Both the position numbers and the translations under genes were made by a program. 64,000 nucleotides of DNA from Coriobacteriia bacterium (GTDB lineage: Bacteria > Actinomycetota > Coriobacteriia > Anaerosomatales > PHET01). The DNA is taken from the NCBI GenBank assembly GCA_034370385.1, contig JAXMKZ010000004.1, forward strand, positions 1,238-65,237, written 5' to 3'. Numbering within the stretch: the stretch's first letter is position 1; the number at the start of each line of letters is the position of its first letter. The notes below the pieces were generated by a model, which was not told the DNA's origin, made no database searches, and worked only from the letters and a program-made list of their open reading frames with translations. Shown piece by piece: positions 1-64,000 of the stretch.

Positions 1-62
1 GTGAGCTCGATGCCGATACCGCCACATACCGGGCATCGGGTGAGTTGTTCCTGTTGTGCCAT
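1..62 (-). CDS. 5' end of a small Zn-ribbon protein, possibly an MqsA-like antitoxin (partial, runs off the window)
   Basis: ATG at 62-60 preceded by AGGAGG (74-79). Reads MAQQEQLTRCPVCGGIGIEL. The CPVCGG motif and the position directly downstream of an MqsR-like remnant support the call, but only 20 aa are visible. Confidence 0.3.
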   Translation of the reverse strand, partial: MAQQEQLTRCPVCGGIGIEL

Positions 63-77
63 CGGCCCGCTTGCCTC

Positions 78-235
78 CTAATGCGCCTCGCCGTCGCCGC
101 AGAACGAGAGGACCAGGAAGCCCTCGATCTCTGCGTCGTACGTGAACTTGACGTAGAGACGCCCGTGGCAGGTTACCGGTCGGTACACGCCGCCTTCACC
201 ACGCGCAAGTCGTAGTGCGGCTCGGACTTCTCAAT
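78..235 (-). pseudogene. MqsR-family toxin remnant (internal deletion plus frameshift)
   Basis: Minus-strand frame a reads IEKSEPHYDLRVVKAACTDR then TAA (173-175). An offset frame reads TCHGRLYVKFTYDAEIEGFLVLSFCGDGEAH then TAG (78-80). These resemble the N-terminus (MEKRTPH..L..VK) and C-terminus (G.VYLKIT....LIVSF) of MqsR as recalled. About 45 central residues are missing and there is no ATG/GTG start. Confidence 0.4.
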
Positions 236-259
236 GGACCCGCCTGCAGACAAACTGCT

Positions 260-282
260 CCCCTCTCATCGTGCGAGAGGGG
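260..282 (-). terminator. GC hairpin downstream of the GT4 gene (weak intrinsic terminator candidate)
   Basis: CCCCTCTC (260-267), 7-nt loop, GAGAGGGG (275-282). On the minus strand only a weak T-containing tract follows (AGCAGTTTGTCT). Confidence 0.3.
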
Positions 283-343
283 CTCGCAAAGCGAAATACT
301 ACTTTGGATTGGTTTTCGCGTCAAGCGGTCGTCGCGCTCAGCC

Positions 344-1429
344 CTACCCGCGCACGACCGAGCGATAGACGTCGATCGTCGCCCGGGCGGCGGCGTCCCA
401 GGTGAGCTCGGCGGCGCGCGCGCGTCCGGCGGCGATGAGGCGTTCGCGCAGTTCGTCGTCGGCGAGAACGCGCTCGAGCGCGGTTGCCAGCGCCAGGTCG
501 TCGCCTGCGGGGTGCAGCAGCGCGGCCTCCCCCACGACCTCGGGCAACGATGCCGCGTGGGCCACCACGACGGGTGCGCCCAGCGCCATCGCCTCGAGCG
601 GCGGCAGGCCGAAGCCCTCGTAACGCGAGGGGAAGGCGAACGCGCGGGCGCCGGCGTACAGCGCGCGGAGCTCGGCGTCGGTCACGCGACCGGTGAAGGC
701 GATACGCGAGCGCACTGCAGCCGGCTCGTCCGGCAGCGTCGCGGCGATGAATCCGGGAGCGTCGGCGCCGACGAGCAGAAGCTGCAGTTCCGGATGCGCC
801 GCCTCCAGACGGGCGAACGCGCGCAGGAGCGTCGGCAGGTCTTTGTGCGGCTTGGTCGAGCCCATCGACAACAGGTAGGGCGCGCGGGTCGCCTCAGCGA
901 GCGTGCCGCCAAGGGTCGCCACGGGGCCGGAGGCGAAATCGTCGGCTGAGAGCAGCACGGCGTTCGTCTTGCCTCGAGCAGCCGGCAGCAACCGCTCGAC
1001 ATCGGCGCAGGTGTGAGTGGATGGACACACGATCGCGTCCGCCACTCCAGCAGCCCTCCGGTTGAACGCGCGATAGACCACGCGCCGCCACGGCGATGGC
1101 ATGCTGCCGTCGACGAGGAGTGGCGTCAGATCGTGAAGCGTCACGACCAGTGGATGCCGGGCTGGCAGCGGCGTGGGAAAGTGCAGGCAGTGCGTGACGT
1201 CGGGGGCCACATGCTTGACGATGCGCCCCAGCTCCGCCATTCCTCGCGGCGAGAATGGACCTGCTTCGGCGGCGACCGCATGAAGCCCCGGTGCAGGCGA
1301 GTCCTCTCCCGTCGCCATAACGCACACGAGGTCGAGGTCGTCGCGCAGCGCCAGCGCGCGAACGAGCCCGGTCGAGTAGCGACCGACCCCGGTCCACGTG
1401 GCCATGCGACAGTCGAGCAGGACGCGCAT
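344..1429 (-). CDS. Glycosyltransferase family 4 (GT-B, retaining type)
   Basis: 361-aa ORF with ATG start. N-terminal MRVLLDC..TWTGVGRY and C-terminal FPSRYEGFGLPPLEAMALGAPVV (E-x7-E region) are typical of GT4. Confidence 0.85.
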   Translation of the reverse strand: MRVLLDCRMATWTGVGRYSTGLVRALALRDDLDLVCVMATGEDSPAPGLHAVAAEAGPFSPRGMAELGRIVKHVAPDVTHCLHFPTPLPARHPLVVTLHDLTPLLVDGSMPSPWRRVVYRAFNRRAAGVADAIVCPSTHTCADVERLLPAARGKTNAVLLSADDFASGPVATLGGTLAEATRAPYLLSMGSTKPHKDLPTLLRAFARLEAAHPELQLLLVGADAPGFIAATLPDEPAAVRSRIAFTGRVTDAELRALYAGARAFAFPSRYEGFGLPPLEAMALGAPVVVAHAASLPEVVGEAALLHPAGDDLALATALERVLADDELRERLIAAGRARAAELTWDAAARATIDVYRSVVRG

Positions 1430-1554
1430 CGGGCTCCGAACTCACGATACGGCACATGCAAGCGGCGCTAGATTAGCACTGAGTCGCCGTGTAACCTGCA
1501 CGACAGTATGAACCGCGCGCTGTCGGCGCACCAAGAACGTCTCGAAAGGCCTCG

Positions 1555-2424
1555 ATGACCCTCCAGCCCAGGTTCTCAGTCACCATCCCCGCCTACAACG
1601 CCGTGGAGACACTCGCCGAGACGGTCGCCTCGGTCCAGGCTCAGACCTTCACCGCGTGGGAGCTGGTCATCTGCAACGACGGCTCGACCGACGGCACTCT
1701 CGAGCTTGCGCACGAGCTGGCGCGCACCGACGAGCGTATCCGGGTGGTCTCGCAGGAGAATCGTGGTACGGGAGGTGCGTACAACACCGCGGTCCGCAAC
1801 GCCTCGGCCGACCTGCTCGTGTTGCTCTCAGCGGACGACCTCCTCCTGCCCGACCACCTCGCTGCCTACGCTGCGGCCACCGCCGACCATCCTGAGGCCG
1901 GCGTCTTCTCCTCCGGCGGCTACTTCGAGTACGAGGACGGCACACGCGTGGAATCTCGCTCGAACACGCGATGGAAGGACCCCTCGGGCTGCACAATCGA
2001 AGAGCTGCTGCGCGAGTGCTTCTACGGCATCGGCGCGACGTATCGGCGAGGAGTCTGGGAGGCACAGGGCGGCTTCCAAGAGGGCATCTATGCCGAGGAT
2101 TACCCGTTCTGGCTGTTCGGCATGGCGCACGGCTACGCCCACCACTACCTCGACCAACCGCTCTCGGTCCACCGTCGCAACTCTGTGCAGAAGTCGGCCG
2201 ACGCGATTCGCATGCGCGAGGCCGACCTCATCGCCGTCGAGCGCCTCGTCGCGTCGGGGCTGCTCGAAGGCGCGGACCTGGCGGCTGCGCGACGCGCGGT
2301 AACCCGCTTCAAGCGAGTGATTCGCGCGCGCAAGGTGCTCAACGCTACACTCGGCGCGGACAGGTCCACGCGGTTGATCGACCGGCTGCGAGGGCGCAAG
2401 CCGGTGAGCTCGCGCCGAGACTAG
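1555..2424 (+). CDS. Glycosyltransferase family 2
   Basis: 289 aa. FSVTIPAYNAVETLAETVASVQAQTFTAWELVICNDGSTDGT and a downstream SADD acidic motif are typical of the GT2 N-terminal domain. Confidence 0.85.
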   Translation: MTLQPRFSVTIPAYNAVETLAETVASVQAQTFTAWELVICNDGSTDGTLELAHELARTDERIRVVSQENRGTGGAYNTAVRNASADLLVLLSADDLLLPDHLAAYAAATADHPEAGVFSSGGYFEYEDGTRVESRSNTRWKDPSGCTIEELLRECFYGIGATYRRGVWEAQGGFQEGIYAEDYPFWLFGMAHGYAHHYLDQPLSVHRRNSVQKSADAIRMREADLIAVERLVASGLLEGADLAAARRAVTRFKRVIRARKVLNATLGADRSTRLIDRLRGRKPVSSRRD

Positions 2425-2510
2425 GCAGCAGGGCAACCCCCCGCTACCGCTTCTGGCCGCCCGCGCAGTATCCTGTATCCGCTTCAGCCCCGACTTGAGA
2501 GGCACCACAC

Positions 2511-3566
2511 ATGCCCGGACTGTTCGAAGGCAAGCGCATTCTCGTCACCGGAGGCACCGGATCACTCGGCCAGGTGCTGACACGTCGGCTCATGTCCGGC
2601 GCTGAGGGAACGCCCGAGAGCGTGACGGTGTTCTCCCGCGACGAGGCCAAGCAGCACTACATGCGCCTCGAGTTCATGCACAAGCACGCGGCCACCGACG
2701 AAGTCATCTTCGAGAACGCCAAGCAGCGGCTGCGGTTCATGATCGGTGATGTGCGCGACTACGCCAGCGTGGTGCGCGCCGCCCGGGATGCGGACATCGT
2801 CTTCGCCGCCGCGGCACTCAAGCAGGTGCCGTCGTGCGAGTACTTCCCGTGGGAAGCCGTCCGTACCAACATCGAGGGTGCGGAAAACCTCGTGCGCGCT
2901 ATCTCGGAGTTCGACCTTCCCATCGAGACCGTCATGGGCATCACCACCGACAAGGCGTGCAAGCCCGTCAACGTCATGGGCATGACCAAGGCGATTCAGG
3001 AGCGCGTCTACATCAACGGCAACGTCCGCGCCCCCAAGACCCGCTTCATCTGCGCTCGCTACGGCAACGTCTTGGCCTCGCGGGGCTCGGTTGTGCCGCT
3101 GTTCCTCGACCAGATCGCAGCTGGCGGGCCCGTCACCATCACGACGGCGGACATGACGCGGTTCCTACTGACACTCGAGGACGCCGTCGACACCATCTTC
3201 GCGGCCGTCCGCTCGGCGGCCCCGGGCGAGACCTACATCCCCCAGTGCCCCAGCGCGAAGATGACCGACCTGGCGTCATACCTGATCGGCGACCGCGACA
3301 TCGAGATGGTGATCACGGGAATCCGCCCTGGCGAGAAGATCCACGAGATCCTGCTCTCCGAGGAAGAGGCCACGCGCACAATCGCCGGCCACGAGGGCTA
3401 CTTCGCACTGCGCCCGATGCTGCCCGAGCTTGCCGGTCCGGTGGACGAGCCTGCGCTCTCGGGCGACTACAGCTCCGAGCACGCGCTGATGGCGCCGCAG
3501 GAGTTGGCCGTCTTCCTCGAGGAGCGCATCCCGGACGTCATCGGCGCAGGCTACCTGGAGGCGTAG
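2511..3566 (+). CDS. UDP-N-acetylglucosamine 4,6-dehydratase/5(3)-epimerase, CapE/FnlA/WbjB/WbvB type (CapD-like SDR)
   Basis: 351 aa. KRILVTGGTGSLG Rossmann motif. MGMTKA gives MxxxK in place of YxxxK, the variant I recall for the CapE/FnlA class. GAGAGG lies upstream of the ATG. Confidence 0.8.
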   Translation: MPGLFEGKRILVTGGTGSLGQVLTRRLMSGAEGTPESVTVFSRDEAKQHYMRLEFMHKHAATDEVIFENAKQRLRFMIGDVRDYASVVRAARDADIVFAAAALKQVPSCEYFPWEAVRTNIEGAENLVRAISEFDLPIETVMGITTDKACKPVNVMGMTKAIQERVYINGNVRAPKTRFICARYGNVLASRGSVVPLFLDQIAAGGPVTITTADMTRFLLTLEDAVDTIFAAVRSAAPGETYIPQCPSAKMTDLASYLIGDRDIEMVITGIRPGEKIHEILLSEEEATRTIAGHEGYFALRPMLPELAGPVDEPALSGDYSSEHALMAPQELAVFLEERIPDVIGAGYLEA

Positions 3567-3574
3567 ACCCCAGC

Positions 3575-4405
3575 TCACGCGCCGCTCATCAGCGCCTCAC
3601 CGACGGCCTCCGGCGTCACGAGCTCCACGTCGCCCGCGCGCTGCACAAAGCGCTCTACATCGCGACGCACCTCTCGCCAATCAGCGTCCTCGGACAGCCT
3701 CTTCCACGCCAAGGACCGCCAGTTGGCTTCGGTCACAACCGGCCCAGCCCATCCACTCTGACGTACCGAGGCCTGCAGATAGGCCAGATTGGGCGAGGGC
3801 CACTCGGTGTTGGTTGCGTACCAGACCAGATCATAGACATCGCGTCCCTTGACCCACTCCCGGGTCAGCACCGCCGCTACCTTCCCCGCGAGCAGAGTCG
3901 CCCTGTCGTGGTGCGAGACGCGCACCGGGGGGCCGTAATCCCTGGGCACACGAGTGGTTGTCAGCACGGCGCCCGCGGGTGGCTTCGTGTCCACTTCGAG
4001 CTTGATGAGCATTGTCTCGTCCGGAAGCGGCGATACGCCCATCTCATGCAGGATTCCCTTGAACCTCACGAATCCCTTTTCAACCACCGTCGTGGTCTTG
4101 ACCGCCACCTCAACGTCGTACGCCTCCTGCCGCAAGTCATGCGCGATCGAGGTGCCAAGCGTCGAGAAATCAAAGGCCCCATCGGCCGGCTCGTATGAGA
4201 AGTCAAGATCCTCAGAGAAGCGCGGCGTCTGATACAGCAACCGCAGCGCCGTACCCCCGTGAAACGCCAGGTAGGAGTGGGCACCGGCATGCTGCATGGC
4301 CTCAAGAAGCCGCACCTGCAAGAACTCGCGCACCACATGCCGGGGTGCCACGCCCGGCGAGCGAGACAGCACGAACCGCAGCGAATCCTTCACAGGGTCA
4401 CCCAC
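3575..4405 (-). CDS. Nucleotidyltransferase AbiEii/AbiGii-family toxin (type IV TA)
   Basis: 276 aa. FHGGTALRLLYQTPRFSEDLDFS is the characteristic AbiEii (DUF1814) motif. An alternative GTG start at 4393 gives a GTGA overlap with the upstream AbiEi stop. Confidence 0.85.
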   Translation of the reverse strand: MGDPVKDSLRFVLSRSPGVAPRHVVREFLQVRLLEAMQHAGAHSYLAFHGGTALRLLYQTPRFSEDLDFSYEPADGAFDFSTLGTSIAHDLRQEAYDVEVAVKTTTVVEKGFVRFKGILHEMGVSPLPDETMLIKLEVDTKPPAGAVLTTTRVPRDYGPPVRVSHHDRATLLAGKVAAVLTREWVKGRDVYDLVWYATNTEWPSPNLAYLQASVRQSGWAGPVVTEANWRSLAWKRLSEDADWREVRRDVERFVQRAGDVELVTPEAVGEALMSGA

Positions 4406-5031
4406 CCATCCGCGTCATCGCGTGCCATGTCTCGAATCGTACCGACTGCCCTGATCACCTTGGGGACAGCGAACCGTTCAGTCATCCGCTCCAGCAGCTC
4501 AGCGTCGAGCCGGTCCATGTTCTGCAAGCGCAGCTGTCGCAGGTAGGCCGGTGAATCGGACCCTGGGCTGAGGTAGAGCAGATCCAACAGGGCTCGCTCG
4601 GGTGTAGCCAGGTACGCGCGACGTCCGGGCGCGATCTCGCGCTCCTCGAATCCCCAGAACCGCGTCGGTCCGACGTGATGGTAGACGTACGTTCCCATTG
4701 GCGTTCGATGAGTTCCCGTACGGCCGGTCGTCACCGCAGTCACACCAAAGGGAACGTCAGGAATCATCTCGTAGATATGCAGGGCAGATTCCATGCTCAC
4801 GAACGAGGGTCTCACCAGTCGATTGGACACCTCGAACGGGTCGGGAGGTCGTACACGGTGAGGAGCGGGCACGACATACAATCCCCGCCTGAGCTTGATC
4901 AGCTTCTCGGAGCGTACCCACCGTGACAGCTGGCGCTGAAGCGCCTGTGGGTCTCGCACCCCCGCCAGCAACAGCTCCGTCTCGAACAGGGAGTCGCCAC
5001 CGATGATTTCGAGAAGCTGATGGTACTTCAT
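4390..5031 (-). CDS. AbiEi-family antitoxin/transcriptional regulator (type IV TA)
   Basis: MKYHQLLEIIGGDSLFETELLLAG... gives an N-terminal wHTH plus a C-terminal AbiEi domain. It lies immediately upstream of and overlaps AbiEii. The start is uncertain: ATG 5031 is preferred, and the longest ORF reaches 5094. Confidence 0.75.
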   Translation of the reverse strand: MKYHQLLEIIGGDSLFETELLLAGVRDPQALQRQLSRWVRSEKLIKLRRGLYVVPAPHRVRPPDPFEVSNRLVRPSFVSMESALHIYEMIPDVPFGVTAVTTGRTGTHRTPMGTYVYHHVGPTRFWGFEEREIAPGRRAYLATPERALLDLLYLSPGSDSPAYLRQLRLQNMDRLDAELLERMTERFAVPKVIRAVGTIRDMARDDADGWVTL

Positions 5032-5060
5032 GGCGACAATGTAACATATCTGCCTCATTG

Positions 5061-5131
5061 GCGCTATGTGCTCGGAGGCCGCCGAGTTTCGCATCTACTT
5101 GCCGCTATGGCATGTCAAGTTTACATAGCGG
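5061..5131 (-). promoter_or_regulatory. Candidate AbiEi operator repeats in a lower-GC promoter region
   Basis: CCGCTATG (5102-5109) and CATAGCGG (5124-5131) form an inverted repeat. A further GCGCTATG copy lies at 5061-5068. AbiEi antitoxins are known to autoregulate via repeats in their promoter. Confidence 0.35.
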
Positions 5132-5159
5132 TCCGCATCCGCCGCCGAATACCGTCGCG

Positions 5160-5687
5160 CTATGCGAACAACACGCGCAGCTCGTCCTCGGTGCCCGCGT
5201 CGGCTCGCAGCGAGCCAACGGCCAGGTTGACGCGCATGCTGGTCGCGGCGAGATCCATGAGCTCAGCGTCGATCTGATACTGCTTCTCCCGAGACAGCCA
5301 GTCCAACACGACCGCCAAGTGCCACAGGGACTGTTTGCCTTGATGAATCGGAACGGGAACCGGACCCGCGCACGAAAGCATCAGCTGCCGGATGTTCTGC
5401 CGCGAACAGCCCACCACGTCGGCGATATCCGTGACGCCAACGATGTCTGGCGCGACTTCTATGAGCGCTGATCCCGGAATCGCGGTCACCACATCAGACA
5501 CGGCGCTCATAACGGCGCCGTGTGCCGAAACAGACTCGCGAGTGAAGTCGAGCGCAACACTTCCGGGACAGCCGATACCGACGAGCGCGTCGTCGCACCC
5601 GCCTCCATACAGACGGTCTGCGACATCGTCCGGATCGGTCTCATTGGACGGCAGTGCGAAGCGCAGAGTGAACTCGTACTTGGTCAT
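5160..5687 (-). CDS. DNA-binding antitoxin-like protein (N-terminal alpha/beta domain plus HTH)
   Basis: 175 aa. MTKYEFTLRFALP...GCDDALVGIGCPG...LDFTRE followed by VGVTDIADVVGCSRQNIRQL (HTH). ATGA overlap with the upstream small gene. Confidence 0.6.
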   Translation of the reverse strand: MTKYEFTLRFALPSNETDPDDVADRLYGGGCDDALVGIGCPGSVALDFTRESVSAHGAVMSAVSDVVTAIPGSALIEVAPDIVGVTDIADVVGCSRQNIRQLMLSCAGPVPVPIHQGKQSLWHLAVVLDWLSREKQYQIDAELMDLAATSMRVNLAVGSLRADAGTEDELRVLFA

Positions 5688-5956
5688 TCGATGTCCCCTT
5701 GATCATCGTCTGCCGGAGCCGCGCAGCCATCCACCTTGCGCCGAATCTGGCGTGCGTGGTCCTCGGGTACTCGCGGCGTCGATGCGATGCTCGTGACGCA
5801 GTGTTGTCCGCAGCGGCACGCGGGATTGTCGTGGGGACAATACAGTCTGCCCCATGCATGGGAACTACGACCCGCCTGTTCGACGCGCCAGCCTTTGGAC
5901 TCGGCGTACCGCAGGGCTTCTTCAATCGGCTTCTTGGGATGCCTGTTGCGCAGCAA
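5684..5956 (-). CDS. Small HicA-like putative toxin with Cys-rich C-terminal part
   Basis: 90 aa, TTG start with GAAAGG upstream. KKPIEEALRYAESKGWRVEQAGRSSHAWGRLYCP resembles the HicA/YcfA dsRBD-like core (G-S-H region). The toxin-first order and 4-nt overlap with the HTH partner match hicAB architecture. The assignment is from memory of the family only. Confidence 0.45.
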   Translation of the reverse strand: MLRNRHPKKPIEEALRYAESKGWRVEQAGRSSHAWGRLYCPHDNPACRCGQHCVTSIASTPRVPEDHARQIRRKVDGCAAPADDDQGDIE

Positions 5957-6151
5957 ACCGGACTACCTTTCGACATCGATCGTATGCTGGTCGTACGAGA
6001 TTGTCAATCGACAACTTCTGCCTTCCACGGACAGAGCCCTCCTCCATCGGTGTTGCACCCAGCCCGATCGGGATCGCTGTTCGACGGACGCATGCATTCA
6101 CCAGCGTGCCCCCGCCCTCTTTCCGGAATCCAACCGCTGGCGCCCCAGCGG

Positions 6152-6157
6152 TATACT
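6152..6157 (+). promoter_or_regulatory. Candidate -10 box (TATACT) re-starting transcription of the 2-epimerase/reductase/GT4/FkbM genes
   Basis: TATACT lies 35 nt upstream of ATG 6193, immediately after the inverted repeat CCGCTGG-CGCC-CCAGCGG (6135-6152). There is no good -35 box. Confidence 0.3.
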
Positions 6158-6192
6158 GAGCGGCAGCACTTACCCGTTGGCTTGGAGCCCTG

Positions 6193-7269
6193 ATGACCAA
6201 GGTCCTCACCCTGCTGGGCACGCGCCCGGAGATCATCCGCCTGTCGCGCGTCATCGACGTGCTGGACCAGTCGTGCGAACACGTGCTCGCGCACACGGGC
6301 CAGAACTACGACGACCGCCTCTCCGGCATGTTCTTCCGCGAGATGGCCGTGCGCGAGCCCGACGTCTACATGGGCGTGCGCGGCAGTAGCTTCGCCGATC
6401 AGATCGGTCAGATGCTCGCGCGTGCCGAGGAACTGTTCACCGCCGAGAAGCCCGACTCTGTGCTGATCTTAGGCGACACGAACACCGGGCTCGCCGCTTT
6501 CGTCGCCAAGCGCATGGGTATCCGCGTGTGTCACATGGAAGCAGGCAACCGCTGCTTCGACGACCGCGTGCCCGAAGAGGTCAACCGTCGCGTCATCGAC
6601 CACTCCTCCAGCGTGCTCATGCCGTACACGTACCGCAGCGCCGAGAACCTCGTGCGCGAGGGCATCGAGCGCCAGCGCATCTACGTGACCGGAAACCCCA
6701 TCAAGGAGGTGCTCGACTTCTACGCTCCCCAGGTCGACGCCGCCGATCCATTCACGGAGTTCGGCGTCGAGCCCGGCAAGTACTTCCTGGTCACCGCGCA
6801 CCGTGCGGAGATGACTGACGATCCCGCGCGGCTCGCCTCGCTCGTGGCCGCTCTCAACGGCGCGGTCGAGAAGTACGGCATGCCGGCGGTAGCCTCACTC
6901 CACCCACGCACCGCAGACAAGATGGCCGCGTTCGGTGTGGCCGAGGGCGCCGTCAAGTTCGTCCCGCCGATGGGGTTGTTCGACTTCGTGCGCCTCGAGA
7001 AGGAGGCGTTCTGCGTGCTGTCCGACAGCGGCACCGTGCAGGAGGAGTGCTGCATCTTCGGTGTCCCCACCGTCACCATGCGTGACGTGACCGAGCGCCC
7101 CGAGACCATCGAGTGCGGCAGCAACCTGCTCGCCGGCGTCGAGGCTGAGCGGATTCTGCCCGCGATAGACCTCGCGGTGCGCTCCCGCGGCACGTGGACC
7201 CCGCCGGCCGAGTACCTCGCGAACAACGTCTCCGACATCGTCGCACGCATCGTGCTGGGCATCGCGTGA
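6193..7269 (+). CDS. UDP-N-acetylglucosamine 2-epimerase (non-hydrolysing; WecB/FnlC/WbvD type)
   Basis: 358 aa. MTKVLTLLGTRPEIIRLSRVI...HTGQNYD...LILGDTN...HMEAGNRCFD...PEE.NR are hallmark epimerase_2 motifs. Confidence 0.9.
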   Translation: MTKVLTLLGTRPEIIRLSRVIDVLDQSCEHVLAHTGQNYDDRLSGMFFREMAVREPDVYMGVRGSSFADQIGQMLARAEELFTAEKPDSVLILGDTNTGLAAFVAKRMGIRVCHMEAGNRCFDDRVPEEVNRRVIDHSSSVLMPYTYRSAENLVREGIERQRIYVTGNPIKEVLDFYAPQVDAADPFTEFGVEPGKYFLVTAHRAEMTDDPARLASLVAALNGAVEKYGMPAVASLHPRTADKMAAFGVAEGAVKFVPPMGLFDFVRLEKEAFCVLSDSGTVQEECCIFGVPTVTMRDVTERPETIECGSNLLAGVEAERILPAIDLAVRSRGTWTPPAEYLANNVSDIVARIVLGIA

Positions 7270-8141
7270 GCGGGAGTCCCCGCATCCTCGTCGTAGGCGC
7301 GAGCGGCATGCTCGGCCACGAGGCGATCCGCGTTCTGGCACCGGACTTCGAAGTGTGGGGGGCGTGCCGGAACCCCGGCGCGCTGCCTGACCTCGGCATC
7401 CCCACCGAGCGCCTCCTCGCTGACCTCGACGCGACCGACCGGGCCTGTCCTGCGCGACTGGTGGAGACAGTGCGCCCCGACCTCGTGCTCAACGCCGTCG
7501 GCATCGTGAAGCAGCGTGGGGACGCAAAGGCGGCCGTGCCCTCGATCGAAGTGAACAGCTTGTGGCCGCACCTCCTCGCCGAAGCATGCGAGAAGCGCGG
7601 CGCACGCATGGTGCACGTGAGTACCGACTGCGTGTTCGCCGGCACCCGCGGAGGCTACACCGAGGCCGACGTGCCCGACGCGTTCGACCTGTATGGTCGC
7701 TCAAAGCTCCTGGGCGAAGTCACTGACCGCGACAACACCGTCACGCTCCGGACGTCGATCATCGGCTGGCAGCCGGGTGAGCCGACCGGGCTCGTCGGCT
7801 GGTTCGCAGCCCATCGCGACGAGCAGCTCAGGGGTTTCACCCGTGCCGTCTTCAGTGGGCTCACCACTGCAGCGCTCACCCGCGTCATCCGCGATATCGT
7901 CATGCCCGACGCCTCACTGAGCGGGCTGTGGCACGTCTCAGCTGAGCCGATCGACAAGTACTCGCTTCTGACGAAGCTGGCTGGGAAGCTCGGCTGGTCG
8001 GTGGAGATCGCGCCGTCCGAGGAGTTGGTGATCGACCGCTCGCTCGACAGCACCCGCTTCCGCGAGCGAACCGGCTGGACGCCACCGAGCTGGGACGAGA
8101 TGCTCGAGGATCTGGCAGCCGAGTACACGCTGTACGGGTAG
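7266..8141 (+). CDS. RmlD-like (dTDP-4-dehydrorhamnose reductase family) SDR; candidate UDP-4-keto-6-deoxy-L-HexNAc 4-reductase
   Basis: GTG 7266 overlaps the upstream TGA (GTGA). ILVVGASGMLG...HVSTDCVF...YGRSKLLGE carries YxxxK. The length of about 291 aa fits RmlD/WbvR better than the FnlB/Cap5F size. Confidence 0.75.
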   Translation: MSGSPRILVVGASGMLGHEAIRVLAPDFEVWGACRNPGALPDLGIPTERLLADLDATDRACPARLVETVRPDLVLNAVGIVKQRGDAKAAVPSIEVNSLWPHLLAEACEKRGARMVHVSTDCVFAGTRGGYTEADVPDAFDLYGRSKLLGEVTDRDNTVTLRTSIIGWQPGEPTGLVGWFAAHRDEQLRGFTRAVFSGLTTAALTRVIRDIVMPDASLSGLWHVSAEPIDKYSLLTKLAGKLGWSVEIAPSEELVIDRSLDSTRFRERTGWTPPSWDEMLEDLAAEYTLYG

Positions 8142-8151
8142 GCGATCCGCC

Positions 8152-9282
8152 GTGCGCGTGCTCGTCATCCCCAGCTGGTACCCGAGCGACACGAACCCCA
8201 CGGCGGGGATCTTCATTCAGCAGCAGGTCCAAGCGCTGTCTGACGCCGGCCTCGACGTCGCGGTCTTGCATGTTGAGCCCGGTGCCGTCGCATTCGAACC
8301 GACCACATCGCTTGAGGATGGCGCAACGGTCGTGCGCGCCGGAATCGTCGCGTCGGGAGCGTACGAGCGCTACTTCGGCTACCGCAAGGCAGGGCAGCTC
8401 GCGTTCGATGCCCTGCGAGCAGGGTGGGGAGACCCCGACATCGTGCACGTGCAGGCACTGTGGCCCGCGGGGTTGATCGCCCGTGACATCAAGCGCAGCA
8501 CAGGCATCCCCTTCGTGGTCACCGAGCACTCCGAGGAGTATCTAGCCCACTCGAAGCGGCGGTTGGTGCGCACGCCGGGCATGCTGCCGCTGGTTCTGCG
8601 GCCGCTGGCGCGCGAGGCGTCGGCCTACATCGCCGTCAGCCGCTTCTTGGCCGACCGGCTGGTCGAGCTCGGGCTGACGAAGAACCCCGTTGTGATTCCG
8701 AATGTGGTGCCGGATTGTCAGGCTCAGCCGACGGTTTTTGAGGCGCCCCACGTCATCGCCCACGTGTCCGTGATGGGGCCGGCGAAGAACCTCGACTCAC
8801 TACTGCGCGCTACCGACATTTTGCGTCGCGAACGAGACGACTTCATCGTAAGCCTCGCAGGCGATGGTGAGTGTCGCGAGGAGCTCATGAAGCTGTCCGA
8901 AGAACTGGGCTTGGGAGGCATGGTCGAGTTCCCGGGACGCATACCCCCCGATGGCATCCCGGAGCTGCTGGGCCGTTCGGCCTTCGCGGTGCTCAGCAGC
9001 TCCCACGAGACGTTCTCGGTCTGGGCAGCTGAATCCATCATGTGCGGACGTCCCGTGGTATCGACGCGCTGCGGCGGGCCAGAGGAGTTCGTGACCCCCG
9101 AGGTCGGGCGGCTCGTTGCAGCGGACAGCGATGAGGCGCTCGCCGAGGGGCTGGGCTGGATGCTCGACCACTTCGGCGAGTTTGATCCGGCGGCGCTACA
9201 CGGCTACGCGCGCGAGCGGTTCGCTCCGGATGCAGTGGCGGCACGCATCGCCAGCATCTATGCTTCGATTCTTCGCCCCTGA
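8152..9282 (+). CDS. Glycosyltransferase family 4
   Basis: 376 aa, GTG start. RVLVIPSWYPS...GIFIQQQ N-terminus (Glyco_trans_4-like) and a C-terminal ...SSHETFSVWAAESIMCGRPVV region. Confidence 0.8.
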   Translation: MRVLVIPSWYPSDTNPTAGIFIQQQVQALSDAGLDVAVLHVEPGAVAFEPTTSLEDGATVVRAGIVASGAYERYFGYRKAGQLAFDALRAGWGDPDIVHVQALWPAGLIARDIKRSTGIPFVVTEHSEEYLAHSKRRLVRTPGMLPLVLRPLAREASAYIAVSRFLADRLVELGLTKNPVVIPNVVPDCQAQPTVFEAPHVIAHVSVMGPAKNLDSLLRATDILRRERDDFIVSLAGDGECREELMKLSEELGLGGMVEFPGRIPPDGIPELLGRSAFAVLSSSHETFSVWAAESIMCGRPVVSTRCGGPEEFVTPEVGRLVAADSDEALAEGLGWMLDHFGEFDPAALHGYARERFAPDAVAARIASIYASILRP

Positions 9283-9355
9283 GTCGGATTACCCGTTGCC
9301 CGTGCGGGCGCTATGCTGCTTCCAGCGCCAGTACGATCCCAAGAAACGAGACAGC

Positions 9356-10093
9356 ATGAGTTTCACCCAGCGAATCAAAGACTCCCTTCCCGCCGAGCTC
9401 AAGCGTCGGGTCAGGATGTCGCGCCACCGTGATGCGCAGAACCTCTACGGCGCGTTGCTCTCGCTGAGCCCGGACATCGAGACGATCTTCGATGTCGGTG
9501 CCAACGTCGGCAACCTGTCTTTGGCGTTCCTTCGCTGGTTCCCGAAGGCAACGGTTCACGGTTTCGAGCCGGCAACCGAGATGTTCACCCAGATGAATGC
9601 CCGCATCGAAGACGCCGGGTTCTCTGACCGGTTCAAAGGGCATCAAATCGGCTTCTTCGACAAGGCTACACAAGCGGATCTGCATCTTGCGTCGCAGCAC
9701 GGTGCAAACTCCCTGATGGACATCGGCGAGGCCTACCACGCAGCCAACCCGCATATCGAGTCATCGGCAACCGAGTCGATCAAGCTCGTGCGCATGGACG
9801 ACTTCGTACGCGACGCCGGAATCAAGCATATCGATCTGGTCAAGATCGACGTCGAGGGCGTCGAGCACGAGGTGCTGCTTGGAGGACGCGAGACGTTCCT
9901 GACCATGGTCGACACCGTGATCATGGAGATGTCGTTCGTCAGGCACGAGCGTTCAGAGGGCAACTACATCCAGCTCTTTCAGGCGATGCACGAGCTGGGG
10001 TTCGCGCCGAGCTACCTGTTCGATATCGAGCAGGGACCCACGGGGGTACCGTGGCGCCTGAGCCAAGTGGACTGCGTGTTCAGGAAGTACTGA
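9356..10093 (+). CDS. FkbM-family SAM-dependent methyltransferase
   Basis: ATG 9356. IFDVGANVGNLSLAF...GFEP...IDLVKIDVEGVEHEVLLG is the diagnostic Methyltransf_21/FkbM pattern. Confidence 0.85.
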   Translation: MSFTQRIKDSLPAELKRRVRMSRHRDAQNLYGALLSLSPDIETIFDVGANVGNLSLAFLRWFPKATVHGFEPATEMFTQMNARIEDAGFSDRFKGHQIGFFDKATQADLHLASQHGANSLMDIGEAYHAANPHIESSATESIKLVRMDDFVRDAGIKHIDLVKIDVEGVEHEVLLGGRETFLTMVDTVIMEMSFVRHERSEGNYIQLFQAMHELGFAPSYLFDIEQGPTGVPWRLSQVDCVFRKY

Positions 10094-10110
10094 GCCCGGC
10101 CCCGGTCCCG

Positions 10111-10836
10111 CTACCGCGAGCCACCCTGGTCGGCGAAGATACCGTTCACGCCGTTGGACCACACGAGCGGGTAGTTCTGCGCACCAAGGTACTCGACAAT
10201 CTCGCTGCCGCTCCACGCGACCTCGACAAGCACGAGTCTAGGCCTATGGCGTACCCAGTCGTTGCTCTTGAGCACAGCGAGATCCAGCCCTTCGGTGTCC
10301 ACCGAGAGGAAATCGATCGCCCGCTCGCCCACATGCTCGTCCAACACGTCACTCAGCGGTTCGACGGCGACGCTGACCTCCTCGGCAAGTCGGGCCCCGG
10401 GATGCGCAAGATTGTCCTTCACTGCACCCGGATCGAAGGTCGACAGGGTTGCCGGTTCCATCAGATAGAAGGTCAGCGTCCCAACCTTCGACGCAATGCC
10501 TATGTTGAGATTGACATCCTCCGGCCGCTGTCGCTTGAGTTCATCGCACAGCGCGGTGTTTGGCTCGATGTTGACTCCACGCCACCCCCGCCGATAGAAG
10601 CGCTGCGTGTTGCTCAACTCAGACGGGTCGTTAGCGCCTACGTCGACATACACTCCGTCCCGGGGGCTTCCGAGAATCGCATCGATCACGAGGTCCTCGC
10701 CGAACTGACTGAATGAACCCACGGACTCATCGACGAACGGTGGCACTGAGTCCTCCGCCTTGCGACCCGAGAGCTTCTTGGCCAGATCCCAAAGCGCGGG
10801 CGGGGTGACTCGATTGATTACTCTCAGCGGTCGCAC
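10111..10836 (-). CDS. FkbM-family SAM-dependent methyltransferase
   Basis: 241 aa, GTG start. GVYVDVGANDPSELSNTQRFY..GWRGVNIEPN...IDFLSVDTEGLDLAVL. Confidence 0.85.
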   Translation of the reverse strand: MRPLRVINRVTPPALWDLAKKLSGRKAEDSVPPFVDESVGSFSQFGEDLVIDAILGSPRDGVYVDVGANDPSELSNTQRFYRRGWRGVNIEPNTALCDELKRQRPEDVNLNIGIASKVGTLTFYLMEPATLSTFDPGAVKDNLAHPGARLAEEVSVAVEPLSDVLDEHVGERAIDFLSVDTEGLDLAVLKSNDWVRHRPRLVLVEVAWSGSEIVEYLGAQNYPLVWSNGVNGIFADQGGSR

Positions 10837-10850
10837 GTCTTTGAACCTCG

Positions 10851-12182
10851 CTATTCCTGTCCGCTTGGGGCGCTTGTCCCGATGCGCTTCACGACCTTTG
10901 CAGCGACTGACCTGTAGAGTCCGAAATCCTCACGAGTGGGAACGAGCATCTGGCGAATGGTCACGTCTGCCGCCCTCGGCATCAGCCACAGGTACCCGAG
11001 CAGGGCGCTGCTGTATGACAGGGTCGACCCCCAAGCGGCGCCTGCTGGTCCCATGACCGGTATGAGCGTCACATAGAGTACCGCGCTGAACACCATCATC
11101 ATCACGGCGAGGATCGATGTCACGCCGGGTCGTCCGAGTTGGCCGACGAAGAACTGACCATAAGGTTGGCACACGGCGTAGACGACCACGCCCGGCAGCA
11201 AGATGCCCAAGTACCAGATGGCATCGGTGAACTCAGCACCGTAGATGGTAGGTACGAGCAGGAAGGCAAGCCCGAACAGGGCGATACCGGCGAGGGCATT
11301 CAGCACAAGGAGCGCACGTGAGGTCAACGTCGTGAGCCGTACCGCGTCATGGCGCTCGGCTCCGGTGATCGAACTGAAGACCGCGCTCGCGACCGGGCTA
11401 CTGAGCAGCCACAGTTTCTCGGCGAGGTTGGTCGCGACGCTGTAGACGCCGACGGCCGAGGGGCCGGCGTAGTAGTTGAGGAAGAATACGTCGGCCCTGA
11501 GGAAGAACATCGTACTAGCCTGCCCAGCGTAGGCCTTGGCTGCGTACGGTGTTGCCGCCTTCGTGATCTCAACAATGCGCCGTGGCGAGAACGAGAAGCG
11601 CGCGCGGTAGACCGCCAGTGAGAGGATGGCGCTCAGTGTGCTTGCGATGCTCAGCGCAACGACCACGGCCGTAGAACTATCCGGCACGAGCAAGCTCGCC
11701 ATCACGACTGCGGCCAGATTGAGTGTTGCGAACGCGGACTGAACGCCGGCGAAGGCCACCGCACGTCCGTGCCCGATGAAAAGCGCGCCCAGAAACGCGA
11801 ACACGTAATACGTGGGCAAGGTGATCACAACGACGGCGAGGTCCAGCGTGGTGAGCCCCTGAAGAATCGACCCCAGGAGCGCATCGCGAAAGAGCCAGAC
11901 GACCGCGCCGACGACAGCCCCGAGCACGAGCGACCAAACAACTGCAGCTGTGACCAGGTCTCGGGCAGAGTAGTGGTTCTTACCCGCCATGAAGCCAAGT
12001 GCCGGACCAAGGCCGAACGAGGCAACCCCTAGGCCTAACGACGGAATGGCCGCGACGATTGCGAGCACGCCCTTGCCCTCAGCACCAAGCAGTCGCGCCA
12101 CAAGAATCGTGGACGCAAGTCCGATGACCAACATGTAGACTTGACCACCGAAGCCGATGACTGACTTGCGAGCTATGCCCAC
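10851..12182 (-). CDS. wzx: Oligosaccharide-unit flippase (Wzx/MOP superfamily polysaccharide biosynthesis protein)
   Basis: 443 aa and highly hydrophobic, with about 12 or more predicted TM segments by eye. N-terminal KSVIGFGGQVYMLVIGLAST pattern. Sits within a glycan locus. Confidence 0.75.
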   Translation of the reverse strand: MGIARKSVIGFGGQVYMLVIGLASTILVARLLGAEGKGVLAIVAAIPSLGLGVASFGLGPALGFMAGKNHYSARDLVTAAVVWSLVLGAVVGAVVWLFRDALLGSILQGLTTLDLAVVVITLPTYYVFAFLGALFIGHGRAVAFAGVQSAFATLNLAAVVMASLLVPDSSTAVVVALSIASTLSAILSLAVYRARFSFSPRRIVEITKAATPYAAKAYAGQASTMFFLRADVFFLNYYAGPSAVGVYSVATNLAEKLWLLSSPVASAVFSSITGAERHDAVRLTTLTSRALLVLNALAGIALFGLAFLLVPTIYGAEFTDAIWYLGILLPGVVVYAVCQPYGQFFVGQLGRPGVTSILAVMMMVFSAVLYVTLIPVMGPAGAAWGSTLSYSSALLGYLWLMPRAADVTIRQMLVPTREDFGLYRSVAAKVVKRIGTSAPSGQE

Positions 12183-12331
12183 GAGTCACATCCGCGCAAG
12201 AGAACGTTCAAGGAAGCTCCTTGCCGAGGAGACAGCAGCCCGCACGACGGCGTTTCCTGTCGGGCTTTGGGCTCGCCAACTATATCATCGAGAAGCACAC
12301 CAGACGCCTTCCGAGGTTGGAGTCAGACAGT

Positions 12332-13462
12332 ATGGTGCAAGCGCCGGCGGACAGGCTCGTCATCTACGATATCGACTACTCGGAGTTCATGGAGAACCGA
12401 GCGTTCGACGCGGCCTTGATGAGCCAGTATCCGGGTGCCGGTGCTATTGCAGCGCTATCGGCGCGCCTTGCGCAGTCGGGTGTCGGGATGGTCACCGCCG
12501 ATGCGTATCTCGCTGGCGGTACCGACTCGCGCGAAGCAATCGTGCTCAGCAACGAAGTCACGCGGTTCACGAGAACGCTGCTTTTCGAGCGCGGGCTTCG
12601 CGGCGCAGTCTGTGTGAGCGGGGAATCCCCCATCGTCGCGTGGCGCTTCTACCAGGGGCTCCCCGAGTTCTCGTCGTGGTTCAACCACATGGTGCTGTTC
12701 CCGGGCGCACGAGCCATGGCCAGCGGGAGCGCCGCGTTCCATGACTTCTCGTGGCCCTACTCCGATCTCACTCCCATCGAGCCCGACCCATGGACCGAGC
12801 GCAAACTGCTGGCCGTCGTCAGCGGCAACAAGCGAGCCTTCGGGTGGCCCCGACCAGCCTTCGACCTCGCGCACCCGAAGCCGTCGGCGGGCCGCTGGTA
12901 CCGCGCATGGCAGGCGCGCAGCGCGCAGTGCAAGAATCTCTGGATGCAAAGCGAGCTCTACCTGGAGCGGCTCACCGCGATCAGGCACTTCGGTGGTTCC
13001 GATGGGTTCGACTTGTACGGCAGGGGGTGGGACCAGCCGACTTCGGGCGCCGATCGTGAGACCCAGACCGCTATCGGGCGATCCTATCGTGGCGAGATTC
13101 CGCCGCACGACAAGGTTCGCGTGCTTCGCGGCTACCAGTTCTCGCTCTGCTTCGAGAACACGGCATTCCCTGGCTACATAACCGAGAAGATCTTCGACTG
13201 CTTCGTGGCTGGAAACATACCCGTGTACCTGGGGGCACCGGACATCGCGGACTATATTCCGCGCGATACCTACATCGACTTCCGCGACTTCCCTGACTAC
13301 TCCACGCTAGAAGAGCACCTGAGGAGTATGACCGGGGAAGGGGCGCAGCAGCACCTGGCGGCCGCTCGGGACTTCTTGGCGTCTACGCGGAGCGCTCGCT
13401 TCTCACAGGAGAGTTGCGTCGAAGTGCTCGCCGACCTGCTGCTCGGATGCTTCGAAAGATGA
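12332..13462 (+). CDS. Glycosyltransferase family 10 (alpha-1,3/4-fucosyltransferase-like)
   Basis: FSLCFENTAFPGYITEKIFDCFVAGNIPVYLGAPDIADYIP closely matches the conserved GT10 motif (FxLxFEN....YxTEK......G..P.Y.G). Start taken at ATG 12332; the longest ORF starts at 12221. Confidence 0.8.
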   Translation: MVQAPADRLVIYDIDYSEFMENRAFDAALMSQYPGAGAIAALSARLAQSGVGMVTADAYLAGGTDSREAIVLSNEVTRFTRTLLFERGLRGAVCVSGESPIVAWRFYQGLPEFSSWFNHMVLFPGARAMASGSAAFHDFSWPYSDLTPIEPDPWTERKLLAVVSGNKRAFGWPRPAFDLAHPKPSAGRWYRAWQARSAQCKNLWMQSELYLERLTAIRHFGGSDGFDLYGRGWDQPTSGADRETQTAIGRSYRGEIPPHDKVRVLRGYQFSLCFENTAFPGYITEKIFDCFVAGNIPVYLGAPDIADYIPRDTYIDFRDFPDYSTLEEHLRSMTGEGAQQHLAAARDFLASTRSARFSQESCVEVLADLLLGCFER

Positions 13463-13463
13463 T

Positions 13464-13511
13464 TCGGCTGCGTAAGCCGACGGGATGGGCCACGGGGAGC
13501 CGAATGGCTCC
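13464..13511. terminator. Two short hairpins between convergent GT10 and GT2 genes (bidirectional terminator candidate)
   Basis: TCGGCT-GCGTA-AGCCGA (13464-13480) and GGAGCC-GAAT-GGCTCC (13496-13511), the latter followed by TT. Confidence 0.4.
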
Positions 13512-13517
13512 TTCGGG

Positions 13518-14531
13518 CTAGCGCCGGGGCTGAAAGACGCGCCTGACAGCGCTCAGCGCAGGCCTCGCCGACTCGAACGCACGGCCTAGCCCCATCATCC
13601 GCGCCAAGGCCCCGACACCCTGTCCGTTGAGCGATCTCCAGCGGAACAGACCATCAGCCCGCTCACGCGCAACAAGCTCTCGCAATGAGCCGTTGTTCTC
13701 ACGAGCGGTCACCGAGTGCACGTGCAGCAGGTAGTTGGTGGCGTGACGCGCGAGCAGGTCCGCATCCCCGGGCATGGGGGCCTCAAGCAGCACGTCACGG
13801 TAGTAGTGCATCAGCGCAATCGCCTGATCGTCAGTCAAGTTGGGATCGTGGGTGTCTTGCGCTGCGTGAAGCCGGTAGAGGACCAGTGGCTCGCGGATCA
13901 GGGCCGTGCTTCCCGATTTCGCCACCTCGAGAAGATAGGGGCGATCCCCGACGATGTGGAACCTCTCCAGTTCCGCGACGTACGATTCGGCCTTCAACAG
14001 CGCGGAACTTCTGTACATGGTCGACCCGAAGTGAAGCATGGTGTCGTCCATGATCCATCGCACGAGAGACGCCCGCTCCACGTGCAGCTCAACGGCTCCG
14101 GCGACGCCGCTCCACGTCTCGACGGGCGGCTCCAGTCCATCGGCGAACGCCTGGCACTCCGCCGCAATCCACGCCGCGTCGGCGTGCTCCTCCAGAAACC
14201 CGAGTTCCCACTCCACCAATCGTGGATGCATGATGTCGTCGTCATGAAAGACCATGCCGAACTCAGTGCGGGAGCATATCTCACGCGCCTTCGTCTGGTT
14301 CGGTCCCGAGCCGATGTTGCTTTCGTTGCGGATGTATTCGATGCCCAACGACGAGAATCGCTCCAACACCTGCGAGTAACTGCTGAGGCTCCCGTTGTCG
14401 AGCACCACGAGATCGAAGTCTCTGCGCGTTTGAGTCTCGATGCTGGCCAGAGTATCAGCCAAGAACTGCGGCCGCTCATACGTCGGAATGACGATCGTCA
14501 GTGGATTCAACCTGCTGGTCCTCGGAGACAT
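13518..14531 (-). CDS. Glycosyltransferase family 2
   Basis: LTIVIPTYERPQFLADTLASIETQTRRDFDLVVLDNGS... and a DDD motif. Start placed at ATG 14531 so that it does not overlap the upstream FkbM gene. Confidence 0.8.
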   Translation of the reverse strand: MSPRTSRLNPLTIVIPTYERPQFLADTLASIETQTRRDFDLVVLDNGSLSSYSQVLERFSSLGIEYIRNESNIGSGPNQTKAREICSRTEFGMVFHDDDIMHPRLVEWELGFLEEHADAAWIAAECQAFADGLEPPVETWSGVAGAVELHVERASLVRWIMDDTMLHFGSTMYRSSALLKAESYVAELERFHIVGDRPYLLEVAKSGSTALIREPLVLYRLHAAQDTHDPNLTDDQAIALMHYYRDVLLEAPMPGDADLLARHATNYLLHVHSVTARENNGSLRELVARERADGLFRWRSLNGQGVGALARMMGLGRAFESARPALSAVRRVFQPRR

Positions 14532-14590
14532 CGCACGGGAATCGGACGTGCACGGCATTGTCGCACAACCGCCTGACTCGCCCCCTGCGG

Positions 14591-15793
14591 CTAGACGCGG
14601 GGCACGGCGTAGCACACGGTATCGTCAATCTCGCGGCTGTGGTGTCGCAAGAATAGGTCACTGCCGGGCGCAAGCCGTCTGATGAGCAGGGGAATCGTCC
14701 ACAGGTCAGCGGGGAGGTGGTAAGCCGACACCGCCAGTTTGGGCGTGGCGCTCGAGAGCAGTCCAGCCGCCCCGAGAAGGGCGTCCGACTCCGAGCCTTC
14801 GATGTCCATCTTGATCAACGACGGCGCAGGGCGACCGGCGAAGTAGTCGTCTAGGCCGACCACCGGAACCTCATCGCCGCCCGGCTCGTCGTCTCCGAGC
14901 AAACGCGAGTCCGCTCCGGCAGTGCTCAAGAGACGCGCGCTGCTCGTGTGACGCCCCAGGCCCGCGCGCACGGCAGTGATGCGCTGAGGGTCCGTCGCGG
15001 CGACCTGTGCCAAGCGATCATAGCTCGCGCCGTCCGGCTCGAAGGCATAGTACGCGTCGAACTGTCCCGACGAGCACTGCAAGAAGGACTCGAGCGTGTC
15101 GCCGACATAGGCGCCCCCATCAACCACGACTTCATCGGCGCTCAGATCGTAGACGCCCGCCCCGAAGTAGACCGTCTCGGCCGACCCGATCTCGTCCAAG
15201 AGGTCCTTCTCGAGGCTAAGGTAGTAGCGGAGCTTGGACAGAAACACACGGCGTGACTCGTCGTCCGAGAACAGCGCATAGGCGGCCTCGATAGCCGTCC
15301 GATTGGCACCACTCGTCGCCGCATCGAACGCGCCTTGGTATTCGCGGCTCACGAACACATCCGGCAGCCGTAGGTTCAGATAGCCGATAGGCACAACCGC
15401 CTCGAGGCCACGAACCGTCAAGTCTTCGCAGATTGCGGAGTCGTGCATCGCGCTGGCCACAAGCACCACGTCGTCCGTGTGTACAGTCGCGATCTCCGCC
15501 GGCGAAAGCACCGGCAGCCCGTCGATCTCTTCGCCGTGCAGTGTTGGGTCACTGTCGCCGAACGCAACCACCTTCACGCCCATCTTCAACAAGCGAGCGG
15601 CGGCTTTCCTCCCCATGGATGCCGCCGGGTAGACGACCGTGCGGCGATTCCCCGCCAGCACCTCGTCGAGAACGCGGTAGCGCTTGTCCAGGGCCACTCG
15701 CCACTCTCGCGGATCGAGGTCAAGCAGAGCGGCAAGCTCAACGGGTGCCCCTGCAGCACGCTCATTGCGTCCGGCCAACGGGTCGGCGCTCAT
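14591..15793 (-). CDS. FkbM-family methyltransferase with an N-terminal extra (Rossmann-like) domain
   Basis: VVDGGAYVGDTLESF...AFEPD...LIKMDIEGSESDALLGA. ATG 15793 overlaps the rSAM stop (ATGA). Confidence 0.8.
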   Translation of the reverse strand: MSADPLAGRNERAAGAPVELAALLDLDPREWRVALDKRYRVLDEVLAGNRRTVVYPAASMGRKAAARLLKMGVKVVAFGDSDPTLHGEEIDGLPVLSPAEIATVHTDDVVLVASAMHDSAICEDLTVRGLEAVVPIGYLNLRLPDVFVSREYQGAFDAATSGANRTAIEAAYALFSDDESRRVFLSKLRYYLSLEKDLLDEIGSAETVYFGAGVYDLSADEVVVDGGAYVGDTLESFLQCSSGQFDAYYAFEPDGASYDRLAQVAATDPQRITAVRAGLGRHTSSARLLSTAGADSRLLGDDEPGGDEVPVVGLDDYFAGRPAPSLIKMDIEGSESDALLGAAGLLSSATPKLAVSAYHLPADLWTIPLLIRRLAPGSDLFLRHHSREIDDTVCYAVPRV

Positions 15794-16860
15794 GGCGTCC
15801 GCGGCGACAGGCGCTCGCCCACCATCAACATGTCGCAACGCTCGCTGCACTTGAGACCACGCGTGACATCGATGTGGTCCTGACGAAACGTGCGATATGC
15901 ATCGCCATTCCAGATGTCAGCCAAGCTCTGGCTACCGGCGTCGCCCAGAACGATCTCGTTGTCGAAGTCCTCCATGCACATACAGACCTCGCCGTTCGAC
16001 TTCACCGTCATGGACATCCACGGGTGCTTGCAGCACTCGCTCCAGTGCACCGATTGCGTGCCGTGGAAGTCCTTGCGATACCACTGCTGATCCTCGCTCT
16101 TGAGATAGAGGTACACGTCCCGACCGCGAAACGCTTCCTCGAGCTTGCGGTAGTCGTCCTGCTGGTTCTCCCGGTTGAGATCGAGCATCGTGATGACGAT
16201 GACGGTCGAGTAGCCGCGCTCCTGCTTGAGCTCCAGCAACCGGAGAATCTGCTCGTAGCTGCGCGAAAAGTCGGATGCCTCTCCGCGAATCGCTTTGTGC
16301 CGCTCGTCGTCGACACTCTCGATCGAATACTTGATGTAGCCGAGCCCGTTCTCGAACATCTCCACGGTGCGATCCATGTCGATGTTTGCGGGGTTGCAGC
16401 TGAAGTACGACTCAAGCCCGGCATCTGACAGTAGCTTGACGTAGTGAGCCATGTTTCGATCGAGCAAAGGGTCACCGTAGCCGTGGAGTTGAATGACCCG
16501 CGGGATGATGAGCAGGAAGAAGTGGTTCTCGCTCACGTCACCGGGGTGAATACCGTACGTCTCCGCGACGAACTGCTCCCATCGGCTCCAGGTCTCTGCC
16601 GGGAAAGGCCTGAGCTGCTCCACGAGCTTCTCGAACAGTTCGGGCTTCATCGTCTCAATATCGCGCGTCATCATCGTCGTCCGCGGGCACATGGCGCAGC
16701 GCATGTTGCAGGCGTTCGTGGTCTCTATGTTGTACACGATGGGGTCGAGACTCCGGTAGCTCTCCAAGGCATCACGCAAAGCCACCGGATCGTGCAGCTC
16801 CCCAGCCTGAGCGCTCCTGAGAAGGTCATGTGATTTCATGTAGAACTCGACGTCGTACAC
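15790..16860 (-). CDS. Radical SAM protein with Cys-rich SPASM-like C-terminal domain, function unknown
   Basis: 356 aa. CNMRCAMC is CX3CX2C. C-terminal CCKHPWMSMTVKSNGEVCMCMEDF...C.ERC. GTG 16860 is preceded by AAGGAGG. Confidence 0.8.
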   Translation of the reverse strand: MYDVEFYMKSHDLLRSAQAGELHDPVALRDALESYRSLDPIVYNIETTNACNMRCAMCPRTTMMTRDIETMKPELFEKLVEQLRPFPAETWSRWEQFVAETYGIHPGDVSENHFFLLIIPRVIQLHGYGDPLLDRNMAHYVKLLSDAGLESYFSCNPANIDMDRTVEMFENGLGYIKYSIESVDDERHKAIRGEASDFSRSYEQILRLLELKQERGYSTVIVITMLDLNRENQQDDYRKLEEAFRGRDVYLYLKSEDQQWYRKDFHGTQSVHWSECCKHPWMSMTVKSNGEVCMCMEDFDNEIVLGDAGSQSLADIWNGDAYRTFRQDHIDVTRGLKCSERCDMLMVGERLSPRTP

Positions 16861-16887
16861 TCGGCGCCTCCTTGGCGACGTGTTCGT

Positions 16888-17961
16888 TTAGGGCACTGTG
16901 GGCTTTGCCGCAGCTTCACCCGGGTAGATCACCGTCTCGACCACACCCGAAGCCTGTGAGCGCAAAGCAGCGAGCGCCACAGCGAGGCTCTGTGCCGCCT
17001 CGACGGCGGGGATGCGCGGCGCCTCACGACCCGCTAGACACTCCAGGAAATGGGCCATTTCGGCAAGGAACATCTCATTTCGATCGTAATCTCTCAGACT
17101 CTCATCCACAACGCACAGACCGTCGGTATCCCAGGCACGCAGGTGCGCCGCAAGCAGGTCCAGATGCAGCCTCCCACGCTCCATGATCAGTTCGATCTGG
17201 CGTATCGGCGGTCGCCGCGCGTAGGTCTGCTGAAGTTGCACGGGCACAGCGCGACCATCCATCAGGCAGGGCCACAGCGACACCGATGTGTCGTCCACAT
17301 CCACTTCGAGACTGCTGAGGTGACCCCCGACGCTGTACACCTGCGAGGGCCATCCCAAGATCCACCCCAGGCAGTCTATATCGTGAATCTGCGTGAGCAG
17401 CACACCCCCGCCCAGGTCGCGACGCGCAGCGTAGCCTGTCCGATAGTCCTCATAGGGGTGCCAGTCAGGCAAGTACTCACCGTAGGTCGATGCAGCGGAC
17501 AGAACGGGTCCGAACTCGCCCCCGTGGACAATGGTCCTCAGCCGCTCAAGAAGCGGATGAAAGCGAAGCTGAAAACCGACTAGGACGGGCATTCGGCTCT
17601 CTGAGGCCGCCGCGAGAAACTCCGGCACCCCGTCCCAGGAATGGCCGAGCGGCTTCTCGAGAAGAAGGCCGCATCCGGCCTTCACAACGGCGCGCGCGGT
17701 GGCGATGTGCATGCTCGTAGGGTTGGCGACTACGACGCCGTCGGGACGCTCCTCGAGTGCGCGGTCCAACTCATCGAAAACGCGGATACCCAGGCTCTCT
17801 TCCGGCAAGACACCGCTCTGGGGCTGCATCGAGTCGGAGAGCGCGGACCCCCCGCCGCGCCGACGCACGGCTGAGATTTCTACGCTATCGCCCAGAAGCC
17901 TGCGTAAGTTGCGAGCGTGCCGCTGTCCCGCGGCGCCGAGGCCGACGATGAGGATATGCAT
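16888..17961 (-). CDS. Gfo/Idh/MocA-family NAD(P)-dependent oxidoreductase
   Basis: 357 aa. MHILIVGLGAAGQRHARNL N-terminal Rossmann fold, EKPL motif (LLEKPLGHS) and C-terminal alpha/beta domain. Confidence 0.8.
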   Translation of the reverse strand: MHILIVGLGAAGQRHARNLRRLLGDSVEISAVRRRGGGSALSDSMQPQSGVLPEESLGIRVFDELDRALEERPDGVVVANPTSMHIATARAVVKAGCGLLLEKPLGHSWDGVPEFLAAASESRMPVLVGFQLRFHPLLERLRTIVHGGEFGPVLSAASTYGEYLPDWHPYEDYRTGYAARRDLGGGVLLTQIHDIDCLGWILGWPSQVYSVGGHLSSLEVDVDDTSVSLWPCLMDGRAVPVQLQQTYARRPPIRQIELIMERGRLHLDLLAAHLRAWDTDGLCVVDESLRDYDRNEMFLAEMAHFLECLAGREAPRIPAVEAAQSLAVALAALRSQASGVVETVIYPGEAAAKPTVP

Positions 17962-17965
17962 GCGT

Positions 17966-19765
17966 CTAGTCCGGAATCGGCGGAACGATCATGTTGCTCA
18001 GGAACTCGCCCCGTGGCAGAAACGGAAACATGTCCTCAAGCGGTCGCGACGCCATGCTTCCGTCGGGACGCTGGTAGGATGCCACACGCGGTTGCCGCGG
18101 TTCATCCGGGATTGCAACCACCCGGCAGATACAGGGTCCCGGAGCATCAAGTACGCGGCGAATGCCGTCCGCCACATCAGCTTGGTCGGCTATCTCGTCC
18201 GTCGGAAGGCAATAGGCCTCCGCGAGAGCGAGGACGCTCGGGAGGGTGAGGCCGCTCTCCGGATGCGCGCCGACGAGACGGTCAAAGTAGGCCGACTGTG
18301 CGCAGACAATCGATCCGTAGCCGCCGTTGTCGATGACGAAGACCTTCAGGGGCAGCTGCAGCCGCGCCACCACTTCCAGCTCGTGGGAGTTCATCTGGAA
18401 GCCGCCATCGCCCTCGACGCAGACAGTCTGCTGGCCCCCCGAAGCCAAACAGCCTCCCGTGGCCGCGGGCAGACCGAAGCCCATGGCACCCAATCCTGTC
18501 GTCAGGTACACGCGCTGTCCGGCCTTGGCGGCGTAGGACAGCAGGAACATCTCCACAGAGTTGCCGGAGCTCGCGGGTACCACCAGCGCGCCCTCGGGAA
18601 GCGCCTCGCACAGCGACTGGGTGAAGGTGTACATGCTGACTGGGCCCGTGGCCGGCAGCTCCCTGTCAACGAGCGGGTACGCCTCTCTCCAGGCGGCACA
18701 CTGCGCGATCCACGAGTCCACCGACGGCAACGTCCGGCTGCCCAACTGACGCAGGAGTTCGTGGATGAACTCCTTTGCGTCAGCGCACACGCTCAGATCA
18801 AGATGGGGCTCGATCTTGCCGATTTCCGCACTATCGATGTCCACCATTACCTTGCATGCACCGCGGGCAAGCCGATCCGGCGCGAAGGCGGTACACACCA
18901 GATCGAGCCGAGCGCCTATCGAGAGGAAGAAATCCGAGTTCTGTAGCGCGAAATTGGGCGCGCGCGGCGCCATGGAGCCGGGACGACCAACCAACAGCGA
19001 GTGATCGTCGGGAACGAGGTCAAGCGCCGGCCACGTCAGCCCGAAGGGAGCTCCTGCGGCGTCCACCAGCTGCCGCATCTCCGCCTCGGCGCCGGCGAGA
19101 CGAACGCCATTGCCGAACAGCAGGAAGGGGCGTTCGGCCGCCTCGAACAGGTCGAGTGTCTTGCTCACCAGTTCCTCGAGCGCGCCGGCGCCCACCACTT
19201 CGGCGCCCCTCAGTGGCTCGTAACCGACAAGAGTCGATTCTTCAACCGCCGCCCCTTGCACATCCAGGGGAATCTCCAGCCACACCGGACCGGGACGCCC
19301 TGAGGTGGCGAGGTGCACTGCCTTCTCAAGATGGTGCCGAATCATCGTCGGGTCCATCACCGTCACGGCGTACTTCGTGATGGACGATACGATCGTCGGG
19401 AGGTCCAACTCCTGAGGGCCCCTGTTGCGAACGCCGGAATCGCCCTTCAGGTCAGCACGCTTGACTTGACCCGAGATCACGAGCATCGGCGTGGAGTCGA
19501 GCCAGGCTCCCGCGACACCGGTGAGGGTGTTCGTGCCTCCGGGACCTGCCGTCACAACAGCGACACCCAGACGATTGTCGTACTTGGCATACGACTCTGC
19601 CGCGATTGCGGCCGCCTGCTCATGCAGATGGGCTACGAACGTGATCTCGTCGCGCCCGCCGATCGAGTCATTGAGGTGCATCGCTGCCCCACCCACGAGC
19701 ATGAAGACATGCCTGACGCCCTGGTCCACGAGAAACTGAGCGACGTAGTCTGACACCTTGATCAT
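17966..19765 (-). CDS. Thiamine-diphosphate-dependent enzyme of the acetolactate-synthase/YerE-like family
   Basis: 599 aa. N-terminal VRHVFMLVGGAAMHLNDS...HEQAAAIAAESYAK (Pyr domain) and C-terminal GAMGFGLPAATG...CVEGDGGFQMNSHEL (GDG-x-N ThDP/Mg motif). Confidence 0.85.
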   Translation of the reverse strand: MIKVSDYVAQFLVDQGVRHVFMLVGGAAMHLNDSIGGRDEITFVAHLHEQAAAIAAESYAKYDNRLGVAVVTAGPGGTNTLTGVAGAWLDSTPMLVISGQVKRADLKGDSGVRNRGPQELDLPTIVSSITKYAVTVMDPTMIRHHLEKAVHLATSGRPGPVWLEIPLDVQGAAVEESTLVGYEPLRGAEVVGAGALEELVSKTLDLFEAAERPFLLFGNGVRLAGAEAEMRQLVDAAGAPFGLTWPALDLVPDDHSLLVGRPGSMAPRAPNFALQNSDFFLSIGARLDLVCTAFAPDRLARGACKVMVDIDSAEIGKIEPHLDLSVCADAKEFIHELLRQLGSRTLPSVDSWIAQCAAWREAYPLVDRELPATGPVSMYTFTQSLCEALPEGALVVPASSGNSVEMFLLSYAAKAGQRVYLTTGLGAMGFGLPAATGGCLASGGQQTVCVEGDGGFQMNSHELEVVARLQLPLKVFVIDNGGYGSIVCAQSAYFDRLVGAHPESGLTLPSVLALAEAYCLPTDEIADQADVADGIRRVLDAPGPCICRVVAIPDEPRQPRVASYQRPDGSMASRPLEDMFPFLPRGEFLSNMIVPPIPD

Positions 19766-19769
19766 GGTG

Positions 19770-20270
19770 TCACCGCTCCCGATTCACATCGTGCTGGGCG
19801 ACCACGAGGTCGAGGACCTCGCGCACTGCGCCCTTGCCGCCGGCAGCTTGTGTCACGTAGGCGGCCCTGGCAAGCGCCGCGGGGTGCGCGTCAGCGGGAG
19901 CACACGCGACCCCCGCGATCTCCATCGCGGCCAGGTCGATCACGTCGTCTCCGATGAAGCAGGTCTCGGCCAGCTCGATGTTGTGCGTTCGGGCGAAATC
20001 GCCCAGCGCGGCTGCTTTGTCGTGGCACCCGGCGAAGACATCGCCGATCTTGAGCTTCGCAGCATACCGATGGACGAGGGCCATGCCGCTCTGGCTCGAT
20101 TCTCCGGAGACCAGCGCCACGACAATCCCCGCTTCGCGGGCAAGCGCGATTCCCGTGACGTCGGCGAAGCAGAAGCGTTTGAGTTCGACACCGTCGGCAC
20201 CCCACAGGAACGTGCCGTCCGTGAGAACGCCGTCCACATCCATCGCCACTGCCCGAACCTGGCGGAACAT
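19770..20270 (-). CDS. HAD-superfamily KdsC-type (ulosonate-phosphate) phosphatase
   Basis: ATG 20270 lies 1 nt after the upstream stop. AVAMDVDGVLTDG (DxDGV), ...LVSGESS..., ...FIGDDVIDL... is the pattern of Kdo-8-P/Kdn-9-P phosphatases. Confidence 0.75.
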   Translation of the reverse strand: MFRQVRAVAMDVDGVLTDGTFLWGADGVELKRFCFADVTGIALAREAGIVVALVSGESSQSGMALVHRYAAKLKIGDVFAGCHDKAAALGDFARTHNIELAETCFIGDDVIDLAAMEIAGVACAPADAHPAALARAAYVTQAAGGKGAVREVLDLVVAQHDVNRER

Positions 20271-20271
20271 G

Positions 20272-21141
20272 TCAGGTCTGATTGCGGAGGCGGGCGACGA
20301 TAGGGAGCTCACGCTCGAGCACCTTCTTCTCCGGACTGCCGAGACTGGTTTCAACGAGTCGAATATCGCGAACCAACTTGGTGAGTCCGCTGGGCTCTAG
20401 CGATGCTGCCTGGTCGGAGCCCCACATCGAGCGGTCGAGCGTTATGTGCCGCTCAACAACACAGGCACCCAGCGCGACCGCAGCGACAGTCGATGCCAAC
20501 CCCGTTTCGTGACCGGAGTAGCCGATGGGCACGTCGTACCGCTCGCGCAGCGTCTCCATCACGCGCAGGTTCAACTCGTCATAGCGAGCCGGGTAGGTGC
20601 TCACTGCATGCAGAAGTACGAGATTGTCCGTGCCGAGAATGTCCACTGCTTTGTCAATCTGCTCGATCGTGCTCATGCCAGTCGAGAGCATCACCGGCTT
20701 GCCGGTCGCACGCGTGCGCTTCAGTAGTGAGTCATCCGTGAGACTCGCAGAGGCGATCTTGAAGCACGGGAGATCGAACTGCTCCATGAACTCGACGGAC
20801 GGCTCGTCCCAGCATGATGCTGACCACTGGATGTCATGCTTGCGGCAGTGCTCGTCAATCGCGCGATACTCCTCGATGCCGAACTCGACGCGCTCTCGAT
20901 AGTCCATGTACGAGATGTAGCCCCAGGGCGTCTCACGCATGAGATCGCGCTGCGCCGCGGGCACGCAGATGCTAGGAGTTCGCTTCTGGAACTTGACCGC
21001 ATCGCATCCCGCAGCCGAGGCGATTTGGATGAGTCGCTTGGCGATTTCGATATCGCCGATATGGTTGATGCCGATCTCCCCGATGACATAACAGGGGTGT
21101 TCCGGCCCGACCATTTTGTTTCCGACGGAGAGTGATTTCAT
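20272..21141 (-). CDS. NeuB-family (sialic/ulosonic acid synthase-like) PEP-condensing enzyme lacking the C-terminal SAF domain
   Basis: 289 aa. CYVIGEIGINHIGDIEIAKRLIQIASAAGCDAVKFQKR...KIASASL...LSTGMST...YSGHE...VERHITLDRS is the NeuB TIM barrel. The ORF ends about 50-60 aa short of canonical NeuB. Confidence 0.8.
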   Translation of the reverse strand: MKSLSVGNKMVGPEHPCYVIGEIGINHIGDIEIAKRLIQIASAAGCDAVKFQKRTPSICVPAAQRDLMRETPWGYISYMDYRERVEFGIEEYRAIDEHCRKHDIQWSASCWDEPSVEFMEQFDLPCFKIASASLTDDSLLKRTRATGKPVMLSTGMSTIEQIDKAVDILGTDNLVLLHAVSTYPARYDELNLRVMETLRERYDVPIGYSGHETGLASTVAAVALGACVVERHITLDRSMWGSDQAASLEPSGLTKLVRDIRLVETSLGSPEKKVLERELPIVARLRNQT

Positions 21142-21200
21142 GAGGCGGATAGTACCACACTCAGAGACTCGACTACCCGGCGCTCTGCGGCCAAAAGCCC

Positions 21201-22103
21201 CTACTTTCGGCGACGACAGACGGCGCCCATCACGTACGAATCCCTGCCACTGACCGTAACCGCGAAGGTCGTTCGCTCCTCGACCAGCAATCCAACGCCT
21301 TCCAGAAGCGCCGTCAGGGCGTCCTCGGTGTAGAAGTTCACATGCTCATGCCAGTGTCGCTTCGACAGGTACGCTGCTTCCGGGTCCACGGCTTCACGCA
21401 CGACAGCCTCGTGCGGAACTTCGACCCACAGCGACGTACTAGGTCTCATCGCCCGCACGGCCTCAGTGAGGACGTCCTCGGGGAACGGCACGTGCTCAAG
21501 CACCTGGCTCACCACAACAAGGTCGTACTCATTGTCGATCGCCTCGTTCGCCGTAACGCGTTGAGCCCCGGTGATCACGGGCTTTTCGGAGATGTCGTAG
21601 ACGTGATGAACCGCCACCTCATGCCTGAACGGCGTGTTCAGACCGGTGTCCCCACCCCAATCGAGAACGCCCTCGACCCGCCCGATGCGCTCACGAAGGA
21701 ACTCCTCGACGTGGGGGATGTAGGAGTAGCCTCCCACCAGATCGTCGTTTCTTGCCTGATAGTCGGGCTCAAACCTGAGGCGCAGCGCCGTGTACTCTGC
21801 GTCTCGATATCCGTGATAGAGGGCCGCCAGTTCTTCGTCATCAAACCGGATGTCAAGGAATACCAAGCCGCAATCATTGCACCTCAGGGTGTTGCAGACC
21901 GAGTAGGCCATGCCGCACTTGAGATCGCGCATGTTCCACTCCGGCGTGATCTCAACTGGCTCCCATCCAAAGACGCGGCTGGCGACGAAGGGCATCAAGA
22001 CAGCTGGCGTCCTGGAGAGTCGATTGCCGCCGCAGCACACACACTCCTTCGCGACACGCGGACGCTGTCTGGTACTCACGCTCGCCTCCTCTTCCGCTGC
22101 CAC
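21201..22103 (-). CDS. Class I SAM-dependent methyltransferase with N-terminal double CxxC Zn-ribbon
   Basis: CVCCGG...CNDCG, then VLDWGGDTG...VVSQVLEHVPFPEDVL. An alternative GTG start at 22079 gives a GTGA overlap with the upstream stop. Confidence 0.7.
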   Translation of the reverse strand: MAAEEEASVSTRQRPRVAKECVCCGGNRLSRTPAVLMPFVASRVFGWEPVEITPEWNMRDLKCGMAYSVCNTLRCNDCGLVFLDIRFDDEELAALYHGYRDAEYTALRLRFEPDYQARNDDLVGGYSYIPHVEEFLRERIGRVEGVLDWGGDTGLNTPFRHEVAVHHVYDISEKPVITGAQRVTANEAIDNEYDLVVVSQVLEHVPFPEDVLTEAVRAMRPSTSLWVEVPHEAVVREAVDPEAAYLSKRHWHEHVNFYTEDALTALLEGVGLLVEERTTFAVTVSGRDSYVMGAVCRRRK

Positions 22104-23146
22104 TCAATCGTCCGACTCACCGCTTCGCACAGATCCACGGTCTCTCTCAGCCCGAGTTCCTCACGCGCACGCTGCGTCGATGGCACGTAGCGGTCGCCGC
22201 CACCTCCGAGATTCTCGACGCGGGTGCCAGCGATCGACACCCGTGGTGCACTTTGAAACGCCGCGGCGACGGTGCGTGCGACCTCGGCGATGCTGTGACC
22301 GTGCTCAGACCCGACGTTGTAGGCGCGTCCGCTCTCGCCTGCCAGAAGAATCGTCCAGAGCCACGACGCGAGCTCGGCCGCGTACAAGTACGACCGTACC
22401 GGCGTCCCATCACCTCGAACGCTGATCGGACCGCCAGCAAGTCCGTCGCGGATGAAGTTGCCCACGGCGAAATGGGCGTCCAGCGGCAAGTGCGGCCCGA
22501 CGAACGCGAAGCAGCGCGCAATCTTCACCGGCACCCCATGCTGAACCGCGTAGGTCGCACACAGTGTCTCCGCAAGACGTTTCGCCTCCGGGTAGGCCGA
22601 ACCCGCAGCCAGCGGGTCGGGACCGCCCGGCTGCTCCTCGGAGATCAGTTCAAGGTCGCCCGGCTGGACCCCGTACACAGCTCCCGAACTCGTGAAGAGC
22701 ACCCCGGAAGAGCCCCATGAGCGTGCGGCGTCGAGCACATTGCGCGTACCCCGCACGACCGTGTCGATCATGCGGAGCGGATCAGTCGCATTCTGTTGGG
22801 TGCTCGACTCGGCGGCTGCGTGAATCACGTGGGTGAACGGGCCAGCAGGGGCCTCGAAGTCGGTGACGTCGCCCTGAAGTAGTGATATCCCCGGATCCGA
22901 GGCGAGATGAGGCACCTTGGCAGCGAAGCGCTCAGGGTCGCGAGTGAGCACGACCGCGCTCGCATCAAGCGACAACACTCGATTCGCCCACGCGAACGAC
23001 TCCAGCAGCCACGTCCCAACGAACCCTGTGCCTCCCGTGATGAAGATCCGAGCTCCACTGAGACTGCTCCATGCCTCGGCGGAAGACTCAAGGATGCCGT
23101 CGAGATCCGAGGCGAGCGGATTGGCGTCACCGGCGTCGCGCAGCAT
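22076..23146 (-). CDS. NAD-dependent epimerase/dehydratase-family SDR (candidate CDP-4-keto-dideoxyhexose reductase/epimerase)
   Basis: 356 aa. RIFITGGTGFVGTWL, YPEAKRLAE (YxxxK). Its start shares one nt with the rfbH stop. Confidence 0.75.
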   Translation of the reverse strand: MLRDAGDANPLASDLDGILESSAEAWSSLSGARIFITGGTGFVGTWLLESFAWANRVLSLDASAVVLTRDPERFAAKVPHLASDPGISLLQGDVTDFEAPAGPFTHVIHAAAESSTQQNATDPLRMIDTVVRGTRNVLDAARSWGSSGVLFTSSGAVYGVQPGDLELISEEQPGGPDPLAAGSAYPEAKRLAETLCATYAVQHGVPVKIARCFAFVGPHLPLDAHFAVGNFIRDGLAGGPISVRGDGTPVRSYLYAAELASWLWTILLAGESGRAYNVGSEHGHSIAEVARTVAAAFQSAPRVSIAGTRVENLGGGGDRYVPSTQRAREELGLRETVDLCEAVSRTIEWQRKRRRA

Positions 23147-24483
23147 CAGATACGCACCGCCGAACGCAGGACTTTGACCATGTAAGCGAGCATCTCCTCG
23201 GTCATCCCGGGGTACACGCCGATCCAGAAGGCGTCTCGCATGATGCGATCGGTGTTGACCAGCTCGCCGACGACGCGGAAACCATCGCCCGATTCCCGCA
23301 TGCGGTCGAACACCGGCTGGCGCACCATGTTCCCCGCGAACAGCATCCGGGTCTGGATCTTGGCGGCCTCAAGCGCTCCCACCAGCTCATCGCGGGACAC
23401 AGGTGCGCCCTCATGCACCGTCATGAGATAGCCGAACCATGAGGGGTCCGACCCTTCAGTCGCCATGGGCATGATCAAGACGTCTTCGAGCGGCTGCAGC
23501 TCCTCTCGCAGGTACGCGTAGTTCTCCCTGCGCCGCGCCGTGAACTCCGGGAGCTTCTCGAGCTGCGCTACGCCGATCGCGGCCTGCATGTCAGTCGCCT
23601 TCAGGTTGAAGCCGAACTCCGAGTAGACGTACTTGTGGTCGTACCCCCTCGGCAAGGTGCCGAACTGCTGCGAGAAGCGCTTCCCGCAGGCGTTGTCTTT
23701 GCCCGACGGGCAGACGCAGTCGCGGCCCCAATCGCGCATCGACAGCATTATCTCTGCGAGCTGGTCGTTGTCCGTGTAGACCGCGCCGCCCTCGCCCATA
23801 GTCATGTGGTGCGGCGGGTAGAAGCTTGAGGTGCCGATATCTCCGAACGTGCCCGTCTTGCGCCCGCGGTACTCCCCGCCCAGGGCATCGCAGTTGTCCT
23901 CGATGAGCCACAGTGCGTTGGCGTCACAGAACGCCCGTACTGCGTCGATGTCGAACGGGTTGCCGAGCGTGTGGGCGAGCATAACGGCCTTGGTCCTTGG
24001 CGAGAGCGCCGCGTCAAGTTGCGTGACATCGATGTCGTACGTTCCCAGCGCCACGTCCACGAAGACCGGCACCGCCCCGAACTGGACGATCGGCGCAACG
24101 GTGGTCGGGAAGCCCGCAGCGACCGTGATCACCTCGTCACCCGGACGCATGGCGCGGTCGCCCAGCCAGTCGCTCGTTAACGCCGCGAACGCGAGCAGGT
24201 TGGCACTTGAGCCCGAGTTCACGAGCAGTGCGTGCTTGATGCCCAGATACTCGCCGAGCCCTGCCTCGAAGTCGCGCGAGTAGCGACCGTAGGTCAGCCA
24301 GAAGTCGAGTGATGAATCCACGAGATTCACGAGTTCGCGCTCGTCGAAGACCCTGCTCGCATATGCGACGCGACTCTCCCCGGGCACGAACACGGGTTTC
24401 GCGGCGAACTGCTCCGCATGGTACGCGCGGGTCAGCTCCAATATCTGCTGCCGGATGTCTTCGGCGCGATTGTTGTCGGTCAC
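23146..24483 (-). CDS. rfbH: CDP-4-keto-6-deoxy-D-glucose 3-dehydrase (E1; RfbH/DdhC, DegT/DnrJ/EryC1 family)
   Basis: [15 protein letters not shown]-terminus resembles Salmonella Rfb[24 protein letters not shown] has His in place of the PLP Lys. [11 protein letters not shown] gives the C-x-C-x7-C iron-sulfur motif. GTG 24483 overlaps the rfbG stop (GTGA); the longest ORF starts at 24504. Confidence 0.85.
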
Positions 24484-25619
24484 GCCACTTCTCCTTGCGC
24501 CCATGCGATGCCACTGTGTGCGGCGGCCGCTGCGTACGCCTCAAGGTCGGTCTCGACCAGCGCCGATGCGTCTTGCCCCGTAGCGTAGGCTCGGTACCAC
24601 GAAGCGGTGCGCACGACCGTATCCTCAAAACTCCAGACCGGGCGCCACTTCAACACCTGTGCCGCTTTGCGAACGTCGAGCCGAAGAATCGCGGCCTCGT
24701 GCGGCTGCTCTTGAAGCTCGGGGGCATGCCAAGACCCCTCGCCCCATGTCGCGATGAGTTGGTCAACGACCTCACCCACCGTGCGAGCAGAGTCCGGGTC
24801 GGGTCCGAAATTGTAGGCGCCTTGCTCAGCTTCCTCACACCAGAGCGCTGCAGCCAGATGCAGATAGCCCGACAGGGGCTCAAGCACATGCTGCCACGGC
24901 CGAATCGAAGCTGGATTGCGAACGATGATGCTTGAGCCTGCCAACAATGCGCGCGCGCAGTCGGGCACAAGCCGATCTTCGGACCAGTCCCCGCCGCCGA
25001 TGACGTTGCCCGCACGCGCCGTCGCGATTGCGGCGGTACCCGGGGTACTGAAGAATGATGCCCGGTATGAGGCCGTCAGTATCTCGGAGGCCGCCTTGCT
25101 GGCGCTGTAGGGGTCATGGCCTCCCAGAGGCCGGTCCTCACCGAATGGCTCACCCGTTTCAGAGTTCGCGTAGACCTTGTCGGTAGTGACATTCACCACT
25201 ACCCGACAGTCGGCGCAGTCCCGAACGGCCTCCAGAAGATTGGCCGTGCCCATGACGTTGGTCTCGAACGTGTAGCGCGGCTGGGCATAGCTCCTGCGCA
25301 CCAGCGGCTGAGCGGCCAAGTGAATGACGGTCTCGGGTCGGATTTCGGCAACCAGCGCCGCGATGCCCCCGGCATTCCGAATGTCGCCGATCCGGCTATC
25401 CACCAACTCGTGCAGTGCCAGATCGGCGAACAGCGACGGCGATGTATCCGGCTCGAGCGCATACCCGAAGACCTCAGCACCCAAATCAACCAGCCAGCGG
25501 CTGAGCCAGGAGCCCTTGAATCCTGTGTGCCCCGTGACAAGAACCCGGCGACCCGAGAACACCCCACCGAATGGTGCCACCTCTACCAAACCTTCCAGGG
25601 GGCCTCGCCGGACTCCCAT
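24480..25619 (-). CDS. rfbG: CDP-glucose 4,6-dehydratase
   Basis: [32 protein letters not shown] (YxxxK), [14 protein letters not shown]. An alternative GTG start at 25580 would avoid overlap with rfbF. Confidence 0.9.
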
Positions 25620-26353
25620 AACGCTTCCAGCAGCTGTTTGTCACGTAGCGTGTCCATCGGCTGCCAGAAGCCGGTGTGCTTGTACGCGACCAGCTCCCCC
25701 GATGCCGCGATGCTCACCAGTGGCTCCTGCTCCCACATGGTGTCACTGTCCCCGAGGTGGTCGAAGATACCGGGCTCAAGCACGAAGAATCCGCCGTTGA
25801 CCCATCCACCATCACCCTGCGGTTTCTCCTGAAACGACAGCACCGCCTGCTCGTGAGTGAGGTCCATCGCTCCGAAGCGACCGAGGGGCTGGACCGCCGT
25901 GACGGTGGCCAGTTTCGCGTTTCGCTTGTGGTACTCGATGGTGCCCGCGATGTCGACGTCTGCGACTCCGTCTCCGTAGGTGAGAAGAAACGTCTCGCCG
26001 TCAAGGTAGTCCTTGATGCGCCGTATGCGACCGCCCGTAGGAGTCTCGGCCCCTGTGTCGACAACCGTGACGCGCCACGGTTCATTGGCATCCTGGTGAA
26101 TGATCGTCTCGTGCGTGCGTAGATCAAAGGTGACGTCACAGTTGTGAAGCCAGTAGTTCTTGAAGTACTCCTTGATCTGGTAGCCCTTGTATCCCGCACA
26201 GATGACGAAATCATTGATTCCGTAGTGGCTGTAGATCTTCATGATGTGCCACAGAATCGGCTTCTCACCGATCTCGGTCATGGGCTTGGGGCGCAGAACG
26301 GTCTCCTCGGACAGGCGCGTCCCGAGTCCACCGGCCAGAATGACGACCTTCAT
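25583..26353 (-). CDS. rfbF: Glucose-1-phosphate cytidylyltransferase
   Basis: ATG 26353. MKVVILAGGLGTRLSEET..RPKPM.EIG.KPILWHIMK.Y...G...F.IC.GYKG is the typical RfbF/DdhA pattern. GAGGAG SD. Confidence 0.9.
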   Translation of the reverse strand: MKVVILAGGLGTRLSEETVLRPKPMTEIGEKPILWHIMKIYSHYGINDFVICAGYKGYQIKEYFKNYWLHNCDVTFDLRTHETIIHQDANEPWRVTVVDTGAETPTGGRIRRIKDYLDGETFLLTYGDGVADVDIAGTIEYHKRNAKLATVTAVQPLGRFGAMDLTHEQAVLSFQEKPQGDGGWVNGGFFVLEPGIFDHLGDSDTMWEQEPLVSIAASGELVAYKHTGFWQPMDTLRDKQLLEALWESGEAPWKVW

Positions 26354-26366
26354 ACCCGACTCCTCA

Positions 26367-27332
26367 TCAGCCGTGCGCGGCGGCGCGCTCGTCGTAGCCC
26401 TCGCGGTTCGCTTCCCACCACTCGACCGTGCGCCTGACACCTTCGGCGAACGTCACTTCGGCCTCGAACCCGAAGAGTTCGCGGGCGCGCGCAGTATCGA
26501 GCTTGCGGCGCGGCTGGCCGTTGGGCTTGGACGTGTCCCAGATGATCTCGCCCTCGTATCCGACCGCTTCAGCGATCGTGGCTGCGAGGTCCTTCATCGA
26601 GATCTCCCAGCCCGCTCCGAGGTTCACCGGCTCCTCGCCGTCGTACTTCTCGGCCGCGAGCACAATCGCCCGAGCGCAATCCTCGACGAACAGGAACTCG
26701 CGCGTGGGCGAGCCGTCGCCCCAGAGCACCACGGTCTCGCTTGCGTCTCGGGCCGCGATCATCTTGCGGATCATGGCGGGGATCACGTGACTCGACTCGA
26801 GGTTGAAGTTGTCTCGTGGCCCGTACAGGTTCACCGGCAACAAGAACACGCCATTGAATCCGTACTGCTGGCGGTAGGCCTGGCACTGGACGAGCATCAT
26901 CTTCTTCGCCAAGCCGTACGGCGCATTGGTCTCCTCGGGATAGCCCGCCCAAAGGTCTTCCTCGCGAAAGGGAATCGGCGCGAACTTGGGGTAGGCGCAG
27001 ATGGTGCCCAGCGCGACGAACTTGCTCACGCCGGCGAGCCGTGCTTCCTCGATGAGCTGGATGCCCATCATGGCGTTCTCGAAGAAGTACTTGCCCGGGT
27101 TGGTCATGTTGGCGCCGATGCCGCCGACCACCGCTGCCAGATGAATGATCACGTCGGGCCGTGAGTCCGCGAGCATCCGCAGGATATCCTCGCGCTTCAC
27201 CAAGTCGTACTCGGGATACTCAGGAACGAACACGTCACGCGCACCGTGGCGCTCGAGCTCCTCAAGTACGAACGAGCCGAGGAAGCCGGCCCCGCCCGTC
27301 ACACAGATGCGCGCCCCTGCCAATTGAGCCAT
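26367..27332 (-). CDS. fcl: GDP-L-fucose synthase (GDP-4-keto-6-deoxy-D-mannose 3,5-epimerase/4-reductase)
   Basis: [14 protein letters not shown]...[13 protein letters not shown]...[11 protein letters not shown]...NLYGPRDNF. Directly follows gmd. Confidence 0.85.
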
Positions 27333-27336
27333 GGCT

Positions 27337-29864
<2,528 letters not shown>

Positions 29865-29910
29865 GTGGGGTCTCCGAGTGGGTGATCGACCGGGCATGCG
29901 AATGCCTGCG

Positions 29911-29919
29911 ATTGTATCA
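29911..29919 (-). promoter_or_regulatory. Extended -10 promoter candidate (TGATACAAT) for the long manC-to-GT2 operon
   Basis: The minus strand reads cctGATACAATcgc about 45 nt upstream of GTG 29864. TGn plus TACAAT; no clear -35 box. Confidence 0.45.
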
Positions 29920-29945
29920 GGACAGGGCGGGCCGACGGCGGGAGC

Positions 29946-30605
29946 TCAGACGGGAGCGATCTCGGCAAGGAGCGCTGTGGACTCCGCAATCGCGTAGGTG
30001 CGCACCAAACCCCAGTCGTGCGGCACAAGCATCACCGGCTCGGGCTCACTCTCGGCGTCATCGAAGTAGGCCAGCGAACGCAACAGGTGAACGACGTTAT
30101 AGCGGACGCCGGGGTACTTGACCGGGAGCGCTCGCACGATGTCGCGAACGGTGACGCCCGCAGCAGCCAGATGGTACAGGTCGATGAAATCCTTCCGACT
30201 CCCGCGTTGCGAGATCGCGATCAGCTTCATGCAGCCGATATCGAGAAGGCTTGCCAAAGGCACCCCGAGCCCGGCGTCGACGGGCTCGGCGAGAAGCAGC
30301 GCCTCGTACCAGAAGAGACTCACTCGCACGCCATCAAACTCACCTACAAGCGTGCCCTCCTCCTGCCTGTCGATCACCATGCTTCCCCGCGCAGCCAGGT
30401 CGCCCAAGACCCGCGCAGTGCTCCAAGGGCGTTCGGTGAACAGGTCCAGGTCGAGGGATTGCCGGTGCCCCAGCTGCAGTGCCGCCGCAGTCCCGCCGGC
30501 CAGGTAGAACCCCGAGACCGAAGGAATCTCCGAGAGAATGTGCAGCACCGACGCCGTCTCCGCGTCGATGACCTCCCGATGTGGCTCGACCGTCTCACGC
30601 GACAT
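29946..30605 (-). CDS. Short AbiEii/DUF1814-like nucleotidyltransferase toxin
   Basis: FYLAGGTAAALQLGHRQSLDLDLF matches the GGTA..L...HR.S.DLD motif. ATG 30605 overlaps the end of the upstream HTH gene; the longest ORF starts at 30641 (GTG). Confidence 0.7.
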   Translation of the reverse strand: MSRETVEPHREVIDAETASVLHILSEIPSVSGFYLAGGTAAALQLGHRQSLDLDLFTERPWSTARVLGDLAARGSMVIDRQEEGTLVGEFDGVRVSLFWYEALLLAEPVDAGLGVPLASLLDIGCMKLIAISQRGSRKDFIDLYHLAAAGVTVRDIVRALPVKYPGVRYNVVHLLRSLAYFDDAESEPEPVMLVPHDWGLVRTYAIAESTALLAEIAPV

Positions 30606-31056
30606 CGCGGATTCTCGCCTCCAGGATGTTCGTCCAGGCACTCGCCGCTTTGTGCGACAAACCGCGCGACGTTCGTGCCACCTCCAGAATGCGCTCTACC
30701 GGGTACGTCGAGAACAGCCACCGCAGGTGCACCGGACGCCCCGCTTCGAGGATGCGCTCGATGATGAAGCGAGCATGGCGTTCTGGGTCGAGTGACTCCA
30801 CGTCTACGTCCCAGAAGACGGCTGCGCGCTCCGCTGTGGGGACTCCACGATCCTGGATGCTGGAGACCGGCGGGCTGATCATCTCGCGCACCGCTGCCCT
30901 TGGGATGCGCGTGACGCGCTCGGATACCCGCGTGGCGGGCAGCTTGCCCGCCACGATCCACAGATGAACGGTCCGCGCGGTCACACCGAGCATCGCCGCC
31001 GCTTCACGGGCAGAGAGGTAGTCCTTGGGAGCGAGATCAGTGCCCGAAGTATCCAT
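30595..31056 (-). CDS. Excisionase/MerR-type HTH protein with C-terminal domain; presumed cognate antitoxin
   Basis: YLSAREAAAMLGVTARTVHLWIVAGKLPATRV (HTH_17-like), then FWDVDVESLDPERHARFIIERILEAG. Overlaps the downstream nucleotidyltransferase gene. Confidence 0.65.
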   Translation of the reverse strand: MDTSGTDLAPKDYLSAREAAAMLGVTARTVHLWIVAGKLPATRVSERVTRIPRAAVREMISPPVSSIQDRGVPTAERAAVFWDVDVESLDPERHARFIIERILEAGRPVHLRWLFSTYPVERILEVARTSRGLSHKAASAWTNILEARIRDVA

Positions 31057-31116
31057 GTCGGTATTCTACCACTTCGAGCTGGCTTGTTTCTCTTATTTCT
31101 CTTATCGGGTGCCGCC

Positions 31117-32325
31117 TCATCCCCGCTGCGCGCAGTACGGCAGCGAGTCCTCGCGGATCTCCTCGCCCTGCAGGCGATGTGCGAGAGCTGCGACAAGTGC
31201 TCGGGCGCGCGCGCAGAATTCGCCGGCACCGAGCCGCGCGGGATCGATCTCGGCGGCACCCGCGACCGTGTCGAGCAGCCGGTCAGCCCCCACGTAGTGC
31301 GCGGTCCTGCCACCGCCACGCGCCTCGATCAGGCCTGCCGCGACGAGCTTGCGCAGGTCCTGGACGGCAGTAACGTCCGAGACGTCGGCCACGGCACGGT
31401 AGTACCGGTTGGTCACTGCTCGCCCGAACAGCGCGTCGTAGAGCGCGTGCGATGCGCGCTCGTTCAGCTGCAGATCGTGCACGGCTATGTCGGTCAGCAC
31501 GGTCCACAGCGCACGCTCGAGCGTATCCCTGAGCGAGAGCGCCTCTGCCTGAGTCGCTTGCGCCGCGACGTGCGCGGACACGAACGGCGTCACGTCGGCG
31601 GCCTCGTCATAGGAGTCGCCCAGGCACTCGAACGCCTCGTAGTACGCATCGACGTGACGCCCCCACCACTCCTCAAGGCTCGTGAACTGGGGTGCCCGGT
31701 AGCCTCCCCGATACATGACGAGCGAGGAAAGAACCCGAGCAGTCCGACCGTTGCCGTCGCGGAACGGGTGAATGGCCGCCATCCGTACATGAGCGGCCGC
31801 CGCCGCGACGGGAGCGTCCTTCTCGCACGCTCCGAGCCAGTCACAGAGCTCGTCGAGCAGACCGGCGACCGATTCCGGCATCACCGGCTGAAAGACCTGT
31901 TCGCCGGTCGAGGCGTTCGCGAGCCAGTTCTGCACGCGCCGAATGCGGCCGGCTTCCGCAGCGTACGAGCCGCCCATCACGCTGCGGTGGACGGCCAAGA
32001 TCAGCTCGCGCTGCCAGACGAACCCGGAGTCGTCGGCGCGACTCAGTACCAACGCCATCGCCTCGCGATACGCCATGAGTTCCGCTGCATCGCCAGCGCT
32101 CACCGAGGCGGGACGGTCCCCCATGAGGATGCGACGCGCCTCATCGGCGGTGACGTTCACGCCCTCGAGCCTCACCGAGGCCGAGGCCGCCTCCGCGACC
32201 AGGTCCGCGCGCGTCCGCCCCGCCCACACGCGCGGCAGCGGCCCCCGGCGGTCGAGCTGCTCGCGCAGGTGCTCGATTCGCGCGACGTGAGCCGCTGTGG
32301 CATCGGTGATGTGGAAGCGAAACAC
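31117..32325 (-). CDS. Fic-family protein (AMPylase-type) with N-terminal inhibitory motif and C-terminal wHTH
   Basis: HPFRDGNGRTAR is the Fic motif HxFx(D/E)GNGRxxR. SVRLEG matches the inhibitory (S/T)xxxE(G/N). C-terminal VQDLRKLVAAGLIEARGGGRTAHY. GTG start with an AAGGGG SD. Confidence 0.9.
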   Translation of the reverse strand: MFRFHITDATAAHVARIEHLREQLDRRGPLPRVWAGRTRADLVAEAASASVRLEGVNVTADEARRILMGDRPASVSAGDAAELMAYREAMALVLSRADDSGFVWQRELILAVHRSVMGGSYAAEAGRIRRVQNWLANASTGEQVFQPVMPESVAGLLDELCDWLGACEKDAPVAAAAAHVRMAAIHPFRDGNGRTARVLSSLVMYRGGYRAPQFTSLEEWWGRHVDAYYEAFECLGDSYDEAADVTPFVSAHVAAQATQAEALSLRDTLERALWTVLTDIAVHDLQLNERASHALYDALFGRAVTNRYYRAVADVSDVTAVQDLRKLVAAGLIEARGGGRTAHYVGADRLLDTVAGAAEIDPARLGAGEFCARARALVAALAHRLQGEEIREDSLPYCAQRG

Positions 32326-32350
32326 GGACGCACCCCTTGCTCGTGGCGAA

Positions 32351-32385
32351 TAAACACTTAAACACTTTAGCGAATAGGTGTTTAA
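32351..32385 (-). promoter_or_regulatory. AT-rich promoter/operator candidate upstream of fic
   Basis: TAAACAC (32351-57), TTAAACAC (32358-65), a 12-nt spacer, then GTGTTTAA (32378-85). That is a perfect 8-bp inverted repeat plus an extra direct half-site, in the lowest-GC stretch of the window. Confidence 0.4.
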
Positions 32386-32456
32386 TCGCCAAGCACTGTG
32401 CGTTGTTTCCCATCAGATGGTAAGAATCTCACCACGCGATGGGAAAACGTGCAGAC

Positions 32457-33542
32457 CTACGCCCCCATCGCGGCCGTGTACGCCGCGAGGTCGTCCCGGG
32501 TCACGTCGGTCGGGCTCTCGCCTTCGCCCACACGCTGGTACCAGGTGACCGTGCGCTCCACCGCCGTCTGGAAGTCCCAGACGGGCCGCCAACCGAGCTC
32601 TCGCTTGGCCTTGGCGATGTCGAGCACGAGCATCCCGGCCTCATAGGGCGCCTCGCCCGAATCCGGCACGTCCCACTCGCCCGCTCCCCAGGCACCCAGC
32701 GCGCACTCGACCAGCTCGCGAACGGTGTGGACATCCTCGGGCTCCGGTCCGAAGTTGAACGCGTCGGCGAACTCCTGACCCCGCTCCAAGAGGGCCGCGG
32801 CAAGGGACAGGTAGCCCGCGAGCGGCTCCAAGACATGCTGCCACGGTCGGATGGTCTCAGGCCTGCGGATTCGCACGGGCTCGCCCACAGCAAGCGCGCG
32901 CACGACGTCAGGGATGATGCGGTCGTTGGACCAGTCCCCGCCGCCGATGACGTTGCCCGAGCGCGCAGTGGCGATTGCGGCCCCGCCATCCGAGAGGAAC
33001 GAGCGCCGGTACGATGCGCTGACGATCTCGGAGCACGCCTTGCTCGCCGAGTACGGGTCGCGACCACCGAGGATCGACTCCTCGACGAACGCCTCGCCTG
33101 TCTCGGGATTCTCGTAGACCTTGTCGGTGGTGACGTTGACCACCGCACGCGTCTCGGTGCTCGACCGCACGGCCTCGAGGACGTTGACGGTCCCCATCAC
33201 GTTGGTATCGAACGTGTAGCGCGGCTCGGCGTAGGAACGAAGTACCGCCGGCTGTGCCGCCAGATGGAACACCACCTCGGGACGAACCTCGGCGAAGACG
33301 CGCGCAACGCGCTCGGAATCGCGGATGTCTCCGATACGACTGTCCATGTGATGCGCAAGCAGCATCTCAGCAAACAGCGCGGGCGACGAGTCCGGCTCCA
33401 GGGCCAACCCGGTGACCTCCGCGCCCATGTCGAGCAGCCAGCGAGTGAGCCACGATCCCTTGAACCCCGTGTGGCCGGTGAGAAGGATCCTTCGACCCGC
33501 AAAGGCGCTTCTCGGGTCAGGCAAGCGGATAGCCGACGCCAT
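32457..33542 (-). CDS. rfbG: CDP-glucose 4,6-dehydratase, second (orphan) paralog
   Basis: 361 aa. [46 protein letters not shown]. It aligns end to end with 24480-25619, with roughly two-thirds identity by eye. No adjacent cytidylyltransferase. Confidence 0.85.
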   Translation of the reverse strand: MASAIRLPDPRSAFAGRRILLTGHTGFKGSWLTRWLLDMGAEVTGLALEPDSSPALFAEMLLAHHMDSRIGDIRDSERVARVFAEVRPEVVFHLAAQPAVLRSYAEPRYTFDTNVMGTVNVLEAVRSSTETRAVVNVTTDKVYENPETGEAFVEESILGGRDPYSASKACSEIVSASYRRSFLSDGGAAIATARSGNVIGGGDWSNDRIIPDVVRALAVGEPVRIRRPETIRPWQHVLEPLAGYLSLAAALLERGQEFADAFNFGPEPEDVHTVRELVECALGAWGAGEWDVPDSGEAPYEAGMLVLDIAKAKRELGWRPVWDFQTAVERTVTWYQRVGEGESPTDVTRDDLAAYTAAMGA

Positions 33543-33639
33543 AGTCGATGCCCCCAGACGCTTGTGCCGGACTGCCCCCGTTTCCTGAAGAAGACTATAC
33601 GCCTGCCGGGGCGGAGTTGTCCCGCCGACATCGGCCAGC

Positions 33640-33694
33640 GGCTGACCGCCGGCTGACCGAGCGGCCGACCGAGCGGCCGACCTGACGGCTGACC
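33640..33694. repeat. Five tandem copies of GGCYGACC with 11-12 nt period
   Basis: GGCTGACC at 33640, 33651 and 33687; GGCCGACC at 33663 and 33675. Intergenic, immediately 3' of the galU stop and about 100 nt 5' of the rfbG paralog start. Confidence 0.8.
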
Positions 33695-34552
33695 CTACCT
33701 GCCGAGCAGCCCGTCAAGGCGTCCGCGCAGCTCAGGACCGTACTCGGGGGAGTTCAGTGCCAGCGCGACGTTGGCCTCCAGCCAGGACAGCACGTTTCCG
33801 GTGTCGAAGCCCTCGGCCGGATCGACGACCACGGCGTAGAGCTCTTCGACCTCGAGCAGCTTGACCAGCGCATCGGTGAGCTGGATCTCATCGCCGCGTC
33901 CGGGCCGAACCTCCGGCAGCAGCTGCATCACGCGCGGGGTGAGCAGGTAGCGCCCGAAGATGGCGAGGTTGCTCGGTGCTTCGTTGACGGGCGGCTTCTC
34001 GACCAGGCCGGTGACGCGCCATGCGTCGTCGCCGACTTCGTGCCCCTCGATGACGCCATACCTGCTGACCATGTCATCGGGCACCGGCATGACGGCGATG
34101 ACACTCGCGCCCGTACGCCGATGGACCTCGAGCAGCCGAGGCAGCACGCAGTTGCAGGGCACGAGCATGTCGCCCAGGAGCACGTAGAAGGGCTCGTCAT
34201 CGGTGAAGGGCGCACCGCACAGCACCGCGTGACCGAGGCCCTTGGGCTTCTTCTGCCGCACGTAGAAGACCTCGGCGAGGTCGGAGATGCGGCGTACCTG
34301 CCGAAGACGATCGGTGTTGCCGGTGGACTCCAGCAGCTCCTCGAGTTCGATGGAGCGGTCGAAGTGATCCTCGATGGCGCGTTTGCCGCGCCCCGTCACG
34401 ATGAGGATGTCATCGGCCTCAGCCGCTACCGCCTCCTCGACGACGTACTGGATGACCGGCTTGTCGACGACGGGAAGCATCTCTTTGGGCTGCGACTTCG
34501 TCGCGGGCAGGAAGCGGGTGCCCAGACCTGCTGCAGGGATGATGGCCTTCAT
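33695..34552 (-). CDS. galU: UTP--glucose-1-phosphate uridylyltransferase
   Basis: MKAIIPAAGLGTRFLPATKSQPKEMLPVVDKPVIQYVVEEA...VRQKKPKGLGHAV. ATG 34552 with a GGAGGA SD. Confidence 0.95.
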   Translation of the reverse strand: MKAIIPAAGLGTRFLPATKSQPKEMLPVVDKPVIQYVVEEAVAAEADDILIVTGRGKRAIEDHFDRSIELEELLESTGNTDRLRQVRRISDLAEVFYVRQKKPKGLGHAVLCGAPFTDDEPFYVLLGDMLVPCNCVLPRLLEVHRRTGASVIAVMPVPDDMVSRYGVIEGHEVGDDAWRVTGLVEKPPVNEAPSNLAIFGRYLLTPRVMQLLPEVRPGRGDEIQLTDALVKLLEVEELYAVVVDPAEGFDTGNVLSWLEANVALALNSPEYGPELRGRLDGLLGR

Positions 34553-34665
34553 CTGACGAGTCCTCCAGGTGACGTTCGGAATCGGTTGCTGCAATGCGTG
34601 GGCGCGGGTCGGCGGTCAGCGCACATCAGCGCACGCGGAGAAGTATCCCACACCGCATGGGCGTG

Positions 34666-35088
34666 TCAGGTGCGAAACGGATTCTCGAAGCGCACACCCT
34701 CGACCTCTCGCCCGTGCGTGAACTCCTCTGTGTATACGAGCGAGATGCCGTTGAGTCTGGCCACGGCCCAGATCTGGGCGTCGTAGAAGGCGAAACCATG
34801 GCGCTCGACGCCACGCCCGGCCTCGAGCACGACCTCAGGCGTGGTGTCGTGAACGGTGAACAAGGCGGTGAGAGCCCTCGCCTGGTCAAGCGCCTCCGAC
34901 ATGTCCAACCGATGGCGAAACTTCCTCGCCACGACGTTCACATACTCACCAAGCACCTGAACGCACACCGCGCCTTCCCCCGTCGTGGCCAGTTCGCGCA
35001 CCAAGGCGATCGCGCGCGCCTGCTTCTGGGGCGCGTCTGCATCGTGCGCGTACACGAGCACGTTAGTGTCGATCAGTGCCGCGCTCAT
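34666..35088 (-). CDS. vapC: PIN-domain toxin (VapC family)
   Basis: MSAALIDTNVLVYAHD...; later acidic residues (FYDAQIWA). 140 aa. Confidence 0.8.
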   Translation of the reverse strand: MSAALIDTNVLVYAHDADAPQKQARAIALVRELATTGEGAVCVQVLGEYVNVVARKFRHRLDMSEALDQARALTALFTVHDTTPEVVLEAGRGVERHGFAFYDAQIWAVARLNGISLVYTEEFTHGREVEGVRFENPFRT

Positions 35089-35323
35089 GAATCTCCTCAC
35101 GCGTCCACTTTTGCCCGCCGCTGGACGCCTTGCTCGTGAGCGCACCCTGCACGAACTGCTCGCATAGCTTCATCCGATACTCGCGGTCCGTTTCCTCGAT
35201 CTGACGGTCGATGGCCCGTCTGACAAGGGCGGATTGCGAGACGCCCAGTACCGCCGCGCGCTCCTCGAGCAGACGGTCCTGTTCAGGCGAGATGACGATC
35301 TGCTTGCGCACCATGCGGGCCAT
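35063..35323 (-). CDS. vapB: Ribbon-helix-helix (CopG/VapB-like) antitoxin
   Basis: MARMVRKQIVISPEQDRLLEERAAVLGVSQSALVRRAI is an RHH pattern. It overlaps the vapC start by 26 nt. Confidence 0.65.
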   Translation of the reverse strand: MARMVRKQIVISPEQDRLLEERAAVLGVSQSALVRRAIDRQIEETDREYRMKLCEQFVQGALTSKASSGGQKWTREEIHERGTDRH

Positions 35324-35440
35324 GCTGACACCTGCTCCCAACCGCGCTCTTACCGCACTCATACCCAGTACTACACATCTACGTTACACATCCTACCACG
35401 CGACCCCTCCTCGGAGCGCGGCACGCCGATAGCCGTGCAC

Positions 35441-35476
35441 AAAGAGAAAGGGCCCGCGCTGCATGCACGCCGGCCC
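35441..35476 (-). terminator. Intrinsic terminator downstream of hemL
   Basis: The minus strand reads GGGCCGGCGTGCATGCAGCGCGGGCCC followed by TTTCTCTTT. The stem is GGGCC/GGCCC plus 3 further bp. Confidence 0.65.
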
Positions 35477-35503
35477 TGTGGTTCGTCGTGGATTCGAGCC
35501 GCG

Positions 35504-36784
35504 CTACAGCGTCGCGAGTACCTCGCCGGCAGCCGCGACGAACGCGTCGATCTCCTCGTCGGTGTGCGCCATCGAGACGAAACAGGCCTCGAACTGGCTT
35601 GGCGCAAGCCAGTAGCCACGATCGAGCATTCCGCGGAAGAACCGCGCGTACCGGTCGGTGTCGCAGGTGGAAGCGCTCGCCCAGCTGCTCACCTCGAGGT
35701 GGGTGAAGAACATCGTCGACATCGAGCCGACGCGATTGCAGTGCGTGTGAATGGCGGCGCTGCCGGCGGCGCGGCACAGGCCGTCGGCCAGCTTCTTGCC
35801 CTTGCGGTCGAGCTCCGCGTACACGCCCGGCTCGGATAGTCCCGCAATCGTGGCGAGTCCCGCGACCATGGCCACGGGGTTACCCGACAGCGTCCCGGCC
35901 TGGTAGACCGGCCCCTCGGGCGCGAGGTGCCGCATGATCTCGGCCTTGCCGCCGAACGCTCCCACCGGGAAACCGCCGCCGATGATCTTGCCCAGCGTGG
36001 TCAGGTCCGGGGTGACTCCGTAGAGCTCCTGCGCGCCGCCGAGCGCCACGCGGAAACCGGAGATGACCTCATCGAAGATGAGGACGGTCCCGTGCTCGTC
36101 GCACAGGTCCCGCAAGCCCTTGAGAAAGCCCGGCTTCGGCGGCACGACACCCATGTTGCCGGCGATCGGCTCAAGGATGATGGCCGCGATCTGCTCCGGA
36201 TGGGCCTCGAGCGCCTCGCGCACCGCGTCAACGTCGTTGTACGGCAGCACGACGGTGTCCTTCGCGGCCCCTTCGGTCACTCCCGGCGTGCCGGGAATCG
36301 ACAGGGTCAGCAGTCCCGAACCCGCCGCCACCAGCAGCGCGTCTGAGTGGCCGTGGTAGTTGCCATCGAACTTGATGAACTTCTCGCGTCCGGTGTAGCC
36401 ACGCGCCAGGCGAATGGCGCTCATCGTCGCTTCGGTGCCGCTTGAGACGAAGCGCACCATCTCGACGCTCGGCACCGCGTTGATGACGGCCTGGGCCGCG
36501 TCGATCTCTACGCACGTGGGCGCCCCGTAGCTCGTCCCCAGCTCCAGCTGGGCACGTACGGCCTCGAGAACGGGCTCGTAACCGTGCCCCAGGATCATCG
36601 GGCCCCAGCTGCCCACGAAGTCCACGTACTCGCGCCCGTCGATATCCCAGATGTGGCTGCCTTTGGCCCTCGCCACGAAACGAGGCTCGGTTCCCACGCT
36701 CTTGTAGGCGCGCACGGGCGAGTTCACGCCCCCGGGGATGACATCGCAGGCAGTACTGAAGGTGTCGTGTGAGGACTGAGTCAT
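35504..36784 (-). CDS. hemL: Glutamate-1-semialdehyde 2,1-aminomutase
   Basis: VIPGGVNSPVRAYKSVG...FVSSGTEATMSAIRLARG...FDEVISGFR... Confidence 0.95.
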   Translation of the reverse strand: MTQSSHDTFSTACDVIPGGVNSPVRAYKSVGTEPRFVARAKGSHIWDIDGREYVDFVGSWGPMILGHGYEPVLEAVRAQLELGTSYGAPTCVEIDAAQAVINAVPSVEMVRFVSSGTEATMSAIRLARGYTGREKFIKFDGNYHGHSDALLVAAGSGLLTLSIPGTPGVTEGAAKDTVVLPYNDVDAVREALEAHPEQIAAIILEPIAGNMGVVPPKPGFLKGLRDLCDEHGTVLIFDEVISGFRVALGGAQELYGVTPDLTTLGKIIGGGFPVGAFGGKAEIMRHLAPEGPVYQAGTLSGNPVAMVAGLATIAGLSEPGVYAELDRKGKKLADGLCRAAGSAAIHTHCNRVGSMSTMFFTHLEVSSWASASTCDTDRYARFFRGMLDRGYWLAPSQFEACFVSMAHTDEEIDAFVAAAGEVLATL

Positions 36785-36903
36785 GGGAACTCGACCTTTC
36801 CTTTGAGGCAATCAGATACGCGCGCAACCGGGGTCCGACGCCCACGGCGCAGCCCTGACATAGTACCCCAGGAGGGGCGAGGAGCGTTGGCGACGGCGGC
36901 CCG

Positions 36904-37314
36904 TCAGTGCCTGCTGCGCTTGGCCGCCAAGACCGTCGCGACACCCGTGACAGCGGGGGCCACGAAGAATACCGCCGTGATCGCATACAAGACCGCGTCC
37001 GGCATCATACGGTCGAACGCGAGGCGCAGGTAGGCGAACACCGCCGCGTACGCGATCGCTCCCCCCAGCGCGATGAACCGGACCCTACTGGTGGACAGCA
37101 TCGCAGCGGCCGCAGAGAGCGTAGTGAGGCCCAGCAGCCCCGCCGTCAGGAAAAGGCCGCTGTCATCGTCGATAGTCATGCCGCCGAAGAGGCCTGCGAC
37201 GAGACCCGCCCATGCCACCACGCACACCACACCGACCCCGAGCGGCACCGCAGTCGCCACCCAGGCCGGTCGATGCCGCAGAAACTCCTTCGCCCCCGTG
37301 CGAGCGTCCGTCAT
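36904..37314 (-). CDS. Hypothetical membrane protein (about 4 TM)
   Basis: 136 aa with hydrophobic segments. AAGGAGAG SD before the ATG. No recognisable motif. Confidence 0.55.
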   Translation of the reverse strand: MTDARTGAKEFLRHRPAWVATAVPLGVGVVCVVAWAGLVAGLFGGMTIDDDSGLFLTAGLLGLTTLSAAAAMLSTSRVRFIALGGAIAYAAVFAYLRLAFDRMMPDAVLYAITAVFFVAPAVTGVATVLAAKRSRH

Positions 37315-37472
37315 CAGCTCTCCTTGAAGGTCGATGTTTGTCCTGTCATCAGTTCTGTTCCGGACGGCTCAGTCCTTCACGAAATCCGCGAACGGCAAGG
37401 CGGGATGGGTGAATCGCCCTACTCGATGCCCGACAGAGCCCAGACCGCGTCGGCCGGCCTGATGTACCGGTA

Positions 37473-38942
37473 TCAGTCGTGGCCGGTGGTCGAAACGCCG
37501 ACCTCGGCCGCCGCCTCATCGAGCGAGCACTCACCCTTCCACGCCGGCGGCTCGTAGGCGCAGTACGGCTCGGCTTCGAGGTAGTCGCCGGTGATTTCGA
37601 GTGCGCGTGCGCGGCACCCCCCGCAGACCGCCTTGTACTCGCATGCCCCGCACTTGCCCTTCAGCAGCGAGTAGTCGCGCAGATCGTTGAAGACCTGCGA
37701 CTCGGTCCATATCTCGGAGAACGGCTTGTCCTTGACGTTGCCGAGCTGCATATCGAAGTACCCACACGGCTGAATGTCGCCCACATGACTGACGAAGCAG
37801 AAGGTGATGCCGCCGAGGCAACCCCGCGTCATCGCGTCGAGTCCGTACTCTTCGCGCGTGACCTTCTTGCCTTCGGCCTTGGCGAGCTGACGGATGATGC
37901 GGTAGTAGTGCGGCGCGTCAGTCGGCTTGAAGTGCAGCGGGCTCGTCTTCTGGCGGTGGTAGGCCCACGTGAGTACCTTCTCGTACTCGTCGGGCGGAAG
38001 CTCCTCGGCGAGGATCTCGGATCCGCGCCCCGTGGGCACCAGCATGAAGATGTGGAAGGCATCGACATCGAGTGACTCGGCCAGATCGTGGATCTCCTCG
38101 ATGAGATGGGCGTTGCGCGTGGTGACGGTGGTGTTGATCTGGACGCCAACCCCCGCGGCCTTGGCCATCTTGATGCCCGCGATAGTCTGGTCGAAGCAGC
38201 CCGGCTGCGCGCGGAACTCGTCGTGTCCGTCGGCGGTCGGGAAGTCGATAGACACACTGATGCGCGGGATCTTGTGCTCGGCCATCTTGGCGGCGATGTC
38301 CTCGGTGATGAGGGTCGCGTTGGTCCCGATGACCGGCATGGCGCCCTTCTCGTGGCAGTAGTCCACGATCTCCCAGATGTCGGGGCGCATCAGTGGCTCA
38401 CCACCGGTGAGGATGATGATGGGGTTGCTGATGGTGACGATGTCGTCGACGGTCGCCTTGATCTGATCGAGCGAGAGCTCGCCGTCGTAGTGGCCGAACT
38501 CCGCCGCTGCCCGGCAGTGCACGCAGCTCAGGTTGCAGCTGCGCGTGATCTCCCACGCGATGATGCGCGGGGCCTTGATGCCGGTGCGCTCCTGGTAGGC
38601 GATGGCCGCCGGGCCGCCGCCCGGCCGAAAGCCCACGCTGCGCGCGCCGCCGTGCCGCTGACGCTCGCTGGGGCCCCCGGGGATGCCAGCCGGATGGCCG
38701 CTGGGGCCCCCGGGGATGCCAGCCGGATGGCCGAAGCCGACTCCCGCAGGGTGAGAAGCACCCGAGGACGTTTCCGCAGGGCGCCCCGCCGACGTGCCGA
38801 CCGGAATCGCAACGGCCGCCTGACCGCAGCCAGCCTCAGCCTCAGCCATTTCCTGCTCGCTGATCGTTCCGTCGTCCTCGCCGAACTCCTCTTCGAGCTC
38901 GAGGTCCGGACGTGCAGAGCTGTCGCCGACGTTATTGCTCAC
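37473..38942 (-). CDS. Radical SAM/SPASM enzyme of the AhbC/AhbD/NirJ (tetrapyrrole-modifying) type with a long low-complexity N-terminal extension
   Basis: IIAWEITRSCNLSCVHCRA (CX3CX2C) and a C-terminal SPASM region (GKCGACEYKAVCGGCRARA), within the hem cluster. About 115 N-terminal residues are acidic or Gly/Pro/His-rich. Confidence 0.75.
   Translation of the reverse strand: MSNNVGDSSARPDLELEEEFGEDDGTISEQEMAEAEAGCGQAAVAIPVGTSAGRPAETSSGASHPAGVGFGHPAGIPGGPSGHPAGIPGGPSERQRHGGARSVGFRPGGGPAAIAYQERTGIKAPRIIAWEITRSCNLSCVHCRAAAEFGHYDGELSLDQIKATVDDIVTISNPIIILTGGEPLMRPDIWEIVDYCHEKGAMPVIGTNATLITEDIAAKMAEHKIPRISVSIDFPTADGHDEFRAQPGCFDQTIAGIKMAKAAGVGVQINTTVTTRNAHLIEEIHDLAESLDVDAFHIFMLVPTGRGSEILAEELPPDEYEKVLTWAYHRQKTSPLHFKPTDAPHYYRIIRQLAKAEGKKVTREEYGLDAMTRGCLGGITFCFVSHVGDIQPCGYFDMQLGNVKDKPFSEIWTESQVFNDLRDYSLLKGKCGACEYKAVCGGCRARALEITGDYLEAEPYCAYEPPAWKGECSLDEAAAEVGVSTTGHD
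38668..38733. repeat. Perfect 33-bp tandem duplication inside the rSAM N-terminal extension
   Basis: CTGGGGCCCCCGGGGATGCCAGCCGGATGGCCG occurs at 38668-38700 and again at 38701-38733. It is in frame and encodes two copies of an 11-residue unit, read in the protein as GHPAGIPGGPS GHPAGIPGGPS. Confidence 0.95.
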
Positions 38943-39218
38943 TGGTTCTCCTTGATGACATGTGCGCCGCTAGCACACGAACAGCGTAACTATCCGATTA
39001 TCCCGCATTTCTGCCTGCGAGGTAGTGGCACCAGCGAACGGCGTGCCCTGCGTGCCGTTCACGCGCTTCCACGCGTCGGCGTCCGACTGATATCCGTTCA
39101 GGCTCGCACGGCTTTCGGGTACCATGGAACCGTGCACGGTACGGAAGGGCGTCGGCTGTCGCGCGCACATGGCGCAGGCGTCGCGGGTGCCGCCGAGCAT
39201 CCGATAGAGGGGCACTCC

Positions 39219-40673
39219 ATGTTCTGGCAAATCATACAGTCTTGGCCGTCCATCACGGTCGCCATTCTGGTCATGTACTGGATCGCCGTGACGGTCGTCG
39301 TCATCACCGACGAGCGCGAACCCACCGAGACCCTCGCATGGCTGCTCGTGCTGTTCGCTTTCCCGGGCGTAGGACTGTTGTTCTACTTCCTGTTCGGGCG
39401 CAACTGGAAGAAGATCGCTCAGCGCAGCGCCTGGATGAAGGATATCTTCGCGCTCGCGCGGCCCACGATGGATCGCGTCTGGGGACAGTACTCTGCGACC
39501 GAGAATGCCCTACTCGAATGGGCCGAGCCACGCGGCTACGCACCCATCATCAAGACTGCGCTCGCCGCTGACACCACGCACGTCATGCCCGCGTACGACG
39601 TGACGATCCTGAAGGACGGCAAGGCGCTCTACGACACGCTGAAAACGGACCTCCGCAACGCCAAGGACACCATCAACTTCCAGGTCTTCATCTGGGAGCG
39701 CGACAAGCTGACCGCCGAACTCACGGCGATCCTGAGCGAGCGCGCCCAGGCCGGCGTCGAGGTCCGGCTGCTCACCGACTACGTCGGCTGCATGGCCTAC
39801 AAGAAAGATGAGATCAAGCAGATGCAGGCGGCGGGCGTGAAGTTCCACGCCGACCTACCTGACTGGCGCAAGATCAACTACATGGACCACCGTAAGATCA
39901 TCGTCATCGATAGCGTGATCGGCTACGTGGGCGGGCTGAATGTCGGCCAGGAGTACATCGACGGTCAGCCGCATTACCAGTCATGGCGTGACACCCACAG
40001 CAAGTTCCACGGACCTGCCGTGGCAGATCTCCAGAAGCTCTTCGCGGCCCGCTGGCACGAGAACTCCAAAGAGAGCCTGTTCAACGAGCGCTTCTTCCCC
40101 AAGGAGTACCCAAGCGACGGAGTCATGGTGCCCGCGATCACCGTGGCTCAGGCCGTCGAGCTGCTGTGGGATCCGGCCCGCCGCGTCCACGAGGCGGCGA
40201 TGGCCGCAGCGCGTGAACGCATCTGGATCCAGTCGCCGTACTTCATTCCGACCCCCGACATCTACGAGATCATGGTCAACCAAGCGCTGGCAGGCAAGGA
40301 TGTGCGCCTGATGATCACCGGCGTGCCCGACAAGAACCTGCCCTGGCGCGCAGCTCACTCGTTCTTCCACAAGTTCTTGCTCGCTGGCGGCAAGATCTAC
40401 ATGTACGAGCCGGGCTTCTTCCACGGCAAGACGATCACCATCGATGGCGAGATGTGCGCCATCGGCACCATGAACATGGACATCCGCAGTCTCGCCCTGC
40501 ACAAAGAAGTCATGACGTGGTACTTCAGCAAAGACATAGCTACTCAGCACGACGCCATCTTCGAGGAAGACATGAGCAAGTCCTCGCAGGTCACGCTTGA
40601 AACAGTCGCGAACTGGCCTGCGTCGTTCAAGTTGCGCAACTCCGTCTCGAGGCTGATGTCGAACCTGATGTAA
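39219..40673 (+). CDS. cls: Cardiolipin synthase (PLD superfamily, two HKD motifs)
   Basis: ATG 39219 lies in frame inside a longer artefactual ORF. N-terminal TM pair and EREPTETLAWLLVLFAFPGVGLLFYFLFG. HRKIIVID and a second HGKTITID motif. Confidence 0.9.
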   Translation: MFWQIIQSWPSITVAILVMYWIAVTVVVITDEREPTETLAWLLVLFAFPGVGLLFYFLFGRNWKKIAQRSAWMKDIFALARPTMDRVWGQYSATENALLEWAEPRGYAPIIKTALAADTTHVMPAYDVTILKDGKALYDTLKTDLRNAKDTINFQVFIWERDKLTAELTAILSERAQAGVEVRLLTDYVGCMAYKKDEIKQMQAAGVKFHADLPDWRKINYMDHRKIIVIDSVIGYVGGLNVGQEYIDGQPHYQSWRDTHSKFHGPAVADLQKLFAARWHENSKESLFNERFFPKEYPSDGVMVPAITVAQAVELLWDPARRVHEAAMAAARERIWIQSPYFIPTPDIYEIMVNQALAGKDVRLMITGVPDKNLPWRAAHSFFHKFLLAGGKIYMYEPGFFHGKTITIDGEMCAIGTMNMDIRSLALHKEVMTWYFSKDIATQHDAIFEEDMSKSSQVTLETVANWPASFKLRNSVSRLMSNLM

Positions 40674-40700
40674 TCGTCGCAGACTCGTCTCGCAGCTCCC

Positions 40701-40733
40701 CACGAGGGTGCGGTCACTGATCGCACCCTCGTG
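40701..40733. terminator. 12-bp-stem hairpin between convergent cls and XRE genes
   Basis: CACGAGGGTGCG (40701-12), 9-nt loop, CGCACCCTCGTG (40722-33). There is no strong T tract, and it overlaps the last codons of the XRE ORF. Confidence 0.4.
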
Positions 40734-41307
40734 CAGTTCTGAACGGCGACTCGGTTTCTGAAGCCTGCTTGGCCACCCGAACAAGGGCGCCGCGGGCCGC
40801 AGCCCTCACGTCTTGGTGTATGTGCTCGAAGGCGGCGACCTGCAGTAGCCGGACCATATCCGAGACGTCGCCGAAGATGTCTTGCACGACACTATCTGCA
40901 CGCGAGCCCCCTGACCGCAGAAGCCCCATCGCTGCGGGTCGCTTCAGGCCCTGGAAGTGATCCGCCACCTGTACCCAATGGGTGCTCCGGGGCAGAGGGG
41001 CAAGAAGCCAAGGCTGCATGACCCGTTGATCCGTCGCGCCGTCGATCAGCTCGCGCTTCGGTAGACCGAGACACACACTGAGCGCGTCGGCCTTCTGGAT
41101 CGTGAGAGAGCGCTCCCCCCTCTCGATGCGCGAGATGAGCGACTTGCTGCACCCCGCGGACTTGGCGAGGTCCTCCTGAGTCATGTCCATGGTCGTTCTG
41201 GTAGAGCGGATGAGCAGCGCGACTTCTCTGAGCTTTCGTGCGTTGATGTAGGCCGTAGGCACGGGCGGGTACCCCCTCAATCGACAGAATCCACGTCTCG
41301 TCAACAA
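40714..41307 (-). CDS. XRE-family HTH transcriptional regulator with uncharacterised C-terminal domain
   Basis: MTQEDLAKSAGCSKSLISRIERGERSLTIQKADALSVCLG is a classic HTH_3 pattern. The TTG start at 41307 is uncertain. Confidence 0.7.
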   Translation of the reverse strand: MLTRRGFCRLRGYPPVPTAYINARKLREVALLIRSTRTTMDMTQEDLAKSAGCSKSLISRIERGERSLTIQKADALSVCLGLPKRELIDGATDQRVMQPWLLAPLPRSTHWVQVADHFQGLKRPAAMGLLRSGGSRADSVVQDIFGDVSDMVRLLQVAAFEHIHQDVRAAARGALVRVAKQASETESPFRTARGCDQ

Positions 41308-41444
41308 GGTGACAAGGGGTGGATACTGCCGTCTTACCCCCGCCTTACCTGGGCCGGGCTGGAGTAGGCAGCGCGTGGGCGACCGTGCGCCGTGGGGCGT
41401 CCTGCGGGGCTCCGGGTGACCAGACAGTCAGAATCCGATCCGGA

Positions 41445-42425
41445 CTACGCGTTGCGCAGCCACCTCGCGGCGTCCTTGGCGTGGTAGGTCAAGATGAGAT
41501 CCGCACCGGCACGCTTGAATCCGAGCAACGTCTCGAGCACGACGCGCTCTTCGTCGATCCAACCGTTCGCCGCGGCCGCCTTCACCATCGCGTACTCGCC
41601 GCTCACGTTGTAGGCGGCCGTCGGATAGCCGTACTCATTCTTCACGCGCCAGATCATGTCCATGTAGGCCAACGCTGGCTTCACCATGACGAGATCGGCC
41701 CCTTCGTCGATATCGAGCGCCGCCTCTCGCAGGCCCTCTTCGGCGTTCGCCGGATCCATCTGGTACTGCTTGCGGTCGCCGAACGTCGGAGCCGAGTCCG
41801 CCGCATCTCTGAAGGGGCCATAGTAGCCGCTCGCGTACTTCACCGAGTACGCCATGATCGGCGTGTCCTGGTAGCCCTCGGCGTCAAGCGCCGCACGGAT
41901 GGCCGCGACGCGCCCGTCCATCATGTCGCTCGGTGCGACCATGTCGGCGCCGGCCTCGACGTGGCTGACAGCCTCCTTGGCCAGCAGCTCGAGCGTCACG
42001 TCGTTGATGACGCACCCCGCATCATCGAGAATTCCGCAGTGCCCATGGTCGGTGTACTCGCACATGCACACGTCAGTGATCACGTAGAACTCCGGGTCGT
42101 GGGCCTTGATCGCCCGAATGGCCCGCTGGACGATCCCGTCCGAGTCGTAAGCCTCGGAGCCCGCGGCATCCTTGCTGCTCGGAAGTCCGAAGAGGATAAC
42201 GGCAGGCACGCCCAGTGCATTGAGCTCGTCGATCTCAGCCGCCAGCATGTCGACGGACAGTTGGTGCTGTCCGGGCATCGACTTGATCTCGTCCTTCTTG
42301 CCGGTACCCGGCTTGACGAACAGCGGATAAATGAGGTCTGCGGGCGACACCGAAGTCTCGCGCACCATGGCGCGAATGGTCTCGTTCGCACGCAGTCGGC
42401 GGGGACGATAGGTAGGGAACTGCAT
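41445..42425 (-). CDS. hemB: Porphobilinogen synthase (delta-aminolevulinate dehydratase)
   Basis: RPRRLR...IYPLFV...[14 protein letters not shown]...[11 protein letters not shown]...MVKPAL.YMD. Confidence 0.95.
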
Positions 42426-42503
42426 GGCGACACTCCTTGTACGAAAGCGTCTGACCGGTCAACGACGGTCACACCGGGTCCGGTGCGCCGCTCGCAGCAG
42501 CTG

Positions 42504-42758
42504 CTACTCGACGAACTCCTCGACGCTGACCTTCTGCTTCGAGTCGGACTCCACGTCCTCGCCGGTCCGCAGCTTGCCGCTGCGGCCCACACCCAGCGTG
42601 AAGTTGACCCAGCGCTTGTACTGCCAAACAGCGTAGGCCAGCAGCACGATCATGGCGAACCAGTAGAAGATCTGAGCGATGAAGGCGACGACCTGGCCGT
42701 TGGCCATGATCCAACCGACGAGGCCGGTGGGCTGCTCTGCAATCATTGTGGGGTCCAT
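42504..42758 (-). CDS. Small hypothetical membrane protein (2 TM)
   Basis: MDPTMIAEQPTGLVGWIMANGQVVAFIAQIFYWFAMIVLLAYAVWQYKRW... Start at ATG 42758. Confidence 0.5.
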   Translation of the reverse strand: MDPTMIAEQPTGLVGWIMANGQVVAFIAQIFYWFAMIVLLAYAVWQYKRWVNFTLGVGRSGKLRTGEDVESDSKQKVSVEEFVE

Positions 42759-42847
42759 ACGGATGTCCTTTCGTTTCGGCGTATTCGGCGTATATACAGT
42801 CGAGGCGGCGCGTGACTTGCGCACGGCCGCCCCGACATTCTACCCGT

Positions 42848-42923
42848 TGGTGGAGACGAGGAGATTCGAACTCCCGACCTCTGCGTTGCGAACGCAGCGC
42901 TCTCCCAACTGAGCCACGTCCCC
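42848..42923 (-). tRNA. tRNA-Ala (anticodon CGC)
   Basis: 76-nt cloverleaf: GGGGACG acceptor with a G3:U70 pair, GCTCAGTTGGGAGAGC D-arm, CTGCG-TTCGCAA-CGCAG anticodon arm, GGGAGTTCGAATCTCC T-arm and an encoded CCA. Confidence 0.95.
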
Positions 42924-43064
42924 ACGGATACGCTCGCGAACAAAACTCGCCCGCAGAGCGAGGGATATGATGACAAGCGCGGCGACGAGTGTCAAACCGA
43001 ACGGGGTGCCTCGGTGGACCGGGAACGAAGGGTGGACGATTCACGCCGGGTCAGCCCTTGTCAG

Positions 43065-43883
43065 CTAGCGGGCCAGCCGAGCGGCGAGCGCATCAACGAG
43101 TGCCGGAACCGTGGACGGGTCCGCCTCGACGTCGGCAACCAGGCCCGCCTCAACGAGCGCCTCCGAGGTCACGGGCCCGATGCTGGCGAGCACCGTGTGA
43201 CCGAGCGTCGCGTCCACAACGAGCCCGGCCGCCTCGAGCACGGCGAGGAAGTTGCGTACCGTGGACGGGCTGGTGAACGTCACCGCGTCCACGCCCTGCC
43301 TCAGCCGCTCGACCACCTTCGGGTCAGGTTCAGCTGCAACCGTCTGATACACCGGAACGACATCCACCACCGCGCCCAATCCGCGCAGCGTCTGCGGGAG
43401 GACCTCGCGGGCCTTGAGCGCGCGCGGCACAAGGATCCGCCAGCCCGGCCCTACGCCTCGCGCCACGAACTCGTCGATGAGGCCCTCTGCGCTGAACTCC
43501 TCAGGTGGCAGAAGCCCGACCGTGACACCAGCGTCCTCGAGCGCCTGGGCGGTCGCATCGCCCACAGCTGCTACCTGCGTCGCTGCCAACGCGTCTAACG
43601 AGCATCCACACGCCCCCATGAGGGCGAGGAGTCTCTCGACAGCGTTGACGGACGTCAGGACGACCCAGTCATACTCGCCAAGGTGCGCGATGGCTTCGTC
43701 GGCAGGCCCCGTGTCAGGCGGGTCGACGATGGCGATGACGGGGCACACGATCACTTCGGCACCGAGCGCCTCGAGGGGCGCGGCAAGTGAACGTGACTGC
43801 TCGCGCGTGCGGGTCACGACGACAGAGCGCCCGGCGAGGGGCTCTTTGGCCTGCGCGGTATGGGTGGCGGAGTGAGCCGTCAC
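43065..43883 (-). CDS. hemD: Uroporphyrinogen-III synthase
   Basis: 272 aa. GRSVVVTRTREQSRSLAAPLEALGAEVIVCPVI, a two-lobed HEM4 pattern, positioned after hemC. Not fused to a methyltransferase. Confidence 0.85.
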   Translation of the reverse strand: MTAHSATHTAQAKEPLAGRSVVVTRTREQSRSLAAPLEALGAEVIVCPVIAIVDPPDTGPADEAIAHLGEYDWVVLTSVNAVERLLALMGACGCSLDALAATQVAAVGDATAQALEDAGVTVGLLPPEEFSAEGLIDEFVARGVGPGWRILVPRALKAREVLPQTLRGLGAVVDVVPVYQTVAAEPDPKVVERLRQGVDAVTFTSPSTVRNFLAVLEAAGLVVDATLGHTVLASIGPVTSEALVEAGLVADVEADPSTVPALVDALAARLAR

Positions 43884-43907
43884 GTGATTCGACCCCCTCG
43901 CTCTTCG

Positions 43908-44867
43908 TCAGGTCTTGAGCAGGTCGTCCACGCCGTCGGCGGCACGGATCTCAGCGAGGATCTCCCCGCCCCCAAGCTCAAGCAGGCGAGCCACCATCGC
44001 ATCTCCCAGCCCCTCGGGATCTGAGGGGTCACCCTGCAGACGGTCGCGCACGATCCGGTCGCCCTCGACAGAACCGACGAGGCCGTCCATGACAAGCACG
44101 CCGTCTTCGATGCGGGCATACGCGCCGATGGGTACCTGACAGCCGCCTTCGAGCTTCTTCATGACCACTCGCTCGGAGGTCACGCATGTGAACGTCTCGG
44201 GATCTGAGATCTTGTCGCACACCTCGATCATGAACTCGTCGTCGGAGCGAATCTCGATGCCGATGGCACCCTGACCTACCGCCGACACCATCTGCTCGGT
44301 CGGAATGTAGTTTGAGATGCGGTCGGCCCAACCCATCCGAGTGATACCCGCCGACGCAAGGATGACCACGTCGACCTCACCGTCCTCGGCTTTGCGCATG
44401 CGGGTGTCGAGGTTGCCTCGCACGTCCACGATCTGAACGTCGGGCCGAAGGCCGCGCACCTGAGCGACGCGGCGCAGCGAGCTCGTGCCGACCTTCGCGC
44501 CTTGAGGGAGCGTCTCCAAGGTGTAGCCCTTGCCCGAGACAAGCGCATCGCGTGGATCCACGCGCTTCGGGGTAGCGGCGATGTGCATGCCCGGCGGCAG
44601 CTCGGTGGGGACGTCCTTCATCGAGTGGACGCACAGGTCGACCGTGCCGGCCGCCAGTTCGACCTCGAGCTCCTTGGTGAACAGCCCCTTGCCGCCGACC
44701 TTGGCCAGCGGCACGTCAAGGATCTTGTCGCCGGTGGTCTTGATGATCATGAGCTCCACCGTAAGCCCGGTGATCTCCTCGAGTAGCCCCTTGATGTAGT
44801 TCGACTGCCACAGGGCCAGTTTGCTTCCCCGGGTACCGATCACGAGCTTGTGGCGGCTAGCAGCCAA
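43908..44867 (-). CDS. hemC: Hydroxymethylbilane synthase (porphobilinogen deaminase)
   Basis: LVIGTRGSKLALWQS...GGKGLFTKELE...HSMKDVP...RGNLDTR...GGCQVPIGAYA. Confidence 0.95.
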   Translation of the reverse strand: MAASRHKLVIGTRGSKLALWQSNYIKGLLEEITGLTVELMIIKTTGDKILDVPLAKVGGKGLFTKELEVELAAGTVDLCVHSMKDVPTELPPGMHIAATPKRVDPRDALVSGKGYTLETLPQGAKVGTSSLRRVAQVRGLRPDVQIVDVRGNLDTRMRKAEDGEVDVVILASAGITRMGWADRISNYIPTEQMVSAVGQGAIGIEIRSDDEFMIEVCDKISDPETFTCVTSERVVMKKLEGGCQVPIGAYARIEDGVLVMDGLVGSVEGDRIVRDRLQGDPSDPEGLGDAMVARLLELGGGEILAEIRAADGVDDLLKT

Positions 44868-46230
44868 CGGAGTCTCCCATCTCTTTTTGCTTTGAGGGAG
44901 CGGCGGACTTCTCGCCCCGCTTCAGTAGGTTGCGAATCAGTCCGAAGTGCGGACTCTTGCCGTCTGGATTCGTGTCCAGGCCGTAGAGGTAGCGTGCGGC
45001 TTCGATGTAGCCGATTCCGTACTTGTCGGTGCTGACCCGCTTCAGCCGCTCGGTGGGCCCGTGGAGCATCTTGCTCACGATGGCTTGCGACATCATCTCG
45101 ACGGTCCTGAGTTCCTTCTCCGACAGACCACCAAGGCGCTTCACGGCCTTCTCGAGCTCCTCGGCCCGAATCGTCTCGGCCTTGGCGCGGATTGCGGCGA
45201 CGGTGGGGACGACCGCCATGGAATCAAGCCACGTCTCAAACGCGCGCATCTCCTCGTCGATGATGATCTCGGCCCGCTCCGCCTCGCGCATGCGCTCGTC
45301 GAGGTTGGACGACACGACACCGTTGAGGTCGTCGATGTTGTAGAGAAAGACGTCGGACACGTCGCCGCACGCCGGATCGATATCGCGCGGCAGGGCGATG
45401 TCGATCAGAAAGAGCGGGTCGCGCCGACGGTGTGCGACGGCGACCAGCTGCTCACGCGTGATGACGAACTCGGTCGCTGCGGTCGAGGAGATGACGATGT
45501 CGGCCTCGCGCATGCGATCGAAGAGATTCTCGTAGGGAATCGCCTCGCCGTCGAATCGGTCGGCAAGCTCCACCGCGCGCTCGTAGGTGCGGTTAGCCAC
45601 GAGGGTGCGCGTCACGCCGGCGCCGACGAGGTTCTTGGCCGTAAGCTCGCTCATCTTGCCCGCGCCCAAGATCATGACGCAGCGGCCCTGGAGGTTCTCG
45701 AATACCCGCTTGGCCAGCTCAACGGCAGCGTAGCTGATCGAGACGGCGTTCTCGCCGATGTCGGTCTCGGTGCGCACGCGCTTGCCGACCTCGAAGCTCT
45801 GACGGAACAGCTTGTTGAAGATGCGGCCCGTAGACGCGGCTGAGAACGCGTGGTCGTAGGCCTCTTTCACCTGACCGAGGATCTGCGCCTCGCCAAGCAC
45901 CATGGAATCGAGCGAGGCGACGACGCGGAAGAGGTGCTTCACGACCGCCTCGCCCTCTGAGATGTAGAGGTAGCGAACCAGCTCGTGGCGGTCGAGATCG
46001 TGGTACTCCGCGGCGAAGTCGATGATGGAAGCGGGGCCATCGAAGCCGTCAGACGTGACCGCATATATCTCGGTGCGGTTGCAGGTGGAGATGATGACGG
46101 CCTCGGACACGGCGTCGGACGCGGTCAAGCGCGCGAGCGCGTCCTCCTGGCGATTGGCCGGGAACGTCAGCTTCTCGCGGATCTCGACCGGTGCGGTCTT
46201 GTGGCTCAGGCCCACAAGTGTCAGGTGCAT
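44857..46230 (-). CDS. hemA: Glutamyl-tRNA reductase
   Basis: MHLTLVGLSHKTAPVEIREKL...STCNRTEIY...ILGAGKMSE. ATG 46230 is chosen over the longest ORF (46338). Confidence 0.95.
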   Translation of the reverse strand: MHLTLVGLSHKTAPVEIREKLTFPANRQEDALARLTASDAVSEAVIISTCNRTEIYAVTSDGFDGPASIIDFAAEYHDLDRHELVRYLYISEGEAVVKHLFRVVASLDSMVLGEAQILGQVKEAYDHAFSAASTGRIFNKLFRQSFEVGKRVRTETDIGENAVSISYAAVELAKRVFENLQGRCVMILGAGKMSELTAKNLVGAGVTRTLVANRTYERAVELADRFDGEAIPYENLFDRMREADIVISSTAATEFVITREQLVAVAHRRRDPLFLIDIALPRDIDPACGDVSDVFLYNIDDLNGVVSSNLDERMREAERAEIIIDEEMRAFETWLDSMAVVPTVAAIRAKAETIRAEELEKAVKRLGGLSEKELRTVEMMSQAIVSKMLHGPTERLKRVSTDKYGIGYIEAARYLYGLDTNPDGKSPHFGLIRNLLKRGEKSAAPSKQKEMGDSVGC

Positions 46231-46410
46231 GCGGTCTTCACTCGCTCCTACGGTCCGATTCGGTTGTCTACGTCGGTCGGCATCCGACGTCAGGACACAG
46301 GTACGCCCTCGCCGATGCGGTGCGTGTTGTTCAGGCAAGCAGGCCCGGCGAGGGCGGTATACGTGTTCAACTATTGGAACGCACCACTGCTTCTCGCCTG
46401 AACATCACGA

Positions 46411-46419
46411 ATTCTACCA
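46411..46419 (-). promoter_or_regulatory. Extended -10 promoter candidate (TGGTAGAAT) for hemA, with a structured leader of about 180 nt
   Basis: The minus strand reads gaTGGTAGAATtc. The leader contains an 11-bp inverted repeat, CGCCCTCGCCG...CGGCGAGGGCG. Confidence 0.3.
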
Positions 46420-46472
46420 TCGGCACGAGTACACTGCCACCTGAGCAAGCGCCGTTCCGATGCGCGCAGAAC

Positions 46473-47855
46473 TCACGATGTCCGGTACGGTGCGGCGTCC
46501 TCGGCGATGTAGTACTTCCTGTTGGGATCATTCGGCGATGACCCGACCTCGACCACCAAACCAGCCTCCACAAGCGACTTGAGGCGCTCCCGTGCCGAGC
46601 GTGGAGTGCGCTCGATTCGTCGGGCGACCTCGCTTGTCGACAGCGGGCCCGCGCCGGCGAGTTCCTGCAGGACGCGAGCGTCTGCCGCCTTGACGCTGAC
46701 TCGGCCGCCTTCGCCGACATCTGCGTAGAGCGTGACACGAATCTGCTGCGCCATCTCCTCGATGCGCGGATCCGCGAGCCCTGCGGCGCGGCATGCCTCG
46801 ATCGCGCGGGGAATCCCCGTCCCCCACTGCTCGATGATGCCGAGTTCCCGGAAGACGCGGGCGATCACGCGATTGCGCACGCGAGAGACCCCGCCCAAGA
46901 CGTCCTCGACAGTGAGACCAGGGAGCAGCAGGCCCGGACTATCCACCTCGATTCTGTCGTCGTGGATCGCGACTCGTATCCGGAGGCCGGGCAAGGAGTA
47001 GTCGGCGTGCACGACCGCATTCACGATGACCTCACGCACGGCGACGAGCGGATACTGCCAGCTCTCGGTCCGCGCAAGCCCCTCGATCTCGTAGCGCTGC
47101 GCGATGTTGCGACGCACGAACGCCATGGTGTGCTCCAGCGCAACCGGCAGACACCCGCCATAGATCGCGGCATCCGTGAAGGTGCTGCGCGAGAAGCCTG
47201 CAAACCGTGCCACCTCGATAACCGCATCAGGGAACGTGGCCTCGCGGTCCACACCGAACAGCAGCACGCCGCCGACGGTCGGACACAGTTGCCCCTCACG
47301 TTCCGTCAACAGCCGCAGCGTCTTCAGCGCCCGTCTGTCTATGTGACGCCTGCCGTCGAACACCGCTTGCACCGCAGCCACATCGAGCGCATCGTCACCC
47401 AGCGTCGCAAGCGCGACTTCGTCGTAGGTCGGCCCCGACACCGAGCGACCGATCTGCGCAGCCATAGCTGCATCCGCACGCCGATTGGTGGAGCCGACGC
47501 GAACGTAGACCCCCTGCGCATCCCCCTCGCCCGCGACGCGATACGGGCGCGAGGCCCCCGGGTGCACACGAACCGCGAGTAGACTCTTGTCGCGCCACGT
47601 GACCACATCGATCTCGGGCGCGATCAGGGGCTCCACCGAGTCTGCGATGATGTTCGCCAAGCGCTCTTCGAGATCGAGCGGATCATCGACACCCACGATC
47701 TCGCGCGTACGGTCCGCCACACCGATGAGCACCGTGCCGCCGGCCGAATTGGCAAACGCAACAACCGTTCGCACGATTCCGCGCGGAGATGAGGCGTCCC
47801 TCTTGAACTCAAGAGTCTTGCCTTCATGACAGGTCAGCAGGTGATTGAGGTCCAT
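46473..47855 (-). CDS. AlbA_2 (Schlafen-like) plus HATPase_c_4 plus C-terminal wHTH protein (often annotated ATP-binding / putative transcriptional regulator)
   Basis: HEGKTLEFKRD...VVAFANSAGGTVLIGV is an AlbA_2 signature. REVIVNAVVHADY... is GHKL-like. C-terminal LSTSEVARRIERTPRSARERLKSLVEAGLV. Confidence 0.75.
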   Translation of the reverse strand: MDLNHLLTCHEGKTLEFKRDASSPRGIVRTVVAFANSAGGTVLIGVADRTREIVGVDDPLDLEERLANIIADSVEPLIAPEIDVVTWRDKSLLAVRVHPGASRPYRVAGEGDAQGVYVRVGSTNRRADAAMAAQIGRSVSGPTYDEVALATLGDDALDVAAVQAVFDGRRHIDRRALKTLRLLTEREGQLCPTVGGVLLFGVDREATFPDAVIEVARFAGFSRSTFTDAAIYGGCLPVALEHTMAFVRRNIAQRYEIEGLARTESWQYPLVAVREVIVNAVVHADYSLPGLRIRVAIHDDRIEVDSPGLLLPGLTVEDVLGGVSRVRNRVIARVFRELGIIEQWGTGIPRAIEACRAAGLADPRIEEMAQQIRVTLYADVGEGGRVSVKAADARVLQELAGAGPLSTSEVARRIERTPRSARERLKSLVEAGLVVEVGSSPNDPNRKYYIAEDAAPYRTS

Positions 47856-47909
47856 GCTAGGAAATCTACTCTGAAGATGCGCAGCGCACAAGACTTCCGA
47901 GTAGATTTC

Positions 47910-48725
47910 CTACTTCCCCTTGCGGGCCTTGCGCACGTCGCCGTCGACGATGGCGAAGAAGACCTCGGGCAGCAGACCCTTCAGTCGGAAGTAGAACGCC
48001 GAGAGCGCGTCGGGGATCACGTGGTAGTGACCGCGGTCGATGGCCCGCATCACCGCGTGCGCAACCTTCTCCGGCGAGATCGGCTTGATCCCGCCTGCTA
48101 TGACGTCGGTCTCGTACGGGCGCAGCGTGTGCTCGTGGGTGAGTGCCGGCGTGTCGGTGTCGGGCGGGCACACCACCGAGACCGTGACGCCCGCCGGTTT
48201 CATCTCGAAACGCAGGGCCTCGGTGAAGCCCATCACGGCGAACTTCGCTGACGAGTAGCCGGTGTAGCCGTAGATGCCGAGGTAGCCCGCCACTGAGCTC
48301 ACGTTGACGATGTGGCCGTGGCCGCGCTCCACCATGCCCGGAGCGGCCGCACGACACGGGTAGACGACGCTCCAGAAGCCGTGCTCGATGTTCATCTCGA
48401 ACGACTCGAGCGGCATGGAGATGAACTCGCCCGGAATGATGACGCCGGCGGAGTTGACGAGGATCTCGGGCGAGAAGCCGTCGGCGGCGAGTTCGGCGAA
48501 GGCGGCGCCGGTGGCTTCCCACGATGAGAGGTCGGCGCTCTTCCATGCGATGCGCTGATTCGGGGTCGACGCCTCGGCGCGCACCGCTTCCGCAGCGGCT
48601 TCCAGCCGACCGGCGTCGCGCGCAACCAGCGCCACATTGTACCCTCGGCGCGCCAACTCCTTGGCGCAGGCCAGCCCGATGCCCGAGCTGCCGCCCGTGA
48701 CGATCGCCGTGCGGTCACTCGCCAT
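47910..48725 (-). CDS. Classical SDR oxidoreductase; the C-terminal region resembles 3-ketodihydrosphingosine-reductase-type SDRs
   Basis: TAIVTGGSSGIGLA, YSSAKFAV (YxxxK), VVCPPDTDTP. ATG 48725; the upstream part of the longest ORF is an SRSP-rich artefact. Confidence 0.75.
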   Translation of the reverse strand: MASDRTAIVTGGSSGIGLACAKELARRGYNVALVARDAGRLEAAAEAVRAEASTPNQRIAWKSADLSSWEATGAAFAELAADGFSPEILVNSAGVIIPGEFISMPLESFEMNIEHGFWSVVYPCRAAAPGMVERGHGHIVNVSSVAGYLGIYGYTGYSSAKFAVMGFTEALRFEMKPAGVTVSVVCPPDTDTPALTHEHTLRPYETDVIAGGIKPISPEKVAHAVMRAIDRGHYHVIPDALSAFYFRLKGLLPEVFFAIVDGDVRKARKGK

Positions 48726-49476
48726 GTGCGGGCTCCGGTTCGGCGGCAGGCTCGGGCTCGGGCTCGACCCCGGCTTCGGCCGCGGGCTCAGGCTCCGATT
48801 CGGCCGCGGGCCCGGGCTCCGGCTCCGGCTCCGGCTCTGGTGCGAACGCTTCGTACACGTCCTCAGCAGCAAGGATCTCTCCCGCAGTCACACGATCCAG
48901 CGTGTCGGACTCGAAGACCGCGTCGAGCAGCTTCTCGAGCTGCGCTGGGCCCTCAAGGCGCTCCATGCCGATGGCGCGCACCTGCGCCACGAGCTCTGCG
49001 TAGGGCCCCCACGCCGCACCGAACTGCTCGGAGAGCTGCTTGCGCAGCCGCTTGGCGAGCTGCGGAGCTACGCCACCGGTCGACACGGCGATCTGAAGCG
49101 GTTCACGGTGGACCATACCGGGCACGATGAAGCTCGAGAGCTTCGGATTGTCCGCGACGGTCACGAGCGCCCCCACCAACAACGCCTCTTCGAACACGGC
49201 GCGCTGCACTTCGGGCTCCGCCGACGCACAGACCACGAGCGCGGCGCCTGCCAGATCTCCGCGCACGTACTCACGCGCCTCGACGATGATGTGGCCGTCG
49301 CTTTCCGCCTCGACGAGCTCTTCGCTCGGATCGGGGCCGACCACCGTCACGTCCGCGCCGTAGCGCACGAGCTGGCGCGCCTTGCGCTCGACCGATGGAC
49401 CCGAGCCCAAGACGACCACGGATCTGCCGGTCAGGTCGAGGAACGCAGGATAGTAGCGCTTCGTCCTCTCCCCCAT
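48715..49476 (-). CDS. Precorrin-2 dehydrogenase / sirohydrochlorin ferrochelatase-like (SirC/CysG N-terminal type) with acidic Pro-Glu repeat tail
   Basis: YYPAFLDLTGRSVVVLGSGPSVERKARQLVRYGADVTVV. The C-terminal ~50 aa read PEPEPEPEPGPAAESEPEPAAEAGVEPEPEPAAEPEP. Confidence 0.8.
   Translation of the reverse strand: MGERTKRYYPAFLDLTGRSVVVLGSGPSVERKARQLVRYGADVTVVGPDPSEELVEAESDGHIIVEAREYVRGDLAGAALVVCASAEPEVQRAVFEEALLVGALVTVADNPKLSSFIVPGMVHREPLQIAVSTGGVAPQLAKRLRKQLSEQFGAAWGPYAELVAQVRAIGMERLEGPAQLEKLLDAVFESDTLDRVTAGEILAAEDVYEAFAPEPEPEPEPGPAAESEPEPAAEAGVEPEPEPAAEPEPAHGE
48731..48840. repeat. Degenerate GGCTCS hexanucleotide low-complexity tract (encodes the PE-rich tail)
   Basis: ggctccggttcggc...ctcgggctcgggctcg...gggctccggctccggctccggctc, read directly. 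Confidence 0.8.
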
Positions 49477-49488
49477 CAAGAAATCCCC

Positions 49489-50325
49489 CTACAACTGACC
49501 GAAGACATGGAACCCGACGGGGAGCGTGCGCGCGATGATGGCAAGGATGACCACGAAGACGAACCCGAGCACCGCCACCCACGCCACGGTGTGGTTCGAG
49601 ATGTCGGGACGGTAGGCCAGAACCAGGTAGATGGCGAAGGTGATGAGCACGACGCCCGACATCATGATGCGCGCGTCGAAGAACCACCCGCCGACGTCGA
49701 CCTGGATCGCACGAATGATGCCGAGGGACAGCCCTGCGGTGTAGACGGGGAATGCCAGGGCGATGGCGCGGCGCGAAACCATCTGGAGGGTGGCAAGCGA
49801 GGGCAGGCGACGGCTCATGCGATTGCTGCGATGGGACTTGAGCTGGGAGCTCTGATACAGGTAGAGCAGCGCCGACACGGCGCCCACGGCAAAACCCGCG
49901 TTGGCGAAGACGATAAGGCCCACGTGAAAGGCCACGCCCCATCCGCTGAGGATCTCGGGCTGAGGCGCCAGCGAAGCCTCGCTCCCGCCCATAAGCTGTG
50001 CCGCGGCCATGAGCACGACGGCCACCGGGATGAGAAACGCCCCGTAGGACCGGATCTTCAGCAGATGCTCCATGACGAAGTACAGGAGCACGAGCGCCCA
50101 ACTGGCCAGTACGAGCTGGTTGGAGCCGGTCAGAGGTGTACCGTCGTTGGCTACGGAGTTCGCACCGATGGCCAGAGTCTGCAGAATGAATCCCGCGCCC
50201 GTGGCAAACCGCGCCCACCACGCGACCTTCTGGCGGCGAAGAACGAACTGATAGGCGTAGAGGACCGTCGCGACGACGTACAGCGCGAATGCGAACCAGT
50301 AGAGTACGACAGATAGCTGCTCCAC
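49489..50325 (-). CDS. HemX/CcsA-like cytochrome c assembly family membrane protein without a canonical WWD motif
   Basis: 278 aa, about 8 TM. The topology and position (ccm/hem junction) resemble B. subtilis HemX. Only a degenerate GGWFFDARI stands in place of WGxxWxWD. Confidence 0.65.
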   Translation of the reverse strand: MEQLSVVLYWFAFALYVVATVLYAYQFVLRRQKVAWWARFATGAGFILQTLAIGANSVANDGTPLTGSNQLVLASWALVLLYFVMEHLLKIRSYGAFLIPVAVVLMAAAQLMGGSEASLAPQPEILSGWGVAFHVGLIVFANAGFAVGAVSALLYLYQSSQLKSHRSNRMSRRLPSLATLQMVSRRAIALAFPVYTAGLSLGIIRAIQVDVGGWFFDARIMMSGVVLITFAIYLVLAYRPDISNHTVAWVAVLGFVFVVILAIIARTLPVGFHVFGQL

Positions 50326-50458
50326 GAGCGTGCCTCAAGCCCCTTCGGTCGAAACCTCTATCCCCAGCGGCAGACTACGAACCGCTGCCACTAGAGTATA
50401 CGAACTGACTCGCCACGCGCACTTCATGCCGTGGCGACACCGCGTCCGGCCCTCGGTC

Positions 50459-50644
50459 CTATTCGCCGGCGCGCTTGGAGACCGCGCCCTCAAGCACGTC
50501 GACTTCCTTCTCAAGCCGCATGATGCGCCGCAGCACCATCGTGAGGTAGACGACGAAGGCGACCCACAGGATCGCGTAGGCCCCGATGACGAAGGGCGCG
50601 TCCGTGAGTGCGAGGCGGTAGAGTTCAAGGTTGGTGGGTTCCAT
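50459..50644 (-). CDS. ccmD: CcmD-like small heme-exporter subunit
   Basis: 61 aa with a single TM (FVIGAYAILWVAFVVYLTMVL) followed by RRIMRLEKEV. Lies directly after ccmC. Confidence 0.7.
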   Translation of the reverse strand: MEPTNLELYRLALTDAPFVIGAYAILWVAFVVYLTMVLRRIMRLEKEVDVLEGAVSKRAGE

Positions 50645-50695
50645 CAGCTACGACTTCCTTTCGACAGTCCGGTACGTTTGCTCCGACGCGGGCGT

Positions 50696-51454
50696 TCAGC
50701 CCTCGAGTGTCTCCTTGGCGATCTCGACGCGCTCCCGCAGCCGCTCTTCGCTCATGCGCGAGACGTAGATGCCGTATCCGATCATGAGCATGCCGATCTG
50801 GGCCACGATGAACGGCATCAGGTTCGATGAGGCCATACCCGGCTGGAACACCACGGGGTGGTTCGAGGGAATGACCCGGGTGATCATGAAGGACAGCGGC
50901 GCGTTGATAGCGGCGAGGATCGCAAACACCGCAGCGTACGTGGCGCGACGCTCCTCCTCTTCGATCGAGTTTCGCAAGACGAAGTAGGCGATCATCATGA
51001 GCATCATGATGAAGTACGTGGTGAGACGAGGCTCCCACTCCCACCACACACCCCACGAGGCCTTGGTCCACAGCACGCCCGTGATCATCGTGAGCACGAC
51101 GAACACCAGCGAGGTCTCCATGGCGATGCGGGACTTGGTGTCGTACTCGGCCCGCTTGGTCATGAGGAAGCGTACGGCGAATATCGCCGAGATTATGAGC
51201 ACGAGGAACGACGCCTCGGCCACCGGCACGTGGAAGTAGAAGATCTTCTGACTGAACCACGGGCGAACGTAGGCGATGCCCTCGGCCGGCTGCAACTGAT
51301 CTGGCGCCACGGGGAACACCGTCTCGATGGGTGCGTCGAAGGTCACCGTTCCGAACTGCTGCACCTCGGCGGTGTAGAAGGCCATGAGGAACGCGACGGT
51401 CGTGAGAACCCCGCCGATCAAGACGAGTACCACAGCGATCTTGAGCTGTTTCAC
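50696..51454 (-). CDS. ccmC: Heme exporter protein CcmC
   Basis: GTG 51454 with a GGAAGGAG SD. Trp-rich motif WGVWWEWEPRLT (WGxxWxW[D/E]PRLT). Confidence 0.85.
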   Translation of the reverse strand: MKQLKIAVVLVLIGGVLTTVAFLMAFYTAEVQQFGTVTFDAPIETVFPVAPDQLQPAEGIAYVRPWFSQKIFYFHVPVAEASFLVLIISAIFAVRFLMTKRAEYDTKSRIAMETSLVFVVLTMITGVLWTKASWGVWWEWEPRLTTYFIMMLMMIAYFVLRNSIEEEERRATYAAVFAILAAINAPLSFMITRVIPSNHPVVFQPGMASSNLMPFIVAQIGMLMIGYGIYVSRMSEERLRERVEIAKETLEG

Positions 51455-51494
51455 GCGCACTCCTTCCGATAGGAAGACACCGGCGCCGCGTGCA

Positions 51495-52220
51495 TCACGC
51501 GCCGAGGACGAACTCGTAGAGGGCGAAGGCCGCAAGCAGCATGACCGCATCGTACCCCGCCGCGATGCCCATCATCTGCCAGTACGTGTTCACGTACCCC
51601 GGATCGGCCTGCAACACCGCCGCCGACGCTGCGACCACCGCCAGGAGCAGCGGGAACATGATCGGGATGAACAGTACCGCCAAGATGAAGTCCTTGCCCT
51701 TGGTGTTCACCGACATGGTAGCGAGCAGCGTGCCCACCCCGGCGATACCGATCGAACCGACCAGCAGCGCCAACGCGAGCATCCACATTGGTCCGCCGGA
51801 CGCCGCACCCGGGCGCGAGAGGAAGATGAAGAAGAACAGCGGCACGATCATCACCTCGACGATGAGCAGGAAGATGAGGTTGCCCACCGCCTTGCCGAAG
51901 AAGATCACCGGACGGTCGGTGGGCGAGATGAGCAAAGCGTCAAGACAACCCTGGTCCTTCTCGTGTACGAGCGAGCGGTTCAGACCGAGGAGCGACGTGA
52001 AGATGAACACGAGCCACAGCAGGCCGGCCGCGATGCGCCGGACTTCGAAGTCCGCACCCGCCTGCGACAGCGTGATGTAGTAGACGACGAGGACGAGCAG
52101 GGCATACAGGCCCATCGAAGTGAGCATCTCTTTGGTGCGCAGCTCCATGACGATGTCCTTCTTCAGGATCGCCTTGAACTGACGCCACGACGACATGTTC
52201 GAGGTGCGCTCGCGTGCCAC
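51495..52220 (-). CDS. ccmB: Heme exporter protein CcmB (ABC permease)
   Basis: 241 aa, 6 TM. FKAILKKDIVMELRTKE N-terminus. Lies between ccmA and ccmC. An alternative ATG start is at 52196. Confidence 0.8.
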   Translation of the reverse strand: MARERTSNMSSWRQFKAILKKDIVMELRTKEMLTSMGLYALLVLVVYYITLSQAGADFEVRRIAAGLLWLVFIFTSLLGLNRSLVHEKDQGCLDALLISPTDRPVIFFGKAVGNLIFLLIVEVMIVPLFFFIFLSRPGAASGGPMWMLALALLVGSIGIAGVGTLLATMSVNTKGKDFILAVLFIPIMFPLLLAVVAASAAVLQADPGYVNTYWQMMGIAAGYDAVMLLAAFALYEFVLGA

Positions 52221-52952
52221 CTAGCTCACCCCCAGACCCACGGTTGAGCGGTAGGTCTGCTGGAACTCGTCCTCGTCGATGAGCTCCTTGTCCTGATAGA
52301 GCACGATCTTGCCCTTCGCCAGAATCAGCGCGTGGCTACACAGTTCGAGCCCCTTGGTCAGATCGTGGCTCACCATGACGAACGTCCGACCCTCTCGGAT
52401 ACGCTCGAGCAGGCCGTCGAGGATGTCCATCGCGTGCGGATCCAGCCCCGAGTACGGCTCGTCGAGGAAGATGAGCGCCGGATCGTGCAGCAGCGCGCGT
52501 GCTATCGACAACCTCTGCAGCATGCCGCGCGAGAAGGTGCGCACGAGGTCGAGCCGCCGATGGTCCAGCTCCACCGCGTCAAGCAGCTCGTGAATGCGCT
52601 CCTTGGGGTTGTCGATGCAGTAGATCTCAGCGAAGAACTCGAGGTTCTCCTCGGCGGAAAGGTCGGGGTACAGCAAGGGGTTGTGGCTGATGAAGCCGAT
52701 ACGTTCGCGCAGTTCCACCGCACCCTGGACGACGTCGAAGCCAAGCACCTTCGCCGACCCCTTCGACGGGGTGGTAAGCGTCGAGAGCACCTTGAGTAGC
52801 GTGGTCTTCCCCGCGCCGTTGGGGCCGAAGATCGACAGGAACGCGCCTTCGGTCAGGTCGAAGTCGACCCCGTCGAGGGCCTTGCGTGCGCCGAAGGTCC
52901 GGGAGAGTTCCCGGACCTCCAGCGCATTCGGTGTCTGTGTGTTATCGGTCAT
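52221..52952 (-). CDS. ccmA: Heme ABC exporter ATP-binding protein CcmA
   Basis: GPNGAGKTTLLK (Walker A), LSRGMLQRLSIA (signature-like), LIFLDEPYSGLD (Walker B). Confidence 0.85.
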   Translation of the reverse strand: MTDNTQTPNALEVRELSRTFGARKALDGVDFDLTEGAFLSIFGPNGAGKTTLLKVLSTLTTPSKGSAKVLGFDVVQGAVELRERIGFISHNPLLYPDLSAEENLEFFAEIYCIDNPKERIHELLDAVELDHRRLDLVRTFSRGMLQRLSIARALLHDPALIFLDEPYSGLDPHAMDILDGLLERIREGRTFVMVSHDLTKGLELCSHALILAKGKIVLYQDKELIDEDEFQQTYRSTVGLGVS

Positions 52953-52964
52953 CGACGACGGACT

Positions 52965-55091
<2,127 letters not shown>

Positions 55092-55120
55092 GTGATCCAC
55101 TCCCCTGTCCGGTGAACATG

Positions 55121-55153
55121 AAAGCACCTCGCCGGATTCTTCCGACGAGGTGC
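55121..55153 (-). terminator. Hairpin plus T-tract in the ccmE-ccmF spacer (possible attenuator or partial terminator)
   Basis: The minus strand reads GCACCTCG-14 nt-CGAGGTGC followed by TTTCATGTT. It lies between the ccmE stop (55162) and the ccmF start (55091). Confidence 0.35.
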
Positions 55154-55161
55154 TGGAGTTC

Positions 55162-55848
55162 CTACTTCTTCTCGCTTGCCTCAAGAGCGACGTCGGTGGC
55201 GGTGATGAGGCCCTCAGCGTCTACGCCGCCCTTGATGATCACCATACTCCCGTCGTTCATGCCCGCGGGCAGGGCACCGTCCCACGCGACCTTGTATGAC
55301 TTGGCGCCGGCGTCTTGAGATCCGGCGACCGAGAAGCGCGCATCGCCGCCTGGCGCAGCGATCGTGCCGGCAACCACGTAACCCGAGAACGACACGTCGT
55401 CGAGCGTCTGACCGTCCTTGATGGCGCCGACGTCCATCGCGCCCGTAGCCGACTCGTACTTCGAGGGGCACTTGGTGATCATCTCGCCGGCTTCGATGTG
55501 GCCGTCAGCCGCAAGCTCGCCGGTGATGATGGCCGTGACGCCGTCGCCGAACGTGGAGGGCACGGGACCGTTGTAGACGACCTTGACAACCGCGCCGGTG
55601 CCGTCAGTATCCGCCTCGTCGCGGATGTCGAACGTCATCGGGTTGGACTTCTTGTCCCACGAGCCGGTCACCACGGCGCCGCCCAACTTCACGCGCTCAC
55701 CCACGAGCTCGTCATCAGTGGCGACTTCTTCGACCGACTTGTAGTAGGCGGTGCTTCCACTACTGCCGATGGACGCGAAAATGGCCACAATCGACAGCAG
55801 CACGATTGCGGTGACTCCGATCAGCCTGTTGCGAGCCCTCTTGTTCAC
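55162..55848 (-). CDS. ccmE: Cytochrome c maturation heme chaperone CcmE, CxxxY variant, with an additional C-terminal OB-like domain
   Basis: N-terminal TM anchor and OB-fold. EMITKCPSKYES aligns to E. coli EVLAKHDENYTP, with Cys127 (TGC, 55468-55470) in place of the heme-binding His. About 95 extra C-terminal residues. Confidence 0.85.
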   Translation of the reverse strand: MNKRARNRLIGVTAIVLLSIVAIFASIGSSGSTAYYKSVEEVATDDELVGERVKLGGAVVTGSWDKKSNPMTFDIRDEADTDGTGAVVKVVYNGPVPSTFGDGVTAIITGELAADGHIEAGEMITKCPSKYESATGAMDVGAIKDGQTLDDVSFSGYVVAGTIAAPGGDARFSVAGSQDAGAKSYKVAWDGALPAGMNDGSMVIIKGGVDAEGLITATDVALEASEKK

Positions 55849-56056
55849 CTAGCATCCACTCCTTCGCGCAGCGTCCCATGGAGCCGCATTCGCTGAGTCT
55901 CTACGGGTGAGTGCGCGCGCGAACACGCGGGAGTGCACCGCCAATAAGACCCACTTGCCTGAACACTCGGAGTCTATCACCCGGACAGGGTGTCCGCCAC
56001 ACTGTGGCGAAGCTATCGAGTGCCCTGCTCAGTGCAATCAGCGTGCCGAACCACGG

Positions 56057-56977
56057 TCACCGCTGCAACCACTGCGCATCCGGCGTGAAACCCGTCGCGC
56101 GCATCAGCTCCAGGTAGCGGCTCGGAGCCAGAGCGGCCGAGGCACCTTCGAGCGCCACCATGGTGGCCTCGATGACGTTGGTCCCGAATGTGCGCCCCTC
56201 GAGACGCGGCGTGCTCGTGATGAGTAGCTCGACCCCTCGCGACCTCAGGAACTCCATGTCGTTGGCGGTGGTCGTGTTCGTGACGACCCACTTGCCGGAC
56301 ATGTCCTCGGGCATATAGCGGCGTACGTACTTGTAGTCACCGGCTATGACGTCGGCTCGCCGGTAGTGCTCTGCGTGCTTCGACGAGGACTGGACCTCGG
56401 TCTCGTCGTCGGCGTCGGCCTCATAGAGCCACGCGAACGGCAGCTGGACAGCGATGGGCGCAATGACCCGAATGGCGCGCTCGAGCGATGGACGCGTGGT
56501 CAGCATGAGCGGCACCCCGAGCGCGTAGAGCAGGTCGCCTGCGACCACCTGGCATCCGGCGTCGTAGAAGCCCTCGGTCATGCCCCAGCGATCGACCGCC
56601 GAGGTCACGAGCACGGACTTGCCGGCAAGCTCGAGGCCAAGATCCTCGACCATGAAGCGCACGACGTCGGCTTCGACGGCACCCTTGAGCCCGCTACCGT
56701 CCACGATCGGTGATCTGGAGACCGCGCGGCGAAAGCGCTTCGCATCGCGGAAGTAGTAGTCGTGTCCGACGGCCCGAAGATATAGGTCGATACCACCAAG
56801 CCCGAATGCGTCCACCGATCCGTCGAGCTCACTTAGACGTGTGACCGCCTTGTCCATCGACCCGTCGGTTCCCTCGCGCGCTATACGGAAGCGCTCCCCG
56901 AGCAGGTCGACTTCCACGGCGTGGTCCCTCGCGGACGAGCCGATCGAGACAGAGACTACTTCCTTGATTGCTGCCAC
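56057..56977 (-). CDS. Conserved protein of unknown function (family sometimes annotated quinate 5-dehydrogenase-like)
   Basis: 306 aa, GTG start. VSVSIGSSARDHAVEVDLLGERFRIAREGTDGS...LDGSVDAFGLGGIDLYL. The function assignment is from memory and weak. Confidence 0.5.
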   Translation of the reverse strand: MAAIKEVVSVSIGSSARDHAVEVDLLGERFRIAREGTDGSMDKAVTRLSELDGSVDAFGLGGIDLYLRAVGHDYYFRDAKRFRRAVSRSPIVDGSGLKGAVEADVVRFMVEDLGLELAGKSVLVTSAVDRWGMTEGFYDAGCQVVAGDLLYALGVPLMLTTRPSLERAIRVIAPIAVQLPFAWLYEADADDETEVQSSSKHAEHYRRADVIAGDYKYVRRYMPEDMSGKWVVTNTTTANDMEFLRSRGVELLITSTPRLEGRTFGTNVIEATMVALEGASAALAPSRYLELMRATGFTPDAQWLQR

Positions 56978-57573
56978 CTCCCGGCGATCTCCTGCGCGGC
57001 ATCTCGAAGCACGGAGCTGACGCTGCCCGTACGCCCACCCGGACCCGCGGGCCGGGCCATGATGCCCTCGAGCAGACGGTCGAGTTCCTCGACGTCGACC
57101 GCACGATCCTCGCGCAGCGGCGAAGACCCTAGGGGGATTCCCACCACCTCTGAGCCGAGGATCTTCTCGATGGTCGCGATGCGCCAGTCACTGGCCATCA
57201 GAAGCACCGTGTCGAAGTCGCGCAGGGTCGCAAGCGTCTCCAGGAGCCGGTTGAACACGTTGGCCGGAGACCCGGCCTCAATCGATTCTCGCTGGGCCTG
57301 GCTCATGACCAGCACGAAGTCGACGGCGTGGCGTTCGGCGACCTCCTGCACCTCACCGCAGTTGGCCACCGGGAATCCGACGAGTGCAACGCGCGGACCA
57401 CGCCGAACCTCACCGAGCGTCTCAAGGAACGACACCACGCTGCGGGTCACACCCACGGCGCGCGCCGCCTCCTCCTGAGTGGCGCCGGCCTCACGGTCGG
57501 CCAGAATGGAGTCGACCGCGTCGACGAGCTTCTCCCGACTGATGACCTTCTCGCCGATCCTGAAGAAGCGCAC
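56956..57573 (-). CDS. HTH-containing putative regulator, co-transcribed with the downstream 306-aa protein
   Basis: 205 aa. GATQEEAARAVGVTRSVVSFLETLGEVRRG (HTH), then a CheY/Toprim-like alpha/beta part. Overlaps the downstream gene by 22 nt. Confidence 0.55.
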   Translation of the reverse strand: MRFFRIGEKVISREKLVDAVDSILADREAGATQEEAARAVGVTRSVVSFLETLGEVRRGPRVALVGFPVANCGEVQEVAERHAVDFVLVMSQAQRESIEAGSPANVFNRLLETLATLRDFDTVLLMASDWRIATIEKILGSEVVGIPLGSSPLREDRAVDVEELDRLLEGIMARPAGPGGRTGSVSSVLRDAAQEIAGRWQQSRK

Positions 57574-57597
57574 CGCGCCATCCCCCCTCGAGCACTC

Positions 57598-57628
57598 GTG
57601 TACACGAAAATGTGCACAGCGAGTATAC
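57598..57628 (-). promoter_or_regulatory. Candidate promoter/operator: two adjacent 8-bp palindromes next to a TATACT -10 box
   Basis: GTGTACAC (57598-605), GAAAA, TGTGCACA (57611-18). The minus strand has TATACT at 57622-57627. It lies 25-55 nt upstream of GTG 57573. Confidence 0.3.
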
Positions 57629-57714
57629 GCCGTAGGCGATGGCCACGGCCGGGCGCCCTCTTCGGGCAGCCGTCATGCCGGCATGCGTGCAGAACGCGGC
57701 CCCGGGCGTGTCCG

Positions 57715-58479
57715 TCAGCGGTTCAGATCGCGGATGAGGCGCAGTCCCGTCAGAGTCAGATCGACATCGACATGGCCGACGGTAGCGCACAGAGGGGCCA
57801 TGATCGGAGCCAGCCCGCCGGTAGCGACGACAGCGGTTTCGACTCCCAGTTCAGCCCAGGCGCCCCTGACGAGCCCATCGACCATGGCCGCTTCGCCCAG
57901 CATGAGACCGGCCTGGACACTCGCACGCGTGTTGGTTCCGATGACTTTTGCCGGCGGTTCAAGGTCGACTTTGGACAGCCGCGCGGCTTTGGAGAACAGC
58001 GCCTCTGCACTCGTCTCGACACCCGGCGCGATCGCCCCTCCGAGGTAGGCGCCGTCGGCCCCCACGACATCGATGGTCGTGGCCGTGCCGAAATCGACCA
58101 CGATGACCGGCGCACCCCAAGCGGCCACCGCGGCCACGCTGTTGACGATGCGGTCAGCTCCAACCTCGTGCGGGTTGTCGTAGTGAATCGGCAGCCCTGT
58201 CTTGAGGCCGGGGCCCACGATGATGAGCTCACAGGCCGCTGCGCCCTCGACCACGTCGTCCCAAGCCGCAGTGAGCCGGGGTACGACGCTTGACAGGATG
58301 ACTTCGTCGATGTCGCTCCACGACCGAGCGTCCTGTGCGAGCAGCGCGCTCACGGTGATGCGCAGCTCGTCGGATGTGAGGGACGCGTTACTCGAGATGC
58401 GCCAGTGAGCGTCGAGGGCCTCCCCCGCGAACAGGCCGAGCACCGTTTGCGTATTGCCTACATCCACGGCGAGTAACAT
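57715..58479 (-). CDS. coaX: Type III pantothenate kinase
   Basis: MLLAVDVGNTQTVLGLF...VVDFGTATT...GGAIAPG... Confidence 0.95.
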   Translation of the reverse strand: MLLAVDVGNTQTVLGLFAGEALDAHWRISSNASLTSDELRITVSALLAQDARSWSDIDEVILSSVVPRLTAAWDDVVEGAAACELIIVGPGLKTGLPIHYDNPHEVGADRIVNSVAAVAAWGAPVIVVDFGTATTIDVVGADGAYLGGAIAPGVETSAEALFSKAARLSKVDLEPPAKVIGTNTRASVQAGLMLGEAAMVDGLVRGAWAELGVETAVVATGGLAPIMAPLCATVGHVDVDLTLTGLRLIRDLNR

Positions 58480-58667
58480 GTGACCCCCTCCCTCCCCCGA
58501 GCCGCCCTGCGTGCACCTGCGCGGGTGACGACACGGTGACGCCCCGCACCGAGTGGCGCAGGGCCGGTGCTATCATCGGCCCCGGGGCGATGCCCCACAC
58601 CTGCGGGCGCGGATCGCTTGACCGCTGACCTGCCATGATACGCCAGTATCGCCGTAAGGAGGCGCGC

Positions 58668-59372
58668 ATGAGCGACCTACCGGCCCGCATCCTGATCGTC
58701 GACGACGAGCCGTCCATCACCGAGTTCGTGAGCTACAACCTCGAGAAGGACGGTTACGAGGTCGAGATCGCATCAGACGGCGATACCGCCCTCGCTGCGG
58801 CCGCAGCTCGCAGCTTCGACCTGGTCGTCCTCGACGTGATGCTTCCGGGAATGGACGGGTACGAGGTGTGTCGCCGACTGCGTGCGACCTCCGACGTACC
58901 GGTCTTGTTCCTCTCGGCGCGCGACACCGAACTCGACAAGGTCGTCGGTCTCGAGATTGGTGGCGACGACTATCTCGCCAAGCCGTTCGGCGTCCGCGAG
59001 CTCTCGGCGCGCGTCAAAGCCCTCCTGCGCCGCGCCCAGCCGGGCGCTCGCGACGCTTCGGTCGCAGGCGAGCGCTTCGAGGTGTCGGGAGTGAGCCTCG
59101 ATGAGGGTGCGCACTCCGCAACCTCGGCGTCGGGCCCGATCGATCTGACGCCCCGGGAGTTCGAACTGCTCGCCTGCCTCATGCGCCACGCCGGCAAGGT
59201 GCTCTCTCGCGAGCAACTCCTGCGCGATGCATGGGGGTGGGAGTACCTGGTCGAGACCAAGACCGTCGACACGCACGTGAAGCGCCTGCGCGACAAGCTT
59301 GAGGCGGCCAACGTGGATCCCGCGCTCGTGGAGACCGTGCGCGGATACGGCTACCGGTTCCGGACCTCGTAG
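58668..59372 (+). CDS. OmpR/PhoB-family response regulator
   Basis: ARILIVDDEPSI...DLVVLDVMLPGMDG (receiver), then C-terminal LTPREFELL...VDTHVKRLRDKL...VRGYGYRF. TAAGGAGG SD. Confidence 0.9.
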   Translation: MSDLPARILIVDDEPSITEFVSYNLEKDGYEVEIASDGDTALAAAAARSFDLVVLDVMLPGMDGYEVCRRLRATSDVPVLFLSARDTELDKVVGLEIGGDDYLAKPFGVRELSARVKALLRRAQPGARDASVAGERFEVSGVSLDEGAHSATSASGPIDLTPREFELLACLMRHAGKVLSREQLLRDAWGWEYLVETKTVDTHVKRLRDKLEAANVDPALVETVRGYGYRFRTS

Positions 59373-59373
59373 C

Positions 59374-60381
59374 GTGTACACCCTGCGCTCGCGAATCGCC
59401 GTCACCCTTGCCGTGTTCGCGGTTACCGGAGCGTTCGCCGCGGTCGTGGCGACCGGTTGGGACGTCGAGATCGCCGTGGTCGTCCTCACGCCGATTCTGG
59501 CCTGGATGGCCGGGCGCGTCGTCGCGCGGTCCTTCTCCTCACCGCTCGAGCGGCTCGCCGCGACCGCCTCGTCCTTCGCCGCGGGCAACCTGGAGGTGCG
59601 TGCCGAGACAGGAGGGCCGCGCGAGGTACGCCTCATCGCCTCATCGTTCAACCGCATGGCCGACGAAGTGTCCGTGGCACTCGAACAGGTCACGAGCGAA
59701 GAGAGACGCAAGAGCCAGTTCGTCTCGGACGTCAGCCACGAGCTGAGGACGCCGCTCACGGCCATACGTGGCGCTGCCGAGACGCTCCTCGACGGCGACG
59801 TGGCCCCCGATGATCAGGAGCGGTTCCTGTCGACCATAGCGCTTGAGGCGGAGCGCCTGACGCGACTGGCCAACGATCTGCTCACGCTGCAGCGCATCGA
59901 GGGCGCAACCGGCGAACTGCCCATTCGCCGCTTCGGTCTGCGTCTTGCGGCCGACCGTGCCGCGGCGATGCTCGAGCCGCTCGTGGAGCACCGGGGTGTG
60001 ACGTTGGCCATCCACGGTGAGTCACCTGACGTGCTCGGTGACGTCGATCGCATCCAACAGGTCGTGGCCAACCTCATCGACAACGCCACGCGCATGGTCG
60101 GCCCCGGAGGGCGTGTCGACGTAGAGCTGGGTGCCGACGCCGATGTCGCTTGGCTCACTGTCTCGGACAACGGCCCGGGCATCCCTGACGAGGACCTGCC
60201 CAACCTGTTCGACCGGTTCTACCGAGCCGATAGCAGCCGCACCCGGACGAGCGGGGGCGCGGGGCTCGGACTGGCGATCGTGAAGGCCATCGTCACCGCG
60301 CACGCAGGAACCATCGAGGCCACGAACCTTCCGGCCGGGGGCTCGTGCTTCACCGTGAGGCTTCCGGCGGCGCCTGCGTGA
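59374..60381 (+). CDS. Sensor histidine kinase (2 TM, HAMP, HisKA, HATPase_c)
   Basis: GTG 59374 lies 2 nt after the RR stop. SHELRTPLTAIRG H-box, DNGPGIP (G1), GGAGLGLAIV (G2). Confidence 0.9.
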   Translation: MYTLRSRIAVTLAVFAVTGAFAAVVATGWDVEIAVVVLTPILAWMAGRVVARSFSSPLERLAATASSFAAGNLEVRAETGGPREVRLIASSFNRMADEVSVALEQVTSEERRKSQFVSDVSHELRTPLTAIRGAAETLLDGDVAPDDQERFLSTIALEAERLTRLANDLLTLQRIEGATGELPIRRFGLRLAADRAAAMLEPLVEHRGVTLAIHGESPDVLGDVDRIQQVVANLIDNATRMVGPGGRVDVELGADADVAWLTVSDNGPGIPDEDLPNLFDRFYRADSSRTRTSGGAGLGLAIVKAIVTAHAGTIEATNLPAGGSCFTVRLPAAPA

Positions 60382-60397
60382 CACCTCACGCGCGGCG

Positions 60398-60964
60398 CTA
60401 GCGCGTGCGCGCCTTCCTGACAGGACCGGCAACCGCAACCGCGGCTACGGCTTTGGCCACATCGAAGACGATGAACGGCGCAACCCCCGAAACGACCGCC
60501 TGCGCCAAGGACAGGTCCGCAACGCCCATCAGCTGCGCAACGCCGCACGCGTAGATGACGAACACCGCGGTTCCCGCTGCGATCGAATCGCTCGCGATCG
60601 GCCTGAGTGCCGTGCGACCGAGCCACGAGCGAATGAGCGAGGCCGCGACCGCTCCCAGAAGAAAGCCGATGAGGTATCCACCCGTCGGGCCGGCCAGCAC
60701 GCCCAGTCCCCCCCTGCCACCCGAGAACACCGGGATTCCCGCGGCCCCCAGGGCGAGATAGGCGCCCATCGACGCGGCGGCCCAACCCGGAGAAAGCAGC
60801 AGCCCCGCAAGAACGACGAAGAACACCTGCAGGGTGAAGGGCACAGGCGTCAGCGGCACGACCAGGTACGCCGAGGCAGAGAGCAACGCCGTGAGCAGCG
60901 CTGCTGCAGCCAAGTCGCGTGTTCGGCCGCTGCCGGGGGTGGGGCCGGGTCGTGAATCAGCCAC
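60398..60964 (-). CDS. bioY: Biotin transporter BioY (ECF S-component)
   Basis: VPFTLQVFFVVLAGLLLSP...GPTGGYLIGF... is the typical BioY pattern. 188 aa. Confidence 0.85.
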   Translation of the reverse strand: MADSRPGPTPGSGRTRDLAAAALLTALLSASAYLVVPLTPVPFTLQVFFVVLAGLLLSPGWAAASMGAYLALGAAGIPVFSGGRGGLGVLAGPTGGYLIGFLLGAVAASLIRSWLGRTALRPIASDSIAAGTAVFVIYACGVAQLMGVADLSLAQAVVSGVAPFIVFDVAKAVAAVAVAGPVRKARTR

Positions 60965-60977
60965 GTGGTGGACCTTT

Positions 60978-61009
60978 CCGTAAACATCACTGGAATCGTA
61001 TGTTTACGG
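60978..61009. promoter_or_regulatory. Predicted BirA operator (bioO) upstream of bioY
   Basis: Perfect 10-bp inverted repeat: CCGTAAACAT (60978-87), 12-nt spacer, ATGTTTACGG (61000-09). It lies 14-45 nt upstream of the bioY start, and the adjacent birA encodes an N-terminal HTH. Confidence 0.65.
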
Positions 61010-61062
61010 TAGCGAGTACCCGTCCTGGCAGTCAAGCGGCGTGGCCGCGCGGGTGCCGCCCG

Positions 61063-62025
61063 CTACGTTCGTAGCGTCGCCTCGCCGGACGACACTGCCT
61101 CGGTACCTGCCCGTCCCTGGACGATCAGGCGGCCCTCGTCGTCCACGCCGCGCGCGACTCCGCGCACCCGCACCGCGCCCGATGCATCGCTTACGACGAC
61201 ATCCCTTCCGTTGAGCAGCGAGCGTTCGTTGTAGGCCTCCTGGAGCGACCCGAAGCCCGCATCGAGCCACACCCCGTACGCCTCGGCGATGCCATCGAGC
61301 ACCGATGCCGTCACCGCGGCGATGTTCGCGTCCGGCAGTTCGTCTCGCACGTAGGCTGCAACCAACGGGGCATCCGGCGGTCTGACGACGTTGAGCCCGA
61401 ACCCGGCGACCACCCACGTCACCCGATCGGACTCCGCCGACATCTCGAGCAAGACGCCCGCGACCTTGGCCTCGCCCATCCACACGTCGTTGGGCCACTT
61501 GAGGCGCGGGCGCACTCCGACGCTCTCGAGCCCCTGCGCGATGCCCAGCCCGACCACCAGCGCGAGCGAGCCCGCGTCTGCCGGGGCAACAGGCGGACGA
61601 AGAATCACGGAGACGTAGGCGCCTCCCGCCGGAGACTCCCACGACCTGCCGAGCCGACCCCTGCCTGCGCTCTGGCGCGCCGCCACCACCACCGTGCCCT
61701 CATCCGCGCCCGCAGCGGCAAGCTCGCGTGCGGCATCGTTGGTGGACGGCAGCGTGGCGTCGCCGGAGAACGAGCGCCACAGCGCATGGCGCACGAGGGG
61801 TGCCACATCCCACGGGTAGGCCAGATCCGGTTGTGCGACGAGCCGATAGCCTGAGCCCGGCACCGCCTCCACCTGGTACCCCAGTTCGCGGAGCGCTGCG
61901 ACATGCTTGCCCACCGCCACCCTGCTCACACCGAGCATGTGGGCCAGGCTCTCTCCGCTCACGCCGGCCGCACCGGCGTCACGTAGTCCGGTCAGAACGT
62001 GCTCGCGGGTACCGGCGTGCCTCAC
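61063..62025 (-). CDS. birA: Bifunctional biotin--[acetyl-CoA-carboxylase] ligase / transcriptional repressor BirA
   Basis: N-terminal wHTH (VSGESLAHMLGVSRVAVGKHVAALRELG). GRGRLGRSW is the biotin-binding loop GRGRxGR.W. KWPNDV. Confidence 0.9.
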   Translation of the reverse strand: MRHAGTREHVLTGLRDAGAAGVSGESLAHMLGVSRVAVGKHVAALRELGYQVEAVPGSGYRLVAQPDLAYPWDVAPLVRHALWRSFSGDATLPSTNDAARELAAAGADEGTVVVAARQSAGRGRLGRSWESPAGGAYVSVILRPPVAPADAGSLALVVGLGIAQGLESVGVRPRLKWPNDVWMGEAKVAGVLLEMSAESDRVTWVVAGFGLNVVRPPDAPLVAAYVRDELPDANIAAVTASVLDGIAEAYGVWLDAGFGSLQEAYNERSLLNGRDVVVSDASGAVRVRGVARGVDDEGRLIVQGRAGTEAVSSGEATLRT

Positions 62026-62777
62026 GACTCGTCGTGACCCGACGGCGCAGCCTCGGAATCGGCATGTGCCTCCACGTCATGGCCCAGCCGACGGCGAGCC
62101 ACGCGCCTCAGCAGCACCAGCGAGCCTATGACGAGGACGACGACCATCAGCCCGAACCAGCCCACGCCCGCCACGATCTGGAGCGCGTAGTCCATGTTCT
62201 CGCCGAGGAACCAGCCGATCGCACACATGAGCGTCGTGTGCAACGCGGCAGCGAACACCGTATGGAACTCGAACCAGAAGACAGGCATGCGCACGGCGCC
62301 CGCCACCGCAGGCACCCAGTTCTTGATGCCGACCGCGAAACGGGCCAAGAAGACGGTCTTGGAGCCGTCCTCGTCAAAGTGTGCCTGGATCTCGTCGATG
62401 GCCGCCGGGTCGATCTTGAGCAGACGGCCGACCCGAGTGACTGACAACCGCTCGACCGCCCCGCGAAAGCCCTCCAGCCCCAAGCGTCGGCCGGCGAAGA
62501 AGGTGAGGTTACTGCCGATGAGAGTCCCCGCCATGGCGCACAGCCACACGAGCGGCAGCGACAGCCCGCCCCCCGTCGACACGAGCGCGCCCACCACGAT
62601 GAACGTCTCGCCGGGCGTCAGTGAGCCGACGATGAAGATGTTCTCAAAGATGGTGATGATGAAGACGATGAGGTAGCCCCATGCGTCCATGAGACTGAGG
62701 AGCCAGTCGAAGATGGCGATGCCGGTCTCGGGGATCACTGCTGCCTCCATGTGTCGATACAGGCCACTAGCGTTCAT
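62022..62777 (-). CDS. DedA-family (SNARE-associated) membrane protein
   Basis: GYLIVFIITIFENIFIVGSLTPGETFIV...FLARF..G.K..V. 251 aa. Confidence 0.8.
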   Translation of the reverse strand: MNASGLYRHMEAAVIPETGIAIFDWLLSLMDAWGYLIVFIITIFENIFIVGSLTPGETFIVVGALVSTGGGLSLPLVWLCAMAGTLIGSNLTFFAGRRLGLEGFRGAVERLSVTRVGRLLKIDPAAIDEIQAHFDEDGSKTVFLARFAVGIKNWVPAVAGAVRMPVFWFEFHTVFAAALHTTLMCAIGWFLGENMDYALQIVAGVGWFGLMVVVLVIGSLVLLRRVARRRLGHDVEAHADSEAAPSGHDES

Positions 62778-63678
62778 CCAATCCGAAGTCCACGGGCGAT
62801 GCGAGCGTCAGTGCGCTTGAGGATACCCTGTCCACGCCGATAGCAGCGATCGCGTGGAGTCGCTCCACACGGATTCCACCGGAAGCCTCGAGGACTATCG
62901 CCCGGCCACGGGCGGCCGCGGCACTTCGGCACTCCCTCACGGCCTCCGACAGCACCTCATCGTCCATGTTGTCGAGCATGACGACATCGGCGCCGGCTTC
63001 GACCCCCTCGAGCGCCTGCGCTCTCGTGTCGGCCTCCACCTCGATCATGAGGTCGGGGTTGAGGTCTCTTGCTCGGCGAACCGCTTCGGTGATGCCGACG
63101 TGGCGCAGGTGATTGTCCTTGACAAGCACCATGTCCCCCAGGCCTGTCCGGTGGTTGGATCCCCCGCCGACCCGTACCGCGTACTTCGACAGGCTGCGTA
63201 GCCCGGGCACGGTCTTGCGCGTGTCGAACACCGCCAGCTCCTGACCCGCAGCCTCAACCCATCGAGCGGTCTCAGTGGCTATGCCGGACAGCAGCATCAC
63301 GAAGTCGAGGGCCGTCCGCTCCCCCATCAGGACGGCCGCCGCAAGTCCCTCCACCTCGGCAACGGCCGTACCCGCCTCGACGTGGGCGCCCTCGGCCACC
63401 AGCGGGAACATCTCGACCGGCTCGAAGAGCCCTGCCGCGTTCGACACCATCTCGAATACCGCGGCAGCCACGGGAAGCCCCGCGACGACGCCTGCCTCGC
63501 GGGCCACGATAGTGCCTGAGAACGGTGCATCGATTCCCACGGTTGAGAACGTGGTCACGTCCAGCTCGAGCAGGTCGGGCCCGGTCAGACTCGTATCGGT
63601 CAGCCGTGATGGCGCAACGCCAAGGTCCTCGGCGAGCGCTGCGGCTACGACGTCAACGATGTCGGGAAGCTCGAACAT
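62767..63678 (-). CDS. nadC: Nicotinate-nucleotide pyrophosphorylase (carboxylating)
   Basis: AEDLG..D.T...; RKT.PGLR.L.KYAVR.GGG.NHR.GL.D.VL.KDNH; LDNM. ATG 63678. Confidence 0.9.
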   Translation of the reverse strand: MFELPDIVDVVAAALAEDLGVAPSRLTDTSLTGPDLLELDVTTFSTVGIDAPFSGTIVAREAGVVAGLPVAAAVFEMVSNAAGLFEPVEMFPLVAEGAHVEAGTAVAEVEGLAAAVLMGERTALDFVMLLSGIATETARWVEAAGQELAVFDTRKTVPGLRSLSKYAVRVGGGSNHRTGLGDMVLVKDNHLRHVGITEAVRRARDLNPDLMIEVEADTRAQALEGVEAGADVVMLDNMDDEVLSEAVRECRSAAAARGRAIVLEASGGIRVERLHAIAAIGVDRVSSSALTLASPVDFGLDER

Positions 63679-63691
63679 CCAGTTCACCCTC

Positions 63692-64000
63692 TCACGATTC
63701 GCGTACCGGTTCGAACCGAGGCCGCTCGTGACGCTTGAACACGAGATGGGCCCGCCACCGCGCATCATCGCGATCCGGGTGATCCAGACGCGAGTGGCAG
63801 CCGCGTGACTCCGTGCGCAGGGCGGCCGCCCGTGCCACCAGCTCGGCCACGCACGCTAGGTTCGCCAGCTCGCGTCCGCCCACGCCGTCGCCCGTCGCCG
63901 AAGCCGCGATCTGGGCGAAGCCGATCGCAGACGCTTCGAGCCCCTCGGCGGTACGGGCCATCCCCAGGCCCGAGGCCGCCAGGTCGTGCAGCCGCGAGAG
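63692..64000 (-). CDS. nadB: L-aspartate oxidase, C-terminal part (continues beyond the window)
   Basis: ESRGCHSRLDHPDRDD near the C-terminus. The reading frame stays open to position 64000, and the gene lies directly upstream of nadC. Confidence 0.75.
   Translation of the reverse strand, partial: LSRLHDLAASGLGMARTAEGLEASAIGFAQIAASATGDGVGGRELANLACVAELVARAAALRTESRGCHSRLDHPDRDDARWRAHLVFKRHERPRFEPVRES

Follow-up and report, generated by a model that had tools for sequence, protein, structure and literature searches.

The genes described here probably encode a convergent, two-arm route to an acyl-branched 3,6-dideoxyhexose, in which a ulosonic acid would be grafted onto a CDP-sugar by a ThDP enzyme instead of being CMP-activated. 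They lie in a 64-kb stretch (the window) of a 178-kb contig from an incomplete metagenome-assembled genome of a Coriobacteriia bacterium, and the pathway was deduced from sequence, phylogeny, and gene context. We compared the gene neighborhoods of about 110 related loci. They share a core consisting of a SAF-less NeuB-like synthase, a KdsC-like phosphatase, and a YerE-like ThDP enzyme beside canonical rfbF, rfbG, and rfbH, usually accompanied by an FkbM methyltransferase and a UXS-like SDR. The evidence favors the original prediction of a deoxysugar that is branched-chain or higher-carbon and possibly methylated.

The layout of five tightly spaced, co-directional genes, as first described, was reproduced from the minus-strand sequence and the list of open reading frames (ORFs) (Table 1). 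The TGA stop of the NeuB-like gene (20272 to 20274) is separated by 1 nt from the KdsC-like gene (ATG at 20270), which is followed after 4 nt by the ThDP gene (ATG at 19765) and, after another 4 nt, by the Gfo/Idh/MocA (Gfo) gene (ATG at 17961). The 27-nt gap before the radical SAM gene (GTG at 16860) includes the motif AAGGAGG. The stop of this last gene overlaps the start of the FkbM gene (ATGA at 15790 to 15793), and the two are translationally coupled. All of the domains named earlier (PF03102, TIGR01670, TPP N/M/C, GFO_IDH_MocA, Radical_SAM, and SPASM) were found with Pfam and NCBIfam. Close spacing by itself is normal for operons; the block stands above chance because it is conserved across loci.

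Table 1. Operon features, with positions numbered within the 64-kb window
Feature	Position	Strand	Supporting matches and remarks
rfbF, glucose-1-phosphate cytidylyltransferase	25583..26440	-	TIGR02623 equivalog, 427.7 bits (cutoff 300); ORF as listed; match begins only at residue 30, pointing to a probable true start farther downstream
rfbG, CDP-glucose 4,6-dehydratase	24480..25619	-	TIGR02622 equivalog, 454.7 bits (cutoff 278)
rfbH (E1), CDP-6-deoxy-glucos-4-ulose 3-dehydrase	23146..24504	-	NF011936 equivalog, 715.8 bits (cutoff 423)
Extended SDR, UXS/dTDP-glucose-dehydratase-like	22076..23146	-	Pfam Epimerase, 138.6 bits
Class I SAM methyltransferase (Methyltransf_23)	21201..22103	-	PF13489, 54 bits; public gene call (L001) 21201-21995
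SAF-less NeuB-like PEP-condensing synthase	20272..21141	-	PF03102, 273 bits
KdsC/YrbI-type HAD-IIIA phosphatase	19770..20270	-	TIGR01670, 121 bits (cutoff 107)
YerE-like ThDP carboligase	17966..19765	-	Pfam TPP_enzyme N, M, and C domains
Gfo/Idh/MocA sugar oxidoreductase	16888..17961	-	PF01408 and PF22725 (C3 domain)
Twitch-like radical SAM enzyme	15790..16860	-	Pfam Radical_SAM and SPASM
FkbM-family methyltransferase, 400 aa	14591..15793	-	PF05050 and TIGR01444
GT2 glycosyltransferase	13518..14615	-	PF00535, 52 bits; public gene call (L001) 13518-14531

Judged by family cutoffs, the block sits in a genuine CDP-dideoxyhexose gene set: RfbF, RfbG, and RfbH all exceed their equivalog thresholds. 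The family assignments of RfbF, RfbG, and RfbH give good support to CDP-4-keto-3,6-dideoxyglucose as the predicted product of RfbH, which would serve as the acceptor for the ThDP step. The E3 reductase partner of E1 was not found anywhere in the 64-kb window. The SDR gene is kept immediately after rfbH in most related loci, with orthologs (41 to 58% identity) adjoining rfbH or the NeuB-like gene in L002, L006, L007, L014, L020, and L022. The top PDB match of the SDR is UDP-glucuronate decarboxylase (106 bits); we infer that the SDR, as a candidate reductase of nucleotide sugars, would act on the branch ketone in the manner of YerF.

The NeuB-like protein had been described as lacking SAF, and Pfam indeed returned no SAF match in it; the protein stops before the AFPL/SAF domain, which orients ManNAc. 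Its top PDB match, 6ncs (290 aa), is likewise SAF-less, and it falls under the NeuB and PseI equivalog cutoffs of NCBIfam. It retains the equivalents of NmNeuB E25, K53, Q55, K129, S132, Y186, S213, H215, E234, H236, and D247, with Ser at the position of E134, and is catalytically intact as judged by this residue conservation. The assignment of its neighbor as a KdsC-type phosphatase also stood, with a score over the TIGR01670 cutoff and a DVDGVLTDG motif in the sequence. This protein misses the equivalog cutoffs for KdsC (126 versus 208) and KDN-9-P phosphatase (104 versus 180).

Phylogeny bore out the suggestion that the ThDP enzyme beside rfbF/G/H follows the logic of YerE. In a neighbor-joining tree, it forms a clade with JanthE, described as YerE-like (PMC12188165), at 100% bootstrap, and E. 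coli IlvB, IlvI, and Gcl fall outside this clade. JanthE also leads the PDB ranking (8rph, 365 bits), ahead of 5ahk (258 bits) and true AHAS enzymes (at most 233 bits), and the protein scores under every AHAS equivalog cutoff of NCBIfam. Tree and ranking thus place it apart from housekeeping AHAS/IlvB, a grouping that the original prediction had left as an alternative. The ThDP enzymes linked to NeuB-like genes are monophyletic (99%) and nested within the JanthE clade. Their closest outgroup (46% identity, 95% support) comes from L010, a locus in which an HMGL-like pyruvate aldolase occupies the exact NeuB/KdsC position; the second, L013, is a plain yersiniose-type locus with the order rfbF-H-G-SDR-ThDP-GT2.

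The radical SAM enzyme was initially called SPASM-type. Its Pfam SPASM match was confirmed, but this match holds just four invariant cysteines (C277/C295/C338/C342, after C51/C55/C58 and an extra C155), enough for a single auxiliary cluster, which makes twitch-like the better description. BtrN is the top PDB sequence match (E value of 1e-11), and an AF2 model (pLDDT 83.9) gave DesII and BtrN as the best Foldseek matches. These nearest relatives of known structure are carbonyl-forming sugar-radical enzymes, and we propose that the window enzyme would form a carbonyl on a sugar-acid chain via dehydrogenation or diol dehydration. The PDB matches of the Gfo protein are weak, and all are sugar dehydrogenases or ketoreductases.

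Radical SAM orthologs (62 to 67% identity) adjoin SAF-less NeuB genes in CMP-type loci that have no ThDP gene, and orthologs stand beside SAF-less NeuB, HAD, and CTP_transf_3 genes in Elusimicrobia, Saganbacteria, Syntrophales, and Nitrospirae. Directly after the radical SAM ortholog of L030, a CMP-ulosonate locus from Nanoarchaeota, comes a Gfo homolog (32% identity, 187 bits), and the gene order in L072 is Gfo, radical SAM, CTP/HAD fusion, and NeuB-like. Weak homologs of the Methyltransf_23 protein lie beside NeuB-like/HAD genes in CMP-type loci L023 to L025. Because both the Gfo and radical SAM genes recur beside NeuB-like genes in CMP-type loci, we assign them to the ulosonate arm, with which they travel as candidate paired tailoring enzymes. 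The Gfo gene is not present in the minimal loci L020 to L022, and in other lineages AP_endonuc_2 and an SDR (adh_short) take the downstream position of Gfo/radical SAM. By gene context, then, the two are accessory and not core. The block is conserved in other genomes, but with Gfo/radical SAM optional the five genes do not amount to a complete pathway of their own, and the core is formed by the NeuB-like, KdsC-like, and ThDP genes.

It is possible, though rather unlikely, that the radical SAM and Gfo enzymes act after ligation on the CDP-branched sugar, for example, in side-chain deoxygenation or epimerization, with the two-arm scheme unchanged. The genes lie downstream of the ThDP gene in the window, their replacements hold that same position in other lineages, and DesII, the top fold match, works on a nucleotide sugar. 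However, the radical SAM, Gfo, adh_short, and AP_endonuc_2 families all adjoin NeuB-like/HAD genes in loci without ThDP or CDP-sugar genes, and L002 and L003 encode fusions of AP_endonuc_2 with NeuB.

The same five-gene block recurs in other Coriobacteriia, in Eubacteriales, and on one unassigned metagenome contig; no characterized locus containing it was found. The organisms bearing it are all uncultured. NeuB-like, KdsC-like, and ThDP genes are contiguous in Coriobacteriia, Eubacteriales, Acidobacteriota, Isosphaeraceae, Gemmatimonadota, and Kiritimatiellia. A survey of gene neighborhoods, the check originally suggested, found this adjacency in 30 of 32 metagenomic loci that have enough flanking DNA and carry either a window-type KdsC-like gene downstream of a NeuB-like gene or a ThDP gene; rfbF/G/H were present in 14 of the 17 such loci having at least 4 kb upstream. 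One protein (P0019, 773 aa) is a fusion of the KdsC-like phosphatase to the ThDP enzyme, whereas in the ThDP-less sister loci L096 and L072 the phosphatase is fused to CTP_transf_3 (CMP-ulosonate synthetase). The two kinds of fusion suggest that the ThDP enzyme takes the slot of the CMP-synthetase, consuming the free ulosonate. As noted from the outset, the window has no NeuA/KdsB: neither tblastn with three CTP_transf_3 proteins nor Pfam scanning of nearly all ORFs found any in the 64 kb, and none occurs in any ThDP-type locus gene table examined. The two-arm model would explain this absence, since the ulosonate would go to the ThDP enzyme.

These data make it quite unlikely that the locus encodes two separate sugars, a C2-branched yersiniose type made by a YerE enzyme acting on pyruvate and a Kdn/Kdo-like ulosonate, served also by the radical SAM and Gfo enzymes, that is CMP-activated by a synthetase encoded elsewhere. 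A sister clade of the NeuB-like protein does work with CTP_transf_3, NeuB-type synthase, KdsC-type phosphatase, and CMP-synthetase constitute the established Kdn pathway (PMC6200933), and the genome is visible in part. Against this stand the core contiguity, the phosphatase-ThDP fusion, the separate 99% clade apart from the L013 enzyme, and the lack of CTP_transf_3 among the ThDP-type loci examined. It is very improbable that the ThDP enzyme acts before NeuB, decarboxylating or ligating a short 2-oxo acid, for instance (phospho)hydroxypyruvate, to provide the aldehyde that the NeuB-like enzyme joins to PEP, with a separate CDP-dideoxyhexose: aldehydes are common products of ThDP decarboxylases and the NeuB-KdsC-ThDP gene order does not fix the reaction order, but the enzyme falls in a clade of ketone-accepting YerE-like carboligases and not simple decarboxylases, the phosphatase fusion places it after ulosonate dephosphorylation in parallel to the CMP-synthetase fusions, the ulosonate would still have no activating enzyme, and the linkage to rfbF/G/H is strong.

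In the favored two-arm route, RfbF, RfbG, and RfbH (E1) would convert glucose-1-phosphate to CDP-4-keto-3,6-dideoxy-D-glucose, with the E3 reductase supplied from outside the window. In the second arm, the NeuB-like enzyme is proposed to join PEP to an aldose phosphate, giving a 3-deoxy-2-ulosonate phosphate from which the KdsC-like enzyme would free the ulosonic acid, a sialic-acid-like keto acid. In this lineage, the Gfo enzyme would reduce the carbonyl made on the ulosonate chain by the radical SAM enzyme, for a net epimerization or deoxygenation, and Methyltransf_23 may likewise act on this arm. Phylogeny, synteny, and fusions point to the ThDP enzyme as the junction; it would remove CO2 from the ulosonate and attach the resulting acyl-anion equivalent at the C4 ketone of the CDP-sugar, yielding a tertiary alcohol with a polyhydroxyalkyl-acyl branch. 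The SDR would reduce the branch ketone, and FkbM may methylate the product; in many of the related loci, minimal ones included, the FkbM gene comes after the ThDP gene. The GT2 protein, with no TM segment predicted by hydropathy scan, is the candidate for transfer of the completed CDP-sugar, possibly into a fucose-containing surface glycan.

Several observations count against the two-arm model besides the missing E3. 3-Deoxy-2-ulosonic acids are mostly cyclic hemiketals, so the ThDP enzyme would have to trap the minor open-chain form. L052 and L071 have NeuB-like and KdsC-like genes and no ThDP gene, and no rfb gene lies within 10 kb in the Kiritimatiellia locus. The same NeuB-like clade pairs with CMP-synthetases in other loci, and such an enzyme could act in trans from beyond the window. 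Not every published relative has conformed to the scheme proposed for acyl-branched sugars: MyGE did not accept ketones in vitro, and neither did RhopE and SpirE after heterologous production (PMC12247030).

The framework for acyl-branched sugars has already been published as a "unifying scheme," and the block is a variant of this scheme, not a new kind of pathway. Since a 3-deoxy-2-ulosonic acid is a 2-oxo acid, the NeuB/KdsC logic would join the donor class of YerE in that scheme. There, YerE-like enzymes use 2-oxo acid donors, and for ErwE, MMAR_2332, and MyGE an aldolase, a ThDP enzyme, and a reductase are combined, with hydroxylated 2-oxo acids as donors (PMC9306805). In the operon described here, NeuB/KdsC stand where the published scheme has the aldolase, as seen in the outgroup locus L010; the operon is a widespread, uncharacterized variant of a known branched-sugar route.

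The conserved block, widespread in uncultured bacteria, is probably a variant of the published acyl-branched-sugar scheme. Its five genes lie on the minus strand at exactly the coordinates and spacings of the original prediction, as checked in the ORF list and the sequence, and the domain calls held as well: PF03102 without SAF for the NeuB-like protein, TIGR01670 for the KdsC-like phosphatase, TPP_enzyme N, M, and C for the ThDP enzyme, GFO_IDH_MocA for the Gfo protein, and Radical_SAM plus SPASM for the radical SAM enzyme. The surrounding CDP-3,6-dideoxyhexose operon is real, with RfbF, RfbG, and RfbH, encoded by the CDP-4-keto-3,6-dideoxyglucose genes beside the ThDP gene, each scoring above its equivalog cutoff. 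A conserved UXS-like extended SDR is a candidate for the YerF-like enzyme that would reduce the branch carbonyl with NAD(P)H. Upstream of the rfb genes, a GDP-fucose arm heads the operon, and the locus also encodes glycosyltransferases and a Wzx-like flippase. Together with a GT10-like gene inside the operon, the GDP-fucose genes suggest a fucose-containing glycan as the destination of the branched sugar. A role as GtrB-type polyprenyl-phosphate transferase is unsupported for the GT2 protein of the window, which has no TM segment. GT2 plus GtrA pairs occur in the related loci L020 and L021 and in the locus of P0019, a related HAD/ThDP fusion protein. The NCBI start of the NeuB-like protein is Met10 (280 aa), yet 289-aa homologues align from residues 1 to 3.

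Positions of the genes discussed, in the window and in related loci (L numbers) from other genomes and metagenomes
Feature	Source	Position	Strand	Remark
NeuB-like	window	20272-21141	(-)	1 nt to KdsC-like gene
KdsC-like	window	19770-20270	(-)	4 nt to ThDP gene
ThDP enzyme	window	17966-19765	(-)	4 nt to Gfo gene
Gfo/Idh/MocA	window	16888-17961	(-)	27 nt with AAGGAGG to radical SAM gene
Radical SAM	window	15790-16860	(-)	ATGA overlap with FkbM start, 15790-15793
Methyltransf_23 ORF	window	21201-22103		300 aa (public call, 264 aa); overlaps upstream SDR gene by 28 nt
UXS-like extended SDR	window	22076-23146
rfbH (E1)	window	23146-24504
GDP-fucose arm	window	26367-29897	(-)	ManC, GMD, Fcl-like
GT10-like	window	12221-13462	(+)	fucosyltransferase family; opposite strand to operon
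AbiEii-type nucleotidyltransferase toxin homologue and weak AbiEi_4 antitoxin-like gene	window	29946-30641 and 4390-5094	(-)	locus edges
PLD-domain protein	window	38088-40673	(+)	861 aa
HemD-HemC-HemA and CcmF-CcmE	window	43065-46338 and 52965-55848	(-)	tetrapyrrole synthesis and cytochrome c maturation in the MAG
Schlafen AlbA_2/HATPase_c_4/wHTH protein	window	46473-47891	(-)
NeuB+SAF+AP_endonuc_2+CBS fusion	L002 (Gemmatimonadaceae)	7671-10004		directly upstream of ThDP gene
NeuB+SAF+AP_endonuc_2+CBS fusion	L003 (Kiritimatiellia)	7688-9985		directly upstream of ThDP gene
YerE-like ThDP cluster	L010	6357-14590		ThDP gene after HMGL-like aldolase; flanked by LicD and PAP2-GDPD protein
HAD + dehydroquinate-synthase-like fusion	L013 (Muribaculaceae MAG)	12845-14566	(-)	573 aa; adjoins plain yersiniose-type cluster
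CTP_transf_3-HAD fusion	L096	6762-7991		409 aa; ThDP-less ulosonate locus
CTP_transf_3-HAD fusion	L072	6719-8008		429 aa; ThDP-less ulosonate locus
Methyltransf_23-HAD fusion	L025	3423-4757		444 aa; ThDP-less ulosonate locus
Radical_SAM+SPASM protein	L073 (metagenomic)	8995-9807		270 aa (BtrN-sized); in KdsC-like slot between NeuB-like and ThDP genes
B12-binding radical SAM	L023	10752-12140		likely C-methylase
B12-binding radical SAM	L024	3785-5173		likely C-methylase
B12-binding radical SAM	L029	3573-4961, 9051-10439		likely C-methylases

All three domains of the ThDP enzyme score above cutoff (PF02776, N/PYR; PF00205, middle; PF02775, C/PP), and the GDG motif and activating Glu can be read in VEGDGGF and HEQAA. 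A housekeeping acetolactate synthase (AHAS) is ruled out by equivalog cutoffs, PDB ranking, and an NJ tree. TIGR00118 (AHAS) gives 325 bits against a cutoff of 538, with the other AHAS models also far below theirs. The best PDB match is 8rph (JanthE; 365 bits, 35% identity), followed by 5ahk (258 bits), which we take to be the Pseudomonas protegens YerE homologue, and true AHAS enzymes reach at most 233 bits. JanthE is described as a YerE-like carboligase that accepts ketones and carries an unusual CDG motif (PMC12188165), and this motif is visible in the alignment. In the NJ tree (500 bootstraps; YpYerE, ErwE, and MMAR_2332 sequences not included), the NeuB-linked ThDP enzymes are monophyletic (99%) and have as their sister (95%) the enzyme of locus L010, where the gene of an HMGL-like pyruvate aldolase lies just upstream. 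The next branch out (82%) is the enzyme of the Muribaculaceae locus L013, with the plain order rfbF-rfbH-rfbG-SDR-ThDP-GT2; JanthE branches next (100%), and E. coli IlvB, IlvI, and Gcl fall outside. The original prediction had named a grouping with housekeeping IlvB as its refutation; the enzyme sits instead in the 100% JanthE clade. No ilvN-like small-subunit gene adjoins the ThDP gene in the ORF list. The activity we propose is carboligation of a 2-oxo acid to a ketone, which would give a tertiary alcohol. The L010 cluster itself looks like one of the erwiniose type, set in a phosphodiester-glycan context.

The NeuB-like protein matches PF03102 with 273 bits. It keeps all metal, PEP, and catalytic residues mapped from Neisseria meningitidis NeuB (equivalents of E25, K53, K129, S132, S213, H215, E234, H236, and D247 in NmNeuB numbering) except E134, for which the ThDP-linked clade has Ser or Thr. 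The SAF domain (PF08666) gives no match in it, and the protein ends at residue 289, about residue 290 of NmNeuB. In canonical NeuB, the AFPL/SAF domain orients ManNAc and adds active-site residues such as R314 (PMC11339185). NeuB/PseI equivalog cutoffs are not reached (TIGR03569, 258 against 400; TIGR03586, 216 against 340), and the nearest solved relative is 6ncs, a 290-aa SAF-less protein. The SAF-less family is 70 to 85% identical across phyla, a level of conservation that suggests a common primary metabolite as substrate. ThDP-linked and CMP-linked SAF-less NeuBs are sister clades (100% joint bootstrap, 45 to 50% identity). The phosphatase passes the YrbI/KdsC subfamily model TIGR01670 (121 bits; cutoff, 107), with the HAD motifs DVDGVLTDG, SGE, DK, and GDDVID, and stays below the specific equivalogs for KdsC (NF007019, 126 against 208) and KDN-9-P phosphatase (NF058599, 104 against 180). 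Such proteins are at present named "acetolactate synthase" and "N-acetylneuraminate synthase" in databases; at the sequence level neither name is supported, because the ThDP enzyme lies outside the AHAS clade and the synthase is without the ManNAc-orienting domain. The length of the branch would follow from the aldose phosphate that the NeuB-like enzyme uses.

In the unifying scheme that Steitz et al. 2022 put forward for acyl-branched sugars and in part demonstrated, an aldolase of the HpaI, BphI, or citrate-lyase type supplies a hydroxylated 2-oxo acid, which a YerE-like ThDP enzyme (ErwE, MMAR_2332, MyGE) ligates to CDP-4-keto-3,6-dideoxyglucose, and a YerF-like reductase reduces the branch ketone (PMC9306805). 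ErwE does not accept pyruvate but requires gamma-hydroxy 2-oxo acids, MyGE takes donors up to C8, and the physiological donors are proposed to be polyhydroxylated 2-oxo acids of up to C8 (PMC9306805). A NeuB-type synthase and, after it, a KdsC-type phosphatase yield a 3-deoxy-2-ulosonic acid; such an acid is a gamma-hydroxylated 2-oxo acid and thus belongs to this donor class, which joins the NeuB/KdsC logic to the YerE logic. The best-supported mechanism, and one we consider somewhat probable, is a ulosonate-donor variant of this known pathway. The NeuB-like and KdsC-like enzymes would make a free 3-deoxy-2-ulosonic acid from a sugar phosphate, the ThDP enzyme would graft it with decarboxylation onto CDP-4-keto-3,6-dideoxyglucose, and an optional twitch radical SAM/Gfo pair, also seen in CMP-ulosonate pathways, would tailor the chain. 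The original prediction, which had seen both logics in the block, was essentially right, and the two would be linked through ulosonate as the 2-oxo-acid donor. Against the ulosonate-donor model, ulosonates are mostly cyclic in solution. It also counts against the model that several published YerE-like enzymes showed no ketone acceptance in vitro (PMC12247030).

Related loci, mapped by tblastn and from public gene tables, define three types. The minimal type, rfbF-rfbG-rfbH-(UXS-like SDR)-NeuB-like-KdsC-like-ThDP-(FkbM)-GT2, is that of Isosphaeraceae (L020, L021, and L022). An expanded, aerobic type with additional AP_endonuc_2, Gfo, and adh_short SDR genes is carried by Acidobacteriota (L006 to L009, L012, L014, and L015), Gemmatimonadaceae (L002), and Kiritimatiellia (L003/L004). 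The window type, with Gfo and radical SAM genes, comprises the window, L005 (Eubacteriales), L011 (Coriobacteriia), the P0019 contig, and partly L085. A scan of the genome collection gave MAGs only and no cultured carrier with a known glycan structure. We further took a census of 80 metagenomic loci with SAF-less NeuB-like genes (57 to 81% identity). The ThDP gene is adjacent in 30 of these; 12 have a window-type KdsC-like gene with the contig end too near for ThDP to be judged, 2 have a KdsC-like gene without a ThDP gene, 25 are of the ThDP-less "type II," and 11 are undetermined. Genes of the rfb set are present in 14 of the 17 ThDP loci having at least 4 kb upstream, and the 14 ThDP loci with at least 6 kb downstream divide into 6 with no tailoring set, 7 with AP_endonuc_2/SDR, and 1 with radical SAM. 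Two loci without a ThDP gene and one without nearby rfb genes speak against the ulosonate-donor model.

We regard gene fusions as the strongest single argument for ulosonate as the substrate of the ThDP enzyme. P0019, a 773-aa protein with 64% identity to the window ThDP enzyme, joins a KdsC-like phosphatase and a ThDP enzyme in one chain, and its locus has the order NeuB-like, HAD/ThDP, Gfo, radical SAM, FkbM. In type II loci (L096 and L072), a CTP_transf_3-HAD fusion lies just upstream of the SAF-less NeuB gene. We infer that the phosphatase is fused to the consumer of free ulosonate, which would be the CMP-synthetase in type II loci and the ThDP carboligase in ThDP loci. Type II locus L096 also has two sulfotransferase genes and a Capsule_synth gene. 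Another fusion, in L002 and L003, joins AP_endonuc_2 and a CBS domain to a SAF-containing NeuB (765 to 777 aa); we speculate that its AP_endonuc_2-CBS part is a KdsD-like sugar-phosphate isomerase supplying the NeuB substrate.

A ThDP enzyme that consumes ulosonate would also explain the missing NeuA/KdsB. The absence of a CMP-ulosonate synthetase (CTP_transf_3) from the 64-kb window, noted in the original prediction, was upheld by Pfam scans of essentially all ORFs and by tblastn with three CTP_transf_3 proteins, and the domain is absent from the gene tables examined for ThDP-type loci too. It is possible that such a synthetase is encoded in trans, outside the window. A gene for E3, the RfbI/AscD-type reductase of RfbH (E1), was likewise not found within the 64-kb window, though rfbH is canonical, and this counts against the ulosonate-donor model. 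A gene for an FNR-like protein of about 230 aa directly follows rfbH in L020 and the P0019 locus.

In the radical SAM enzyme, the CX3CX2C motif (C51/C55/C58) is invariant and PF13186 (SPASM) scores 53.7 against a cutoff of 21.5. Its eleven diverse homologues share, as cysteines, only these three, C277/C295/C338/C342, and C155. Because only four C-terminal cysteines are invariant, the pattern indicates a twitch-like enzyme with, presumably, one auxiliary cluster as in BtrN. BtrN is the top PDB sequence match (E value of 1e-11, three colinear segments), with only a marginal SkfB match besides. Foldseek with the AlphaFold model (pLDDT of 84) placed DesII and BtrN best, then SuiB/SkfB and BlsE, with AprD4 at rank 25. 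A full two-cluster SPASM enzyme (seven or eight cysteines) or a peptide maturase was rejected given the four C-terminal cysteines, the lack of precursor-peptide context, and the finding that the best structural relatives are sugar enzymes. With Gfo as query, the PDB search gave weak generic sugar-dehydrogenase matches only.

The radical SAM family keeps 62 to 88% identity across Nitrospirae, Elusimicrobia, Saganbacteria, Syntrophales, and Nanoarchaeota. Five ThDP-less loci have an orthologue within the NeuB/HAD/CTP_transf_3 cluster, in four of them directly upstream of the SAF-less NeuB gene, and three of these four have a DegT aminotransferase gene directly upstream of the radical SAM gene. 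In Nanoarchaeota (L030), the gene directly after radical SAM encodes a protein homologous to the window Gfo (32% identity, 187 bits), and L072 has the order Gfo, radical SAM, CTP/HAD fusion, NeuB-like. Gfo, adh_short, and AP_endonuc_2 genes likewise stand beside NeuB-like/HAD genes in ThDP-less loci. Because all four tailoring genes accompany NeuB-like/HAD there, we assign them to a putative ulosonate arm. The same evidence downgrades the alternative of a radical SAM enzyme working on the already ligated CDP-sugar as a simple replacement for AP_endonuc_2 and SDR; L024, which has SDR and radical SAM together, also speaks against simple replacement. Within the ulosonate arm, the partner of the radical SAM gene is either Gfo (reductase/dehydrogenase) or a DegT aminotransferase. 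On the simplest reading, the radical SAM enzyme would introduce a carbonyl into the sugar-acid chain, through either dehydrogenation or diol dehydration. The extra invariant C155 would also fit an epimerase mechanism, for which HygY and NeoN offer a parallel. In Elusimicrobia, Saganbacteria, and Nitrospirae, the CMP-type loci with a twitch radical SAM/NeuB pair also carry B12-binding radical SAM genes, a sign that anaerobes make uncharacterised ulosonic acids with heavy modification.

More tentatively, we suggest a portable ulosonate arm across bacteria and DPANN archaea, consisting of the SAF-less NeuB, the KdsC-like phosphatase, and an optional twitch radical SAM/Gfo or AP_endonuc_2/SDR pair, with two fates, CMP activation or ThDP-dependent grafting onto CDP-4-keto-3,6-dideoxyglucose. 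If so, the grafting fate would be previously undescribed and would yield very large (about C11 to C14) branched surface sugars, never isolated, and the radical SAM enzyme would represent a new family of carbohydrate-radical enzymes with free ulosonic acids as substrates, which in anaerobes would correspond to the AP_endonuc_2/SDR set. Should the ulosonate-donor model be right, ulosonic acids would be carbon-chain building blocks for ThDP chemistry, beyond their use as CMP-activated glycosyl donors, and acyl-branched sugars would extend from the known C2 to C7 branches to sugar-acid-derived ones. The model also predicts a family of undescribed surface monosaccharides in uncultured lineages that abound in soil and anaerobic settings (Acidobacteriota, Coriobacteriia, Planctomycetota, Verrucomicrobiota, and Gemmatimonadota). 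The ThDP enzymes may accept polyhydroxylated donors and ketone acceptors to give chiral tertiary alcohols, as biocatalysts, and a very conserved, unannotated twitch radical SAM family gains a concrete substrate context.

Compared with known systems, the window radical SAM enzyme shares with the sugar-acting BtrN (2-deoxy-scyllo-inosamine dehydrogenase) and DesII a radical SAM core and a single C-terminal twitch domain, at only 15 to 18% identity and TM-scores of 0.46 to 0.56. It is about 100 residues longer than BtrN, has an N-terminal helical extension and the extra C155, and, unlike both, stands in a ulosonate gene context. The ThDP-less sister loci (radical SAM or adh_short, Gfo, CTP_transf_3-HAD fusion, SAF-less NeuB), found in Elusimicrobia, Saganbacteria, Syntrophales, Nitrospirae, Nanoarchaeota, and many metagenome contigs, are to our knowledge also uncharacterised. 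They share with the window the SAF-less NeuB clade, the radical SAM family (62 to 67% identity), and similar HAD, Gfo, and Methyltransf_23 partners, but their endpoint is CMP activation, DegT aminotransferases and B12-radical SAM methylases are frequent in them, and they have neither the ThDP enzyme nor rfbF/G/H.

For Kdn, a NeuB-type synthase acting on sugar phosphate and PEP, followed by a KdsC-type phosphatase, is established, with BT1714 (synthase), BT1713 (phosphatase), and a CMP-Kdn synthetase in Bacteroides thetaiotaomicron; the CMP-Kdn pathway is also known from Prymnesium parvum (PMC6200933). The window likewise pairs a NeuB-family synthase with a KdsC/YrbI-type HAD phosphatase; unlike the Kdn pathway, it has a ThDP carboligase in the consumer slot of the CMP-synthetase, a synthase without SAF/AFPL, and a phosphatase below the KDN-9-P equivalog cutoff.

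Acyl-branched sugars are made by YerE/YerF (yersiniose A), ErwE/ErwI/ErwF (erwiniose), MMAR_2332/MMAR_2331 (caryophyllose), and MyGE/MygI (gastriose) (PMC9306805). The locus is not a mycobacterial caryophyllose/LOS or other characterised one, as its source is a Coriobacteriia MAG and published clusters use pyruvate aldolases. No pyruvate aldolase was found in the window, where the NeuB-like and KdsC-like genes take that slot. A literature search outside the survey of Krug et al. 2024 found nothing on NeuB with YerE or on radical SAM with nonulosonic acid; that in-silico survey reportedly covers over 200 YerE-like clusters, possibly with the window class among them. The window differs from the acyl-branched systems in its proposed donor-forming pair, a PEP-dependent SAF-less NeuB-like synthase and a KdsC-type phosphatase, in the added twitch radical SAM/Gfo pair and FkbM and Methyltransf_23 methyltransferases, and in its carriers, which are all uncultured. 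Like these systems, it has the ThDP gene beside CDP-4-keto-3,6-dideoxyglucose genes, a 2-oxo-acid-forming enzyme, and a reductase candidate, and its ThDP enzyme belongs to the JanthE clade, as sister to an aldolase-linked enzyme.

Follow-up and report, generated by a model that had tools for sequence, protein, structure and literature searches.

The gene at 55,162–55,848 on the minus strand of the window (the whole stretch of 64,000 nucleotides that was analysed) encodes a genuine CcmE of the Cys type that is conserved and has its CcmE domain in duplicate, and it lies in a ccm cluster. Coriobacteriia as a class, cultured gut genera included, have this tandem form as their standard CcmE; it is not a peculiarity of the present genome. 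The Cys-type CxxxY half of the finding is not new, but the tandem architecture has apparently never been described. No description of a tandem-domain CcmE was found in the open-access literature, the preliminary description of this DNA was aware of none, and the extension is missing from the characterised proteins, that is, from the CcmE structures of E. coli, Shewanella and D. vulgaris and from the CcmE studied genetically in M. acetivorans (PMC9084895).

Gene, haem motif and second CcmE domain

The ccmE coding sequence opens with GTG, preceded by GAAGGAG about 10 nt 5' of it, closes with TAG, and specifies a product of 228 aa that matches database protein P0001 at 100%. The start call is sound because homologues share the beginning MNKRARNRL, and at the other end they stop 0–2 residues earlier or later than K228. 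The protein begins with a membrane anchor at about residues 9–28 (55,765–55,824, on the minus strand like all the features below), a hydrophobic run with KRARNR before it and within an AlphaFold helix spanning residues 3–31. This region aligns, from residue 1, with the anchor of E. coli CcmE in the NCBIfam CcmE models, and the topology is likely to be one with the N-terminus in and both OB domains outside. OB domain 1 (residues 34–126; 55,471–55,749) includes a conserved VPSTFGDGV loop and is recognised by a Pfam stretch at residues 34–133, by alignment with 8ce8_E and 1sr3, and by Foldseek. It is followed by the haem-binding motif CPSKY (C127–Y131; 55,456–55,470) and by an inter-domain junction, E132–V140 (ESATGAMxV; 55,429–55,455), that is marked by its conservation and pLDDT. 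The barrel of OB domain 2 occupies residues 141–223 (55,180–55,428), although its homology to domain 1 begins at M138, and is seen by Pfam, PDB profile, AlphaFold2, Foldseek and hhalign. The last residues, A224–K228 (55,165–55,179), are a vestigial tail.

Over the whole protein, Pfam PF03100 scores 99.1 bits against a cut-off of 24.6 and matches in two stretches, so that the CcmE profile search proposed in the preliminary description did return two matches for the one protein. The NCBIfam CcmE equivalogs (PRK13254, PRK13165, PRK13150) reach at best 65 bits, below their cut-off of 126, a result that fits a divergent CcmE subfamily. AlphaFold2 models the whole protein with a mean pLDDT of 89.5 as a helix and then two five-stranded barrels, the pTM of the full-length model being only 0.54, and the top PDB matches of this model in Foldseek are the CcmE structures 1lm0, 1j6q, 1sr3 and 8ce8_E (TMt up to 0.72).

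Residues 121–132 read GEMITKCPSKYE, with the codon of Cys127, TGC, at 55,470–55,468, and the H/CxxxY motif comes directly after the last barrel strand of domain 1, as expected of a CcmE. When the protein was compared with PDB sequences by phmmer, residues 46–132 aligned with E. coli CcmE (8ce8_E, 1sr3), pairing 'hieagemitkcpskye' with 'hilakevlakhdenyt', and residues 79–131 aligned with Desulfovibrio vulgaris CcmE' (2kct), TKCP being common to both. This register puts Cys127 on His130 and Tyr131 on Tyr134 of E. coli CcmE, and so bears out the earlier claim that Cys127 replaces the haem-binding His; the residue numbers and coordinates given with that claim, for the Cys127 codon (55,468–55,470) as for the DNA of the tail, are exact. 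By this alignment Cys127 is the putative residue of covalent haem attachment, and Tyr131 the probable axial haem ligand.

A CcmE whose haem-binding His has given way to Cys, here as CPSKY, is the mark of System I*, a variant of the Ccm system (described by Allen 2006 and Goddard 2010 and presented in the review PMC3601427) in which CPSKY is already known as the majority form (PMC3601427). CcmE proteins with CxxxY/CPSKY occur in archaea, in Desulfovibrio and other delta-proteobacteria, in Firmicutes and in Chloroflexi (PMC3601427); the preliminary description was right in assigning the motif to archaea and Desulfovibrio, but it is not restricted to these. Among the characterised proteins, that of the Desulfovibrio System I* (2KCT) is similar in having Cys for His, TKCP...Y, an OB fold and a cluster without ccmH and ccmG (PMC3601427). 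It differs in having one OB domain with the motif in a free tail, whereas here the motif is internal and a second CcmE domain comes after it. CcmD is present in the Desulfovibrio system (PMC3601427), and the D. desulfuricans ccm operon, according to work cited in PMC3601427, functions in E. coli. The CcmE of Methanosarcina acetivorans also carries a Cys-type CxxxY motif, and there is genetic proof that its C120 is required for holo-CcmE (PMC9084895), but it is an archaeal, single-domain protein of a system without CcmD, and a tandem form is not mentioned in that study (PMC9084895). E. coli CcmE (1SR3; chain E of 8CE8, CcmABCD/E) resembles the present protein in its anchor, its OB barrel and the positions of the haem-binding residue and the Tyr; it differs in having His130, a length of 159 aa and a disordered tail, and in working with CcmD, CcmG and CcmH (PMC10457321, PMC3601427).

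Exactly 95 residues come after the haem motif (134–228; DNA 55,165–55,449), and four independent tests, by Pfam, PDB profile, hhalign and AlphaFold2, confirm them as a real second CcmE/OB domain. Taken alone, the last 91 residues score 31.8 bits with PF03100 (cut-off 24.6; E 1.9e-7), and BLASTP of the first half of the protein against the second gives E 8e-6. With profiles built from 30 homologues, hhalign aligns domain 2 with domain 1 over 83 columns at a probability of 98.4% and E 7.2e-15. VKLGGAVVTG is paired with VSFSGYVVAG and KVVYNGPVPSTFGDGVTAIITG with KVAWDGALPAGMNDGSMVIIKG, which reproduces the pairing with domain 1 that had been proposed for the approximately 95 residues beyond the motif. 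Searched against the PDB, a domain 2 profile built from the same number of homologues matches its four CcmE sequences (E 7e-7 to 1e-5) and nothing else, a further hit coming only at E 0.2. AlphaFold2 folds domain 2 alone into a five-stranded barrel (pLDDT 91.2, pTM 0.83), so that the second half is a confident OB barrel in the structure prediction that had been suggested as a check. The best PDB match of domain 2 alone in Foldseek is E. coli CcmE (8ce8_E; E 1e-3, TM 0.56), after which come other, generic OB folds. The structural signal of domain 2 by itself is modest, and it is the sequence profiles that make its CcmE identity specific; Pfam, PDB profile, hhalign and Foldseek all find the C-terminal 95 residues to be CcmE-like. 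The tandem OB-fold proteins RPA, POT1 and Teb1 show a fold-level likeness only (Foldseek E 1e-4 to 1e-2); they have no sequence relationship to ccmE and are nucleic-acid binders of the cytoplasm or nucleus.

A search of domain 2 for C/HxxxY found none, and there is no His or Cys anywhere in it. If the hhalign register is extended to the C-terminus, the Cys/His of the lost motif is matched by Ala224 and its Tyr by Lys228, with which the protein ends. The second copy is therefore truly motif-less, as had been claimed from the first reading of the sequence.

A frameshift, or two ccmE genes fused by an error of gene calling, was also considered as the source of the tandem arrangement. No support for such an artefact was found and its probability is negligible: hundreds of independent assemblies, and isolate genomes as well, show the same unbroken frame, and domain 2 brings neither a separate membrane anchor nor a separate start.

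The tandem form across Coriobacteriia

The best 120 listed relatives of the protein are all 213–256 aa long, and each has one C/HxxxY, which is always CPSKY. A divergent representative, P0135, used as a query, led to a second large clade, that of the Eggerthellaceae, with proteins of about 221 aa and with one cluster of 1085 member sequences. Its sources include Gordonibacter (MULTISPECIES), Raoultibacter phocaeensis, Arabiibacter massiliensis and Eggerthellaceae, and CPSKY is the sole C/HxxxY in 118 of its 120 best listed members, the other two having an extra chance match. Both sets together comprise 240 listed homologues of 213–267 aa, all with CPSKY, which answers the earlier suggestion that CcmE lengths and motifs be surveyed in related taxa, and the tandem architecture is present in all of these 240 closest relatives listed. 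Pfam CcmE matches two stretches in each of the proteins from cultured Gordonibacter, Raoultibacter and Arabiibacter, and Gordonibacter CcmE is collinear with the present protein over both domains (42% identity over 176 residues). In the databases the tandem proteins are labelled only as 'CcmE' or 'CcmE domain-containing protein'.

A genome scan, which took one genome per species, detected 65 Actinomycetota loci, all from uncultured Coriobacteriia or unclassified MAGs, and the two-domain gene was matched essentially in full at 62 of them. Contig ends truncate the loci L060, L064 and L056, and the match of L059 covers residues 1–207. Matches only up to residue 133 were found in the Bacillota loci L066–L068 (a Clostridia MAG, a Dehalobacterium MAG and a Bacillota MAG), whose proteins are the nearest single-domain relatives of the Coriobacteriia CcmE. 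They share with it the identical MITKCPSKYE, the gene order ccmE-F-A-B-C and a single-membrane host, but they are 130–146 aa long, end 2–5 residues past the motif and have one Pfam CcmE stretch. Since these proteins stop just past MITKCPSKYE, the Coriobacteriia CcmE resembles them with a second soluble domain placed after the motif.

A search with domain 2 only, against 1.84 billion representatives, gave 43 matches at E <= 1e-3. Most are proteins of 220–230 aa that match in two stretches, and those that were tested have two Pfam CcmE stretches. No free-standing domain 2 or other architecture was present among the 43 matches, independent CcmE duplications elsewhere being outside the reach of this search. 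P0131, P0139 and P0141–P0149 were set aside as fragments or chimeric gene calls on short contigs, and P0152, P0159, P0160 and P0132, which are DUF5666 or low-complexity repeat proteins, are regarded as unrelated OB-like noise.

Because both clades carry the tandem form, there was a single duplication, old and retained, that is ancestral to the sampled Coriobacteriia. The sequence comparisons strongly support an origin of domain 2 by duplication of the CcmE soluble domain in a Coriobacteriia ancestor, followed by loss of the motif.

Constraint on the motif loop and on domain 2

Among 30 homologues, the mean pairwise identity is 66% in the anchor, 67% in domain 1 and 52% in domain 2, and the highest value of the protein, 80%, is reached in residues 121–140 (...MITKCPSKYESATGAMxV). 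The junction residues 131–140 are modelled by AlphaFold2 with a pLDDT of 93. Characterised CcmE proteins carry the residue that binds haem in a C-terminal tail that is flexible (PMC10457321). Such a free tail is absent here, the motif being followed by the conserved junction and a folded domain of 90 residues, and the haem motif sits instead in a constrained inter-domain loop.

Within domain 2, the residues G167, R171, F172, G191, P194, G196, S201, G207, A217 and V220 are invariant in the 30 homologues (environmental clade), and G156, V158, G161, G167, R171, V187, A192, G200, G207 and A217-T218 are kept across both clades. By dN (0.43–0.70, against 0.08–0.23 in domain 1), the domain changes at roughly three times the rate of its partner. 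Its pairwise dN/dS, calculated by the Nei–Gojobori method, rises to 0.86 in some comparisons in which dS is saturated; as dS is near saturation in these GC-rich genomes, no more was read from dN/dS than how the two domains compare in rate. That domain 2 is the fastest-evolving part of the protein, with such ratios, might be taken to mean that it is a tolerated duplication relic or a spacer of no specific function. This is unlikely, as it is intact, of the same length and confidently folded in every member listed, with its invariant Gly, Pro, Arg and Phe residues, and has been retained in two clades so deeply diverged that identity is 42%, when a useless exported domain of 95 residues should vanish from some lineages.

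The residues F37, F103 and L127 of E. coli CcmE are presumed here to form its hydrophobic haem platform. Their counterparts are kept in domain 1 (Y35/Y36, F100 and I124), but in domain 2 they are Gly/Ala (F37), Met or variable (F103) and Ala (L127). No potential haem ligand (His, Cys, Met or Tyr) is conserved in domain 2 across both clades, and this speaks against a haem site of the canonical kind in that domain. Non-covalent binding of a second haem by domain 2, as a reservoir or relay that would provide two haems for multihaem substrates, is accordingly quite unlikely. It would draw on the CcmE-type OB fold of the domain, on a study of D. vulgaris CcmE' in which apo-CcmE domains reportedly bind haem non-covalently in vitro, and on M197, which in the environmental clade replaces the platform Phe. 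The Eggerthellaceae have not retained M197, however, and besides the ligand common to both clades domain 2 lacks the tail and the Cys/His/Tyr motif, while Gly/Ala stand at its aromatic platform positions.

The ccm cluster and the role of domain 2

There is strong support for a conserved ccmE-F-A-B-C-(D) cluster, headed by ccmE and bordering on genes of haem biosynthesis. Directly 3' of the ccmE stop, before ccmF, is a GC-rich stem-loop of 14 bp (55,123–55,154; MFE −30.1 kcal/mol, z −5.3) that was flagged as terminator-like, and related loci have long GC stems of differing sequence at the same place. The haem lyase gene ccmF (52,965–55,091) encodes Pfam Cytochrom_C_asm and CcmF_C domains and the motif WGGYWAWDPVEN; the mechanical ORF runs from 55,184, and the likely start is the ATG at 55,091. 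It is followed by ccmA (52,221–52,952), which encodes an ABC ATPase (Pfam ABC_tran) and is syntenic in related loci, by ccmB (51,495–52,220; Pfam CcmB, 87.5 bits), and by ccmC (50,696–51,550; Pfam Cytochrom_C_asm), which specifies the tryptophan-rich motif WGVWWEWEPRLT and has its start codon probably downstream of 51,550. A candidate ccmD (50,459–50,644) would encode 61 aa with one hydrophobic helix. Its best Pfam match is CcmD, below threshold at 16.6 bits (E 0.0085), and tblastn recovers it from 46 of 68 related loci, in the corresponding place behind ccmC. On the same strand 3' of the candidate ccmD are genes for another membrane protein with PF01578 and for a protein resembling sirohaem synthase, and those further downstream, read by eye, are presumably hemA and hemC. 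The order ccmE-F-A-B-C is kept in more than 40 related loci, and the longer arrangement up205-up306-ccmE-F-A-B-C-D?-PF01578-sirC is intact in 35, with a truncated form in most others.

No ccmH, ccmG or ccmI was seen in the cluster or in the 64-kb window, and regular expressions for CcmH (LRCxxC) and for thioredoxin-like proteins (WCxxC, CGPC) matched in the window only in unlikely frames. In System I*, ccmH and ccmG are often, but not obligatorily, absent (PMC3601427). The window also contains no ORF with more than one CxxCH, and the client cytochromes therefore lie elsewhere.

By analogy with the CcmE family, CcmC and CcmAB(D) would load haem onto Cys127, probably by a thioether bond, Tyr131 would then serve as its axial ligand, and the holo-chaperone would pass the haem to CcmF for attachment at CxxCH sites. 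As for domain 2, a second haem site and a relic are both less likely than a part in holding the haem or in docking to partners. According to the best guess, a tentative one that falls somewhat short of probable, domain 2 would serve as a lid or second wall that is built into the protein and free of haem. The Cys127–haem adduct would be held between the two OB domains, and domain 2, carrying no haem itself in the manner of a CcmE, would shield haem and thioether at the outer face of the cell, exposed where there is a single membrane (Gram-positive type), and would fix the geometry of the motif loop that is offered to CcmC and CcmF. That the motif and junction (residues 121–140) are the most conserved segment, and are confidently modelled, is in favour of a lid. 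The roughly threefold faster evolution of domain 2 counts against it in that it suits a partner-binding or a merely steric role equally well, and since single-membrane Bacillota with MITKCPSKYE use one domain, haem exposure alone cannot require a lid.

In the main rival reading, possible but doubtful, domain 2 would be a module for docking or for handling apocytochrome. It would bind extracytoplasmic CcmF (or CcmC) or the unfolded apocytochrome, and would thus supply in cis part of the work that falls to CcmH/CcmI in classical System I, without touching haem. The lack of ccmH, ccmG and ccmI in the cluster and the 64-kb window would suit such a role, and faster divergence is expected of a surface that co-evolves with its partners. 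CcmF, moreover, has lineage-specific insertions compared with the Bacillota CcmF that partners a single-domain CcmE, and contacts of CcmE with apocytochrome and with CcmF have been reported, in the summary given by PMC12285233. The Bacillota loci L066–L068, however, have ccmE-F-A-B-C without the extra domain, so that loss of CcmH alone does not call for it, and the strong conservation of the junction beside the haem motif points to a role near the haem.

Textbooks present CcmE as a haem chaperone whose tail is floppy. Specialists in cytochrome c biogenesis would not expect a tandem architecture and could test it easily, Gordonibacter and other cultured members putting it within experimental reach. 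Should domain 2 prove dispensable, the tandem form would be an evolutionary curiosity and a refinement of annotation, with two PF03100 domains of which one is functional. It could be speculated further, in a proposal that is somewhat unlikely as a whole, that the tandem CcmE defines a distinct, Coriobacteriia-wide subtype of Cys-type System I in which the haem-free domain 2 is an essential lid or partner adaptor, with haem clamped between the barrels, and that dependence on it is among the causes that keep the standard E. coli Ccm system from maturing the cytochromes c of gut Eggerthellaceae, E. lenta Cgr1 for instance. Cgr1 could not be matured in heterologous hosts, and the authors of that work suspected incompatibility of maturation factors (PMC5953540). 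The cytochromes c and respiratory reductases of gut Eggerthellaceae are of current interest and are hard to produce heterologously (PMC5953540), and the tandem form is the only CcmE type found in Coriobacteriia in this analysis, the human-gut Eggerthellaceae included. How the covalent haem–protein bond is made and broken, especially the Cys thioether of System I*, is an open mechanistic question (PMC3601427), and a motif locked between two barrels in a natural CcmE offers a new handle on it.

Surroundings of the ccm cluster

Two genes lie upstream of ccmE in the same orientation, one of 306 aa immediately adjacent to it (56057-56977, minus strand) and, beside that, one of 205 aa (56956-57573, minus strand). 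Neither gave a match in a Pfam search, and together they keep synteny with ccmE in about 50 related loci. At the other end, haem-biosynthesis genes directly adjoin the ccm cluster (43908-50325, minus strand). From the ccm side, all on the minus strand, these begin with a second PF01578 membrane protein, HemX/CcsA-like (49489-50325), and a sirohaem-synthase-like protein (48715-49479) whose tail is rich in Pro and Glu, and end with putative hemA (44857-46338) and hemC (43908-44867) genes, both assigned by eye. Two other genes break up this run, one for a short-chain dehydrogenase (47910-48872) and one for a protein of AlbA_2/Schlafen-HATPase_c_4-HTH architecture (46473-47891).

The GC content of the window is 64.6%, and its only Rfam hit is a single tRNA (42851-42923, minus strand). 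No ORF within the window carries more than one CxxCH motif, and the client cytochromes must therefore be encoded outside it. In the nearest genome locus, from an Actinomycetota MAG (L001), CcmE is just 70% identical to that of the window, so the source species is absent from the reference genomes scanned.

CcmC, CcmF and a candidate CcmD

The tryptophan-rich haem-handling motif of CcmC (50696-51550, minus strand) reads WGVWWEWEPRLT, with Glu in place of the Asp of the canonical WxWD. Compared with the Bacillota CcmF proteins that are paired with a single-domain CcmE, CcmF (52965-55091, minus strand) has an insertion of about nine residues ahead of the GMNPLL loop, and an additional segment of about 25–40 residues around TMAQGGENARKLASFGPEVVYDV. 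A 61-aa ORF with one helix lies 3' of ccmC (50459-50644, minus strand), and its top Pfam match is CcmD, at 16.6 bits and under threshold. It is probably a genuine but divergent ccmD, since tblastn detects this ORF at the equivalent position in 46 of the 68 related loci.

A stem-loop between ccmE and ccmF

Directly 3' of ccmE (55162-55848, minus strand), between its stop codon and ccmF, is a GC-rich stem-loop with a 14-bp stem (55123-55154, minus strand; -30.1 kcal/mol, z -5.3) and a weak U-tail. Long GC stems, of differing sequence, are also found at this site in related loci. The structure may act as a partial terminator or mRNA stabiliser, raising the abundance of CcmE over CcmF.
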